Assembly (NCBI GenBank): GCA_030390025.1
Contig: CM059431.1
Coordinates: forward strand, 144,214,001 to 144,278,000
DNA length: 64,000 bases
Reading direction: 5' to 3'
From: Squalus acanthias
Lineage: Eukaryota
Shown here one piece after another: positions 1 through 64,000 of the stretch. How positions within the stretch are numbered: position 1 is the stretch's first letter; every line of letters starts with the position of its first letter. Under the pieces are notes generated by a model. It did no database searches and had not been told where the DNA came from. It was given only the letters and a program-made list of their open reading frames with translations. The position numbers were made by a program, and so were the translations under genes.

Positions 1-71
1 CCCAGCAGAGTCTCAATTCGGCTGAATCCTGTAACGTCGGCCCGTAAGAAAACATCTCACACTAAAATACA

Positions 72-126
72 ATGACAGATTACCTGGAAATTCTCCACCT
101 AATTATTACAGCCATCGGTGTCCCAG
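72..126 (+). CDS. GPR139-like exon 1 (N-terminus, start of TM1)
   Basis: ATG at 72; ...AIGVP followed by donor GTAAGT at 127; phase matches the acceptor at 3536. Confidence 0.75.
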
Positions 127-934
127 GTAAGTCTTTATCACCAGTTATTGCTTTGTATGGAGCGATGTTAGACTGTATTATCGCTATTGGTGCCTGCCGG
201 ATGATGAGGAGTTTCTCCGTGTTTGTTATAAAGTTGTCTCTTCACTTTCCTTTGGGTGTTCACTGCCCACCAGTTACAGTCTTCTCTGTCCCTGGTAAGC
301 TGGGACTTGAATTTGAGCAGCGCCTTATCGCGAATTGATTCGCTCCGCAAACAACCAATGACTTTTATTGTCTGACAAGTAACACGTTCACTGGTGACCG
401 GATTTATCATCACTACTGAGCCTCAAGCAGTCTCCAGAATAGATCCGGAACTGGTGTTAGATCACCAATGTGTGCTTGTGTATTACCCTGAAAATTCAGA
501 GTGTTATTATTATTCTCATATGCTATAGTAAGAATAGTTCTTATTTAAAGGCACGGTCATGTTCCCCATTCAGTTTAATTAAATGTTCGAAGCATTCTCA
601 CTTGCGCTGTATATCTCCAAAATGCACTGTCAATATCTGAGTCAGCTCCAACAGTCCGTGTGTCATAAGACTGCGCGCCACAATCAGAACTGCTTCCTTC
701 CAAATGATCCTGATGGTTACAATGTGTATGCAGAATATAAAGTATAAACAAATGATTTAGTTCAGAATCATGACACATTTTAACACATCATCTACTGTAG
801 CTGCAGCTGTAGAATCCCGTTCCCCTATCCTGCTTCCACTTTCTACAATTCAGACCGACATTGGGTAGGCGGTGAAGATGTTTACTGTGGTGGGGGGGTT
901 AATTTCTCCCGAAATCTTTCTTCTAGCATCAAGT

Positions 935-1403
935 CCCGTTCGCCCATCACGCCGGTGCTCGCTAACATATATTGGCACCCGGTTAAGCAGCGCCTCGATT
1001 TCAAAATTATCATCCTTGTTTTCAAATACCTCCACCGCCTCGCCCCTCCCTTTCTCTGTAATCTCCTTCAGCCCCATAACCCCCTGAGTTATCTGCGCTC
1101 CTTTAATTCTGCCCTCTTGAGCATCCCTGATTATAAGACTCAATCATTGGTGGCCGTACGTTCTGTTGCCTAGGCCATAAGCTCTGGAATTCCCTGCCTA
1201 AACCTCTCCACCTCGCTACCTCTCTTTCCTCCTTTAAGACGCTCCTTAAAACCTACCTCTTTGACCAAGCTTTTGGGCGCCTGTCCAAATTTAACCTTTA
1301 GTGACTCGCTGTCAAATTGTTTGTCTTAAAATACTCCTGAGCAGCGCCTTGGGACATTTTACTACGTTTAAGACGTTATATAAATACAAGTTGTTGTTGT
1401 TGT
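935..1403 (+). mobile_element. L2-clade LINE 3' fragment
   Basis: ORF2 C-terminal remnant (LANIYWHPVKQRLDFKIIILVFK; LKTYLFDQAF) and tail ...GTTATATAAATACAAG(TTG)n. Confidence 0.8.
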
Positions 1404-1595
1404 TTATTGTTACTTCCAACTTTTAATATTTTCTGATCCAGTTCAATCCGATGTGTCGGTATTTATTCCCATCTGCTCCTTTAACCTTTACACGGTCGTA
1501 GTTTCATGTATCTTCTATCCTCTACAGAGCCCCAGACCACATTCGATCATCTGCAAGTCTTTTCAATATTAACATACTTTTCTATATTTTCCACA

Positions 1596-1841
1596 GTGTC
1601 AGCCGCGGCTCAGTTGGTAGCACTCACGCCTCTGAGTCAGAAGGTTTCATTCTGGCTGACACTCCAGTGCATTCTTGAGTGAGTGCTGCACTGTCGGAGG
1701 AGCCGTTTTTCAGATTAAATGCTAAACCGAGGCCGCAACTGCTCTCTCAGGTGGATGTAAAAGATCCAATGGCACTGTTTCGAAGTAGAGCAGGGGAGTT
1801 TTCCCCGGTTTCCTGGCCAATATTTATCCCTCAACCAACAT
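1596..1841 (+). mobile_element. tRNA-derived Deu-domain SINE, 5' part (split by CR1)
   Basis: tRNA-like head GTGTCAGCCGCGGCTCAGTTGGTAGCACTC; body matches the complete copy at 35900-36368. Confidence 0.8.
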
Positions 1842-3218
1842 ATAGAGTGGATAAAGGGGAACCAGTGGACGTAGTGTATTTAGACTTCCAAAAGGCATTT
1901 GACAAGGTGCCACACAAAAGATTATTGCTTAAGGTAAAAAATCACGGGATTGGGGGTAATATTCTGGCATGGATACAGGATTGGCTATCTAACAGAAAGC
2001 AAAGAGTTGGGATAAATGGTTCATTCTCAGACTGGCAATCAGTAACTAGTGGTGTTCCACAGGGGTCAGTGCTGGGTCCCCAACTCTTTACAATCTATAT
2101 TAACGATTTGGAGGAAGGGACCAAGTGTAACATATCAAAATTTGCAGATACTAAGATGGGAGGGAAAGTAGTGAGTGAGGAGGACATAAAAAACCTGCAA
2201 GGGGACATAGACAGGCTAAGTAAGTGGGCAGAGATTTGGCAGATGGAATACAACACTGGAAAGTGTGAGGTGATGCACTTTGGCAGTAAAAATCCTAGAG
2301 CAATTTATTATCTTAATGGCAAGAAACTGGAGAGTACTGAAGTGCAAAGGGATCTGGGGGTCCTGGTGCACGAAACTCAAAAGGTTAGTATGCAGGTGCA
2401 GCAAGTGATTAAGAGGGCAAATGGAATGTTGGCTTTCATTGCTAGGGGGATAGAATATAAAAATAGGGAGGTATTGCTTCAGTTGTACAAGGTATTGGTG
2501 AGACCGCACCTGGAATACTGCATACAGTTTTGGTGTCCTTACTTAAGGAAAGACATCCTTGCTCTCGAGGCAGTGCAAAAAAGATTCACTCGGTTAATCC
2601 CGGGGATGAGGGGGTGGTCATATGAGGAGAGGTTGGGTAGATTGGGACTCTACTCATTGGAGTTCAGAAGAATGAGAGGCGATCTTATTGAAACATATAA
2701 GATTGTGAAGGGGTTGGATCGGGTGGATGCGGGGAGGATGTTCCCGATGACGGGTGAGACTAGAACTAGGGGACATAGTCTTAGAATAAGGGGCTGCTCT
2801 TTCAAAACTGAGATGAGGAGGAACTACTTCACTCAGAGGGTGGTAGGTCCATGGAATATGCTGCCACAAAAAGCTGTAGAAGCTTCATCATTAAATAAAC
2901 TTAAAACAGAAATAGACAGTTTCCTGGAAGTAAAGGGCATTAAGGGTTACGGGGAGCGGGCAGGAATTTGGACATGAGTCTAGGTTCGGATCGGTCATGG
3001 CCCTGTGGGTAGTGGAGCGGGCCCAGGGACCGTGTAGCCTGATTCTGCTCCTATTTCGTGTGTGCAATTCTGTTAGATGCAGGAGATGGTTCTGTGATAG
3101 TAGATAGTAGATTGGCGGTTAGGATCAGATCAGCCATGATCTTATTGAATGGCGGAGCAGGCTCGAGGGGCCGATTGGCCTACTCCTGCTCCTATTTCTT
3201 ATGTTCTTATGTTCTTAT
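1842..3218 (+). mobile_element. CR1 LINE, 5'-truncated (RT to 3' tail), inserted in a SINE within the GPCR intron
   Basis: Open RT frame ([23 protein letters not shown]) to stop at 2977; (TTCTTATG)n tail. Confidence 0.93.
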
Positions 3219-3375
3219 CACTGAAAGAGATAATCTGGTCATTATCAGATTGCGGTTTGAAAGTTCTTGGCTGCTGTGTTTTTAACATTAAAATAGCAAA
3301 CATGTAAAACCTGGCTACAAAACGCTTTGGGACGTCCTGAGATCATCAAAGGTGCTTTATAAATGCAAGTATTTC
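3219..3375 (+). mobile_element. Deu-domain SINE, 3' part
   Basis: Resumes where the 5' part stops (CAACAT|CACTGAAAGAGATAATCTGGTCATTATC) and ends in the L2-like tail ...TATAAATGCAAG. Confidence 0.75.
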
Positions 3376-3536
3376 CTTATTTTCTGACATGTTAGTTAAA
3401 AAATTCGCGCAAAAATTAAAGTGCAATTGTCCTCACGGGATGGTAGAAAGTAAACTTTTACTTCCTCACATATTCCGGTTGATTGTAATTTTGTGGTTTA
3501 ACATAATTCGAACATTTCTTTCTCTATTTATTCCAG

Positions 3537-4470
3537 TTAACCTGGTGGCGATTTCCATCCTGTGCCGAGGAAATTGCCGTCTCTCCAAATGTGTCACTCA
3601 CTACCTGGTGGCGATGGCAGTAGCAGATTTAATGGTGGTGATTATTGAAGTCCTGATATACCAGATTACTAGAACTTATTGGAAAATCAAATTCCTGAAA
3701 AAGGCTCCATTCTGTCTTGTCCATTATGTCCTGTGTCAGGTTGCTTTGGATTGTTCTGTTTGGCTCACCGTCGCTTTTACTTTCGATCGCTTTGTAGCGA
3801 TTTGCTGCCCGAAATTTAAGTTGAAATATTGCACCCAGAAAATTGCGGCGGTAGTTATTTTCACAATATGTCTGGGGTTCTGTTTAAAGAACATCCCCTT
3901 TTATTTCCTGTATATGGAATCAACTTATTATGTTCTCGGGCGTCTGAGGTGTTTGAGGAAACAATCCCTTCCCATGTCGGAAGCGTTTGAGGGGTTTTAC
4001 TGGTTGGAACGTCTGTTGACGCTGCTGCTTCCTTTCTTTCTCATTTTGCTCCTTAATGCTCTGACCGTCAGACAGATTATTGCGGCGAGTAGAGTCCGCA
4101 AGGGCTCAGGGCCCGGAGTAATGGCGAGAAGAAGAGAGATCCAGAGATGGAGAACCGGAGACAATCCATCATTCTGCTCTTCACCCTGTCGGGCAGTTTT
4201 ATTCTGTGTTGGATGACAATTACTCTGGTCTTCATTCTCAGCCGATGTCTTTACACAGACCTAGAAACGTCTATTCGTCTTTATCAGGCACAATGTGTTG
4301 GGGACATTATTCAGCTTTTCAGCTGCTGCACAAACACCTTCATTTATGGAGTGACCCAGACGAACTTCAGAGAGCAGTTGAGGAGCGCGGTGGTGTATCC
4401 TGTTACTCTCGTTGCTAAATTAGTTAGATGTTGTGTACCGCACAGATCAATGCGTCAGTTAATGTTCTAG
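3537..4470 (+). CDS. GPR139-like exon 2 (TM1-TM7), frameshifted
   Basis: Polypyrimidine tract plus AG at 3535-3536. ORFs 3389-4216 and 4147-4470 become continuous if one G is added to GGG at 4102-4104. Confidence 0.88.
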
Positions 4471-5614
4471 TTTTGTAACAGAGCCGAGATGACCGGAAAC
4501 CTCGCTGAACAAGACTACAATCCACCTACTGCGGTCTAACCTGGTGAATTTAACCCTTCTCGAGGCGAGAGAGCCCCTCCTCCCGACTCCTCCATTGTTT
4601 CCATTGTCTGCGTCAGGGTACTTGCCTGTTTTGTAATTCCATTTACAGCTAGGCCTGATTTATCAGTGATCCTTGTTTGGTTTCTGTAGAATATTGTTAT
4701 ATACCCCATTGCCCTTATGTCGAGGTAAATTAAGATATCGTCATACATGCTTTATCTCGAATACAAGTTCGAGGACTAGAAAACACTGAAACATCTTCTA
4801 AATGCATTTCATTAAATCATGTCAATGTGATAATAAAACACTAATCCTTAAATGTAGGCTACATGAGATAGCGGTACTGATAATAACATTATAACTCCCG
4901 TAGCAAGGGCTCCTTCAGGAGATCCCAAGCGTGTCGCCTTGACTGCTAACGCTGGCCTCAGCAAGACTAGGCTCAAAGTCCCCAAAGAGCTCCAGTATGT
5001 TGTATCTTTTATATGTTTCTCCTATGCCGTGTAATGCTCCGATTCAAATCTTCGCATTTTACAACAATTTTTTTTCCCATCTGACGTCCAGAACTTCACT
5101 TGTTTGTCTAATATAAAATTTGTGATCCGATTGCTTTTTCTATCAGTTAACCACTTCTGAACCTGATTCAGCACAAACCCTTCACACATATTGTAAGCGA
5201 TTGCCTTTGACATCAATTGTTCCTTTTAGTGTTTGTTGTTCTGAATGATTATCGTATTAATTTCATCACCAACCCTTCTGCTATTTCTTTATGGAAACCA
5301 GAAACTCTCCTTGTTACGATATAACATCCCCTGTTTGCCTATTTATTCCCTGAAGCAACCTTATAATTGCTTGTGCATTATTTCATTATGTTCCCACATA
5401 GTCTCAATATCAGTCGACCTAATCCTCTTCCCGAATTGGGCTCAGTGTAATCGTGTACACTCCAACATACGTTTATTACATACACCAGAAGGAAAAGATA
5501 CAGAAGAAACATTTAACAGATTAAAAATAATGTGGAATGCAAATTCACAATACAAAGTTTCATTTGTATTGGTAACGACAATTCCGTTTACAGGTCCGTC
5601 CGGATGGTCGGGGC

Positions 5615-6020
5615 ACATAAGAACATAAGAAATAAGAGCAGGGGTCTGCCATACGGCCCCTCGAGCCTGCTCCGGCATTCAATAAGATCATGGCAGATCA
5701 TCGTCATAAACTCCACTTTCCCGCCCGATCTCCATATCCCTTGATTCCCCTACAGTCCAAAAACTATCTGTCTCAGCCCTGAATATACTCAAATACTCAG
5801 CATTCACAACCTTCTGGGGCAGAGAATTCCACAGATTCACAACCCTCTGAGTGAAGAAATTCCTCCTCATCTCTGTCTTAATTGGCCAACCCCTTATCCT
5901 GAGACTAAGCCCCTTAGTTCTAGACACTCCAGCCAGGGGAAACAATCTCTCAGCATCTACCCTGTCAATCCCCTTCAGAATCTTGCAGGTTTCAATGATG
6001 TTACCTCTCATTCTTCTACC
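5615..6020 (-). mobile_element. CR1 LINE 3' fragment
   Basis: ORF 5688-6011 ([17 protein letters not shown]) and tail repeat CATAAGAA. Confidence 0.9.
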
Positions 6021-6884
6021 TGAGTCACTGAGCCTGTGTTTCTCTCTCTAGTCTCAGCGTTCAGTTGTATTTGAAGCAACCTTAACTTGCAGCTTAAGTC
6101 CCCAGGCTCTGCAATTACTGAGCAGCAAAGCGACGAGCAGGAATAGCTTTGGCCCACGGTGAAAATCACGATCACCTGTAATAAAGAGCAGCGAACACAT
6201 GATGGCCCTTCTGGGGAGCGCGGAATGTCACCACGGGAATGTAGTTAGTAAATGTCCAATAAAGGAAATGTTGACGCTGAAAGAAACGCATAATTTAAAC
6301 AGTAATTCTGCTGTAATCTTGGTTTGAATGTTGCAGGCGCTGGTCTCCCCTTCAGACTCCGCCCCCCATTGTCTCCTGGACCAATAGAACGGGGCCCTGT
6401 CTCCTGATCAGTGACTAATGATGGAGACAGTTGGAACTTGATTCGTCAATGTGACATTAGACACTTTGTTCACAGATATCTACTTAAAATCTCAACTGTT
6501 CATTACAATGTTGGAATATTATATCAGGGGGCATTCCATTCGACCCAATCAGTCCTTGTGGAGTTTACTCCGAACAAATACTTCCATTCACCTTTCCCAG
6601 CCTGTCTGAACATCCCTTCAAGCTATTATCATTAATCAATCTATTGAATTTAAACTTGAATATTGACATAATTTCTGCCTCCGTTAATTCCACAGCCTCA
6701 GAACTCTCCATGTAAAGATGTTTCAACCACCCTTAGTTATAAATCTCTTACATTTATTATTTTATCTCTGACCGTTAGTACTTGATCCCTCAACTAGTGG
6801 AAGCAGCCAGCTTCTATCTACCCTGTTCCGTCCCTTCTTAACTCATATCACTTGGACACGACCCGACAAAATATATCAATCTGT

Positions 6885-8010
6885 TATCAATGCACAGTCG
6901 AGTTAAAATCAGGAAAGTGTAGCTAAGACAGTTAATTTATAGATTTATCTTGGAGATGGTTGTGTCCTTTCTGGTACTGAACAATGAGAAGAATGTACTT
7001 GATAGCTTAGTGAAATCCCGCAACGTCGGGACCATGCAGGGGGAAATTGTAATCAAACTCCTCTATAGTGTATAAGAAGGAAGTCCTGATAGTTGTAAAT
7101 TGTGGAAGACAGAGGAGGATCCAGAGAATTCTCGGAGACATTCCTAGGCGAATACGGGCCTGAGGCAGGGCCAGAGGGTCGCAGACAATTCTTAACGCGA
7201 CTATTACCGGAGGTAGAAACGGGATAGAATAACTCTTAATTATACATTGTAAACCGCTGCTCAAGATACAGTAATTGTATTGATTCTTGCTTGTGAGGAT
7301 TAAAGTTTAAATTACTGCCAACAATACGGGTCAATGTCGAATCATTTGGAATCGAAGATCTCAGAGAGAGATTATTACACATACACAATCTAGTAAAAGT
7401 CCGGAAAGTGTAGTGAAAATAACTAATTTCTAGCTTTCTGTTGACGATGTTTGTGTCCTTGTTTATACTGAACTTTGAGAAGAATGTATTTGATAGCTTG
7501 GCCAATATCCGAAACATCAGGACCAGGCAGGGTGAAATTCAAATCAAACACCTGCACAGCCCCGATCTTTTGATCGATATCCAGAAAGGACAGAAATGGG
7601 TCAATATCGGATGTCTGGTGCTGCCTGATCTTGTGATGACACTGTGTGTACAGAAGTGACGCGTTGAACGTGAACCAACCAGCATGCGATATACATGATG
7701 CAGATTCCTGAAGAACGGATCCATGACATGGTCAGTCACGCTGACATCACCACGATATGAATTTGTTAATGTATCTGCAGAGAGTGAAAACATGTGTAAA
7801 AATCATAGGTAGAGATCTGCGCCATAGAATAGGTCGAGATAAATATTTGATGCTGCTGAGATGTTGGTTGTGATGGCCGTAAGTACTCTAAAACCAACAG
7901 AGGGGCACTGTAAGGAAAGGGTTAATTAGACTGTCCTGAAATCTGCTAATGTTATATTGTGTTGGTTTCTCTTTATATTTTAGTAATGTTAACCTTCAGC
8001 CTTTGTCTGT
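6885..8010 (-). pseudogene. Heavily decayed class A GPCR remnant (P2Y-like), with duplicated TM5-ICL3-like segment
   Basis: Mosaic of frames gives, in the expected order: ITLADF, PLLVLEYL, LFYGADLY..IF.TCF.LCRYI, IACWLV, NFTLP...AIKYILLKVQ...RQQKAR. Many stops and frameshifts. Confidence 0.35.
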
Positions 8011-8729
8011 TAAGCAGGGAAGTACAAGAAAATTTAAAGTACCGCTGAGCTGATGGGCCAGGCCTGACCCTGCAGCAATGGTCAGTTTCAGGATGAAGCA
8101 AGAAAACATTTAATTTAAGAGATGTCATCCCAAACTGATTCATTTATTTCAGAGAACATAAATATTTGATAACGTGTGGAAAGGTGTTAGATTTCCGAAA
8201 AAATCATCTGGGCATACATCATCATTTTTAATTGACATCAATGATACAGAAACAAAGAATGACTTATCGTTTAAGGTTTCACTTGGTATAATTGCAATTA
8301 TATGGATCAAGAGTGAAACTATCGATAAGATAATGAACTAATATTATAATACGCGTGAGCCCGATACAAAAAAACAGCTCATTCAGTAAAAAAAATTCGT
8401 TATTGATAAAGGTTAAGTAAATTGATTTCATTTCCCAGTGGATCCCAGGCTCAGGTAATCCGGCTGGCATCCAGCTTCTGCGGGAAGTGGTGGTGAATAG
8501 AGGGCAGTTTTTTGTAATGAGCACATTCTCATTTTACTGGATTCAGACGGCCAACTCTATTTAAGGCAGGATTAAGGCAGCAGGCAGAGGTTTTAATTCT
8601 CTCAGTCAGCGATGTATCTGCACCCAGCTACAATCGTGAGAAGGCGATGTGTAATCAATCAAATCATCTAATATCAACATATAAAATATAAATCAAAGGC
8701 ATGAACAATGTTACCATTACATTACCGTG

Positions 8730-9255
8730 TCAAATTAAGTCCCGTATGGTTGTGATTCCCCGCCCCCTGCTTTTAATTAAGTAATTGTGTTCCCTTGATA
8801 TTTTCTATTTCTAATTAAACAGTTATTGTGTTTCCATGACATTCCTTGCCCTCTAGTGTTATCAAACAGTAACCGTGTTCCCCTGTCACCTACTTCTATA
8901 TACATGGTTACTAATTTCCATGAGCCCCAATTTGTAATTAAACCTTTACTCCCAAATTACCCTGCTCTCGATTCCTAATTAAACAGTTAATGTGTTCCCC
9001 TAATTCCCCGTGCTCCTTGTTTCTAATTAAATGGTTACTGTGTTCCACTAAAGTCACTTTAATTCTATTTCGAACTAAACTGTTACTCTGTTCCCCTACA
9101 GTTCCTTTTATTCCATTTATAACTAAACAATTGTTCTAATCCCCTAAATTCTCCAGTCCTGTATTTCTATTTAAACAGATGCTGTATTCCTTCCAATTCA
9201 CCTGCCGTGTATTTGTAATTAAACAGTTACCGTATTACCGTAAATTCCCCGATGT
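8730..9255. repeat. Degenerate minisatellite, unit about 45 bp
   Basis: Recurrent core TTTCTAATTAAACAGTTACTGTGTTCCC, roughly 10 copies. Confidence 0.8.
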
Positions 9256-9269
9256 TCCCATTTCCCGTT

Positions 9270-10855
9270 GTGTGCTCTCCGATCTAATTTTGTCCACGTG
9301 ATACACCTCATGCTCTCTCGACCTTCTTCCAACTAAATTCCATAAAATGGCTGACTACTCAACTTCTGTAACTAGCCACCATGCTGGCTAATATTCTGAA
9401 CGGTTCCCTCTGCTCTGGTACTGTTCCCACCCCTTTCAAATCTGCCGTCTCGGACACCTCCTAACACATGCAACTGGCCCCCTCTATCTTTGGAAACTAT
9501 CACCCCATCTCCAACCTCCTATTCCTCTCCAAAGTCCTTGAACGTACTGTTGTCTCCCAAATCCGTGACCATCTTTCCGCAACTCCATGTTTGAATCTCT
9601 CCAATCAGTTTCCTGCGTTTTCCACCGCACTGAACCCGCCCTTATCGAAGTCACAAACGGCATCCTCTGTGACTGTGACCCTGGTGCACTATCCTGCCTC
9701 ATTCTTCCCATCTCTGACAAGGTTGACCTCACCATGACCCCAACGCCTCTCCTCCATTTCCCTGCATTCACCTGGTTCCACTCTTACCTATGCAATCAGA
9801 GCCAGAGAATATCCTGCAATGCCTTTAACTACGCGCTCTCGCACCCTTACGACTGGTGACCCCAAAGATTATACTCTTTCATCCTCCAATTTATCATCTA
9901 CATGCTGCCCCTGGCGACATCATCCGGGAACACAACGTCAGATTCCACATGTATGCTGACGACACACCGTTTTACCTCACCACCACCTCTCTCGAACCCT
10001 CCACTGCTTCTGTGTTGTCAAACCACTTGTCTGACCTGCAGCCGTGGATGAGCCTTCAATTAAACATTGGGCAAACTGAATCCATTGTCGTTGGTCCCAG
10101 CGACAAAATCCGTTCTCTAGCCATCGATTCAATTTACCTCCATGGCCAATGTCTCAGGCTGAAACAGCGTCTTCGCGAACGCGGCGCCCCAGCTCAGCTT
10201 CTGACTCCATAACATCTCCATCACAAACACTGCGTAACCTCTCCCAGCTCCGCCCCTTCGGCCGCCAGAACCCTCCATGATTTTTCCACCTCCAGACTTG
10301 ACTGTCCAATGCCATTCTGTCCGGCCTCCCATCTCCGACCCTCCATAAAGATAAGCTCACCCTAAACTCTGCTGCCCAGAACCTGACTCGCACGAAGTCC
10401 CATTCACAAATCACGCTTTGTTCGTTCAACTACATTGGCTCTCGCTCCAGCAACGTCTCCATTTATAAACTTACATCCTCGTGTTCAAATCGCTCCATTG
10501 TCTCGCACCTCCCCTATCTCTGTAACCTTATCCAACCTTACAATCCTCTGAAGTATGTGCATTGCTCCAACTCAGGCCGCTTGTGCATCCCCACTTCCTT
10601 CTCCCCATTAATGGCGGCTGTGCCTTCAGCTGTCTCGGCCGTATACTCTGGAATTGCATCCCTTAACCTTTCTACCTATCTCTCCTTCTTTAGAAAGCTC
10701 CTTAAAACCTACGTCGTTGACAAACTTTTGGTCACCTTTCCTAATAACTCCTTCTTTGTCTCGGTATCCTGTTTTTTCTGATTACGCTAACGTGAAGTAA
10801 CTGGGGGCATTTACTAAGTTAAATGCATTATATGAATGAAGGTTATTGTTGCTGT
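9270..10855 (+). mobile_element. L2-clade LINE, decayed RT region to 3' end
   Basis: NYHPISNLLFLSKVLE, HMYADDT, LQLNIGQTE in broken frames; 3' end resembles 935-1403. Confidence 0.85.
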
Positions 10856-11339
10856 AATGAGCAGTCCATCTTTGGCAATCCCCTTTTCCACATGTAGCTA
10901 CATGGCGCATTTATAATGATCAGTGGGATTGGGCTGCAGCGATCAATCTATTGTAATGATCAGTCCATCCAGGCCAGTCCCGTCATCAACATATATCCAG
11001 GTGGTTCGGTCCATTTACAATGATCAGGGAGGTTGGACTGTAGTGATCCCATTCGTGGTACGGTTGATTATCACGGTCTACTGGTTCAGCACAGGAAAGG
11101 AATCCAATCCCGATTCACATCACGTTCACCTGTAAACAGCAGTGGGACAGAGAGCTCAGTGACTGTTCACATCTAATCGACCCGCAACTGCTCCCTAGCG
11201 AGTTCACCATGTCTGGTTGGTCTCAATTTGTGCTGTAGGGATGTCGGTATGTGGTGTCTCCGAAAGGGGTTGTAGTAATGGTAAAAACGAGAGGGAGGGA
11301 TGTGACGCCTCACTTTAATATTCCACAGCAAAGATTATC

Positions 11340-12065
11340 TACCTTGCTAAAGGAGAGTAAACACCTGATTGACCGCCGGAGCAAAGAGAGCCCTGACCAC
11401 AAACGGGAGCGCGATGGAAAGGATCCAGATGTGGAAAACACTCCTCCCTTTGGATGAGGCAGCTCCAGCTCGCGGTTTTACGCTGAATATCCGACTGTTC
11501 CACATAAAGAGCGCATGCGCTTCACCGGCCACGGGGAAAGAATGCGTTTACACTAAACCCCGCCTGATGGTTAGAAAACCGAGAGCCCCCGTTTTATTGG
11601 TCAATCACATGTAGTGATGTAACGTGCCCAATTCAGTTACTCGAACCCAGTCCACTGGCAGTGGATCCATAAAACTCTGAGCAAAGCATCGTAGGGTTTC
11701 CTGTAGTCCAAACAATAAAATGAAATGAGCATTGAGTCGGCGGCCGTCGGGCTGGGAGGATTTGGTGAGCGGACAAAATAAAGGCTTTTAACTCTCAATA
11801 TTTCAAAATACAGCGGGGCAGAAGCGGGCGTAAGAGGGCCGCACCAGCCCGAGTCCGGTACAGTGACGCACCGGCAGGGAAAGACCCCGAGGTCGGTGGA
11901 ACCCTCATAGCGCTAGGGAGTAAAGGATCGCCTGGGCGGTGCACAGAGAGGAAAATTAATGGAGGGAACATTGGGCGAGTTCCCTTGCTCTATGCGAATC
12001 CTCCTCGCCCTGTTTTGCTCTGAGCACCCTGTGTAGTCGCTACTTTACTCCCGAGTGCGGAACGA
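11340..12065. promoter_or_regulatory. CpG-rich promoter-like region
   Basis: CpG retained in a CpG-poor background; GCGCATGCGC (NRF1-like) at 11511-11520; ATTGG and CCAAT at ~11596 and ~11627; donor-like sites on both strands. Confidence 0.45.
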
Positions 12066-13104
12066 CAAATCTCTGTCCCGGGGGCTGGATTTCATTCCCT
12101 GGCTCATAAACATCCCGAGTGCACTGCGACCGGAAATTACACACATCTGAGTGAACCCGTCATGACCCCGGCAGAGCTTTCCCCAGTTTCCCCAATCAAA
12201 TAGCCAGGGGAGGCACATGGCTCATTTACCGTCCGATATTGGGATCCCGCCTCGGGTTGGGATGGAACATGAAATTTGGCGCTGAACCCGCTGAAGCAAT
12301 GGGATGGGCAATGCAGGCATTAGTTTGTGAAACTATCTGGATCGCAGCAGTGACTGAGGATGCTGGTTCCTCATACAATGAGCACTCACATTCACACACT
12401 CTTAAGCTTCTTCTTACTGTATGAAATACAACATAGGACGTTCCAGCTTCATGGTTCTGAGGGCAGGAGACCTCCAGCAAAGCCTGCTTGGCTAGTGAAA
12501 GGCAGAAGAATTTCAGTGAACTCACCGGAGCAGCCAAGGCAACATCAGTCAGTTTCCCATGTAAGAGTGCGCTTTAATAACCACAGAGTCATAGGGGGAA
12601 AAATTCAGTTGGTTGCGCCTCCCGTTAGCACCTTAAGAGGGCGCTAATGGGGCGCAAAGCCGCTAGCCCCCGGGCGCAGCGATGTTTGCGCCGCTCGGGA
12701 ACTTAACTAGACATTGTGCGGCGGCGCTAAACATTACCGCCGCAACCACCTGCGCGCGCAGATTGTGACATCATTCCATGGTGCAACGCCCTTGTGGTGC
12801 CCCGGAGCGGAAATTGAGTGGCGCCCCCTGCCTTACCGCCTGGAGCATCCAACGACCGGAAGACTGGAACGCTATCAATCGCTGTGGGGCTGTGGGGCGC
12901 GCCATTTAAAGGGGGCCTCTTCCTGTCTTTTTCTGTGGTTGACATTTTTGCACCACTCGTTCTGAGAGAGAGAGAGAGATTCGGAGAGAGAGAAAGAGAG
13001 ACTTCTGCATTGAGTCAACGCTTTGTGAGTTAGTTTTGCCTACTGATCCTAACTTCGCTGGTACTTTGGTTGCTGTCCTTCATAACTTTGCTTGCAAAGA
13101 GACT

Positions 13105-14256
13105 ATGGGGGCTGCACTGAATGGGGGCGTCGTCCTGCTCCAGCTGAATCGGAGGACACAGAGACGCAGAGAGAGAGTGGCAATGATGGCCAGACGGAGA
13201 AGGGCCAACAGGCGTCTGTACAGGAGAGCTTACCCTCCCAGGGTATATCGTGAACAGCTCTCCTACATTCATATGTCTGAGGAGCTGTGTTTGCGAAGGC
13301 TGCGATTCAGCAAGGAGGTGGTCACTGAGCTCTGCCACCTGCTGCAGCCAGATCTGCAGCCTCAACTGAGGTCCAGGACGTCTCTGTCGGTGGCAGTGAA
13401 GGTCACAGTGGCTCTCAACTTCTATGCTACTGGCTCATTTCAAGCTGCTGCTGGGGACCTCGCCAATATCTCCCAGTTCGTGGTGCATTGCTGCATCCGG
13501 CAGGTCACAAATGCCCTCTTTAAAAGGAGCCGAGAGTTCATCTCTTTCCCCATGACCCTAGACAAGCAGCGTGACCGCGCTCTGGGCTTTGCGAGGATAG
13601 CGGGCATCCCCATGGTGCAGGGCGCCATTGACTGCACGCATGTGGCTTTGCGTGCTCCACATGAGAATGCCGAGGAATTCCAGAACAGAAAGGGGTTCCA
13701 TTCCTTGAATGTTCAGTTGGTCTGTGACCACAGACAGCTGATACTCGCTGTCAATGCCCACTATCCTGGCAGCTGCCACGATGCTTTCATCCTGCGCCAG
13801 ACTACTGTGGCAGAACTTTTCGAGGCGCCGCATCAGCCAGTTGGTTGGCTTCTCGGGGACAAGGGGTATCCATTGAGCACCTGGCTGATGACACCGCTCC
13901 GTACGCCCAACACCCCTGCTGAGCTGCGGTACAACGAGAGCCATCAAGCTACCAGGAACATCATTGAGCGCACAATCGGCGTGCTGAAGCAACGGTTCCG
14001 CTGTCTCGACCATTCTGGAGGAGCCCTGCAGTACTCGCCTGAGCGAGTATCCAACTTCGTAGTTGTGTGCTACATGTTGCATAACATGGCAATCGTCAGG
14101 ACCCAGCCAATGCCACCAGGCCTTGGAGCACCACCAGAGGAGGAGGAGGAAGAGGACGAGGAGGATGATCATCAGCAGCACCAAGGCGGGAGGGCGGCCC
14201 ACAATGGTGAAACTGCAAGGGCCGTCCGTCAACGGCTGATAGCAAGCCGCTTCTAG
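13105..14256 (+). CDS. Harbinger DDE transposase (HARBI1-like), 383 aa, uninterrupted
   Basis: First ATG at 13105; ALNFYATGS, GAIDCTHV (D), NRKGFHSLNVQLVCD, LLGDKGYP (D), IERTIGVLKQRFRCL (E), MLHN. Confidence 0.95.
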   Translation: MGAALNGGVVLLQLNRRTQRRRERVAMMARRRRANRRLYRRAYPPRVYREQLSYIHMSEELCLRRLRFSKEVVTELCHLLQPDLQPQLRSRTSLSVAVKVTVALNFYATGSFQAAAGDLANISQFVVHCCIRQVTNALFKRSREFISFPMTLDKQRDRALGFARIAGIPMVQGAIDCTHVALRAPHENAEEFQNRKGFHSLNVQLVCDHRQLILAVNAHYPGSCHDAFILRQTTVAELFEAPHQPVGWLLGDKGYPLSTWLMTPLRTPNTPAELRYNESHQATRNIIERTIGVLKQRFRCLDHSGGALQYSPERVSNFVVVCYMLHNMAIVRTQPMPPGLGAPPEEEEEEDEEDDHQQHQGGRAAHNGETARAVRQRLIASRF

Positions 14257-14568
14257 GGCCCCTGCTGCGGAAATGGCTTCTGCCATTGCTAACAACATCA
14301 ATGAACCCAGCACGCAACCCCTAAGCCGGTCAAGGCACCAATGATTCCCAACACCAAACATGTATATTTTGAATACAAAAACTTATTTATTTTACAAACT
14401 CTGTGTGTGTCATTTCCTCATGACAAACTCATAGAAATAAACACAAAAAAACAGTCATTAACATAACTGGTTCTCACAACCTGGAGATAATGTCCAAAAC
14501 ACTAGACAAAAGTTGGACCACGAACCTCGGCCTTTAATAAAAAAATGACCAGCATTTTGTCACACCTC

Positions 14569-16388
14569 CTACTTTTTAACCTTCGAGGGTGATCTCCTTC
14601 CTTTGCGCACTTCCCTCCTTCTAACCCTACTGCTCCTCCGTAATGGGAACTCAGTGGCTGCAGCAAGGCTGGTGGAAGGCTGCTGATTGTCAAACCCTGA
14701 CACTGCAGATGCCCCTGAAGGACGGCCTCGACCAGTTCTGGGCCTGGAGGGCCCGGCTGCAGACTGCACCAACTCTGCATGGGCGGCAGCAGTCTGTCCT
14801 ACAGGCGGTGGCAAGTGCAGTGGAGAAGTGACAGTGTTGGCAGCAGGAATGCTGTCATCGTGAGAGAGGACAGCAACTCCCTGCTCGACCGACACACTGG
14901 CACTCCCACGGGGCAGCACTTCAGCATCCGGAGCAAACTGCTGGAGCACAGATTGCTGGCCTGCTGCGGCACGGTGAGAGCCCTGGGGACATGTGAACGA
15001 ACCATCGAGGTTGGCAGCAGGCAGTGCTCGCGTGGCCTCAATCTGAGTCTGCATGAGAGCAGTCAGAGATGGGATCACGGCAGTCAGTGACTGAATTGCA
15101 GCACTAAGCTTTAGTGTGGCATCCGCCTGTGCTACAGCGAAGTGCTCCACACTCCTTGCCAGTGACTCAATGCATTCGGGCACCCTTCCCACTGCACCCA
15201 TGAGCTCAGTGTGCATGCCCACCGCCTGGGTGTTCATTTCTGCGATCAGCCGCTCCTCCTCTGCGTCCATTGCAGTAGGAGTCGCTGGCATACTCTCCCT
15301 CTGGGGAGAAGGCCCCCGTTCTTCCCTACCCCCATGGCGTTGCTGCAGCCCGCTGGGTGCTGGAGCTTCACCCTCATCAGACCCTTCCCCCCTGCTCCCC
15401 TCCAGGGAAGGCGTGTTCCCAGTGTGGGCATGGGCTTCCTCGGGAGAGGGTGGCACTGATGCTCCGGCTTCCTCTTCCTCCTCGGCTGCAGCTTCACTCC
15501 CACTGGCAGCTTCAGGGCCCGTCTCCTCAGCTGGTGAATCACCATCTGAAAGCAGGGAGGTACAAGAGTGGCTTTAGCGTGAGGACAGGGTGGCAGTAAG
15601 GGAGGAATAAGTGCAGGGAGTTAGCAAGTTGGATTGAAAGTGTCAAAGGCTGGTGTTGTGAGGGACAAGTGGAAGGACAGAGGACAAAAAGGAGATGACC
15701 TTACCATTGCTGTCCAGAACGGGGTCGGCGTCTCCAGTGGCGACGGGACCGATCACCCGGCTTGCCACAATCCTGTGGACGCGCTCCTCAAGATCGCTGA
15801 GGGGTTGCAGCTGAGGCCGCCCTCCACCTGTCCGTTGCTGCTGTCTCCTATTATGCGCCAGCTTGGCCTGCAAGAAAAAGGACAGCATCTGAGTAAATAT
15901 ACAGCCATGGTCTTGCCTGATGTGCCTCCCATAGGTGAATAGCCCTTACTGTATACAGCCATGGTCTTGCCTGATGTGCCTCCCATAGGTGAATAGCCCT
16001 TACTGTATGCAAAGTGTAGAATGTGTGTGCGTGTTTCATGAAAGGGCCATAGGTGTTGGATGAGTGTTGTGCATTGGGGTTTTAAGACCCTCTGGCCATA
16101 GAGTGAGTTTGAGATGGAGGGATGGATAGGTATTGAGAAAAAGCCACTCACCCTGACGACCCGAGTGAGGTCGTTGAACTTTTTGCGACATTGAACATGG
16201 GTCCTGGGCACCATGCTCCTGGAGGAGACGCTCTGAGCCACCTCCCTCCACACTCTTCTGTACTCGCGTGGCAAAGGCCTCCTGCCACTCTCAGGGAAGA
16301 GTATAGATCTTCTGCGCTCCACCGCGCCAACCAGAGCATCCAAGGCCCGCTCGGTGAAGCGCTGAGCTCGTTCTCTCACCCTCTCCAT
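14569..16388 (-). CDS. Harbinger Myb/SANT-like DNA-binding protein, 3 exons (16388-16152, 15867-15705, 15545-14569), 458 aa
   Basis: RFTERALDALV...WREVAQSV...RTHVQCRKKFNDL; AKLAHNRRQQQRTGGG. GT-AG junctions with matching phases (0, 1); 237+163+977 = 1377 nt with no internal stop. Confidence 0.9.
15898..16005. repeat. Perfect 54-bp tandem duplication in intron 1 of the Myb/SANT gene
   Basis: TATACAGCCATGGTCTTGCC...CCCTTACTG occurs at 15898 and 15952. Confidence 0.95.
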
Positions 16389-16754
16389 CCTTGGCAGCAA
16401 AATGAATTCACAGGTCTCTCCAGGCCGAGATTCAAGGCTGCAATGAGCAGGGTGCGGTTGGGGAGTAAGTTGCCCCCCCCCCCCCTTTAAGAACTGGCCG
16501 GCGCCAGTGTGTCTGTGTTCCCTCGCTAACTGGCAGCACCTGCGCTGCGCTCGCGCGCTGAGTTAGCGCCTCACTGCTCGGCCTTTGCGCCTTAAGACAG
16601 GTGTGCAGCACCTGATTTAGCGCTCCACTCACCTCCCGGGGCGGTAAAAGTGAAGTTTCCAGTCAGTGGCGATAATTAGCGCCAGGCGCTAATTTTTGCA
16701 CCCAGACGATATTTGCGCCCCAAACGGGGCGCGACCTAATTTTTCCCACTATGA

Positions 16755-17575
16755 CACTAATACTGGTGGCGATCCCACTTTACCGTTACTGTTGGTAAAT
16801 ATACGCTAACATTAATGGTGTTGGCCCTATCATAAAATTACTGGTGCTGACTCTACTCTAACAGTACTGCTGGTGACCCTACTCTAACATTATTGGGTGT
16901 GACCCTACTCTAACATTACTGGTGGTGTCCCTACTCTAACATTACTGGTGGTGACTCTACTCTAACATTACTGGTGGTGACACTGCTCTAACATTATTGG
17001 TGGTGAAACTACTCTAACATTACTGGTGGTGTCCCAACTCTAACATTACTGGTGGCGACTCTACTCTAACATTACTGGTGGTGTCCCTACTCTAACATTA
17101 CTGGTGGTGACTCTACTCTAACATTACTGGTGGTGACCCTACTCTAACATTACTGGTGGTGACTCTACTCTAAGATTATCGGTGGTGAAACTACTCTAAC
17201 ATTATTGGTGGTGTTCCTACTCTAACATTACTGGTCTTGATGTTAATTTAACATCAATAGTCGTTACCCCGCACTAACATTAGTGATGGTGAATCTACTC
17301 TAAATTTACGGCTGTTGCGGATACTAAAACGTTAATGGCAGCAAACCTACTGCTATATTGCTTGTGTTTATTCTACTCGAAGACTGGTGGTGACCCTACT
17401 TTAACATTAATGGCGGTACATCTACTCTTACATTGGTGGTGTTGAAATTACTCCAATATTACTGGTGGTGCATCTACTCTAATATTACTCCTGCTATACA
17501 TACTCTGAAGTTACTGATGAGTTCTGTACTCTAACATTACTGCTGGTGAACGCACTCTAACATTAATAGTGTTAA
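16755..17575 (+). repeat. 26-bp minisatellite (GGTGGTGACYCTACTCTAACATTACT)n
   Basis: About 30 head-to-tail units with no unique spacers; degenerate units continue at 24258-24350 beyond the Penelope insertion. Confidence 0.95.
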
Positions 17576-18646
17576 TACAAAAGCAAAATACTGCGGATGC
17601 TCGAAATCTGAATTAAAAACAAAAAATGCTGGAAATAAACAGCAGGTCATGCAGCATCTGTAGAGAGAGAAACAGAGTTAACCTTTCAGGTCGATGATGT
17701 TTCGTCTGAACTGGAAAGGGTTGGAGATGTAACGGGTTTTTAAGCAAGTTTATGGGCAGTGAGAGGGGGAGGGGATGAAACAACAAAAGGGAAGGCCTGT
17801 GTAGGATGGAAGGCAGGAGACATTAAGAGACAAAAGGGATGATGGTGCAAGGCAAAAGGAGATGGTATAGGGACAAGTTAAGAAACAATGCATGACTCTA
17901 GATGAAGTGTAAATGGGATTTGGCAGCTGCCATGTGAAATAGAGAAAAAAAAAAGAGAAAAACAAGATGGGCGTAGAGGTTATGATCTGGAATTTTTGAA
18001 CTCGATGTTGAGTCCAGAATGCTGTAAAGTACCTAATCGAATGATGAGGTGCTGTTCATCGAGTTTACGTTCAGCTTCATTGGAACAGTGTCAGAGGCCG
18101 AGGATGGAGAGGTCAGAGTGGGAGTGGAGATGAGAATTAAAAAGACAGGCGACTGGAAGCTCAGGGTCACCCTTACGGACAGAACGGAGCTGATCCACAA
18201 AGTGATCACCAAATCTGCGTTTGGTCTCCCCAATGTAGAGGAGATCGCATCCTGAGCAGCGAATACAGTATACTAAATTGCAAGAAGTACAAGTAAATTA
18301 CTGTTTCACCTGGAAGGAGTGTTTGGCGCCCTGGACAGTGGGAATGGAGGAGATAAAAGGGGAGGCGTTGCATCTCCTGCGCTTGCATGGGAAGGTGCCG
18401 GGCGAAGGGGAAGGGGTGTTGTGGGTTTGAGAGGAGTGGAACAGGGTGTCGCAGAGGGAGCGGTCCCTACGGAATGCTGAAAGTGGGGTTGGGGAAGATG
18501 TGTTTGGTGGTGTGATCACGCTGGAGGTGGCAGAAATGGCGTAGGATGATCCATTGAAATTGGAGGCTGGTGGAGTGAAAGGTGAGGACTAGGGGAACCC
18601 TATAGTTGTTCCGGGAGGGAGTGGAAGGTGTGAGAGCAGATATATG

Positions 18647-21432
18647 GAAACATAGAAAAATAGGAGCAAGCGTAGGCCATTTGGCCCTTCAAGCCTGCTC
18701 CGCCATTCAATATGATCATGGCTGATCCAGTATCTCAATACAATATTCCCGCTCTCTTCCCATTCCCCTTGATGCCTTTTGTGTCTAGAAATCTATCTAT
18801 CTCCTTCTTAAATATATTCAGTGACTTGACCTCCATAGCCTTCTGTGGTAGTGAATAACACAGGTGCAGCACCCTCTGATTGAAGAAATTTCTCCTCATG
18901 TAAGTCCTAAATGTCCTACCCCGTATCCTGAGACTGCGACCCCTCGTTCTAGACCCCCCAGCCAGGGGAAACATCTTCCCTGCATCCAGTTTGTCTAGCC
19001 CAGTCAGAATTGTTTACGTATCAATGAGATACCCTCTCATTCTTCTAAACTCTAGTGAATAGAGGCCTAGTCGATCCAATCTCTCCTCATACGACAGTCC
19101 TGCCATCCCAGGAATCAGTCTGGTGAACCTTCGCTGCACTTCCTCTAATTCAAGTATATCCTTTCTTAGGTAAGGAGACCAAAACTGCACACAGTACTCC
19201 AGGTGTGGTCACCCAAGGACCTGTACCACTGTAGTAAGAAATCCTTGCTCCTGTACTCAAATCCTCTTGCAATGAAGGCCAACATACCATTTGCCTTCCT
19301 AACTGCTTGCTGCACCTGCATGTTTGCTTTCAGTTACTGGTGTACAATGACACACAGGATCCCTTTTTACATCAGCATTTCTCAATCTATCACCATTTAA
19401 ATAATACTCTAACATTCTGTTTTTCATACCGAAGTGGATAACTTCACATTTATCCTCCTTATACTGCATCTGCCATGTATTTGCCCACTCACTCAACTTG
19501 TCTAATTCGCCTTGAAGCCTCTTTGCATCCTCCTCACAACTCACAATCCTACCTATTTTCGTGACGTCTGCAAACTTGGAAATATTACATTTGCTTCCAT
19601 CATCCAAATCATTGATATATATTGTGAATAGCTGGGGCCCAAGCACTGATCCCTGCGATACCCCACTAGTCACCGCCTGCCACCCCGAAACAGACCAATT
19701 ATTTCTACTCTCTGTTTCCTGTCTGTTAACCAATTTTCAATCCATGCCTGTATATTACCCCCAATCCCATGTGCTTTAATTTTGCACACTAACCTCTTAT
19801 CAAAGGCCTTCTGAAAATCCAAATGCACCACATCCACTGGTTCACCCTTACCTATTCTACCAGTTACATCCTCAAAAACTCCAGTAGGTTTGTCAAACAC
19901 GATTTCCCTTTCATAAATCCATGTTGACTGTGTCAAAGGCAATTCATATTTTCTAAGTGTCCTGTTATCACATCCTTTATAATAGACACTAGCATTTTCC
20001 CTACTACTGATGTTAAGTTAACCGGTCTGTTGTTCCCTCTTTTCTCTCACTCTCCTTTTTTATATAGTGGGGTTACATTTGCCAGCCTCCAAACTGCAAG
20101 AACAGTTACATAATCTATAGAATTTTGGAAGATGAAAACCAATGCATCCAATATTTCCATGGCTACCTCTTTAATACTCTTGGATGCAGATTATCAGGCC
20201 CTGGGGATTTATCAGCTTTCAGTCCCATTAATTTCTCCAGCACTATTTTATTACTACTAATAATTTCCTTTAATTCCTCCTGCTCACTACTACCTTGGTT
20301 CGCTAGCATTTCTGGGATGTTATTTGTATATTATTCCATGAAGACTGAACCAATGTATTCGATTAATTGCTCAGCCATTCCCTTGTTCCCCATTATAAAT
20401 TCTCCGGTTTCTGAATGTAAGGGACCTACATTTGTCTTCACTAATGTTTTTCTTTTTACATACTTGCAGAAGCTTTTACAATCTGCTTGTTTGTCACTTG
20501 CAAGTTTACTCTCATACTCTATTTTTCCCCTCTTAATCAATCTCTTGGTCCTTTTTTGCTTGACTCTAAACTGCTCCCAATCCTGAGGCGTGCTACTTTT
20601 TATGGCAACTTTATATGATCCTCTTTGGATCTAATACTATCCTTTATTTCTTTTGTTAGCCATGATTGGGCTGCTTTTCCTTTTGTGTTTTTGCGCAAGA
20701 AAGGAATATATAACTGTTGCAATTCATGCATTCATTCCTTAAATGTTAGCCATTGCCTATCCACCATCATGCCTGTTAATGAAGCTCCCAATCTCTCAAA
20801 ACCAACTCACTCCTCATACCATCGTAGTTTCCTTTGTTTAGATTTAGGACCCTAGTTTCGGATTGGACTTCTTCACTTTCCATTTTAATGAAGAATTCTA
20901 TAATGTTATGGTCACTCTTCCCTAAAGTACCCCGCACAACAAGATTATTAATTAACCACTTCTCATTGCACAATACTCAATCTAGGATAGTCTGTTCCCT
21001 AGTTGGCTCCTCAACGTACTGGTCTGAAAAACCATCTCGTACACACTCCAGGAATTCATCCTCCACAGTATTATTGCTAGTTTGCTTTGGCCAGTCTATA
21101 TGTATATTAAACTCACCCATTATTACTGTAGTACACTTATTGCATGCATCTCTAATTTCCTGTTTGATGCCATCTCCTCCATTACCACTACGGTTTAGAG
21201 GCCTATAGACAACTCCCACCAAGGTTTTCCACCGCTTGGTGCTTCTTAGCTCCACCCAGACTGATTGTACATCTTGATTTTCTGAGCCAATATCCTTTCT
21301 CACTATTGCTCTGCTTTCATCCTTTACTAACAGTGCCATCCTTTTCCTTTTCGCCTGTCCATCCTAAATATCGAATACACTTGGATATTCAGCTGCCAGC
21401 CTTGTTCACCCTGCAGCCATGTCTCCATAATC
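18647..21432 (-). mobile_element. CR1 LINE (most of ORF2, decayed) nested in Penelope
   Basis: EN motifs (ETWL, GVVYRP), RT motifs (LDFQKAFDK, QGSVLGP), CR1 3' tail at the low-coordinate end. Confidence 0.92.
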
Positions 21433-22249
21433 GAAGTGCCGGAAATGGAAGAGACACGGTCAAGGTCCATGTCAAGCATGGTAGAGGGGAATCCTCGGTT
21501 GAGGAAAAAGGAAGACATTTTTGAAGCACTAGTATGGAAGGTGGCATCGTCAGACCAGATGCGGCAGAGATGGTGAAGCTTGGAGAATGGAATAGAGTTC
21601 TTACAGGAAGAGGGGTGGGAGCAAGTGTAGTCCAGGTAGCTGTGGGAGTCATTGGGCTTACAGTGAATATTTGTCAATAGCCTATCCCCAGAGATGCAGA
21701 CAGAGAAGTCGAGGAAGGGACGGGAAGTGTCGCAGATGGACCATGTGAAAGTGAGGGAAGGGTGGATATTAGAAGCAAATTGAATGACATTTTCCAGTTT
21801 AGGGTGAGAGCAGGTAACGGCACCAATACAGTCATCAATGTACCAAAAAAAGAGGTGAGGGAGGGTACCTAAGTAGGAATGGAACAAGAATGTTCCACAT
21901 ATCCCACGAAAACGCAGGCATAGCTCGGACCCATGTGGGTCCCCATAGCAACACCTTTAGTTTAAGGAAGTGAGTGGAGTCAAAGGAAAAGTTGTTCAAT
22001 GTGAGAACAAGTTCAGCCAGGCACAGGAGGGCAGTGGTGGATCGGGACTGGTTAGGCCTCTGTTCCAGGAAGAAGCAGAGCGCTCTCAGGCCATCCTGGT
22101 GGGGGAATGGAGGTGTAGATGGGTTGGACGTGCATCGAGAAAAGGAGACGGTTGTATCCAGGAAACTGGAAACTTTTAAAGTGGCGGATGGCATTGGAAA
22201 ACTTACGGATGTAGATGGGAAGTGACTGGACAAGGGGAGAAAACATATA

Positions 22250-23136
22250 GGGAGAGAAATTCAGTATCGCCCCATTGGGGGCTCAATTATCGGCCGGGCG
22301 CAAAGATTAGCGCCTGGCAATAATTATAGCCACCGACTGCAAACTTGACTTTTATCGCCCCTGGAGGTGATTGGATAGCTAAATCAGGCGCTTCACTCCT
22401 GTCTTAAGGCGCAAAGGCCGAGGAGCGAGGCGCTACCTCAGAGCGCTGGCGAAGCTCATGTAATGTCAGTCAGCAATGGAACACACACACAATGGCACGG
22501 GCCAGTTCTTAAAGGGGATGGTTAATCTAACTTTCCATCCACATCCTGCTAATTGCAGCCTTGAATCTCGGCCTGGAGAGACTTGCACATCAAATCTGCT
22601 GGAAAGAACAATGGAGAGTACCAGGCAAAGAGCTCAGAGTGCAACCCCCACAGTCTCTTCTAAATCGATACAAGGAATCGCAAATCAAAATGAACCTGCA
22701 AAGTGCTGCTCAGTGCCCAAAACTCCTTCACACAACGTTGAAACTCTCCAGAAGTCTCTCTCTCTCAGAATGCGTAGTTCAAAAATGGCACCAACAATAA
22801 AAGGCAGGAAGCGGTCACCTTTAAATAGCGCTCCCGCTTTCCCTTCATGACTGCAGAACGCTCCACTCAAACTGTCGTTGCTAGCGTCAGGCGGTAAGGC
22901 AGGGGGCGCCACTCAATATCCGCTCCGGGGCAATACCGGGGCGTTGCGCACTCGACTGATGTCACGATCTGCCGGCGCAGGAGATCGTGGCGGTAGTGTT
23001 TAGCGCCTCGGCAAAATGTCTAGTTAATTTCGTGAGCGGCGCAAACTTCGCCGCGCCTGGGCGCTAGACGCTTTGCGCCCCATTAGCACCCTCTTAAGGC
23101 GCTAACGGGAGGCGCAACCAACTGAATTTTTCCCCC
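22250..23136 (-). mobile_element. Non-autonomous Harbinger deletion derivative (887 bp) nested in Penelope
   Basis: Both ends are homologous (reverse orientation) to the ends of 12594-16749; 3-bp TSD ATA at 22247-22249 and 23137-23139. Confidence 0.93.
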
Positions 23137-24359
23137 ATAGAGTCAAGATAGGAAGAGATAATTTCCGTGGGGCAAGAACAGGCTGAAACGATGGGTCTAC
23201 CAGGGAAGTCCTGTTTGCGGATCTTGGGAAGCAGGTAGAATTGGGCTGTCCGGACTTGGGGAACTATGAGGTTGCCGGCCGTGGAGGGAAGATCGCCAGA
23301 GGAGATGAGGTCAGTGACAGTCTTGGAAATGATGGCATGATTTTCGGTGGTGGGGTCTTGGTCCAGGCGGAGGTAGCAGGAGGTGTCGGAGAGTTGACGT
23401 TCATCCTACGCTAGGTAGAGCTCGGTTCGCCAAACAACAACAGCACCACCCTTGTCAGCAGGTTTAATGACAATGTTGAGGTTGGATCTGAGAGAATGGA
23501 GTGCTGCAAGATCAGCGGGAGGTAGCTTAGAGTGAGTGAGAGGAGCAGAGAAATTGTGACGGCCGAGGTCGCGCCGGCAGTTTGCAATGAAAAGATCCAG
23601 AGAGGTTAAGAGGCCAGAGGGAGAGGTCCAGGTAGAACGAGAATTCTGAAAGCGGTAGAAAGGGTCAGCTGTGTGGGGGGAAGACCCCTGGGCAAAGACG
23701 CTGGCACAGAGACGAAGACGATGGAAAAAGAGCTCAGCGTCGTGCCGAGCTCGAAATTCATTGAGGTGGGTGCGTAAGGGAATGAAGCTCAGGCCTTTGC
23801 TGAGGACTGAACGTTCGGGGTCAGAGAGGGGAAGGTCAGAGGGGTTAGGGAAAATACGACAGCGGGGTGAGATTGGAAAAAGGGAAGGGGTCAGAGGAGA
23901 GTGAAGCAGCAGAAGTTTCCGGAGGGACGTTGGTGTCCAAGAGTTGTTGAAGCTGACCATCCTTGACACCTGAAAGGAAGAAAATAAGTTTTTTGTTAAA
24001 TCGACTTTGAGGCGAAGGATGAATTGGAACTGTGGACCAGGACAGCTATGAGATAGATTGCGTCGGTTCTGCTGAAGAGAGAGGTCGAGATAGTTCATGT
24101 GATGGCGCAAGACGTAGAGCATGGAACTCAGGATGTGGCGTGAGCAGCAGTTCGAGGAACGCTGAATATCTTGGAGATATCTATAATCCTGGGTGCATCC
24201 GAAACATGAAGGGTGGAATTTCTGTTGCAATCTACACGGAATAAGTCGCAGCCAGAGACATTGATAGTGTTAAACCTATTCTAACATGGTGGTGACATTA
24301 ATCTAAAATTTTGGCGGCGAACCAACTCTAAACTTTCTGATGGTAACTGTACATTAAAA

Positions 24360-25410
24360 TTGATGATGATGAGGTTGACTATTGATGGCTTTAAACTTAT
24401 TAATGTATTTGATAGAGTAGACGTCGAGAAGATATTTTTCAAATTTGGGGAGTCCAAAACTAGTAGTCATAAATATAAGGTAGTCACTAATAAATACAAA
24501 AGGGATACAGAAGAATCTTATTTAGCCAGAGAGTTGTTAGAATGTGGAATTTATTACATAATGAGCAGTTCAGGCGCGTGGCATCGATGCTTTTAAGGGA
24601 AAGCTAGATAAATACATGAATGAGAAAGAACTAGGAATAGACTACTGGGGTGACATTAAGTAGGGTGGGAGGTGGCTCGTGCAGAGCATAAACACCGACA
24701 CAGACCAGTCGGGCCAAATTCGCCTGTTTCTGTTCTGTAATTCTATGTAACATATAATTCTATGTAAAAAAAAATGCTAATTTATGTAATGTTAGATTTT
24801 ATCTTAAGGGAGTTGGAATACAAAGGGATGCAAGTTATGCTACAGATTAAATGTGTGGGCAGAACAAAACTGAAGAACTGCACACAGTTCCGGCCACCGC
24901 ACCTCAGGAAGGAGATATTGGTCTTGGCAGCGCAGATTCACCAGAATTCTACCGGGGCAAAAGTAATGTACATTATTTGGACAATTCGACTAGACTAGTC
25001 TTGTAATCGCTTGAATGTAAAAGATGAAGAGCTGATCTGATTGAGGTGTATACAACGATTAAAGGATTTGATGGGCTAGATAGAGATAAACTAATTTTCT
25101 CTGGTGGGCGAGTCCAGAATTAGTGGGCACAACCTTCAAATTAGAGATGTACAGTTCCAGGGGTGAGGACAGGAAGCACCTCTTCACACAGAGGATAGTG
25201 GCAATCTCAACTCTTCCACCCTAGAAGATGTCGAGGTTAGGTCGAACGAAATTTTTAAGAGTGAGGTAGCTACATTATTGTTGGATAAGGGTATTCAGGA
25301 ATATATGGAATCAAGGCAGGACAATGGAGTTGAGGTAGAGATCAGCAATGATCTAATTGAATAGCAAAACAGGCTGGAGGAGCTAAATCACTTCCTTTTG
25401 TTCGTGTGCT
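24360..25410 (+). mobile_element. Two old CR1 3' fragments
   Basis: Decayed FDRVDVEKIF and ELEYKG...PHLRKEILVL motifs, each followed by a CR1-type 3' UTR. Confidence 0.7.
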
Positions 25411-25501
25411 CACATACTATCAAACTTCGGACAGGAAACAATAAAAAAATAACCATCTCTATCAGGAACGAACTTCAATAACTCTGCATATAGAATTTAT
25501 T

Positions 25502-26243
25502 GGCCCTAAAATTGCGGTCTTCGTGATGGTGCACGCTCAGTGTACGCCGCCCTAATCCATTTGAAAGACCCCCCAGCATCTGGTTTTCCGTAACCGGAAC
25601 TTGCGATCTCTCAAGGTCCGCCTTCACAGATCAGCCGGGCCAAATGTAAAATCAATATCTCTGGCCCAGAGTTGGGCTATTGCCCAAGAACTGCCCAGCA
25701 ATTATCCACCAAACTCCCACGGCTGGTAAAAGCAGGCATAGGGCCTGCTATCATGAGCGTAAGGGTATATATAAGCCTTAAATTAAGCAATAAAAAAAAA
25801 TGATGCACATACAATTTAAACGAGATTATGTAATATTAGCCCGGATTAAAATGTTTAAAATTATTTATCACAAAATTATATTTTCATTTTATTTGGTGTA
25901 ATGAACGAACTTATGTGAATAAAATTTAAATGCAGTATATTTATATTTATAACAATTGAGTAAATTGTGTAAATATTTGGAGATTCTATTGCACGTCATT
26001 AGGGGATTCCATTCTTAAATGTCTGCAATGGAATCCTCCCGTTTGATTGGAGGTCCGGGCCTACTTGATCCCAGTGACGCTTCCGATCAGCCTTCTTCCC
26101 TGGAATCCGTGGGCCTTTCCGCTTTCGTCCGCCTGGAGGCCTGAGACCCCAATTCTCCGCAGCCTGGACGAACTGAGGGAGGTTCGGAAATGTTTCTCGG
26201 AAGCGTATTCCGGGGGTACGCCTTCGACCGCAATTTCTTGGCC
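25502..26243. mobile_element. MITE-like non-autonomous DNA transposon
   Basis: Imperfect 18-bp TIR GGCCCTAAAATTGCGGTC / GACCGCAATTTCTTGGCC; GC-rich arms around an AT-rich core; no clean TSD. Confidence 0.6.
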
Positions 26244-26774
26244 TTGGGATCTGATTTTAGCGTCGCAATTCCCGCTGGTCTGACATCCCATTTGTTCGCT
26301 ATTTTAACGGGAATGCTAATCGTTTTATAATAAACACTTTACCCTTCCGATGAAATAACGGCAATTAGAGGAATATAGGAAGCCTTCCGTATAAAAAAAT
26401 TCACCCGTCCCAACTATTCAGTTTTAAGCAGAGCAAAACTCCTTCAAACATGTTCTGCTAAGGACATTGGATGGAAACTCACGGACAGACCGCTCCACCA
26501 GTGTGTTCTGTGTTCTCCTGGTACCGATATCGGACTCAGAATTAAAGGCGTCCAGAATATTATAAAACATATTCCCTACATAATCAGGGTGACCTACAAC
26601 AGAACAAATATCATACTGTGCAAAATTAAGATAAAGTATATAAAATCAACCAACATGTAAGTGTGCTTGTGCGAGAGAGGGAGAGGGGGTGGGAAAGAGA
26701 GAGGTCAAGGATTGAGACAAAAAAACTTCCTTGAAAAGTGATTGAGATCACCGGATTAACACGTAAAGCCTGGG

Positions 26775-27180
26775 ACGACTTTCAGCATCCACTCTCTCCA
26801 TCACCGGCGCACCGTGGCTGCAGTGTTTACCATCTACAGGATGCACTGCAGTAGCTCATCAAGGCCTCTTCGGCAGCAGCATCATCTCCGAGTCCCTCTC
26901 CAAGTCACATACCATCCCGACTTGGATAAAGATCGCTCTTCCTTCATAGCCGCTGGGTCAAAATCTTGGAACACCCTTACTTTCAGCACTGTAGGAATGT
27001 CATCATCACATGGAATGCAGCGGTTCAAAAGATGGATCACCAACACCAATAAGATCATGGCTAATCTATCTCATCTCCACTTTCCTGCACTATCCCCATA
27101 TCCCTTGATGCCATTAATATTCAAGGGCAACTAGGGATGGGCAATAAATGTCGGCCTTTCCAGTGACGCGCATATCACGC
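26775..27180 (+). mobile_element. 3' fragment of a second LINE family (tail GGGCAACTAGGGATGGGCAATAAATG)
   Basis: AAVFTIYRMHCS and GSKSWNTL; same family as 50845-53865. Confidence 0.75.
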
Positions 27181-27397
27181 GACTCACTTTCAATGCAGCA
27201 ACATTCCCCCGGTAATACTCCGAGCAGAATCGTACAGGTGATCTTACTGAAGTTGTTTATAATTTTTTTAAATATAATTGCATAGCGTTCAGAACACAGA
27301 AGTAGACTATTCTGCCCAACTGGTCTATGCCCGCGTTTATACTCCACACCAACCTCCCCCCACCCCTCTTCAGCTCAACCTATTACGATATCCTTCT

Positions 27398-29275
27398 ACA
27401 TAAGAACAAAAGAAATAGGAGCAGGAATAGGCCATCGGCCCTTCGAGCCTGATCCGCCATTCAATAAGATCATTTCTGATCTATCTCATCTCCACTTTCC
27501 TGCACTATCCCCATATCCCTTGATGCCAATAATATTCAAATATCTATTTATCTCTGTCTTGAATATATTCAGCGACTGAGCCTCCACAGCCCTCTGGCGT
27601 AGAGAATTGCAACTCTTCACCACCCTCTGAGTGAAGATATTTCTCCTTATCTAATACCTAAAAAGTCGACCCCTTATTCTGAGATTGTGACCAATTGTTC
27701 TAGACTCCCCAGCCAGGGGAAACATCCTCCTTGCATCTACCCTGTCAAGTCCTGTAAGAATTCTGTATGTTTCAAAGAGATCAGCTCTCATTCTTCTAAA
27801 TTCTAGAGAATATTGGCCTCGTCTACTCAATCTCTCCTTATAGGACAATCCACCCATCCCAGGAACCAGTCTGTTCAACCTTCGTTGCACTCTCTCTATG
27901 GCAAGTACATCCTTCCTTAGGTAAGCGGACCAAAACTGTAACCAATATTTCAGGTGTTGTCTCACCAGGGCCCTATATAATTACAGTAAGACGTCTATAC
28001 TTTTAACCCAAATCTCTTGTAATAAGTGCCAACATACCATTTGCTTTCCTAATTGCTTGCTGTACCTGCATGTTAACTTTCAGTGATTCAAGGACACCTA
28101 GGTTCCTCTGATCAACAACATTTCCCAATCTCTCACCATTTTAAAAAATACTTCACTTTTCTATTTTTCGCACTAAAGTGGATAACTTCACATTTCTTGG
28201 CATTATATTCCATTTGCCATGTTCTTGCCCACTGACTTAGCCTATCTATATCCCCTTGAGGCCTCCTTGCATTCTCCTCACAACTTACATTCGCACCCAA
28301 CTTTGTATCATCAGCAAACTTGGATATATTACATTTGGTCCCCTCATCCAAATCAGTGATTTAGATTGTGAATAGCTGCGGCCCAAGCACTGGTCCTTGC
28401 GGTACCACACTAGATACAGCCTGCCAACCCGAAATTGACCAATTTATTTCTATTCTCTGTTTTCTGTCCATTAAGCAATCCTCAATCCTTTCTAATATAT
28501 TATTCCCAATCTCATGAGCCCTAATTTTGTTTAATAACCTCTCTTTTGGCACCTTATTGAATGCCTTCTGAAAATGCAAATACATCACATCCACTGGTTC
28601 CCCCTTATCTATTCTGCTCGTTACCACCTCAACAAACTCAAACATGTTTTTGTAAAAACACGATTTACTTTCATAAATCCATTTTGACTCTGCCCAATCC
28701 TATTATTATTTTCAAATGCCCTATTAGCACGTCCTGAATAATAGATACTAGCATTTTCCCTACTACTGATGTCAGGCTTACTGGTCTGTATTTCTCCGTT
28801 TTCTCTCTCCCTCCTTTCCAAAATAGTGGGGTTACACTTGCCACCTTCCAATCCGCGGGAACCGTTGTAGAATCCATGTAATTTTGGAAAATAACAGACA
28901 ATGCATCCACTATCTCTATAGCCACCTCTGTCAAAACCCTAGGGTGTAGGCCATCAGGTCCACGGGATTTATTGGATTTCAGTCCCATTAATTTCGCCAG
29001 TACTATTTTTTCAACAATACTAGTTTCTTTCAGTTCCTCATCTTCGCTAGAGCCTAGGTTCTCCACTATTTCCACAAGGTTTTTTGAGACTTCTTCCATG
29101 AAGACAGACATTATTATTTGTTTAATCTCTCTGCCATTTCCTTATTCACTATTATAATTTGTCCTGTCTCAGCCTGTAAGGGACCCACATGTACTTTGTC
29201 TAATCTTTTCCTTTTTGCATACCTATAGAAGCTTTTACAGTCTCTTTTTATGTCTCTCGCTAGTTTACTCAAACA
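27398..29275 (-). mobile_element. CR1 LINE, 5'-truncated, in intron of the MS4A pseudogene
   Basis: [30 protein letters not shown]1 tail. Confidence 0.92.
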
Positions 29276-32200
29276 GTTTCTCCCTACCTGCACTATCACA
29301 AACCCTCATAATCTTGATTAGCTTTTAGTTCTCCCTTTAACCTTCTCTGCACTCAGGAGAACAATCCCAGCGTTAGTTTTCTGATAGAAACAATTCAACT
29401 GGGCCGAAGAAGCAGTTGCTGCTAAATCCACAAAATACAATTATACAGAGAAGTCAGCTTCGAACCCCTACCTCGAGAAAAAATTGGGACCTAAACGCAG
29501 CGTTTCCGAGCACTCAGTCACCCTGACTCACTTCTATTCCTTGCTCCGTCGTGTGCTTATCTAGCTTCCCCTTAATACACTAATTTCGCAAGGTATAGAA
29601 ATGGGAAATTATATTCACGAGCTGATTAATGATGCCACAATGCATTGTGTCTGTAACCATGTTTTTTCAATAGGTCTTGAAAGCAGACCATTGCCAATTG
29701 AAATTGTGATTTACTTGAGAAGGGAAAAAAGTAATAATACAAAGGTTTTAATCTTACACCCAGTGCTTTTGGGTTTCCAATCTGAATTCCGGGACCGTTT
29801 ACTCTTCTGTTCGGTGAATATGTCCGGGAGCATCCCCGTCTCACTGGGACTATCCTTGTACCGGATTGCGGGTTAATATGGGGACTGATGAGGCTCCCTT
29901 CAGTGTTCAGTGAAGTCTCCATGTTCCAAGTAAAGACCGGACAATAAACCCTTAGTGATTAAGAAGCAAGTACCACTGAAATGAATATGCCAAAATGTCG
30001 TTTAACAATGATTAAACAATACTCTATATGATATTACAGTCTGACAATGGCAATTTGTGACACTTTAACTAAGCTGGCACTGAATCTACAATTATATATT
30101 TCTAATTCAATTAATTTCGATTGTATTTATAAATGTGATTTTTTTTTCATGTTCATTGAGTTCTTTTCATTCAATCTGGAGAAGTGCTTCGTTTTCACAA
30201 TTCACGTGTCCAGGATCTTAATATTTTAGTCCATAAAACCAGAAAAAAACGAGATCTCTGAAGAAAACTTTGTTCCCCAGTCTTGAAATTTAGACGAAGG
30301 AATGATTTGGGACACAAACGATCAGCATATTGTTGCTGCCTTCAGTTTTTTTTTGCTGTCTGATATTCGTCCTGAAATCGCTAGCGTCTTGTTTTTGAAT
30401 GAGATTTCGCTACAATTATCCAACAAGATAATGTTTCCTGGAGCATATTTAGGTTAATCTTCCAATAGAGCCGAGTGAAAATCTTCCCACTTATGTAACA
30501 TCCTGTTGTCTATCATTACAATAATAAAACACTTTTGAGAAAACGTAATATTATTGATGTATGAGGTTACACTGTCCATTCAAATAAAAATTAACAGAAT
30601 TGCATCAATGTAAAAAATAGTGTCTTAATTCGGTTGAACGTATGCAAGTTACGACAATTCTTTTAATTCTACTTTATTTTAAGTACAAATTGAATATGTA
30701 TTTGGTTTGGTTCATTTTCACTAGTATTGTGACTCGGACTCATTGGACCGGTAGTGTGAAGTAGAATTTGAATAAACAGATGTTGCAAATAAACTGACGG
30801 GATAAGATCCTTCTGTTTGTCGTACAGGCTCAGATTTAGGTGCAAATAGCTAAACTCTCTTCTAATTGCAAAATGCAACATTACCTCAAGCAGGCATTTT
30901 AATTTACTTCTGACGTTCCAAACAACAATCATCCAAAAACCAGTTATAGAAATAGAAATGTAACGACTCACCGTTGGCGTTTAACATTAAACCGAGCAAA
31001 TTACCGAAAATACAATTTGAGAAAAAGGACCTTGTTACAAACCCAGTGTTTATATTCTGTAAACAGCTGGTTGTGAAGCATTTAACCACAGCTCGGGATT
31101 TCTATATATAAATGTAAGCACACAAAGTTCTTATCAGCACACAGGGAATATTGTGTATAATGGTTGGATTAAATTTAAAACATGAGCGCCACTGAAACTT
31201 TCAGACTGAAGATATGCAACAATCCGAGAAGATGCTATAGTTTTTATGCAGCTAAACTTATCACATTTTTATGTATATATTTAAGTTTGAGCGACGGCGC
31301 AAAACGGACGATATCGAATAGGCTTTTATACGGTCCCGCCAGATTTTCCCCGAATTGAATTAAATGGAAGAGAAATCGGACGCGGTGTGTACCGGGCGCT
31401 AATTCCATATCGCCCATTATATAACATCGCTCAGAGTTAAAATTAACCCCATTGTTCCCAACAACAGCCATTTATCTTTGCTAAAAGGAATTCGATGTTC
31501 AATATGAATCGGCATAAGTTACCCATGATTATCGATCACCAATCGATGCTCTGGGTCTTGTTATAAAGCTCGAGAGTCTTGATGATCGGACACTTGGGTA
31601 ATACTGCTGGATGTAACCGAAATTAACTATTGGCTAGCGTTCGGGGACGGTGTGTTTCATGTTCACTGGTATTGTGAGTCAGACTCATTGGGTCACTGGC
31701 CTGCTTTTATGTTATAACTTTTCTGCATTTTTTGGATCACTAGAATTTCAAAGCATGAGTCCAATACCTTTATCCTCTGTGAAACACTTTTAGACAGTTC
31801 AATTTAGAGGAGAACAAAAGAGATTTGAAAGAAACAGCGCGGGAATACTGAGTGTGGAAATTACACTTTGTGCTATCAGAGGAGAAACGCTTCGGGGATG
31901 AAATAGGACACATGAGGTGAAGCAAAACAGGCGGAATCCCATTTCAGGACTTTTACAGGACAAGCATGATTTTCAGTTATATTGAAGCCTCTGGGACTGA
32001 AAATCAGGCGAAATATATAACAGGCGACCAATGCGATACCAGCTGTTTTCCATTCATGTCCAAGGCGAATTTTACACCACACCGAGTTTCCTTATAATAT
32101 TACACTGATTTTTATTTTTCTGAATATGATACATTTCAAGGAAAACATTTGGTAACCGCACTAAAATTGGAAAGCGAATTTTCATAGTGTTCACCCGCTA

Positions 32201-33049
32201 TTGTTCAAGTATCAATTACACCTGTTTGGTTTTCCCGCCTATGTCCAATTTCAACCGCATGTTGGGATACCGCTTAACTTTGGTTCATTTGTTATGGAGA
32301 CTTCCGAGTAAACGACCTCTCCCTTTACAATGGCTAAAATATGCAGGCAATCGACCACTCTCTGGGCTGAGTGCCCTCTAGGTAGAGTTAAATGGGTCAA
32401 CACTCTGATACTGACACCGTACTGTCGTGTTAGTTTTGTTTAGTTTTCATGACAAAATGTGACATGTTTAGTTGGGGAAATAAAATTGACTACCAACAAG
32501 CGGTAGATGATGTAAAGACGATATTATTACCAAATAAGTGCATGACTGCAAGAAAGAACAAAAGTTCATTTTCTGTTTCCTGTTCTCATATTTACTCTGT
32601 GCACCTGACGAGTCAACAACCCATCTCGGTTTAGGTGGTGATTTACAATGTGAGTCTAAGACGGCGGGAGACGCACGTCCGCATGACATTATCTGGGTCA
32701 GGGCTGTGCTTTGTGGCAGATTGTGCACATTGTCAATAGCAAACGAACCCAGCCAGTGGTTTCAGCAGCTGTATATTTTGGTGCAGCTTTGGATTCCAGC
32801 ACAAAATGGACTCCTCCCGCTTGTTCCATTCTTACCTATCCAAATATAGCCATAGCATCTCCAGCAATGGCTGCTCTCCTGTCCAGCATTGTTAACTTGG
32901 CGCTTCCACAAAGATTTAAGCTTCGCCCTCTCCCCTTCCTCATTCACAGCTGCCCCTTGATGGCATCATCCGAAGACTTGGAGTCAGCTTCCACATGTGC
33001 TGACGTCATAACTCTCAGACTCTACGTCCCCTGAATATAGAATATGAAG

Positions 33050-34640
33050 AAGAGTGATCCACATTGAAGATTTTAAAATACTTAAATTATTTGATAGAAT
33101 TTAAAAAAATTGTTGGGGGAGTCCAGAAATAGGTGGGTATAGCCTTAAAATTAGAGCAAGGAACGATCAGGACTGATGTTAGGAAGCACTTGTTCAGTCA
33201 AAGGGTAATGGAAATCTGGAACTCCTTCCCTAAAAAAGCTGCTGAGGCCATGCCAATTCAAAATGTATAACTGAGATTAATAGATTTTTGTTAGCAACGG
33301 TATTAAGGGTTACAGAACCAAGGCGGGTGAATGGAGTTAAGGTACAAGGCAGCCAATATCTAATGGAATGGTGGAAAAGGCTCCATGAATTGAATGGGTT
33401 CATCCCTTTTCTATATTCCTAAATCCAAAATGCAGTTGGACTTTTTACATGACTTCAGCTACCTGCATGGGTACTTCGAAGGAATTGAGTCTTTAAACAT
33501 TTGGTTTCTCTGTTCAGTGACACCATTCAGTGTCTTTCCATTCCCTACAAAATCTAATATGTCACACTTATCCATATTAAAAACCAGCTGCCATCTCTAT
33601 CCCCACTTCTCCAACCTAATTTCCTGATGGTGCTGATAGTCCTGAACGCTGTTTAGCAAACTCCTTACATTTGTGTCTCAGCAAATTTCGAAATTGTTCT
33701 TGCTATTTCAAAATTTAAATCATAGAAATAAAACTGGAATCCTGTAGTACACTTCGAACCCAGCTCCAACCTTTCTCAATCTAATTAACATTAATTCAAG
33801 CTAACTTTTTGAATCTTTTCCATCAGCCTCCTTTATATCCGAGCTGCTACATCTTTTCTGATCCAAAGGGTCTGAATATTCTAGGGTGTAGTTACAGGAT
33901 AATTCACTATATAAAGACGCGAGCCATTTTGTTCTTTTACAAGCCCTTGGTCAGGCCTCAGTTAGAGAAATGTGTTCAATTTTGGTCCCCTCAAAAGATA
34001 GGCGTACCTGAGGATAGAATAGGTAGAGAGGGAGGCCACAAGATTGATACCCTGTTTGAAGTATCCTAGTTAGCAAGATAGGCTGAAAGAGATGGGTCTG
34101 TACACTTTGGAGAAGCGTAGATATAGTGGTGAATTGAATAAGGTTTATAAGATGATGATGGGATTAAATTGCCTTTTTCTAGACAAAATTCTTCAACTAA
34201 ATAGGTTAGGGTGGACCAGGGGTCACAAGCTGAAGTGCCAGATCTAGGTAAGATTTTAGGAGAAAGTTATTTTATTGAAGAATAGTGGACCAGTTTAACA
34301 GGCTGCTGGCTTGTGTGGTGGAAGCATCAATTCCATCAAGCGAGGGCTGGAACTGCAACTGGCTGGTGCGGAGGTCACCTGGTACAACGGGAAGATACAT
34401 GGTAATGTTAATCTGGGCCAGTGTGATCTCATGGATTAATTGTAATCACCTAAAGCGGTCGGAGAAGAATTTTTCAGATGTGTTACCATTTATGATCCTG
34501 GGTTTTGATCTGTTTTGTCGCCTCTTCCAGTAGATCACGTGGGTTAGGGTGGCGCGTTTATATACTGTGAAGCACGGGGCTTCACAACGGGGCTGAATGG
34601 ACCAGTAGGTCGCTGTCTGTCCGCCATTTATCGTATGTTG
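33050..34640 (+). mobile_element. Old CR1 fragments in the spacer between the inverted arms
   Basis: CR1 3' end at 33050-33420; YKPLVRPQLEKCVQFWSP at ~33940-33990 followed by a decayed 3' region. Confidence 0.65.
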
Positions 34641-35744
34641 CAAACTTGCCTCTTGTGGAAAATCTTTTCAAACACCTGATAAAAATTCATACTAGGTCTT
34701 TACTTCATCCCCTCCATCTATGCAATCGGTAAAAGTTGTCAAACATGACTTGACTTTCTTAAACCCATGCAGACAGCCCTTAAATTAACCCGTGCATTTG
34801 TAAATGCTCTCTAATTTTATCTCGGATTTTTGATTTGAAGCGTTTGCCCAACAACTGACGTTGCACTAACTGATCTGCACTCAGTTTACAGATTGGCGTA
34901 AAGTTCTGATCAAACCCCAGCGACCCAACTGGGAAATGGGCTCAAACTGAGGCATCAGATCAAAATTGCCAATTATTAGAAATCCTTGCAGCATCTCAAA
35001 TGAACCAAACTGACTCAACTCTACAGAAATGAACAAAACATAGTAACCATCCCACTGCTTCGCTGTTTTTTTTGAGGGACACCTCTCCTACTTATAGACT
35101 CGACAGAACTTAAACTCAAATTGTAAACCTTCAACAGGTGTGCAGCTGCTGAAACCACTGCTGTGGTTGGGTTGCTATTGACAATGTGCAGAAACTGCAG
35201 CAAAGCACAGGCCTGACCCAGATAATGTCATGCGGACGTGCGAGTCCCGCCGTCTTAGAATCACCTTGTCGATCACAACCTAAACCCAGATGTGTTATTG
35301 ACTGGTCGGATGTAGCGAGTGGAGGTGATAACAGGAAGTAAGAAAATTAACATTTACTCGTTCTCACAGTCAAACAATTATTTGGTAAAACATCCTTGTC
35401 CACTACTCGTGTATAGTCAGCATTATTCCGCAACTAAATGGAATCAGGGAATGGTGCAGCACAAATAGAGTCCATTCGGTCGATCGTGCCCGTGCCACCA
35501 GATATCTGGCACATTCTGTTCTGAAAACTAAATAACAAAACTAATACACAAGTATTGCCTCAGTGCCAAAGTGATGACCCCTTGAACTGCACTATTATCA
35601 ACCTACAGCGTACTGGGCCCATCGAGAGGAGAATTGGCCGCACGTTTTAGCTGTTGAAAAGGGAGAGGTCGTTTATATAGCGTTCTCCGTAATTAAGAGT
35701 CAGAATTTGGGCAGTGATTGCATGCTAACCGTTGAATTGGATGG

Positions 35745-36580
35745 TTGAGGGGTAGATTCCTACTCCAGCACACAATCTAGGCTGACACTCCCAGTGCCAG
35801 TACTGAGGGAACGCTGCACTCTCGGAAGTGCGGTCTTTCGGATGAGAGGTTGAAGCAAGACTCCCTCTATATTGAAGCAGAGTAGAGGAGTTCACCTTGG
35901 TGTCAGCTGTGGCTCAGTGGGTAGCACCCTCGCCTCTGGGTCATAAAGTTGTGGGCCCAACTCCCACTCCAGGGACTTGAGCACATAAAACTAGGCTGAC
36001 ACTCCAGTGCAGTGCTGAGGGAGCGCTGCACTGTCGGAGGTGCCGTCTTTCGTCTGAGACGTTAAACCGAGGCCCCGTCTGCTCTCTCAGGTGGACGTAA
36101 AAGATCCCATGGCATTATTTCGAAGAAGAGTAGGGGAGTTATCCCGGGTGTCCTGGCCAATATTTCTCCCTCAACCAACATAACGAAAACAGATTATCTG
36201 GTCTTTATCACATTGCTGTTTGTGGGAGCTTGCTGTGCGTAAATTGGCTGCCTCATTTTCCACATTACAACAGTGACTACGATTCAAAAGTATTTCATTG
36301 GCTGTAAAGTTCTTTGAGACGTTCGGTGTTCGTGAAAGGCGCTATATAAATGCAAGACTTTCTTGTCTTTGGTGTCCTGGGCCAATATTGACCAAACAAC
36401 CAACATCACTAAAAACAGTTTCAGTGGTCATTATCACATTGCTCTTTGTGGGAGCTTGCTGTGCGCACATTAGCTACCACGCTTCCTACATTACAACAGT
36501 GACCTTACTTCAAAATTACTTAAAGTGTGTTGGTTCCGAGGTCGTAAAAGGCGCTATAGAAATCCAAGTTCTTCATTTCA
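35745..36580 (+). mobile_element. Deu-domain SINE (35900-36368) nested inside an older copy of the same SINE family
   Basis: Complete inner copy with tRNA-like head and L2-like tail; outer halves rejoin across it; TTGGTGTC repeated at 35897 and 36369. Confidence 0.85.
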
Positions 36581-36604
36581 TTGGACGTTTATGTTTAAAT
36601 AGCA

Positions 36605-38220
36605 TCATGAAATAGTACTAGTGGTACTAGCGGGCTTAAAAGTGGATATATCCCCAGGCCCTGACGGCATGATTTCCAGGCTGCTGTGTGAGGCAAGGGT
36701 GTAGACTGCAGGGGCTCTGACATACATTTTCAGAACCTCTCTGGCCAAAGGGGAGGTGCCAGGGGACTGGAGAACAGCTAACGTAGTAACATTGTTCAAG
36801 AAGGGGAGTAGGGATAAACCAGGGATTTACAGGCAAGTGAGCCTAACATCAGGGGTAGGGAAATTATTGTAAAAAATTCTGAGGGAAATAAATAGTCTTC
36901 ACTTGGAGAGGCAGGGATTAATCAGGGATAGTCAGCATGGCAATGTCAGGGGGTGATCATGTCTGACCAATTTGAAATAATTTTTCAACGGGGTGACTAG
37001 GTGTGTGGATGAGGATAGTGTCGCTGATGTAGTCTACATGGACTTCAGTAAGGCTTTTGACAAAGTTCCACATGGGAGACTGGTCAAGAAGGTAAGAACC
37101 CATGGGATCCAGGGCATTTGGACACATTGGATCCAGGATTGGCTTAGATGCAGAAGGCAGAGGTTGATGGCCAAAGTTTGTATTTGTGACTGGAAGACTG
37201 TGTCCAGTGGTGTACTGCAGGGATCGGTGCTGGGTCCTTTGCTGTTTGTAGTGTACATTAATGATTTAGATTTGAATGTAGGAGGTATGATCAGTAAGTT
37301 CGCAGATGACAGTAAAGTTGGTGGAGTGGCAATTAGCGAGGAGGGAAGCCTCAGGCTACAGGACGATACAGACGGGATGGATGGATGAGCAGAACAGTGG
37401 CAAATGGAATTTAACCCGGAAAAGTGTGAGGTGATGCATTTTGGGAGGACTTACAAGGCAAGGGAATGCACAATGAAAGGTAGAACCCCAGGAAGGACAG
37501 AGGATCAGAGGGATCTTGGTGTGCATGGACATAGATCCCTGAAGGCAGCAGGACAGGTAGATAAGGTGGTTAAAAAGGCATATGGGATACTTGCCTTCAT
37601 TGGCCCAGGTATCGAATATAAGGACAGGGAGGTTATGATGGAGCTGTACAAAACTCTAGTTAGGCCACAGCTGGAATACTGTGTGCAGTGCTGGTCGCCA
37701 AACTATAGGAAGGATGTGATTCCATTGGAGAGGGTGCAGAGGAGATTCACCAGGATGTTACCTGGGCTGGAGCGCTTCAGCTATGAAGAGTGACTGGACA
37801 GGCTGGGGTTGTTTCCTTAGAGCAGAGTAGGCTGAGGGGGGACCTGATTGAGCTGTACAAAATTATGAAGGGCATAGATAGTGTAGATAGAAAGGAACAT
37901 TTCCCCTTAGTAGAGTGGTCAATAACCAAGGGCATAGTTTCAAGGTAAGGGGCAGGAGGCTTAGAGGGGATTTGAGGAAAAAAAAATTCACCCAGGGGGT
38001 GGTTGGAATCTGGAACTCACTGCCTGAAAGGGTGGTAGAGGCTTCAACCCTCACAACTTTCAAGAAGCATTTAGATGAGCACTTGAAACGCCATAGCATA
38101 CAAGGCTACGGACCAAGTGCTGGAAAATGAGATTACAATACACAGGGTTTGATGGCCGGCGCGGACACGATGAGCCGAAGGGCCTCTTTATGGCTGTATA
38201 ACTCTATGACTCTATGACTA
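36605..38220 (+). mobile_element. CR1 LINE, 5'-truncated
   Basis: YMDFSKAFDKVPHGRL, SKFADDSK, RPQLEYCVQ; (CTCTATGA)n tail. Confidence 0.92.
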
Positions 38221-38709
38221 CAGCATAGATGGAGGCCATCCAGTCTAAGCTGGCTCTTTTGAAGACCAATCCAGTTAGTCCCACTCCCAGCTCTTTTTCC
38301 ATATCCCTGCAATTTTTTCTCCTTCAAGTATTTAATAACACCTCTTTTGAAGGCTACTATTGAATATGTTTCCACCACCCTATCAGGCAAATTTCCATTC
38401 TGCATTGACACCGGCAGTGATAATTGCACCGATAGACCTCAGTCCGAGCAGGAACAGTCCTCAGTCATCACGGTTCTGTTTTGGATGATTAGTGGGAAGG
38501 ACACATAACCAGTTACATGCAAATCTCCAAAAGTTCCCCTGCTCCCTATGTCTCGTTGAATCGTTAACCCGTGTATAGAGAAAGTGTTTGGAATATATAT
38601 ACACATAATTCATAACTCATAATCTCGCAATATTAAAAGTTCAGGCAACACGGGCCTCTAATTCTAGTGTTTGATGAATAATATCACAATTCAGCCTATT
38701 TTCTCGGAT

Positions 38710-39096
38710 ATGGTAACGTCATGCTTAATCTACTCTACTATCGACTTGGTGTCCTCGAGTAATAATCCAGAGAACATGAGCTGAAATCCCACCATGCCAG
38801 CTTGAGAATTTGAATTTGGTTTCTGAAAGGTTCTGCAAGTAAAAGGCTGGCATCAGTAAAACTAATCATGAAGCTGTCGGGTTGTTTTAAAACGCAACTG
38901 TTTCACTGATGTCCTTTAGAGAAGGAAACCTGCATTCCTTACCCGGTCTGGACCTCTGTGTGACTCCAGTGGCTGAGTCCTAACTGCCCCTCTGAAGTGG
39001 ACAAGCGAGCTTGTCAGCTCTATCAAGGACAACTAGTGATGGGCATTAAATGCCGACCTTTCCAGGCACGTCCACATGCCTAGAATGAATAAAAAG
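38710..39096 (+). mobile_element. SINE with MetaSINE-like central domain and the 3' tail of the second LINE family
   Basis: TTCACTGATGTCCTTTAGAGAAGGAAACCTGC...CCTTACCCGGTCTGG core; tail GGACAACTAGTGATGGGCATTAAATG...GAATGAATAAAAA. Confidence 0.7.
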
Positions 39097-41444
39097 AATT
39101 CATAGGATTAATATTTTTTTGGTACTTGGTTTCATGAAACAATGAACAAGAGAAGAAATTATCGATTGGAGATTATTTTGGAATAATTGAAGAATTAGTG
39201 ATTAATAAATATCTACTGTCAAAAGTTAGCGTCTAATCAATCACTTCAAACGATTAACCTTCCGATAAAATAACCATCAGTACGGACACAGGAAGTGTCT
39301 CTCCATTATAGGACCAAGTGTAATATCTGGACTCACATTACAGGTCAGCAGTCCACCTTTCTTTCAAAAATCTGTTGTTCTCCTCGGAACTGAACTGACG
39401 AAAACAGCTGCAGGGAAGATAAAATGTTTGGATTGTTGCTTTGAGAAGCTAGTGAGAGAATAGGGCCAAACTCCACCACTCGGCTAAACGGTTATATCAG
39501 ACACACCCCGCAGTGTTACTCAAGTATCCAGTCTGAAAGGCTGGCGAGCTCTGAAGGAGGACGCAGAGTCCCGATCGGTGGGCGACACTCACGGGTAAGT
39601 TAAGATGACTTCATAATGTCCATCTGATTAATTTTACCAGAGACATGGCATTTGTTGCGATCAATGGGGGCAATTTAAACCCTGGGGGATGGTGTGAAAT
39701 GGGCGATGTGCTATTAGCCCCCGTTACACGCCCGCCAGATGTTCTTTTCCGTTGAGATCCATTGAAGGGAAAATCTGGCGAGTGCGGATAACAGCCCGTT
39801 CGATACCGTGCGTTTTACGCAACCAAAGTGTGCAGAATTGTAACATGTTTATCTGCAGAAATATTACAGTATATTTTCGGATTGATGGATATCTTCAGTC
39901 CGAAATTGTCAGTTGAGGTCCTGTCCTCAAATGCAATCCAACCATTACAGACAATATCACAGGAACACATGAAATGTGTGGGCAGGAAAAGACCAGTTGC
40001 TCCGTCAAGCTTTCCCACACCACGCTGGCCGGAGCATCACCGCCCGTCCCCACCTCCCACCCCGGCAGCCATGTAATCTCCTGGGAGAGGCAAAACAACC
40101 AGAGTCAAAAACTCAGGATCAAAAAGGAAAACATAAGCTGGAAAACCCCTCTGCGGCCCCCTCCGTCGATCAATAGCAGTCTAGGAGATAAGATGGAACA
40201 TCCCATGTGAATTGATAAGAATTTCCTGCGCTAATAATTATGGATTGAAATTCCGAGCTGTGGCTGTAAACTTCACAACCGCTTATGGAATCATAGAATA
40301 GTACAGCACAGAAGGAGGCCATTCGGACCATCGGGTCTGCGCCGGAACCTGAATGTATGGATCAGATGTATATTTACAGAGCGTAGCTATCAGGTTTCAA
40401 ACCTGTTATTTTCGCTCAGATTGCTTTTTTTCTTTAATTTGCTCGTTTCGAGGTTAAACACCGATAGGTGACCGTTCGGCTGACTGGCCCGGTTTTTTGT
40501 GTTGTAACTTCTATGCATTATATTTCTCTATCTGGTTATTGCAGCAAAGATCTTTGTAAATTACAATGCTTGCTTGAGGTAATGTTGTTTTTGAAATTAG
40601 AAGAGAGAAAAGCTATTTGCAACGAAATCTGCGTCTCTACGGCAAACACAAGGAACATGTCCCGTAAGACTATTTTTAACAACTGATTATTCAATTTGCA
40701 TTTAACACAATGCAGAAGTAAAACTACGTCTCAGCGTTCAGCCGAAATCAGACACTCATGTTTACATTGATGTAATTGCATCTCTATTTAGTTGAATTAT
40801 CAGTGTAACCACATACATTAATAACACATAGTATGAAGTGCTTTATTATTATAAATATAGAGAACGGAATGAAAGTTAAATAGGAAGATGTTCGCTAGGC
40901 TGTGTTGAAATCATTGCCTCGGTGTGAATGGAAATTCATTTTGGTTGGTAATTATAGCGAAATTCACAATAAAAATAGATGCTTGGGATTTCAGAACGAA
41001 TATCAGTCAGAACAAAGGGCTTCATCACCGCAGGAAAAATATGGCCATCGATTTGGCCCCAATCCATTGACCCAACCAATCTTCACAACTGGGTAGAAAG
41101 TTTCCTTCAGAGGTTTAGATTTGTCATTGTTTTTAACAGAACTATTAAAATCCCCAGCTTGTGATTCGTCAAAACGAAGCAGTCCTCAATATTCAAAGGT
41201 AAGAACCTTATGAACATGACATGAATGTGTCATGTTGGTGGGTTCAATCGAAACGAATTGAATTGGTAGAAAATAGTCAGAGATTCGGTGCCAGGATGGC
41301 TAAAATATCACAAATTTCCATTGCCAGATTATAATATTATAAAGAGTATTGTTTAGTCACTATTAAGTGAAATGTTGGCATTCTAATGGCTGTGATCTAC
41401 CTTCTTATTCACTAAGGGTCGAGTGTCCAGTCCTTATTTGGAAC

Positions 41445-41609
41445 ATGGCAACTTCACTGGGCATAGAAGAAAGCGGCATCAGTTCCGATATTAACCTACA
41501 ATCCGGTACAAGGAAAGCCCTGGTGAGACTGGGAGGCTCCCGGACTCATTCACCAAACAGAAGAGTAAATAGTCCAGGAATTCAGATTAGAAAACCGAAA
41601 ATTCTGGGG
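41445..41609 (+). CDS. MS4A coding exon 1 (cytoplasmic N-terminus)
   Basis: MATSLG...IRKPKILG|gtgaga, 165 nt. Confidence 0.8.
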
Positions 41610-44600
41610 GTGAGATGAAAGCATTTATTTTATTAATTTATTCCGTGCCAAATAGATCACAATTTCAACATGCAATGTTTTACTTTCAAGACACCTTGAG
41701 TAAAATCGTGTTCAGTCGCTTTGTGTAGGGACATCATCAATTAGCTGATGGAGGTTAGTTCCCGTCACTACCCGTAACGAAATTGTAAATAACTTCACAT
41801 TGATCACATGTAGAGTTTATCTGGGACTACCAACCGGGGAATATGTTCCTGAGTATATTTATGAGCTAAACTTTTAAAAATTAAGTCTGGGGATATAGGC
41901 CTCGTTAGCAAAGTCGGCATTTATTTCCCAGACCATTTCCTCTTGAGAAAACCGTGGTGCGCCTTCTTGTTGAACAGCTGCAATCCATGTGGTGAAGGTG
42001 TTTCCACAGTGCTGTTAGCTAAGCATCTCAAGGGTTTTGACCCAACGATGATGAAGGAACGGCGGTTATCTGTCAATGTCGGGATGGTGTGTGACTTGGA
42101 GGGTTGTTGATGATATTCCCAGTGTCTGCTGCCCTTGTCCTTCTGGGTTGTGGTGTTCGCGGTTTTGGGCGGTGATGTTGAAAAAACCTTGGCGAGTTGC
42201 TGCAGTGCATCCTGTAGATGGGACACACTGCAGCCACGGTGCACCGGTGGTGGAGGGAGTGAATGTTTACTGTGGTCCACAGGCGTATGTGTGTTGGAGA
42301 ATTCCCTCCATGGCCATTGTCGTAACAAAGGGTTATTAGTCCGGCGACAATAAATCAGCTCATGAGTAACCCACGCGCTTTAAAAAAAAAATAACATGCT
42401 TTATTTTATTGGTCAATAATAGTATTAGATTTTATATACAGTGTTATATTAAATGACAAGCTGACATACACACTATACCCAGTTCTGATGAAGGGTCCCA
42501 GACCTGAAACGTTAACTCTGTTTCTCTCTCCACGGATGCTGCCTGACCTGCTGAATATTTCCAGCATTTTCTGTTGTTATTTCAGATTTCCAGCATCCGC
42601 AGTATTTTGCTACTGTACAAATTATACAACCTGGTTCCCCGGCCCGGAGTGATTACTTTCGGCGCTAGGCTATCTGCATGTCCGCGGGCTTCCAACTGAA
42701 TCTGACTCTACCAACTGACCCTGAAACGCTCCCACCCCAAGAGAACCACCAGCCCGTGTTTCCCAGGCGTGGAGCGACCAGCTCCATCCCTCCAGGCCAT
42801 CCGCACGGCTGCGTGCTTCCTGATCAACCCGAGAACGTTCTGCCTTGGGGGAAAACAGGTTCTATTCTTATACTATAGTACAAGCTTGGCCTGTGCCTAC
42901 GTAATACATAGTTGCACATTTTGCCGAGGCCACGTTTTCAGGTTTATACCCCGCTTTTATAGGGCTAGAAATTCGACTCTGGCGGTGGCACAAAATGGGC
43001 GATATCGGTCAGGGGACTGGTGTTTATAGCGTCTGATATTCAATTCCATTGCAGTCAAAAGGACTGAACATAACTGCGGATAACTGGGCCGCCGATGCGA
43101 TACCGCCCGTTTTGTGTCACGCCCGCGATTAATTTCTAGGCCAATTTTCGATCCCTGCCTGTTCTACAAACTGTGTTTAAAATGCAATAATTAGTTACAG
43201 GTTTATCTTTTACCGTGGCATATGGTGTCTTGGTAACTAAGAACATAAGAACATAAGAAATAGGTGCAGGAGTAGGCCATTCGGCCCTTTGAGCCTGCTC
43301 CAGCATTCAATGAGATGATTGCTGATCTTCTGCCTCAACTCCATTCACCGGCCCTATCGCCATATCCCTTGATGCCCTTACTAGTAAGAAATCTATCGAC
43401 TTCTGTTTTGAATATACCAAATGACTGAGCCTGCACAACCCTCTGGGTTAGAGAGTTCCAAAGATCCACCAACCTCTGTGTGAAGAAATTGCTTCTCATC
43501 TGAGTCCTGAATGGCCTACCCTTTATCTTGAAGCTGTGGCACCTGGTTCTGGACTCCCCAGCTAAGGAAACATTTTCCCAGCATCCATCCTATCAAGCCC
43601 TGTAATAATTTTGTATGCTTCAATGAGATCCCCTCTCATTCTTCTGAATTCAAGAGAATACAGGCCTAATTTACTCAATCTCTTCTCATATGACAGTCCC
43701 GCCATCCCAGGAATCATTCTCATGAACCTTCGTTGCACTCCCTCTATGGCAAGTATATTGTTCCTTAGGTAAGTAGACCAAAATTGTACACAGTACTCCT
43801 GGTGTGGTCTCAACAAGGCCCTATATAATTGGAGTAAGACTTCTTTACTCCTGTACTCACATCCTATTGTAATGAGGAAGGAGCGAACAGCTCCGAAAGC
43901 TTGTAAAATTAAATAAATCTGTTGGACTATAACCTGGTGTTGTGCGACTTCTCATTATTTTAATGAAGGCTAGCATACCATTTGCCTTCCTAATGGCTTG
44001 CTGCACCTCCACATTCACTTTCAGTGATTCATGTACAAGGACACCCAGGACCCTTTTAGCATCTGCATTCCCCAATCTTTCACCATTTAGGAAATACTCT
44101 GCCTTTCTGTTTTTTCTACCAAAGTGGATAACTTCACATTTATCCACATTATATTCCATCTGCCATGTTCTCGCCCACTCACTGAGCCTGTCGAGATCCC
44201 CTTGAAGCCTCTTCACATCCTCTTCACAACTGACACTGCCACCTAGCTTTGTATCATCAGCAAATTTGGAAATGTTACATTTAGTCCCCTCATCCAAATC
44301 ATTGATATAGATTGTGAATAGCTGATGCCCAAGCACCGATCCTTGCGGTACCATACTAGTCACAACCTGCCATCCTGAAAAGGACCCGTTTAGCCCTACT
44401 CTTTGTTTTCTGTCTGTTAACGAATTCTCAATCCATGCTGGTATATTACCCCCAATTTCATGTGCCCTAATTTTGTTCACCAATCTCTTGTATGGGACCT
44501 TATCGACGGCCTTCTGAAAATCCAGATACACCACATCTACCGGTTCCCCTTTGTCTACTCCACTAATTACATCCTCAAATAACTCCAATAGGTTTTTCAA

Positions 44601-47600
44601 ACAGGGTTTCCCTTTCATAAATCCATATTGACTCTGCCCAATCTTACTATTAGTTTCTAAGTGCCCAGTTCTTGCATCCTTTATAATAGTTTCCAGCATT
44701 TTCCCAACTACTGATGTGAGGCTAACAGGTCTGTAGTTCCCCGTTTTCTCTCTCCCTCCTTTCTTAAATATCGGGGTTACATTGGCTGTCCTGCAATCTG
44801 CAGGAACCGTTCAAGAATCTGTAGAAATTTGGAAGATGACAACCAATGCGTCTACTATTCCAATGGCCACCTGTTTCGAAACCCTAGGATGTAGGTGATC
44901 CGCTCCTTGGGATTTGTCGACTTTTATTCCCATTAATTTTGCTAGTAGTGCTTTTTTACTAATAATAATTTCTGTAAGTTCCTCATTCTCTTGGTTTTCG
45001 CGTATTTCTGGGAGGTTTTTTGTGTCTTCCTCCGTGAAGACAGAGACAAAGTATTTATTTAATTTCATGCCTTTTCCTCATTCCCCATTATAAATTCTCC
45101 CGTCTCTGACTGTAAAGGACCTACATTTACCTTCGCCAGTCTTTTCCTTTTCAAATACCGATAGAAGCTTTTACAATCTGTTTGTATGTTTTTCGCTAGT
45201 TTCTGCTCATATTCCATTTTCCCTTTCTTTATCAATTTCTTGGTCACCCTTTGCTGATTTCTAAAACGATCACAATGCTCAGGCTGACCGGTTTTTCTGG
45301 CAACTTTATAAGATTCCTCCTTTGACTTAATACTAGCTTTAATTTATTTTGTTAGCCATGGTTGGATCACTTTTCCTTTTGGCTTTTTATGCCAACTTGT
45401 CTCTTTTCAGCCTGTTCCTCGACCTGCTTTATTTAAATCAACGTGTGTCCTTTCGTTTCCAAACTGTTTATTGTTCATACCGAAAGACAAGATTCAAGTT
45501 TCCCTTTCTCCCACATCTGCTCTAACACTAAAAAGCAAATGGAAATAATGTCGGGACACCTTGACCATTTAAATGATCTTAAAGCTTTCTAACAATGAGC
45601 TAATCGAATCATCTCAATCAGCTTTCAACAAAGCTTTACTTGTCTCTTACCTTGGTCTCGCTCTCCTCCTCTCCCCTTGTCTCTATCTCTTATCGCTCTC
45701 TCTCGCTACCTCCCCCATTCTCGCTCTCATACACAGTGTAATATTTTGTATGATTTTATACATGTTAGCTTTGTTTCCACAGTGCAATACTTGTTCTCTT
45801 TTAGGTTATTCAGATTCTGTTGGGAATACTTTTCATAATAACCTGGGCGCCTTCAATTCTGAATCCGAGATCGGTGGCAGGAGCGCACAGAACACACTGG
45901 TGTGGCGCGCTATCGGTGAGTTTCTGTCCAATGTCCATTTGGAGGAATTTAAATCTGGTCAGAATTGATTAGATGAGATTTCAGACTTATTTTGCAATTT
46001 AATGCATGACCGTGTAGCGCCTTGCTGTAATATTCTTCTGATTTTCGCTACTTTCTCGAGGCATCAACTATTCTAAACCGAATAACATTCCCGTTAAAAT
46101 AGCGAACAAACAGACGAAAGAGAATGCCGAAGCAATAATGTCAGCAACCAAATTTATTCAAAAAACATTATGTATCGAGATCGTTATTTATTTATTGCTG
46201 TCGTTTTCAGCACTTAAAACATAAAAATATAAGAAATAGGAACAGGAATAGGCCATTTGGTCCTTCGAGCCTGCTCCGCCATTCAATAAGATCATAGCTG
46301 ATCTTCTACCTCATCTCCACTTTCCTGCACTATCCCCATAACCGTTGATTCTGTCAATATTCAAAAATGTATCGATCTCTGTCTTGAATATATTCAATGA
46401 CTGAGCCCTCACAGTCCTGTGGGTTAGAGAATTCCAAAGATTCACCAACCTCTGAGTGAAGACATTTCTCCTAATTTCAGTCCTAAATGGCCGACCCCCT
46501 TATTCTAAGACTGTGACCCCTGGTTCTAAACTCCCCAGTAGTTAAACATCCTCCCTGCATCTACCCTGTCAAGCCCTGTAAGAATTTTGAATGTTTCATT
46601 GAGATCACCTCTCATTCTTCTAAACTCTGGAGAATATAGGCCTAGTCTACTCAATCTCCCCTCATAGGACAATCACCCCCCCCCCCCATCCAAGGAACCA
46701 GTCAGGTGAACCTTCGTTGCAGTCGCACTATGGCTAGTATAACCTTCCTTTGGTAAGGAGACCAAAACTGTAAACAATAATCCAGGTGTGGTCTCACCAG
46801 AGCCCTATATAATTGGAGTTAAATTGCCTGTGAATAATCAGCCAGAAAATTATGCTTCAGAATTTAAGATAGTTGTTGTAGTTCTCCAGAATAATACCGG
46901 GGCTAAACTAATCTTAATTACGAGTACGATTTGCATAAACTAGATTTTTATTCCCTCGAGCATAGAAGATTAAGCAGTCATCTGACTGACGTGTTTGAGA
47001 TAATTAAATTATCTAATATGGTTGATAGAGAGAAATGTGAGTGGGTGAGTCAAGAACATAACCTGAAAATTAGAACTAGACCATTCAGGGCTGATGTCAG
47101 AAAGCACTTATTCACGTAAATGATATTGGAAATCTGGTATTATCCCCCTCAAAAGCTGTTGATTGTAGTGGTCAATTGAAAATTTTAAAACTGAGGCTGA
47201 TCGATGTACGTTACATGAGGTTATTAAGGGTTACAGAACTAATGCAGGTAGATGAAGCTAAGTTGCAAATCAGCTATATTCTAAATAACTGGCGGAACAG
47301 GCTCGAGGGGCTGAATGACCTAGTAGTGGTTCGCTGTTCCAATGCACAGGCTTTGTCATGTGGAATTGATATGTCACATTTCTTTCCCAGTTTCTTATTT
47401 CTGGGAGCCTGTGGTGTATTGTGGAAAAGACATCATCTACAGGCCTTGTAAGTATCTCCACAATAACTCTCCATTTAAACACCGCAGTCCATTGCACGGA
47501 ATACTGTTCTAAAGTGACATTCTGGTGGCTGAGCTGATTATGCACACATTGGAAAAGTTACCTTTAAAAGGGATTGTTCAGATATGTGGTAACCCGTATA

Positions 47601-50600
47601 ATTGGGTGGGTTTCGGGGATGAAATTGGAGAATTGCCGGGTGGTAAAACAAGCAGTCGTGCATCGGCCACTCGTTAGACATCCGGGCCGATATTCAGTCC
47701 CATTGATTTCTTAATCGATATTGTCTTTTTTTATCCTCACTGGGGTTAAAGTTGGACCTCGTATGTGGTAAAACGAGTCGGCAGCCCGTTTTAAGATCTA
47801 CCCCAAAGTGTTTTATCCACGAGGCCCTGTTGTAATTCCAGACACTTGTTCTCATGCACTTTTACTAGGCAAGAGTATTAAAGCTACTGGGATCCAAAAC
47901 GGATCGATGGAGTTAACCTAAAGATCAGAAATAATCTAACTGATTGAAGGAACAGTTTCGAGGAGCTGAATGGCCTACTCCCGTTCCTGTGTTCCTAATG
48001 ACTGTCTAGACGAAATTTTCTATGCAATTATTTCATTATTTGGTGATTTGACTCTCCCCCTGATCAATACAGTTTCCCACTCCTCACACTGCTCAGATTA
48101 CTCTGCGAAATCCAAAATAGAAAAGCGCTTCCCTCTACAAATTAGATTGAAAGAAATTTTCCTTTATGCCTACTACATATCCTGCCATACTAGGTCAAAT
48201 TTTATTTCCAGAAAGAAAATAAAAGACTCTTATTTCACCCCTCTTTCAAAGAGCCGGCACAGACATAATGGAATGGCCGCCTTTGTACTGTAAGGTTCTA
48301 TGACACTATTTTTATTGCAATAAATCCGTTTTGTATGGAATTTAGAACTCATTAATGTCTTTAGATGGGTACATTGAAGGAGATTCGCCGCCCAGACAAT
48401 TAATGGCTTTGTGAAGATCTCACCTAACTCAAATATTTTATTAATCTTTTACTTATTCTTTCGAAGGTGGCGACGTGTCTGGCGCTGAATGCGATCACTG
48501 CCCTTCTTGGCGTAGCCAATCTGGTCCTGCTTTGCATTTACTTCGAGGTTAGGACCTCATTAATTATCTGACTTTTGGTAGTGTCTGCGATTCTTGGCCC
48601 ATTACTTTGGCTGTAAGTAAAGTACTAATTTTATCCAATTCCCTTTTAAAAGTTATTATAGAATCTGCTTCCAACGCCCTTTCAGACAGTGCATTCCAGA
48701 TCATAACAACTTGCTGCATAATTTTTGTCCTCACATCCCCTCTGGTTAATTTTCCAAAGACCTTAAATCTGTGTCTCTGGATACCGAGCGCTCTGTCACT
48801 GGAACCAGTTTCTCCTTATTTTATCCATCAAACGCCTTCATGATTTTGTACACTTCTATCAAATTTCCCCTTAATATTCGTTGCTCTAAGAAGAACAACC
48901 CCAGTTTCTCTCGTCTATCCACGTAACTGAAGTTTTTCATCCCTGGCACCTTTCTATAAAATCTCATCTGCACCCTCTCTGAGGCTTTGACATCATTCCG
49001 AAAGTGTGGTGCCCAGTATTGACCACTGTACTCCAGCTGAAGCCTAAACAATGTTTTATACAGGGTTAGCATAACTCCCTTAATACATGAATAACAGTTT
49101 CAAGTCAGCACTCCCTCTGGGCGTGTTATGGTTGATTGAACAATTAAATAGTTTCATACAAAAAACAATTGAGATTGCCCTTCACAGTTCAGCTTTGCGT
49201 CACTTTGCATTTCCCAGGCACACACAGGTGTAATAAACCCAATGGTCGGCGGATGAACTTGAGAGAGAAGCAGTGAGAAATCCCTTTAGGAGGAGTTCTA
49301 GGACCGCTCTGGGATTACATCTTACGAAGTGCAACCAAAATTCACTGTCAATTCAGGGTTTGAATGGGATGAGGGGACATCCTGTGAAGTCATGTATACA
49401 GGAAACACGTTTGAAGTTAATAGAAATAATCAGAGAGGCAACACATACTTGATTAAAATCTACAAATAGCTAACAAAAAGATGTATTTCATTGGCCGTGT
49501 GAATCATGTGTTTTATAAAGTAAATAAGTAAAAGCTGATCACAGTGGCAGAGTGTCGGTAAACATAGGACAGAGATTGAAGATAAATGGCAAAAGAACCT
49601 GTGGGGGGATGAGGAGAAATAATGTTTTACACAGCGATTTGTTATGATCTGGAATGTACTGCCCGAACGGGTGCTGGAAGCTGATTCAATACTAACTTTC
49701 AAAAGGGAATTGGATAAACGCTTAAATGGAAAAAAAAATTGCGGGGCTACGAAGAAAGGGCAGTGTGTCTAATTGGATATCTCTTTCAAGGTGCAAGCAC
49801 AGGCAGGATGGGCAGAATGGCCTCCTTCTCTGCTGTATCATTCTATGATTCTATGAATTGGTACTGCGGAGATTAAAGTAATCTTCGGCCATTCCGGATT
49901 TTCTACGTACCCAAACTGATATAACTTTTCAAATTATATTTCCATCTGCTCACATTTGTAAGGAGCAGACGTTATACTGTAATTGTACCAGCCGGCCTGT
50001 GGCAGCGCTGTAGCTCCTGTGTTTTGCGGCTACTCCCTCCTCAGCCTGGAGTGCAGAGAAGCTTCAATGAAATGTTCTTCTAGACTTCCAACATTGCGAT
50101 CAGTTTGGTTATCTAAAGGGAAAATTCAGACTTGCAAACGGGGGCTGACTAACATTTCCACGCCCTGGTCCATTAATTCCCTCCCCCACACTGAAATATG
50201 CTTACTGCCGAAGACATATTCTTGATGCCCTGTGGACGGTCGCCTAATATTGAGACAATGGGGAGGAAATTAGCCTGCGTTATGCTCCTCCCGATTTTCT
50301 TTTCCATTGAATTCAATTGGAGAGGAAAATCGGGAGGAGCGTAAAACGGACTTTAGATTCCAGTTTAGCACGACTGGCAGTGTTCAATTCCGCTCCCAAT
50401 ATTTTTCATTGGCCAAAATTTGGCTAATGTGTAAGCTTCGATTTGAGATTCTCCTCGAAATGTGGTGTCGCTGTATATACGAATGTTCTTGTTGCCTGAT
50501 GTCGTCTTATTTCTGTTTGCCCTGAACATGTTCTTGTTACTGATCCACAGATATACCGTTTCAGTCTTGTACCCGTTCTCCCCCTGTTGGTATTGTTGGC

Positions 50601-53600
50601 GCTGTTGATATCAATTGTCGCTTCCATTTTTGAGGGCAAGAAGTTGTGGAACCATTCCAAATTACAAGTCAATAAGGTTTGTAGTTATAAGACCAAATTA
50701 CCAATCAATATTTCGGGCTCTGCTGAATATTGACTCTAAAAATTCAGAATTTGGTATTTACCTCCCCAAGGTATTGCAATGAGAAATATTTCACCAGGAT
50801 TTACTGTAGCCAGCGGAGGAACCACTCGTTCATTCGTTAGACTTTTTTTTATTTGTTCCTGGGATGTGAGCGTCGATGGCAAGGCCAGCATTTTTTGCCC
50901 ATCCCTAGTTGCCCTTGAGAAGATGGTGCTGAGCAGCCTTCTTGAACTGCTGCAGTACGTGTGGTGAAGTTACTCCCATAGTGTTGTTTGGGATTGAGTT
51001 CCAGCATTTTGACCCAGCAATGAGAAAGGAACAGCGATATATTTCAAGTCAGGATGGTGTGTAACTTGGAGGGGAACTTGGAGGTGGTGGTGTTCCCATG
51101 CCCCTGCTGCACTTGTCCTTCTAGGTGGTAGAGGTCGCTGGTTGGGGAGGTGCTACCGAAGAAGCCTTGAGGAGTTGCTGCAGTGTATTTTGTAGATGGT
51201 ACACACTGCAGCCACGGTGCGCCGGTGGAGGAGGGGGTGAATGTTTGAGGTGGTGGATGTGCTGCAATCACGCGGGCTGCTTTGTTCTGGACGCTGTCGC
51301 GCATCTTGAGTGTGGTTGGAGCTGCACTCATCCAGGCAAGTGGAGAGTGTTCCATCTCAGTCCTCACTTGTGCCTTTTAGATGTGGGAAGTCTTTGGGGA
51401 GTCAGGAGGTGAGACACTCGCTGCACAATACACAGCCTCTGACCTGCTCATGTGGCCACAGTATTTACGTGCCTTGACCAGCTAAGTTTCTGGTCAATGG
51501 TGACCCTCATGATGTTGATGGTGGTGGATTCGGCGATGGTAATGCCGTTGAATGTCATGGGGCGATGGTTAGGCTCACGCTTGTTGGAGATAGTCATTGG
51601 CTTGTACTTGTTTGGCACTAATTTTGTAGCCACTTATCAGAACAATCCTGAATAGAAACATAGAAACATAGTAAGATAGGAGCAGGAGTGCGCCATTCGG
51701 CCCTTCGAGCCGGCCCCGCCATTCAATATGATCATGGCTGATCCTCTATCTCACTAGCATATTCCCGCTCTCTCCCCATACCCATTGATGCCTTTTACAT
51801 TTAGAAATCTATCTATCTCCTTCTTAAATATATTCAGTGAATTGGCCTTCACACCTTCTTCGGTAGAGAATTCGACACGTTCACCACCCTCTGAGTGAAG
51901 AAATTTCTCATCATCTCAGTCCTACCCCGTATCGTGAGACTGTGACCCCTCTTTCTAGATCACCCATCCAGGGGAAACATCCTCCCTACATCCAGTCTGT
52001 CTAGCCTTGTCAGAATCTTACACGTTTAAATGAGATCCCCTCTCATTCTTCTAAACTCTAGTGAATACAGACCTAGTCGACCCAATCTCTCCTCATTCGA
52101 CAGTCCTTCCATCCCACGAATCAGTCTGGTGAACCTTCGCTGCACTCGCTCTATGGCAAGTATATCCTTTCTTAGGTAAGGAGTCCAAAACTGCACACAG
52201 TACTCCAGGTGTGGTTTCACCAAGGCCCTGTATAACTGTAGTAAGACATCCTTGCTCCTGTACTTAAACGCTTTTCAAAGGAAGGCCAACATACCATTTG
52301 CCTTCCTAACTGCTTGCTGCACCTGCATGTTTGCTTTCAGTGACTGGTGTACAAGAAGACACCCAGGTCCCTTTATACATCAACATTTCCCAATCTATCA
52401 CCATTTAAATAATACTCTGCCTTTCTGTATGTCTACCGAAGTGGATAACTTCACATTTATCCACGTTATACTGCATCTGTCATGTATTTGCCCACTCACT
52501 CAACTTGTCTAAATCGCCTTTAAGCCTCTTTTCATCCTCCTCAAAACTCACAATCCCACCTAGTTTCGTGTCGTCAGCAAACTTGGAAATATTACATTTG
52601 GTTCCCTCATCCAAATCATTGATATATATTGTGAATAGCAGGAGCGTAAGCACTGATCCCTGCGGTACCCCACTAGTCACCGCCTGCCACCCCGAAAAAG
52701 ACCCATTTATTCCTACTCTCTGTTTCCTGTTTGTTAACCAATTTTCAATCCATTCCAGTATATTACCCCCAATCACATGTGTTTTAATTTTGCACACTAA
52801 CCTCTTATGTGGGATTTTATCAACGGCCTTCTGAAACTTCAAATACACCACATCCACTGGTTCTCCCTTATCTATTCTACCTGTTACATCCTCAAAAACT
52901 CCAGTAGGTCGTCCACGCATTGCTGCATGCGGGCATGGGGTGCTTCTTTATCTGAGGAGTTGTGAATTGAACTGAACACAGTGAAATCATCAGCGAACTT
53001 CCACACTTCTGACCGTATGATGGTGGGAAGGTCATTGATGAACCAGCTGTAGATCGTTGGGCCGAGGACAGGGCCCTGAGGCTCTCCTGCAGCGATATCC
53101 TGGGGCAGAGATGATTGACCTCCAACAACCACATCTATCTTCCTTTGTGTTATATTTGTGATATGAATCCAGCCAGTGGAGAATTCCCTCCTGATTCCCA
53201 TTGATTTTAATTCTACTTTGTCTCCTCGATGCCACACTCGGTCAAATGCAGCCTTGGTTTCAAAGGCAGTCACTCTCACCTCATCTCTGGAATTCAGTAC
53301 TTTTGTCCATGTTTGGAACAAGGCTGCAATGAGGTCTGGAGCCGAGTGATCCTGGAAGAACGCAAATTGAGTATCGGTGAGCAGGTTATTGGTTAGCCTG
53401 TGCCGCTTGATAGCACTGTCGATGACACATTCCATCAATTTGCTGTTGATTGAGAGTAGACTGATGGGGCTGTAATTGGTCGGATTGGATTGGTCCTGTT
53501 TTTTGTGGACAGGAAGTACCTGGGCAATTTTTCACATTGTCGGAAAGATGTCAGAGTTGTAGCTGTATTGGAACAGCTTGGTTAGAGGTGCGACTAGTTC

Positions 53601-54886
53601 TGGAGCCCCAGTCTTCAGCACGACAGCGGCGATTGCTGTCGGGACCCATAGCTTTTGCTGTAACCAGTGCACTCAGTCGTTTCTTGGTATCACGTGGAGT
53701 GAATTGAATAGGCTGAAGACTGGTTTCTGTGATGGTGGGGAACTCAGTAGGAGGTCGATATGGTTCATCTGCTCAGCAATTCTGGCTGAAGATGGTTGCA
53801 CACGCTTCAGACTTGTCTTTTGCACTTGTGTGCTGGGGTTCGCCATCATTGAGGATGGAGATGTCTGTTTAATTCCTATGACTTATTGTACTTGAATTTG
53901 TAGTAGCAGATCCAAACGTTGCGGCGCCCTCTACAGTGCATCTGGGACCTGTGTGAACAGAACAAGCAATTGTGTATCCCTTTCACCAATCATAGTGAAG
54001 GTGTGAAGTATGAACAGCGCAGATTGTGAAACAGGAAGTGTAAGTTAGAATAAGTATTCAATGTCAAATCAGGCATTGAAAGCGAATCAGAGAAAGGGAA
54101 AGAAAGATTGGATTCAGAGAGAGAGAAAAGAACAGAAAGAAAGATAAACCACTCGTTTTCAATTTTTACTTTTAACAATAATCTCTATCAACAATGAATA
54201 TCTGAAGGAATGAGACTCAACATTCGTAAATGTTAATTATCAATGCTGGAAAGGTTGTTTGTCAGTAATTAAAAATTATCACAATTTTAAAATTGCTACT
54301 TTGACTGATATGGACAATCCCTAGCTTTCTGTGGTGAGATTATTCCCTCTCTACCGGGCAAGTGCAGGAAATGTACGCAGCTGAGTACATTTGAATGGCG
54401 CCCCGGACAGCGAGAGGCCATTTTCGAGCAGTTTAACGAATAGCGGTGGATCTCGGACAGTAACTCCAGGTTTCTTCGTTGAACTGCGCATCTGTGCTGG
54501 CTGGAAGTAGCTGTCCGATTTGTGAATAAATAACAGTGAGTGCCATTAGCCTCACCATTATTTTGACAGTAAATTCCAGCCCATTATAAGGTATGCCGCG
54601 ATTTTCATTTATCGAGGTTTTTCACACTTTACGAGGAGCAATTCATCATCGTTTATCTCAGTTTGTTTGTTTGCATATTTATTTATTTGTTTATTTATTT
54701 TCTGTTTCCTAACAATTCCATTTTCCTTCCCAGCCTTCCAATGAGCCTGCGGATCAGGACAACAGGCCTCAAACAACAATCCCCAAGGTCCAACCAGAAC
54801 AGTCTGATGCCACCACCGTTATAGAAAGTTTTTTAACGGTACAAAATGGAGCTCGTACAATGGGACACATTATAGATGAAATTTAA
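41445..54886 (+). CDS. MS4A (CD20/FceRI-beta family) four-transmembrane protein gene, six coding exons, about 230 aa; possibly pseudogenised at exon 4
   Basis: Phase-0 GT-AG exons 41445-41609, 45805-45915, 47391-47447, 48467-48547, 50551-50676, 54734-54886. They spell PKILG|VIQILLG...HWCGALS|FLISGSL...[14 protein letters not shown]...|...[10 protein letters not shown], the MS4A pattern. Confidence 0.85.
41885..42265 (-). mobile_element. 3' fragment of the second LINE family
   Basis: Similar to 50845-51250 (same orientation) and to 26775-27180 (inverted). Confidence 0.75.
42478..42612 (+). mobile_element. Solo Penelope pLTR fragment with a minimal hammerhead core
   Basis: Reverse-complement match to 17580-17715; contains AGTT-CTGATGA-A-GGGTC(CCA)GACCT-GAAAC-GTT-AACT. 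Confidence 0.8.
42962..43142. mobile_element. Short palindromic MITE-like element
   Basis: GGGCTAGAAATT / AATTTCTAGGCC ends; inner inverted pair CACAAAATGGGCG / CGCCCGTTTTGTG. Confidence 0.65.
43238..45395 (-). mobile_element. CR1 LINE, 5'-truncated, in MS4A intron
   Basis: RT ORF 43857-44699 ([10 protein letters not shown]); (CATAAGAA)n tail. Confidence 0.92.
43876..43960 (+). mobile_element. 85-bp Penelope-type insertion inside CR1, with truncated hammerhead core
   Basis: TSD TAATGA at 43870 and 43961; (TGA)GGA-A-GGAGC(GAACA)GCTCC-GAAAGCTT followed by AATAAA. Confidence 0.7.
45805..45915 (+). CDS. MS4A coding exon 2 (TM1 to start of TM2)
   Basis: ttttag|[37 protein letters not shown]|gtgagt, 111 nt. 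Confidence 0.85.
46218..46820 (-). mobile_element. CR1 3' fragment
   Basis: High similarity to 27398-27980. Confidence 0.88.
46880..47340 (+). mobile_element. Old CR1 3' fragment
   Basis: YSLEHRRL...[22 protein letters not shown]1 3' UTR. Confidence 0.75.
47391..47447 (+). CDS. MS4A coding exon 3 (TM2 end and loop)
   Basis: ttcccag|[19 protein letters not shown]|gtaagt, 57 nt; the ISGSL motif is characteristic of MS4A. Confidence 0.9.
48467..48547 (+). CDS. MS4A coding exon 4 (TM3); 3' end ambiguous (48547 or 48612)
   Basis: Branch-like CCTAAC, pyrimidine tract, ag|[27 protein letters not shown]|gttagg; a stronger GTAAGT at 48613 is one nt out of frame. Confidence 0.75.
48620..49075 (-). 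mobile_element. CR1 fragment
   Basis: [21 protein letters not shown]...LGLFFLEQR. Confidence 0.8.
49530..49856 (+). mobile_element. CR1 3' end
   Basis: ...GGCAGAATGGCCTCCTTCTCTGCTGTATCATTCTATGATTCTATG tail. Confidence 0.8.
50551..50676 (+). CDS. MS4A coding exon 5 (TM4)
   Basis: ccacag|[42 protein letters not shown]|gtttgt, 126 nt. Confidence 0.8.
50845..53865 (-). mobile_element. LINE of the second (CR1-group) family, decayed, split by a CR1
   Basis: [25 protein letters not shown]; sequence is continuous across the 51653-52907 insertion. Confidence 0.85.
51653..52907 (-). mobile_element. CR1 LINE, 5'-truncated, nested in the second-family LINE
   Basis: RT ORFs 52480-52920 and 52026-52223; (CATAGAAA)n tail. 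Confidence 0.9.
54734..54886 (+). CDS. Candidate MS4A terminal exon (cytoplasmic tail)
   Basis: Strong acceptor ttttccttcccag|[18 protein letters not shown]...DEI*; correct phase but no conserved motif. Confidence 0.5.
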   Translation, partial: PSNEPADQDNRPQTTIPKVQPEQSDATTVIESFLTVQNGARTMGHIIDEI

Positions 54887-55692
54887 CGTAGAGAATTGTA
54901 AAGTGTTGCATTTTTGAAGGAAGAATGAGGACTATCTTTATGAACTAAAAAGTACAATTTAAAAAGGGGTGCAGGAACCGAGTGACCTGGGGGTTCAGGA
55001 TCACACAATTTTCATGGTGGCAGGACAAGCTGATACAGCTGTTAACAGCATATGGGATCATTTGCTTTGTAAATAGAGGCACAGCGTACAAAAGCAGCGA
55101 GGTTATGCTAATTCACTGTAAATTATTGATTAGTCCTCAAATGGAGCATTGTGTCCAATTTTGGACACCACATTTTGGAATGATATCAAGAATTTGCAAA
55201 TGGTGCAGAGGAGATTTAATAGAATGTGAGCAGGGATGAGTGGTTTCAGTTATGTCGAGAGCCTATAGAAGCTGGGATTGTTCTCCTTAGAGCAGGAAAG
55301 GATAAGGGGAGATTCATTTGAAGTGTTCAAAATTATGAGTCGTTTTGATAGAATAAATGAGGAGAAGCTATTTCCACTGGCAGAGGAGCTGGTAACCAGA
55401 GGATAGAGATTTAACGTAATTGGCAAAAGTGCAAGAGGGGAGATGAGGAGAAACGTATTTACACAGCGAGTTGTTGTGATCTGGAATGCACTGTTTGAAA
55501 TGGCGGTGAAAGCAGATTCAATTGTAACTTTCAAAAGGTAAGTGGAAAGACTTAAAACGGAAAAATTTGCAGGGCTATGGGGAAAGAGCAGGGGAGTGGG
55601 TGTAATTGGATCGCTCTTTCAGAGAGTCAGCACGGGCACGATGGCGCGAATGGCCTCTTTCGGTGCTGTATCATTCTGTGGTTCGATGATTC
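54860..55692 (+). mobile_element. CR1 3' fragment
   Basis: PQMEHCVQFWTPHF and a CR1 3' UTR. Confidence 0.8.
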
Positions 55693-56204
55693 AGCAAGAA
55701 GACTATTTGGTGCAGTGGCGTCTAAATCCAGTCATGAATGACGTCATTTTTCCATCGAACAACACGGGTGAAGCTAAGAGAATTACATGAAAAACCAACT
55801 CATAAATAAACTGAATAAAGAGAAATTTGAGACGTATCACAACTGTTTATAGTGTGGAAAAATCACCCTGAAATATAACAGTAATCTGATCTGAATGTTT
55901 GGACTTTCTGCAGTGAACGATCTTGTTGATCTTTGATGCAGTAATGCACGTTGTGTTTAAACGATTGAAATAAACTACCTACGGCGCTATATTATTATTG
56001 TCTTAAGACGATCTTATTTTCTTTCTGCACCTCCTGTCAATCCCCCACCCCCGCCTCACCTGTCACCCATGATATGCTTCATTACTTGTTGGTAGGCGAT
56101 CATTCATAGAATCATCGAAGCATAGAAGATAGGAGCAGGAGTAGGCAATTCGGCCCCTCGAGCCTGCACCTCCATTTAATGAGATCATGGCTGATCATCC
56201 AAAT

Positions 56205-59030
56205 TCAGTACCCTGTCCCTGCTTTCTCCCCATACCCCTTGATCCCTTTAGGTTTAAGAAGTATATATATCTCCTTCTTGAATATATTTAATGCATTGGC
56301 CTCAACTACCTTATGTGGTAGAGAATTCCACAGGCTCACCACTCTCTGGGTGAAGAAATTCCTCCTCATCTCAGTCCTAAATGGCTTACCCCTTATTCTT
56401 AGACTGTGACCTCTGGTTCTGAACTCCCCCGCCATCGGGAACATCCTTCCTGCATCCAGTCTGTCTAGTCCTGTCAGAATTTTATGAATTTCAATGAGAT
56501 CCCCTCTCATTCTTCTAAACTCTAGCGAATATAAGCCTAATCGACCCAATCTCTCTTCATACGTCATTCCTGCCATCCCAGGTATCAGTCTGGTAAATCT
56601 TCGCTGTACTCCCTCCATGGCAAGATTATCCTTCCTCAGATAAGGCGACCAAAACTGCACACAATACTCCAGGTGTGGTCTCACCAAGGCCTTGTACAAC
56701 TGCAGCAAGACATCGTTGCTGCTGTACTCGAATCCTCGCGCTATGAAGGCCAATATACCATTTGCCTTCTTAACCGCCTGCTGCACCTGCATGCTTACCT
56801 TCAGCGCCTGGTGCACAAGGACTCCCAGATCTCGTTGCACTTCCCCTTTTCCCAATTTACTACCGTTCAGAAAATAATCTGTCTTCCTGTTTTTGCCACC
56901 AAAGTGGATAACCTCGCATTTATCTACATTATACTGCATCTGCCATGCATCTGCCCAATCACCCAACCTGTCCAAATCATACTGGAGTTTCTCTGCATCC
57001 ACCTCACAGGAAACACGCCCACCCAGCTTTGTGTCGTCTGCAAATTTAGAGATATTACATCTAGTTCCCTCGTCTAGATCATTAATATATATTGTGAATA
57101 ACTGGGGTCCTAGCACCGATCCCTGCGGTACCCCACTAGTCACTGCCTGCCACTCGGAAAAAGACACGTTTATTCCAACTCTTTGCTTCCTGTCTGCCAA
57201 CCAGTTCTCTATCCAAATCAGTACCTTACCCCCAATCCCATGTGCTTTAACTTTGCACGCTAATCTCTAATCCGGGACCTTATCGAAAGCCTTCTGAAAG
57301 TCCAAATACACCACATCCACTAATTCTCCAATATCCATTCTACCAGTTACATACTCAAAAAATTCCAGTAGATTAGTCAGGCATGATTTACCTTTTGTAA
57401 ATCCATGTTGACTTTGTCCGATCCTGTCACTGTTTTTCAATTGCTCTGCTATTACATCTTTTATAATGGACTCCAGCATTTTGCCCACTCCCGATGTCAG
57501 GCTTACCGGTCTATAATTCACCGTTTTTTCTCTACCACCTTTTTTAAATAGTGGGGTTACATTAGCTACCCTTCAATCCATGGGAACTGTTCCAGAGTCT
57601 ATAGAATTTTGAAATGTGACCAGCAATGCATCTACTATTTCTAGGGCCACTTCCTTATGTACCCTAGGATGTAGATTATCAGGCCCTGGGGATTTATCGG
57701 CCTTCAATCCCATCAATTTCCCGAACACCATATCCCTACAAATCCTGATTTCATTCAATTCCTCTCTCTCATTAGACCATATGTTTCCCGACATCTCTGG
57801 GAGGTTTATTTTTGTCCTCCTTTGTGAACCCAGAACCAAAGTATGCATTTAATTGATCTGCCATTTCTTTGTTCCCCATTATAAATTCCCCTGATTCTGA
57901 CTGCAAGGGACCTACGCTTGACTTCACCAATCTTTTACTCTTCCCATATCTATAGAAGTTTTTACAGTCAGTTTTTATGTTCCCAATAAGCTTACTCTCA
58001 TATTCTATTTTCCCCCTCTTAATTAATCCTTTTATCCTCCTTTGCTGAATCCTAAACTGCTCCCAATCCTCAGGATTGCTGCTTTTTCTAGCCAATTTAT
58101 ATGTCCTCTCCTTGGACCTTATGCTGTCCCTAATTTCCCTTGTTACCCACGGTTGAGTCACCTTTTTTGTTTTATTTTCATGCCAAACAGCGATGAACAA
58201 ATTCTGTAGTTCATCCATGCGAACTTTAAATGTTTGCCATTGCCTATCCACCATCAACCCTTTATGTAACGCTCCCCAATCCATCCTAGCCAACTCTCGC
58301 CTAGTACCATCGTAGTTTCCTTTATTTAAATTCAGGTACCTAGTCACTGAGTCAACTACTTCACTCTCCTTCTTAAAGAAGAATTATATCATATTATGAT
58401 CGCTCCTCCCCAAAGGACCTCGCACAACAAGATTGCTAATTAATCCTTTCTCATTACATAATGGCCAGTCTAAGATGGCCTGATCTCTAGTTGGTTCCTC
58501 GACATATTTGTCCAGGAAACCATCCGGTATACCCTCTCGGAATTCCTCCTCCACAGTATTGTTATTAATTTGGTTAGCCCAATCTATATGTAGATTAAAA
58601 TCACCTATGATAACTGTCGTGCCCTTATTGCGTGTGTCTCTAACTTCCCATTTAATGCCATCCCCAACCTCAGCATTAGTGTTTGGGGGTCTGTATACAA
58701 CTCCCACTACCGTTTTCTGCCCCTTGGTATTTCTCAGCTCCACCCATACAGATTCCACATCATCAGAGCTAATATCCTTCCATACTATTGTGTTAATCTC
58801 CTCTTCAACCAGCAATGCTACCCCACCTCCTTTTCCTTTTTGTCTGTCCTTCCTGAATATTGAATACCCCTGGCTGTTGAATTCCCAGCCTTGGTCACCC
58901 TGGAGCCATGTCTCCGTAATCCCAATGATATCATATCCATTTACATCTATTTGCACAGCTAATTCATCCACCTTATTACGAATGCTCCTCCCATTAAGAC
59001 ACAAAGCCTTCAGCCTTGTTTTTTAACGCT
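56205..59030 (-). pseudogene. CR1 ORF2 (AP endonuclease + reverse transcriptase), three in-frame stops and one frameshift
   Basis: CLNGRSIRNK, ITETWL, GDFN, SDH, FADD. Stops at 58384, 57573 and 57267; frameshift near 57800. Confidence 0.92.
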
Positions 59031-59188
59031 CTTAGTCCTTTTAGAATTATTATTTACTGTAGCCCTGTTTGATTTACACCCTTGATTTCTCTGCCTTCCA
59101 CTTTTGCTTTTCTCCTTCCTGTCTTTTGCTTATATCCTTGCTTCCCTTTCCTCTGTTTCCCTGCACAGGTTCTCAACCCCCTGCCATT

Positions 59189-60139
59189 TTAGCTTAAACC
59201 CTCCGCAACAGCACTAACAAACACTCCCCCTAGGACATCGGTCCCAGTCCTGCCCAAGTGCAAACCGTCCAGTTTGTACTGGTCCCACCTCCCCCAGAAC
59301 CGGTTCCAATGTCCCAGGAATTTGAATCCCTCCCCCTTGCAACATTCCTCTAGCCACGTATTCATCTGAAATATCCTTCTATTTCTACTCTGACTAGCAC
59401 GTGGCACCGGTAGCAATCCTGAGATTATTACCTTTGAGGTCCTATTTTTTAATTTACCTCCTAACTCCCTATATTCAGCTTTTAGGACCTCTTCCCGTTT
59501 TTTACCTATATCTTTGGGACATATATGCACCACGCCAACTGGCTGTTCACCCTCCCCCTCCAGAATGCCCTGCAGCCGCTCCGAGACATCCTTGACCCTT
59601 GCAACAGGGAAGCAACATACCATCCTGGAGTCTCATTTGCGGCCGCAGAAACGCCTATCTATTCCACTTACAATAGAATCCCCTATCACTATAGCTCTCC
59701 CGCTCTTTTTCCTCCCGTCCTGTGCAGCAGAGCCACCCATGGTGCCAGGAAGTTGGTTGCTGCTGCCTTCCCCCGATAAGCTATCCTTCTCAACAATATC
59801 CAAAGCGGTATATCGGTTTGAGAGGGGGGTGGCCACAGGGGACCCCTGCACTACGTGCCTGCGCCTACTACTCTGCCTGGTGGTCACCCATTCCCTTCCT
59901 GCCTTTGCAGCATTTAGCTGCGGTGTAACCAACTCATGAAACGTGATATCCACTACGTCCTCAGCATCGCGAAAGCTACAGTATGCATCCATTTGCAGCT
60001 CCAGCGCCGCAATGCGCTCTGCGAGTAGCTGCAGCTGGATACACATTCCGCACACATGGTCGTCAGGGACACAGGAAGTGTCCCTGATTTCCCACATAGT
60101 GCAGGAGGAGCATGACACGGGGCCGAGCTGTGCTACCAT
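59189..60139 (-). pseudogene. CR1 ORF1 (CxxC zinc finger, coiled coil, SGNH esterase), one in-frame stop
   Basis: CSSC...CGMC, IVIGDSIV, DGLHL; TGA at 59635-59633 is in frame with the downstream ORF. Confidence 0.9.
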
Positions 60140-60449
60140 GACTTATCCTTTAATTAATTTAAATTAAATTAAATCAAATCGATACCAAAAATTACACCAC
60201 AATTAAATGATATATTCAAGGGCCCTTGTTTACTAGCACTCTCCGCTACACAACTGAGACCTTAGAAACTAAAAACACAAACTTAAGACCTTCTAAACTT
60301 TATAAACTATTAACCTTAACACACAACTATACAGTAGTATAAATACTCACCTGGCCGTACTCACCCAATCAGCTGCTTCCTCTTGTCCGAGTCACTTTTT
60401 GAATCGTGACTTTGCTCTGGAAGGCCGACGCCGGTCTGTGCGATTGGTA

Positions 60450-60820
60450 AGGCTCTGTAAAAATGCCCGCGAAAGTGAGGTTAAATACTCACTGTGCTGT
60501 TGCTCTCTCCGCTCCTGAAACCGGCTTCTGAAAAAAGCCCGCGAATGTGAGTTTAAATCCTCACCGTACAGTCGCTCTCTCCGTTCCCGACACCGGCCTC
60601 TGTAAAAAAGCCCGCGAAAGTGAGTTTAAATACACATTCTACCGTCGCTCTCTCCGCTCCCGACACTGGCCTCTGAAAAAAGCCCGGGAAAGTGAGTTTA
60701 AATATTCACTGTGCTGCTGCTCTCTCCGCTCCCGACACTGGCCTCTGAAAAAAGCCCGGAAAAGTGAGTTTAAATACTCACTGTACCATCGCTCTCTCTG
60801 CTGCCGACACCGGCCTCTGA
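60450..60820. repeat. 72-bp tandem array (5 copies) at the CR1 5' end
   Basis: GCCCG starts at 60465, 60537, 60610, 60682, 60754; each unit has the imperfect palindrome GTGAGTTTAAATACTCAC. Confidence 0.93.
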
Positions 60821-60878
60821 AGTGGGAATTGGAACCCACACCTGAACACAGCGCCTTTGACCGGTCGGCCATCCTGAC
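60815..60878 (-). pseudogene. tRNA-Leu(CAG)-derived fragment lacking the variable arm
   Basis: GTCAGGATGGCCGACCGGTCAAAGGCGCTGTGTTCAGGT/GTGGGTTCCAATTCCCACTTC resembles vertebrate tRNA-Leu(CAG) with about 19 nt deleted. Confidence 0.8.
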
Positions 60879-61174
60879 TCACTGCACGGCTGCTCAATTT
60901 ACCGGAATTGCCCTACAGAGGCCCAGAGAAGGTGTCACTCATTGTCCTCCTGTAAATACTGGAAGGCTCAGTGACCTTAAACAACATCACTTCTGTCCCA
61001 CACTAAAACCTCTCAATCCTTCTCCTCCGTTGCCTTTTACAGACTTTTCACTGATTGAAAGCAGTCAATTCACATAGGATTTCTTTTTAAGTGATTTTGG
61101 GTTTGAATGAGCTCACTAATTGTCCTCGCCTAATCTCCTGAATCAGATAATTCTCGTCGGAATTCTTTTAACAG

Positions 61175-61795
61175 AATCATAGAATCATATAATGATACAG
61201 CACAGAAGGAGGTCATTCGGCCCATCAAGCCTGTGCCGGCTCTTTGACAGAGCTATCCCATTAATCAGTGCCCCCTGCTCTTTCCCCATTACCTGTAAAA
61301 TGTTCCCTTCAATTATTTATCCAGTTCTCATTTGAAAGTTACTTTTCTCTGCCTTCACCCCCTTTCAGATAATGCATTTTACATCACAACAACTCGCTGT
61401 GTAAAAAATATCGTCTCCTGGTTCTTCCTCGACGTGGACCGGCTGCTCTCGGTCCCCAGGACGTGGCCATTCTAATTCTGAGACTGCAGCCAGTTTTGTT
61501 CGGACTGAGTTTTGACTGGAACGTCACACCTGCCTCGCAAAGGACAATGAAGCAGGGGAGGTTGTAACCTCTGAGAGTCTGAGGCCCGTCAGAAATGGTT
61601 GTGTATCAGTATTCCGAACTCTTTCTGTTAGCTTTCACAGTTTTACCATTTATTGTACATCATTTGAAGAGAACAAAAACATGGCTATGGGGAAAGAGCA
61701 GGGGAGTGGTATTAATTGGATAGATCTGCGAAAGAGCCGGCACAGGCACGATGGGCCGAACGGCCTCCTCCTCTGCAGTATCACTCTATAATTCC
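61175..61795. mobile_element. Two short CR1 3' ends in opposite orientation (61175-61420 minus, 61660-61795 plus)
   Basis: (CATAGAAT)n tail and GGGCCGAACGGCCTCCTC stem-loop motifs. Confidence 0.7.
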
Positions 61796-63009
61796 GCGGC
61801 ACCTACAATGTTGTCTCTCGCAGTTACAGTGAAGGGGAGGTCAGTTTTCAATCTTAAACCAGCAAATAAAATATTAAGCGAAAGTTGCGGGGAAAGACCC
61901 TCTTTGAGGACGGTGACACTGCGGCAGGAATTCAGAGTCGGGGGTTGCTCATGAACGCAACATGAAAGGTTGTAAAAAGCATTCACCCAACGATGTGAAA
62001 TTAAGAGTCTGATGCTCTATCGACTCTCGCCGGCCCTGGTCAAATTCTCTGCTCTTGTCGCGTATTACAGCGAGGTGGCTGTTGGCTTCGCCCCAGGAGT
62101 TCAACTTGTTCTACAAAACACAAACCAAGTTCTCCAGAATTCCAAGTTGTATCAGGAAGTCAACCATCAAACCATTCATTGACCATAGCGGTCCAGGCAA
62201 TTTTCTGACAGCAAAGCTCTTTGTCAATATCTCTTGTTTATTTCCCGCTGTTCCCCGATACTCTCTGCATCTCTGGCTGTGTTTGTCTTTGTGTGGCCAC
62301 CTACAGGTTAATTTTGAAAGGATACCAGTGTTTATGTCTGTTATATTAAATAAATTAGGATATCAAGCACTTCTCTCCATGACACTGGGGAACTAGTGAG
62401 ACATTAGAATAAGGTACAAGTTATTGTGAAAAAGCAAAGCAAACATTACATGGTTCATCTATTATATTATATAACAGAGATCAAAATGTTACAATATTCC
62501 GCACCTATTAATAACCGTATACTCGATTTATCGGGAACACAAAGGATAGCGAGAACAGTCTGCAGAATTATTGGTTGCACTATCTTTAGAAGAATAGCTC
62601 AACTCTGACCGCACTTTACGATTCCGACCGGAATGCAGCTGAGATCAGTTCATACTCCCGCTTGAGTGAACAATCGGTGCCCCGTTGACAAAATCAAGTT
62701 TCACACTATGGGCATATTTAAAGTCACTTGAACAACAAGGTGAGATTTTTCGCTTCAAGGTGCCGGGGAACAGCAACGGGAAAGTAATGCGACTAAACCC
62801 ACGAAATTCTGTCCATTACAATTAAGGAACAGAAACTAAGCACAGGTATAATACGCTTCGACACGCCCGGGATCCCTGAAGCCAACAACTCTCTTGGAAA
62901 CTAAGTTAGGTTCTTGCTGCCAAATATTTCTCATTCAGTGGCATGCTTATAACGATTGAAGCATTCGAAACAAGATTATAGTTACCGCTAACAGTGGTCT
63001 GCCCATTCG

Positions 63010-64000
63010 GACTTACTGTTGTTGATGCTGCTCTATCATTACTCGTGGTGATCCTACTCTAATATTGCTGGTGGTGACCCCACTCTGACAGTATTGGTAC
63101 TGACGCAATTCTAACCTTACTGGTGATGACCCTACTCTAATATTACTGTCGGTGTCTCTATTCTAACATTACTGTGATGACCCTACTCTAATATGACTGG
63201 TGGTGACGCTGCTCTAACATTACTGACAGTGACCCTACTCTAATATTACTGACGGTGACTCTACTCTAACATTATTGACGGTGACTCAGCTATAACATTT
63301 TTGGTGATGATCCTGCACTTACATTAATGTTTTTGACACTAGTCTAACATTACTGTGTGTGAATTTACTCTAACATTACTCTTGGTGGCGTTATTCTATC
63401 ATTAGATTAGAGTCACCACCAGTAATGTTAGCGTAGGGTCAAAAGCAATAATTTTAGAGTAGTCTAACAACCAGTAATGTTAGAGTAGAGTTACCACCAT
63501 TAATGTTAGAGTGGAGACACCACCAGTAATGTTAAAATGGACTCACCACCAGTAATTTTAGAGTAGGCACACCATAAGTAATGTCATAGTAGATCCACTA
63601 CCAGCAATTCTAGAGTATTATCACCACCAGTAATGTTAGAGTAGAGTCACAACCTGTAATGTTAGAGTAGAGTCGCAACCAGTAATGTTAGAGCAGAGTA
63701 ACCACCAGTAATGTTAGAGTAGAGTCACCACCAGTAATGTTAGAGTTGGGTCACCACCAGTAATGTTAGAGTCGGGTCACCACCAGTAATGTTTGAGTAT
63801 TGTAACTACCAGTTATGATACAGTTGAGTCAACACCAGTAATGTTACAGTTTGGTCACAATCAGCAATATCAGAGTAGCGTGCCCACATTTCAAGTTAGA
63901 TCTGAGTCATCACCAGTAATGTCACTGTGTGGTTTCCAGCAGTAATGATAGAGTAGAGTCACCACCAGTAATGTTAGAGCAGGGCCACCACCAGTAATGT
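63010..64000. repeat. 26-bp minisatellite (same family as 16755-17575) with an internal strand switch at ~63405
   Basis: CTACTCTAACATTACTGGTGGTGAC units up to ~63404, then GTCACCACCAGTAATGTTAGAGTAG units to the window end. Confidence 0.95.

Follow-up and report, generated by a model that had tools for sequence, protein, structure and literature searches.

A full-length two-gene Harbinger element from a multi-copy, transcribed family in Squalus acanthias

The window analyzed here, a 64,000-nucleotide stretch of the Squalus acanthias genome, contains a Harbinger-type element of 4,156 bp with two convergent genes, both in open frames (Table 1). Its 12-bp TIRs (GGGGGAAAAATT) were placed correctly in the preliminary description, as was the G-to-T change in the right copy, which is the single mismatch between two repeats that are otherwise identical (11/12). 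The motif TTWGCGCC occurs nine times in the 627 terminal bases of the element and never in its 3,529 interior bases. Elsewhere, two copies are found in 58,957 other window bases and seven lie within the ends of a related MITE. This confinement to element ends is suggestive of candidate binding sites for the Myb protein.

Table 1 Coordinates of the element, its genes and flanks, and the related MITE in the window.
Feature	Positions	Strand	Evidence or remark
Left flank, ends in ATA, mirror image of right flank	12585..12593	.	
Full-length Harbinger-type element	12594..16749	+	TIRs in register with related MITE; left-end depth step in 4/4 runs
Left TIR, 12 bp	12594..12605	+	
Left subterminal region, four TTWGCGCC motifs, candidate Myb-binding sites (putative function)	12606..12950	.	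Motif count
Transposase ORF, 383 aa; D176, D226, D252 and E288 present; I168 and Y323 depart from family and homologs	13105..14256	+	
Myb/SANT exon 3 to stop, low-complexity, without Pfam match	14569..15545	-	Acceptor 15545 confirmed in X10 and X13
Myb/SANT exon 2	15705..15867	-	Donor 15705 confirmed by joint in X10 and X13
Perfect 54-bp tandem duplication, Myb intron 1	15898..16005	.	
Myb/SANT exon 1 (Myb domain)	16152..16388	-	Myb_DNA-bind_5, PF13873, E 6.1e-11; predicted splice site
Right subterminal region, five TTWGCGCC motifs	16480..16737	.	Motif count
Right TIR, 12 bp, G-to-T at position 2	16738..16749	-	
Right flank, begins TAT, runs into 26-bp minisatellite	16750..16758	.	
Non-coding MITE, 887 bp, related subfamily, 74-81% identical to both element ends	22250..23136	-	Perfect TAT/TAT duplication

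The transposase matches DDE_Tnp_4 (PF13359, E 4.6e-39), and the intact frame and catalytic motifs reported earlier are borne out, with all four acidic residues at columns conserved among homologs. D176, D226 and E288, jointly kept in just 47 of 120 homologs, are all retained. I168 and Y323, which the preliminary description overlooked, are the sole positions where the protein differs from the residue shared by at least 80% of homologs (101/118 at position 168 and 84/99 at position 323), and most of the family carries F and C there, respectively. Because I168 is found in 7/118 homologs and Y323 in 4/99, neither change is shown to be disabling. The base coding Y323 is absent from run X1 (55% of which was read, as contigs that drop rare variants) and could be an allele or an error of the assembled sequence. 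The fold model of the transposase is confident (pLDDT 86.5). A sequence-profile search of the PDB gave nothing significant and no solved Harbinger transposase, and Foldseek gave no match to the model at E 0.001 or better, its best weak rows being DDE transposases and integrases (piggyBac 6x67 at E 0.01). The closest annotated protein, from sawshark, is 65% identical, and there is no close non-shark protein. In a tree of 35 rows, the transposase falls within a supported set of 15 together with 12 sawshark and two ray proteins (98/96).

The second gene encodes a Myb/SANT protein of 458 aa in three exons with GT-AG introns, as expected of the spliceable partner proposed in the preliminary description, and family transcripts are spliced at the predicted sites of intron 2. 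The corresponding joint (15545/15705) is present in the RNA-type runs X10 and X13 and absent from the DNA-type runs X1 and X16; none of the joints listed spans intron 1. A search for longer Myb relatives matched one of 298 candidates, too little to be informative. The tandem duplication in intron 1 is probably specific to the window copy, and position 15955 reads G throughout the depth of X10, X13 and X16, which would fit family copies without it. A decayed Myb exon suspected by eye in the left flank (12461-12574) was rejected, since it scored 1.9 bits against 2.4-4.2 in the top 10 of 1,000 shuffles; six-frame tiles over it gave no match.

Abundant CpG had been read as a sign of youth. The density is indeed higher inside the element (43.6 per kb against 26.8), which reflects its GC-richness, but the observed-to-expected ratio is 0.56 for the element and 0.58 for the remainder of the window, and the related MITE, diverged by 19-26%, reaches 0.87, so CpG was rejected as an age signal. 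The view that other elements in the window are decayed holds within the reach of the ORF listing and self-BLAST, where CR1-like ORFs occur only as fragments, the longest of 432 aa.

In X1, the median of the summed contig depth is 6.0e5 across 23 interior bins and 621 across five flank bins, a ratio of about 970-fold that does not equal copy number. Internal-deletion derivatives are present, and the MITE, missed by the preliminary description, lies 5.5 kb away. No empty-site joint is among the joints listed for the 55% of X1 that was read. The element is a genuine full-length two-gene Harbinger, and its family is multi-copy, transcribed, spliced and sequence-young. A single-copy or domesticated locus, which the preliminary description had named as fatal to its reading, is contradicted by the depth over the flank and by the neighboring MITE. 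Two open frames and a spliced Myb gene could also suit a pair of domesticated host genes like HARBI1 and NAIF1, which are single copy, lack TIRs and evolve under purifying selection. Such a pair would not be expected to carry TIRs, subterminal repeats, deletion derivatives, a related MITE and this excess of depth, nor the neutral missense-to-silent ratio described below. Moreover, close ortholog pairs from other sharks or rays are missing from the tree, where the conserved pairs P0004/P0005 and P0023/P0026 are placed elsewhere. Domestication is effectively refuted, and we give it almost no credence.

The flanks lack a perfect 3-bp TSD, as had been cautioned, with ATA facing TAT and just a 2-bp match (TA). 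The related MITE, the one other complete insertion (n = 1/1), is flanked by TAT on both sides, a 3-bp duplication whose register is that of the element; this disfavors the idea that the family generally duplicates TA alone. A target motif of the form A-N-N-Y-[3 bp]-R-N-N-T fits five of five other half-sites (the MITE twice and three read by eye), against a background of 0.136 each. At the window copy the left half-site matches this motif in full and the right half-site at one position of two. Somewhat more tentatively, the mirror-image flanks best fit ends from two insertions, which would have been joined by recombination or by assembly. A possible but doubtful alternative is one insertion event at a palindrome that duplicated either TA alone or 3 bp, the longer duplication having since lost a base or undergone conversion through template switching. 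The formal TA/TA duplication and an empty site forming a 16-bp palindrome with 7/8 pairs matched (chance P ~4e-4) speak for a single event, whereas the TAT/TAT register of the MITE does not, and both one-base-loss readings break A-N-N-Y / R-N-N-T, which the flanks as found fit better. Targeting of CR1 tails was considered for ATAGAGTC-like flanks and is unconfirmed; eight CR1 tails in the window end in TTCTTATG/TTCTATG-type repeats. Two loose-end consensus rows (agreement 0.53 and 0.71), excluded from the half-site count, also fit the target motif.

The nearest long family contigs are 21/1132 (X10), 37/1833 (X13) and 24/1499 (X16) bases off the window copy, or 1.6-2.0%; 14 of 24 listed pieces enter this comparison, the other 10 being 2.8-11% off. 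At 13 of 28 listed element sites, a different base makes up at least 99% of X1 depth, the sites being drawn from 40 listed difference rows of 358, which were picked by support rather than at random. At six of the 13, the remainder sharing the base of the window copy is 0-5 single-copy equivalents. Sister copies sharing these six diagnostic bases are few or none (at most 0-5 single-copy equivalents); a remainder of 1.8-4.9 copy equivalents could hold a few. In X10, from the same organism as X1, the majority base stands alone at 11 of the 13 sites, with 6% of depth off it at 14072 and 28% at 14505. Where another base reaches at least 80% (19 sites), 10 differences are missense, three silent and six non-coding, and the 10:3 ratio looks like neutral decay, for which about 3:1 is expected. 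At a shark mutation rate of 7e-10 per generation (one species, 95% CI 1.4-14.1e-10; PMC10587355), the minimum divergence of 0.31% corresponds to at least 2-4 million generations, and 1.6-2.0% to 11-29 million.

This full-length element with open frames is one of many copies. It probably inserted millions of generations ago, has drifted neutrally ever since and is likely no longer a source element. Its frames would have survived by chance and not by selection. Both frames are expected to be open in about 1-45% of copies at 1-2% divergence, and in 0.7-2.4% at 1.5-2% with indels allowed, a figure that counts against neutral survival. If the family works like Harbinger3_DR of zebrafish and Ping/Pong of rice, its Myb protein would bind the subterminal motifs, carry the transposase into the nucleus and recruit it to the element ends. 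Cut-and-paste transposition by the transposase would then duplicate 3 bp at sites of the above motif, and the same enzyme would also move MITEs such as that at 22250-23136.

The preliminary description had instead inferred recent activity and possibly a natural autonomous copy. A competent window copy, expressing both proteins and mobilizing itself or family MITEs, would account for the open frames, retained acidic residues, GT-AG introns, intact subterminal motifs and confident fold model, as well as for the spliced family transcripts and the 6,497 of 37,264 X1 contigs, mostly short, that are at least 99% alike to the element. We nevertheless judge it unlikely and find recent activity unsupported for this copy, given its 1.6-2.0% divergence, private changes at conserved residues, neutral missense-to-silent ratio, scarcity of sister copies, TIR mismatch and missing shared 3-bp duplication, and the majority bases that prevail in X10.

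The family extends beyond one host. Of 23 listed runs, 18 (seven coded organisms, nine studies) hold 45-74% of sampled 31-mers, so the organisms number at least seven; runs X19-X23, with a small or no share, were left out of the analysis. Contigs of organism E are 97.6-99.1% identical to the element, yet X16 does not cover the left flank, which would be in line with recent horizontal transfer among the hosts. Missing flank cover in X10, X13 and X16 was not counted as evidence, however, and X16 may be too shallow for flank assembly. The organisms are coded, so they may be closely or distantly related, and E carries the minority subfamily alleles of organism A at 14686, 14688 and 14996, as shared ancestry predicts. 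Very low shark mutation rates (PMC10587355) and the lack of a close non-shark protein likewise argue against transfer, which we consider distinctly improbable, and slow shark evolution could explain the near-identity across organisms.

A naturally working copy, if true, would provide a ready-made means of studying the two-protein mechanism and target-selective integration, and would be valuable because the mobile vertebrate Harbinger was reconstructed (PMC2836001, PMC3016246). The window copy is probably not such an element. It is also rather improbable that this copy is a naturally competent, target-selective two-protein transposon that needs no reconstruction, from a family still transposing in several shark species. 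The useful lead is the family itself, which is abundant, transcribed, spliced and common to several organisms; its least diverged copies may thus include better candidates. A literature search outside Repbase and Dfam brought up no study centered on a Harbinger family of elasmobranchs.

The element belongs to Harbinger in the broad sense (PHIS superfamily, two-gene Myb type), combining a DDE_Tnp_4 transposase with a Myb/SANT second gene. Short TIRs starting with G or A and a length near 4.1 kb are typical of this group (PMC4482050), and here the TIR starts with G and the length agrees. The 3-bp duplication is present at the family level, in the related MITE, and not as identical triplets around the window copy. 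The narrow PIF/Harbinger group and NuwaI (Han et al. 2015) have TWA and CWG duplications, respectively, neither of which describes the triplets TAT, ATA and TCT. ISL2EU, with an AT duplication and a YqaJ exonuclease as its second gene, is likewise set apart, the second gene here being Myb/SANT without a YqaJ match.

Among elasmobranchs, proteins named 'putative nuclease HARBI1' (such as P0001 and P0002 of Pristiophorus japonicus) are 60-65% identical to the transposase, none above 65%, but these are automatic gene names without an element-level description. In the grey reef shark, Harbinger types (Tourist/Harbinger) are the commonest DNA transposons, all DNA transposons making up 1.58% of the genome; the accessible text gives this class total alone, with no family, intact copy or activity described (PMC12498223). 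The zebrafish Harbinger3_DR / Harbinger3N_DR system (Sinzelle et al. 2008, as cited in PMC2836001, PMC3016246 and PMC9710019) shares with the present element a DDE transposase and Myb-like gene, short TIRs, repeated subterminal motifs, a 3-bp duplication in the family and an extended palindromic target preference. The zebrafish target is AAACACCWGGTCTTT, with CWG at its core, whereas here TAT, ATA or TCT lies within A-N-N-Y / R-N-N-T. Harbinger3_DR, the reconstructed vertebrate Harbinger with demonstrated mobility, is mobile in human cells (PMC2836001, PMC3016246, PMC9710019), whereas the window element is known from sequence only and is likened to it by features rather than by sequence identity. 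Harbinger-Snek of sea kraits is similarly a two-gene vertebrate Harbinger that is present in high copy number, is transcribed and has given rise to short non-autonomous derivatives, the likeness being one of description and not of sequence; it was horizontally acquired, occupies 8-12% of the genome, and provides published examples of intact natural vertebrate copies, 269 in L. colubrina and one in L. laticaudata (PMC8437027).

The element is a real, structurally complete Harbinger copy from an abundant, expressed family, and is itself now probably inactive. Its architecture bears out a preliminary description made from sequence: 12-bp TIRs lie at both ends, differing only by a G-to-T change at the second position of the right one, the transposase frame is open, and a spliceable Myb/SANT partner is present. 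Four GT-AG combinations were tried for the partner; only one gives a long product, whose first exon matches Myb_DNA-bind_5 (E 6.1e-11). The 627 terminal bases contain nine copies of the motif TTWGCGCC; the 3,529 interior bases have none, and two turn up in 58,957 window bases outside the element.

Features of the element and its surroundings (window positions)
Feature	Position	Strand	Description
Harbinger element	12594-16749		4,156 bp; TIRs at both ends
Transposase ORF	13105-14256	+	383 aa; Pfam DDE_Tnp_4, E 4.6e-39
Myb/SANT gene exons	16388-16152, 15867-15705, 15545-14569	convergent to transposase	GT-AG; 458 aa
Tandem duplication, Myb intron 1	15898-16005		54 bp, perfect; apparently lacking in most family copies
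MITE	22250-23136	-	887 bp; 74-81% identical to both element ends
26-bp minisatellite	16761-17565, 63013-64000		flips orientation at ~63400, forming a long inverted array
7tm_1-like ORF	3341-4216	+	291 aa; E 1.3e-16, 189/260 profile positions covered; C-terminus looks frameshifted (by eye)
HARBI1-like matches	59619-59828	+	several, weak (tblastn, best E 2.3e-4); inside CR1-like ORF1 region; not recovered by profile search
72-bp tandem repeat	60453-60821		5.1 copies; upstream of CR1-like element

Among the best 120 of 423 protein hits, the transposase most closely matches elasmobranch 'putative nuclease HARBI1' proteins, at no more than 65% identity; the host is accordingly taken to be a shark. 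A tree of 35 proteins (the window transposase and 34 picked from those 120) places it in a supported 15-row set, its companions being 12 sawshark proteins and 2 from rays; the tree contains no close ortholog-like partner. The AlphaFold model is confident (pLDDT 86.5, pTM 0.80); neither sequence search nor fold comparison at E 0.001 finds a solved relative, and the weak best fold matches are DDE transposases and integrases. Four acidic residues are conserved among homologs, D176 (99/118), D226 (84/115), D252 (93/115) and E288 (75/116), which we take, by likeness to HARBI1-type proteins, to be metal ligands. The only two departures from conserved residues in the homolog alignment are I168 (F in 101/118) and Y323 (C in 84/99).

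Between 45 and 74% of the element's sampled 31-mers are present in 18 of 23 listed sequencing runs, covering seven coded organisms and one unlabelled, from nine studies. Four runs were compared over 11700-16850 at 88% likeness: DNA-type X1 (organism A) and X16 (organism E), and X10 (also A) and X13, whose assignment as RNA is a guess, not on record, both also covering introns. Both X10 and X13 have a joint corresponding exactly to Myb intron 2 (15545/15705); neither X1 nor X16 shows it. One X1 contig from the flank of the locus, at depth 42.9, has 0 differences; the window therefore probably comes from organism A. Summed X1 contig depth, which is not itself copy number, has a median of 6.0e5 over 23 interior bins versus 621 over 5 flank bins. 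Dividing the lowest interior bin by 31 to allow for contig overlap still leaves ~170 copies, and hundreds to thousands is thus a fair reading of family size. Internal-deletion joints, such as 12931 to 16615, mark non-autonomous derivatives. The nearby MITE joins the element's first ~525 and last ~390 bases within a perfect TAT/TAT duplication. Given this multiplicity, the deletion derivatives and the MITE, a domesticated gene pair is rejected. In one X1 contig a right end meets a left end across 11 bases (16755 to 12594), so that two elements of the family lie in tandem, head to tail, within an octamer-like repeat. At 14686, 14688 and 14996, the bases found in organism E correspond to minority subfamily alleles of A and are missing from B, which suggests common ancestral subfamilies.

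Recent activity, and possibly a natural autonomous copy, had been proposed for this locus. From the closest long contigs this copy diverges by 1.86% (X10), 2.02% (X13) and 1.6% (X16), figures drawn from 14 of 24 listed pieces, the other 10 being 2.8-11% diverged. We examined 40 of 358 difference rows, a non-random sample; 28 lie within the element. In X1, a different base makes up at least 80% of the depth at 19 of these 28 sites (10 missense, 3 silent, 6 non-coding; just one CpG-type), and the 10:3 ratio compares with ~3:1 expected for random substitution. At 13 sites the share is at least 99%, the remaining depth representing 0-5 single copies at six and 11-220 at seven. X10 has the majority base alone at 11 of the 13; at 14072 and 14505, 6% and 28% of its depth differ. 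PMC10587355 gives a shark mutation rate of 7e-10 per base per generation (CI up to 14.1e-10), at which 13 changes in 4,156 bases would take no fewer than 2.2-4.5 million generations and a divergence of 1.6-2.0% would take 11-29 million. At 1-2% divergence, the probability of finding both frames still open is 20-45% with substitutions only, or 0.7-8% with indels at one-tenth the substitution rate; in a large family, open copies are therefore expected. Nor does abundant CpG indicate youth as had been suggested, observed/expected being 0.56 in the element, 0.58 outside and 0.87 in the much older MITE. Divergence, the I168 and Y323 changes and the missense:silent ratio together indicate that this copy is probably inactive. 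Against such ageing, the Y323 base is unseen in the 55% of X1 examined, neither missense change need disable the enzyme, and the difference rows are a non-random sample.

The lack of a perfect 3-bp TSD, already remarked upon, is confirmed: the formal duplication is TA/TA. The two flanks are mirror images across 8 bases, 7 of which match (P ~4e-4). A candidate target, A-N-N-Y-[3]-R-N-N-T, was scored on five other half-sites (background 0.136 each), namely two MITE flanks and, by eye, both sides of the X1 tandem-element joint and one X13 loose end. All five fit, as does the element's left flank; its right flank fits at one of two positions. A single insertion altered later would account for the formal TA/TA, but is the somewhat doubtful alternative, as the MITE has its 3-bp duplication in the same register and both one-base-loss readings of the element's flanks fail the motif. 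Most economically, each junction is genuine but stems from a different insertion, the two ends having perhaps been brought together when copies recombined or when the sequence was assembled. The left flank at 12044-12559 is moderately repeated in X1 (depth 621-4,067).

For Harbinger3_DR and Ping/Pong, PMC2836001, PMC3016246 and PMC9710019 describe transposition that needs both proteins, a Myb protein that both binds a subterminal motif and takes its partner transposase into the nucleus, and integration that duplicates 3 bp inside an extended palindromic target. The element's anatomy matches every step. By analogy, its own Myb protein would bind the subterminal motif and bring in its transposase, and integration would likewise duplicate 3 bp of such a target. 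The broad Harbinger definition, as excerpted from PMC9179366 and PMC4482050, covers the element; the TWA, CWG or AT duplication rules of narrower groups do not, and it is therefore placed in none of them. Our literature search found no publication describing a Harbinger family from elasmobranchs, though the supplementary family tables of PMC4482050 might list one. In the grey reef shark, Harbinger types rank first in abundance among DNA transposons (PMC12498223), and in the elephant shark they went undetected (PMC9179366). Intact, transcribed natural vertebrate copies have already been described in sea kraits (PMC8437027).

Follow-up and report, generated by a model that had tools for sequence, protein, structure and literature searches.

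A stretch of 64,000 nucleotides of the genome of Squalus acanthias, the window of this analysis, carries on its forward strand six short exons that are probably those of an intact, fast-evolving MS4A gene (CD20/FcepsilonRI-beta family) of cartilaginous fish, coding for an accessory tetraspan protein. Kinship with the MS4A family (CD20-like, Pfam PF04103) is well supported by the order and spacing of sequence motifs and by the predicted topology, set against a published alignment and the motif list of a review. The features of the gene, of its surroundings and of an inverted paralog are the following.

41445-41609, + strand: exon 1, 165 nt, starting with ATG; predicted cytoplasmic N-terminus, with the PK.LG motif at its end, ahead of helix 1
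45805-45915, + strand: exon 2, 111 nt; helix 1, outer loop 1 and the start of helix 2
47391-47447, + strand: exon 3, 57 nt; remainder of helix 2 and inner loop
48467-48547, + strand: exon 4, 81 nt; helix 3, carrying the L..N motif
50551-50676, + strand: exon 5, 126 nt; very short outer loop 2, helix 4 and a basic juxtamembrane stretch
54734-54886, + strand: exon 6, the least secure, 153 nt, ending in TAA; tail rich in T, P, Q, I, D and E, with no tyrosine
41403-41444, + strand: leader and probable splice acceptor (AG before 41417, then 28 nt of leader), kept in the paralog
39500-39600 (start uncertain), + strand: candidate upstream exon, probably non-coding; strong donor after 39594, no in-frame ATG
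54860-55696, + strand: old sense-oriented LINE fragment (blastn, 62% over 827 nt against the LINE copy at 37404-38225)
29758-29922, - strand: paralog exon 1, identical to exon 1 of the main gene at 67% of amino acids and 80% of nucleotides
26483-26593, - strand: paralog exon 2, 59% amino acid identity, codon 6 being an in-frame stop

A first-pass annotation had proposed that six phase-0 GT-AG exons lying among LINEs splice to a protein with four membrane helices, and this holds: the five introns (4195, 1475, 1019, 2003 and 4057 nt) are all GT-AG and phase 0, the joined exons give a frame of 230 codons devoid of internal stops, and the product has four hydrophobic segments. On an approximate weight matrix, the ten splice sites rank within the top 0.1-5.8% among the 3483 GT and 3839 AG sites of the window. 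The intronic open reading frames that were tested encode LINE reverse transcriptases (Pfam RVT_1). The paralog retains both the acceptor and the 28-nt leader upstream of the ATG, so that the gene probably begins with an exon ahead of exon 1; it also retains the GT of the donor at 39594. At the other end, the 5' edge of the LINE (about 54850-54876) gives exon 6 its last ten or so codons and its stop, in another frame, an origin that the first-pass annotation had overlooked, as it had the inverted paralog.

On the GES scale the protein displays four peaks (residues 53-71, 85-103, 110-128 and 147-165), with flanks rich in K and R at helices 1 and 4; helix 2 is weakly hydrophobic on the Kyte-Doolittle scale (1.3). 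Prediction thus yields the MS4A pattern of four membrane helices with both termini inside, in a protein of 200-300 residues. The only cysteines are at 88, 101, 115 and 134, so that outer loop 2 (about 136-143, some 8-10 residues long) has none, and the cysteine pair found there in most MS4A members is absent; a review names MS4A8B and MS4A12 as exceptions within the family, and the MS4A15 rows of PMC2826416 Fig S1 likewise lack the pair. In the six-exon model the only tyrosines, 136 and 140, both fall in outer loop 2; the cytoplasmic tails are devoid of tyrosine and therefore carry no ITAM or ITIM, which sets the protein apart from signalling subunits of the FcepsilonRI-beta type.

The motifs quoted in the first-pass annotation are all where it had placed them, in order and at splice sites. 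The two longest motifs of the review's list are each matched at six of eight positions, VLGAIQIL of helix 1 at residues 53-54 (with LGAxQI at 4/5) and FIISGSLS of helix 2 at residue 93, where exon 3 starts. In helix 3, the L and N of SLx2N can be placed at residue 115, with Cys instead of Ser, as in dogfish MS4Ax1. Other positions have drifted. GYPFWG, ahead of helix 2, finds a best match of only 2/6, the column that is Trp in the family being Cys here with a Trp adjacent (the paralog keeps the family Trp, dogfish MS4Ax1 lacks it). LSLG and Sx3Ax2G, motifs that are common but not universal and from which numerous rows of the printed alignment deviate too, do not occur in register; the L-E or L-Q of helix 4, found in most printed rows, is missing. 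The phase-0 exon layout seen here, with a 57-nt exon for helix 2, may be shared by other MS4A genes; a literature search on MS4A exon organisation returned nothing useful. The 57 nt of exon 3 encode 19 residues, with the same spacing as in the printed alignment (PMC2826416). Four splice-anchored family motifs form a chain on the + strand exactly at exons 1 to 4; neither this chain nor the exon 3 motif followed 57 nt on by a donor occurred in any of 150 windows simulated with a third-order Markov model, a test that leans in favour of the gene, its patterns having been written after the window was seen.

The family has been on record in sharks since 2010, when Zuccolo et al., in the only study located on this topic, treated just three sequences, those of the spiny dogfish, MS4Ax1 and the fragments x2 and x3, which are broadly expressed or restricted to the intestine (PMC2826416). 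The present gene would be an additional, divergent member of this already known family. Compared by eye with the MS4Ax1 row of Fig S1, it shares 22 of 47 residues over three blocks (8/12 at the junction of exons 1 and 2, 7/19 in exon 3, and 7/16 at the start of exon 4, including the C-L-A.N pattern), without gap over the 35 residues of exon 3 and the exon 4 start; size class (200-300 residues) and four helices are common to both. Outside the blocks identity is low, and the present protein has a longer, more polar outer loop 1 and a shorter outer loop 2 devoid of cysteines. Human MS4A15 shares 9 of 19 residues over exon 3 (by eye, same figure). Mammalian MS4A15 and mouse MS4A4B/C/D, in rows identified by the order of Fig S1, have a similarly short, cysteine-free outer loop 2, but unlike this gene they keep the tryptophan of FWG/IWG and the helix-4 L-E; orthologues of the mammalian genes were found in mammals only (PMC2826416). 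FcepsilonRI-beta (MS4A2) and CD20 (MS4A1) display the same order of motifs, yet the present protein lacks both ITAM tyrosines and a large disulfide-bonded loop 2. In MS4A2 one exon carrying the first helices can be skipped, which results in a shorter protein (PMC8776166), and by analogy exon 2 could be skipped here.

While motif order, spacing and topology thus uphold the family assignment of the first-pass annotation, single exons do not: a Pfam scan of the six exons taken one by one gave no CD20 match, peptides of 20-55 residues being too short to inform. Protein searches brought 15 candidates for exon 1, none with E<=0.1, a single candidate for exon 2 (extended by three intron codons), not with E<=10, and 189 for exon 5, none of them a relative. 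These results, together with several altered family positions, bear out the word 'divergent' used in the first-pass annotation. With exon 2, HMMER against 1.84 billion representatives produced two matches, tandem-repeat proteins scoring via five repeats, which were rejected, and solved structures gave GPCR matches only (E 1.7-3.5), attributed to chance; exon 5 matched no solved structure, and neither exon had a usable match in the Atlas. When the products of five neighbouring open reading frames of the window were looked up in the protein collection, none was present; proteins of this genome may therefore be absent from it, and the suggestion that annotation may have missed this gene in particular is not borne out. 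Three runs from the same species, RNA by guess, contain almost none of the 17 words of exon 1, which is evidence in neither direction; over 39000-55200 their depth is zero in the bins that contain exons 1 and 2, and cover elsewhere looks repeat-derived. None of the 15 read joints listed from them (258 further ones exist) is an exon junction, again evidence neither way.

The paralog is inverted relative to the main gene, in a head-to-head arrangement, and 11.5 kb away from it. Its exons 1 and 2 are kept with their splice sites, exon 1 without indels, and the two copies differ by no gap in 276 exon nucleotides, compared with 13 gaps in 757 nucleotides upstream. Exons 3 to 6 of the paralog were found nowhere in the window by tblastn, blastn or nhmmer, and could lie past its left edge. 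A local inverted duplication would have produced or copied the gene, the other copy then taking a stop and losing exons 3 to 6. Between the copies dN/dS is 0.57, with an interval of 0.32-1.06 that includes 1, the pseudogene being averaged in. Under neutral simulation, which assumes that half of the divergence fell on the main copy, a frame of 230 codons stays open in about 4% of cases with substitutions only and in about 0.1% once indels are added at the rate of the flanks.

There is some chance, though well short of an even one, that the family is right but the model incomplete, with a different exon at the 3' end or one more after it, an additional exon for loop 2, or a coding exon further upstream, for a pyrin domain for instance; this reading is compatible with the preferred one. 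It is suggested by the kept acceptor 28 nt ahead of the ATG, with an open frame running across it, by the LINE-derived end, and by exon 6 itself, whose strong acceptor and open frame are not backed by homology, while other strong acceptors with open frames exist in intron 5 (at 53513, for example). Yet intron 4 yields no passing phase-0 exon candidate, donors within exon 6 are weak, neither pyrin nor any other Pfam domain appears upstream in nine of the 72 open reading frames (those of at least 55 aa listed) or in the 35-aa frame before the donor at 39594, and the paralog limits the space available. We consider it unlikely that the gene is in decay, recently freed from selection, its frame open by inertia and its product useless. 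The change of the family Trp to Cys (where even the pseudogene keeps Trp), several degenerate motifs, the stop within a LINE, a dN/dS interval reaching 1.06 and an already dead sister copy would fit that view; ten canonical, strong splice sites out of ten and 230 codons free of stop or shift argue against it, as does the low neutral survival, compatible all the same with a recent loss of function.

A role as chemoreceptor, sensing small molecules and gating calcium entry as the mouse necklace MS4As and olfactory CD20 do, appears very unlikely. Mouse MS4As are odour receptors in vivo, according to passages of PMC11026480, and fast divergence with local duplication would suit a family of sensors. 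However, the olfactory hint of the first-pass annotation is weakened by PMC7776563, where olfactory MS4As are listed for rodents only, with ciliated neurons, a cell type absent from cartilaginous fish, and nothing here links the gene to sensory tissue. Least probable of all, we would hardly expect another tetraspan of CD20-like fold, such as a TMEM176-like protein, or exon-like pieces brought together by chance. Single exons do lack database matches, and the helix-1 motif is common to TMEM176 rows; but at the ISGSL block and at the Asn of helix 3 the protein follows MS4A rows (by eye, printed alignment), not the helix-2/3 sequence of the printed mammalian TMEM176 rows, and chance would have to account both for the motif chain, absent from all 150 simulations, and for exons 1 and 2 kept with their splice sites in the paralog.

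The preferred reading remains the intact accessory gene. Its protein would form homo- or hetero-oligomers in the plasma membrane or an internal membrane, both termini facing the cytoplasm, and would escort or cluster a partner receptor and tune calcium entry, as MS4A1, MS4A4A, MS4A12 and MS4A15 do; channel roles, chaperone roles and oligomers of MS4As are described in parts of PMC11663944, and the partner and calcium steps are carried over by analogy from mammalian members. With no cytoplasmic tyrosine, the protein would have no ITAM or ITIM with which to signal by itself. A cysteine-free loop 2 of about 8-10 residues offers little outside surface, and contacts would therefore probably be made within the membrane. 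More speculatively, and quite doubtfully, the gene might represent an undescribed, fast-evolving MS4A subfamily of cartilaginous fish in a birth-and-death cluster, whose tail-silent, loop-less member, its C-terminus taken over from a LINE, would act as in-membrane partner or ligand sensor of a signalling MS4A.

The finding bears on the ancestral role of MS4A proteins, immune, epithelial or sensory, a question that a single gene does not settle. A divergent member next to its dead twin indicates that the local duplication and turnover known for this family in zebrafish and mammals also take place in cartilaginous fish.

The sequence at 41445-54886 very probably represents a real, new and divergent member of the known MS4A family, accompanied by a pseudogene twin that lies head-to-head with it on the minus strand.

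Coding exons of the gene (E1-E6) and of its inverted paralog
41445-41609, + strand: E1, starting with ATG
45805-45915, + strand: E2
47391-47447, + strand: E3
48467-48547, + strand: E4
50551-50676, + strand: E5
54734-54886, + strand: E6, ending with TAA
29922-29758, - strand: paralog exon 1, 67% amino acid identity
26593-26483, - strand: paralog exon 2, 59% amino acid identity, in-frame stop at codon 6

Each exon length is divisible by three, the five introns joining E1-E6 all have GT-AG borders, and the spliced frame stays open over 230 codons from ATG to TAA, so that the six-exon gene proposed by the first-pass annotation is indeed present; its position among LINEs is borne out as well, the intronic ORFs tested being LINE reverse transcriptases. 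Scored with an approximate weight matrix against the GT and AG dinucleotides of the window, the ten splice sites rank among the best 0.1 to 5.8%. Helix prediction agrees with the four transmembrane segments expected: GES hydrophobicity displays four peaks, at residues 53-71, 85-103, 110-128 and 147-165, and the basic residues that flank the outer sides of the first and fourth fit a topology with both termini inside the cell. The predicted product is a four-helix membrane protein devoid of cytoplasmic tyrosine, with a very short second outer loop between helices 3 and 4.

Four residue patterns from the published MS4A alignment, anchored on splice sites and scored as an ordered chain, fall on the + strand exactly at E1-E4. 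None of 150 Markov-simulated strands contained this chain (taken singly, the patterns occurred on average 0.053, 0.647, 0.013 and 2.5 times per strand), in a test that leans in favour of the gene since the patterns were composed after the window had been viewed. The paralog, recovered by tblastn, provides independent support for E1 and E2. Its splice sites are preserved, and homology reaches about 2 kb upstream and stops some 200 nt inside intron 2; exons 3-6 of this copy were found nowhere in the window by tblastn, blastn or nhmmer. As the two copies differ by no gap in 276 exon nucleotides, against 13 in 757 upstream nucleotides, with dN/dS of 0.57 (bootstrap 0.32-1.06), both were probably under constraint for much of their past, the protein appearing to evolve fast and the paralog to be now dead. 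In simulations of neutral decay over half the synonymous distance, the 230-codon frame survived in 4.3% of runs, and in 0.1% when indels were included. Between the copies lie two related stretches of about 300 nt with similar translations (32468-32761 and 35021-35346), probably a small repeat rather than a gene.

The first-pass interpretation stood in part, the MS4A kinship itself being well supported by the order and spacing of motifs and by topology. Of the motifs in the available list of PMC11663944, VLGAIQIL and FIISGSLS are each matched by the protein at 6 of 8 positions and L..N is found in its helix 3, while the protein has no good match to GYPFWG, LSLG or Sx3Ax2G and lacks the loop-2 cysteine pair. 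Identities counted by eye in the Fig S1 alignment of PMC2826416, as available, link the protein to the published dogfish MS4Ax1 (8/12 positions over the E1/E2 junction, 7/19 across E3 and 7/16 at the start of E4, the last 35 ungapped) and to human MS4A15 (9/19 across E3). With rows identified by their order, MS4A15 also offers a precedent for a short, cysteine-free loop 2; most printed rows have L-E or L-Q in helix 4, unlike the main gene. The family tryptophan column holds cysteine in the main gene and tryptophan in the dead copy. Scanned as single exons, E1-E6 gave no CD20 Pfam match, and protein searches with E1, E2 and E5 singly found no relative. Taken as sequence, the gene is very probably kin to MS4A.

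Its ends call for comment. A splice acceptor 28 nt upstream of the ATG is conserved in the paralog, and a strong donor at 39594, whose GT is kept there, has no in-frame ATG ahead of it, making a non-coding first exon likely. Pfam detected no pyrin domain in 9 of the 72 upstream ORFs of at least 55 amino acids, nor in the frame before that donor. An old LINE starting at about 54850-54876 provides the last ten or so codons and the stop of E6: either this tail was recruited from the LINE, or the true end lies elsewhere. Donors inside E6 are weak, and intron 5 holds other acceptors. Short simple repeats occupy 54660-54707, just upstream of the E6 acceptor. We consider it reasonably likely that the gene, as modelled here, is intact and encodes an accessory tetraspan.

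The window holds further elements. An apparently complete DNA transposon of about 4.2 kb, which we take to be Harbinger-type, spans 12585-16758, with 21-nt inverted ends (12585-12605 and 16738-16758). It carries an intact ORF for a DDE_Tnp_4 transposase at 12943-14256 (+) and, convergent with it, a Myb/SANT ORF at 15753-16562 (-), of which a 334-aa frame at 14569-15573 (-) may be the second exon. A single-exon rhodopsin-family GPCR (Pfam 7tm_1; 3341-4470, +), in two overlapping frames split near 4095-4110, is either a pseudogene or an assembly indel. A long, fairly young LINE lies at 56114-60500 (-), its endonuclease and reverse transcriptase frames in several pieces. A different retroelement-like fragment, presumably Penelope-like, lies at 21330-24270 (-), with frames 21327-21956 and 23094-24269; the one frame tested had no Pfam match.

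Three small same-species contig sets, presumably of RNA, cover repeats and leave E1 and E2 uncovered; none of five neighbouring ORF products is in the protein collection, so the main gene's lack of an entry need not mean that annotation missed it. Shark MS4A genes have been published since 2010 (PMC2826416, as available), and the literature covered, which excludes most subscription journals, contained no paper dealing with this gene or with an MS4A cluster in sharks. By analogy with mammalian MS4As, as described in the available text of PMC11663944 and PMC8776166, the product would oligomerise, its helices might escort or cluster a partner receptor, and, itself lacking an ITAM, it could modulate calcium entry. 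A chemoreceptor role, improbable here, has been shown for mouse MS4As (PMC11026480, in the text available), but the available part of PMC7776563 lists MS4A chemoreception for rodents only and gives the neuron type concerned as missing in cartilaginous fish. Because dogfish MS4As are expressed broadly or in intestine only, and are not restricted to blood (PMC2826416, same available text), an epithelial or general role for this protein would be as likely as an immune one.
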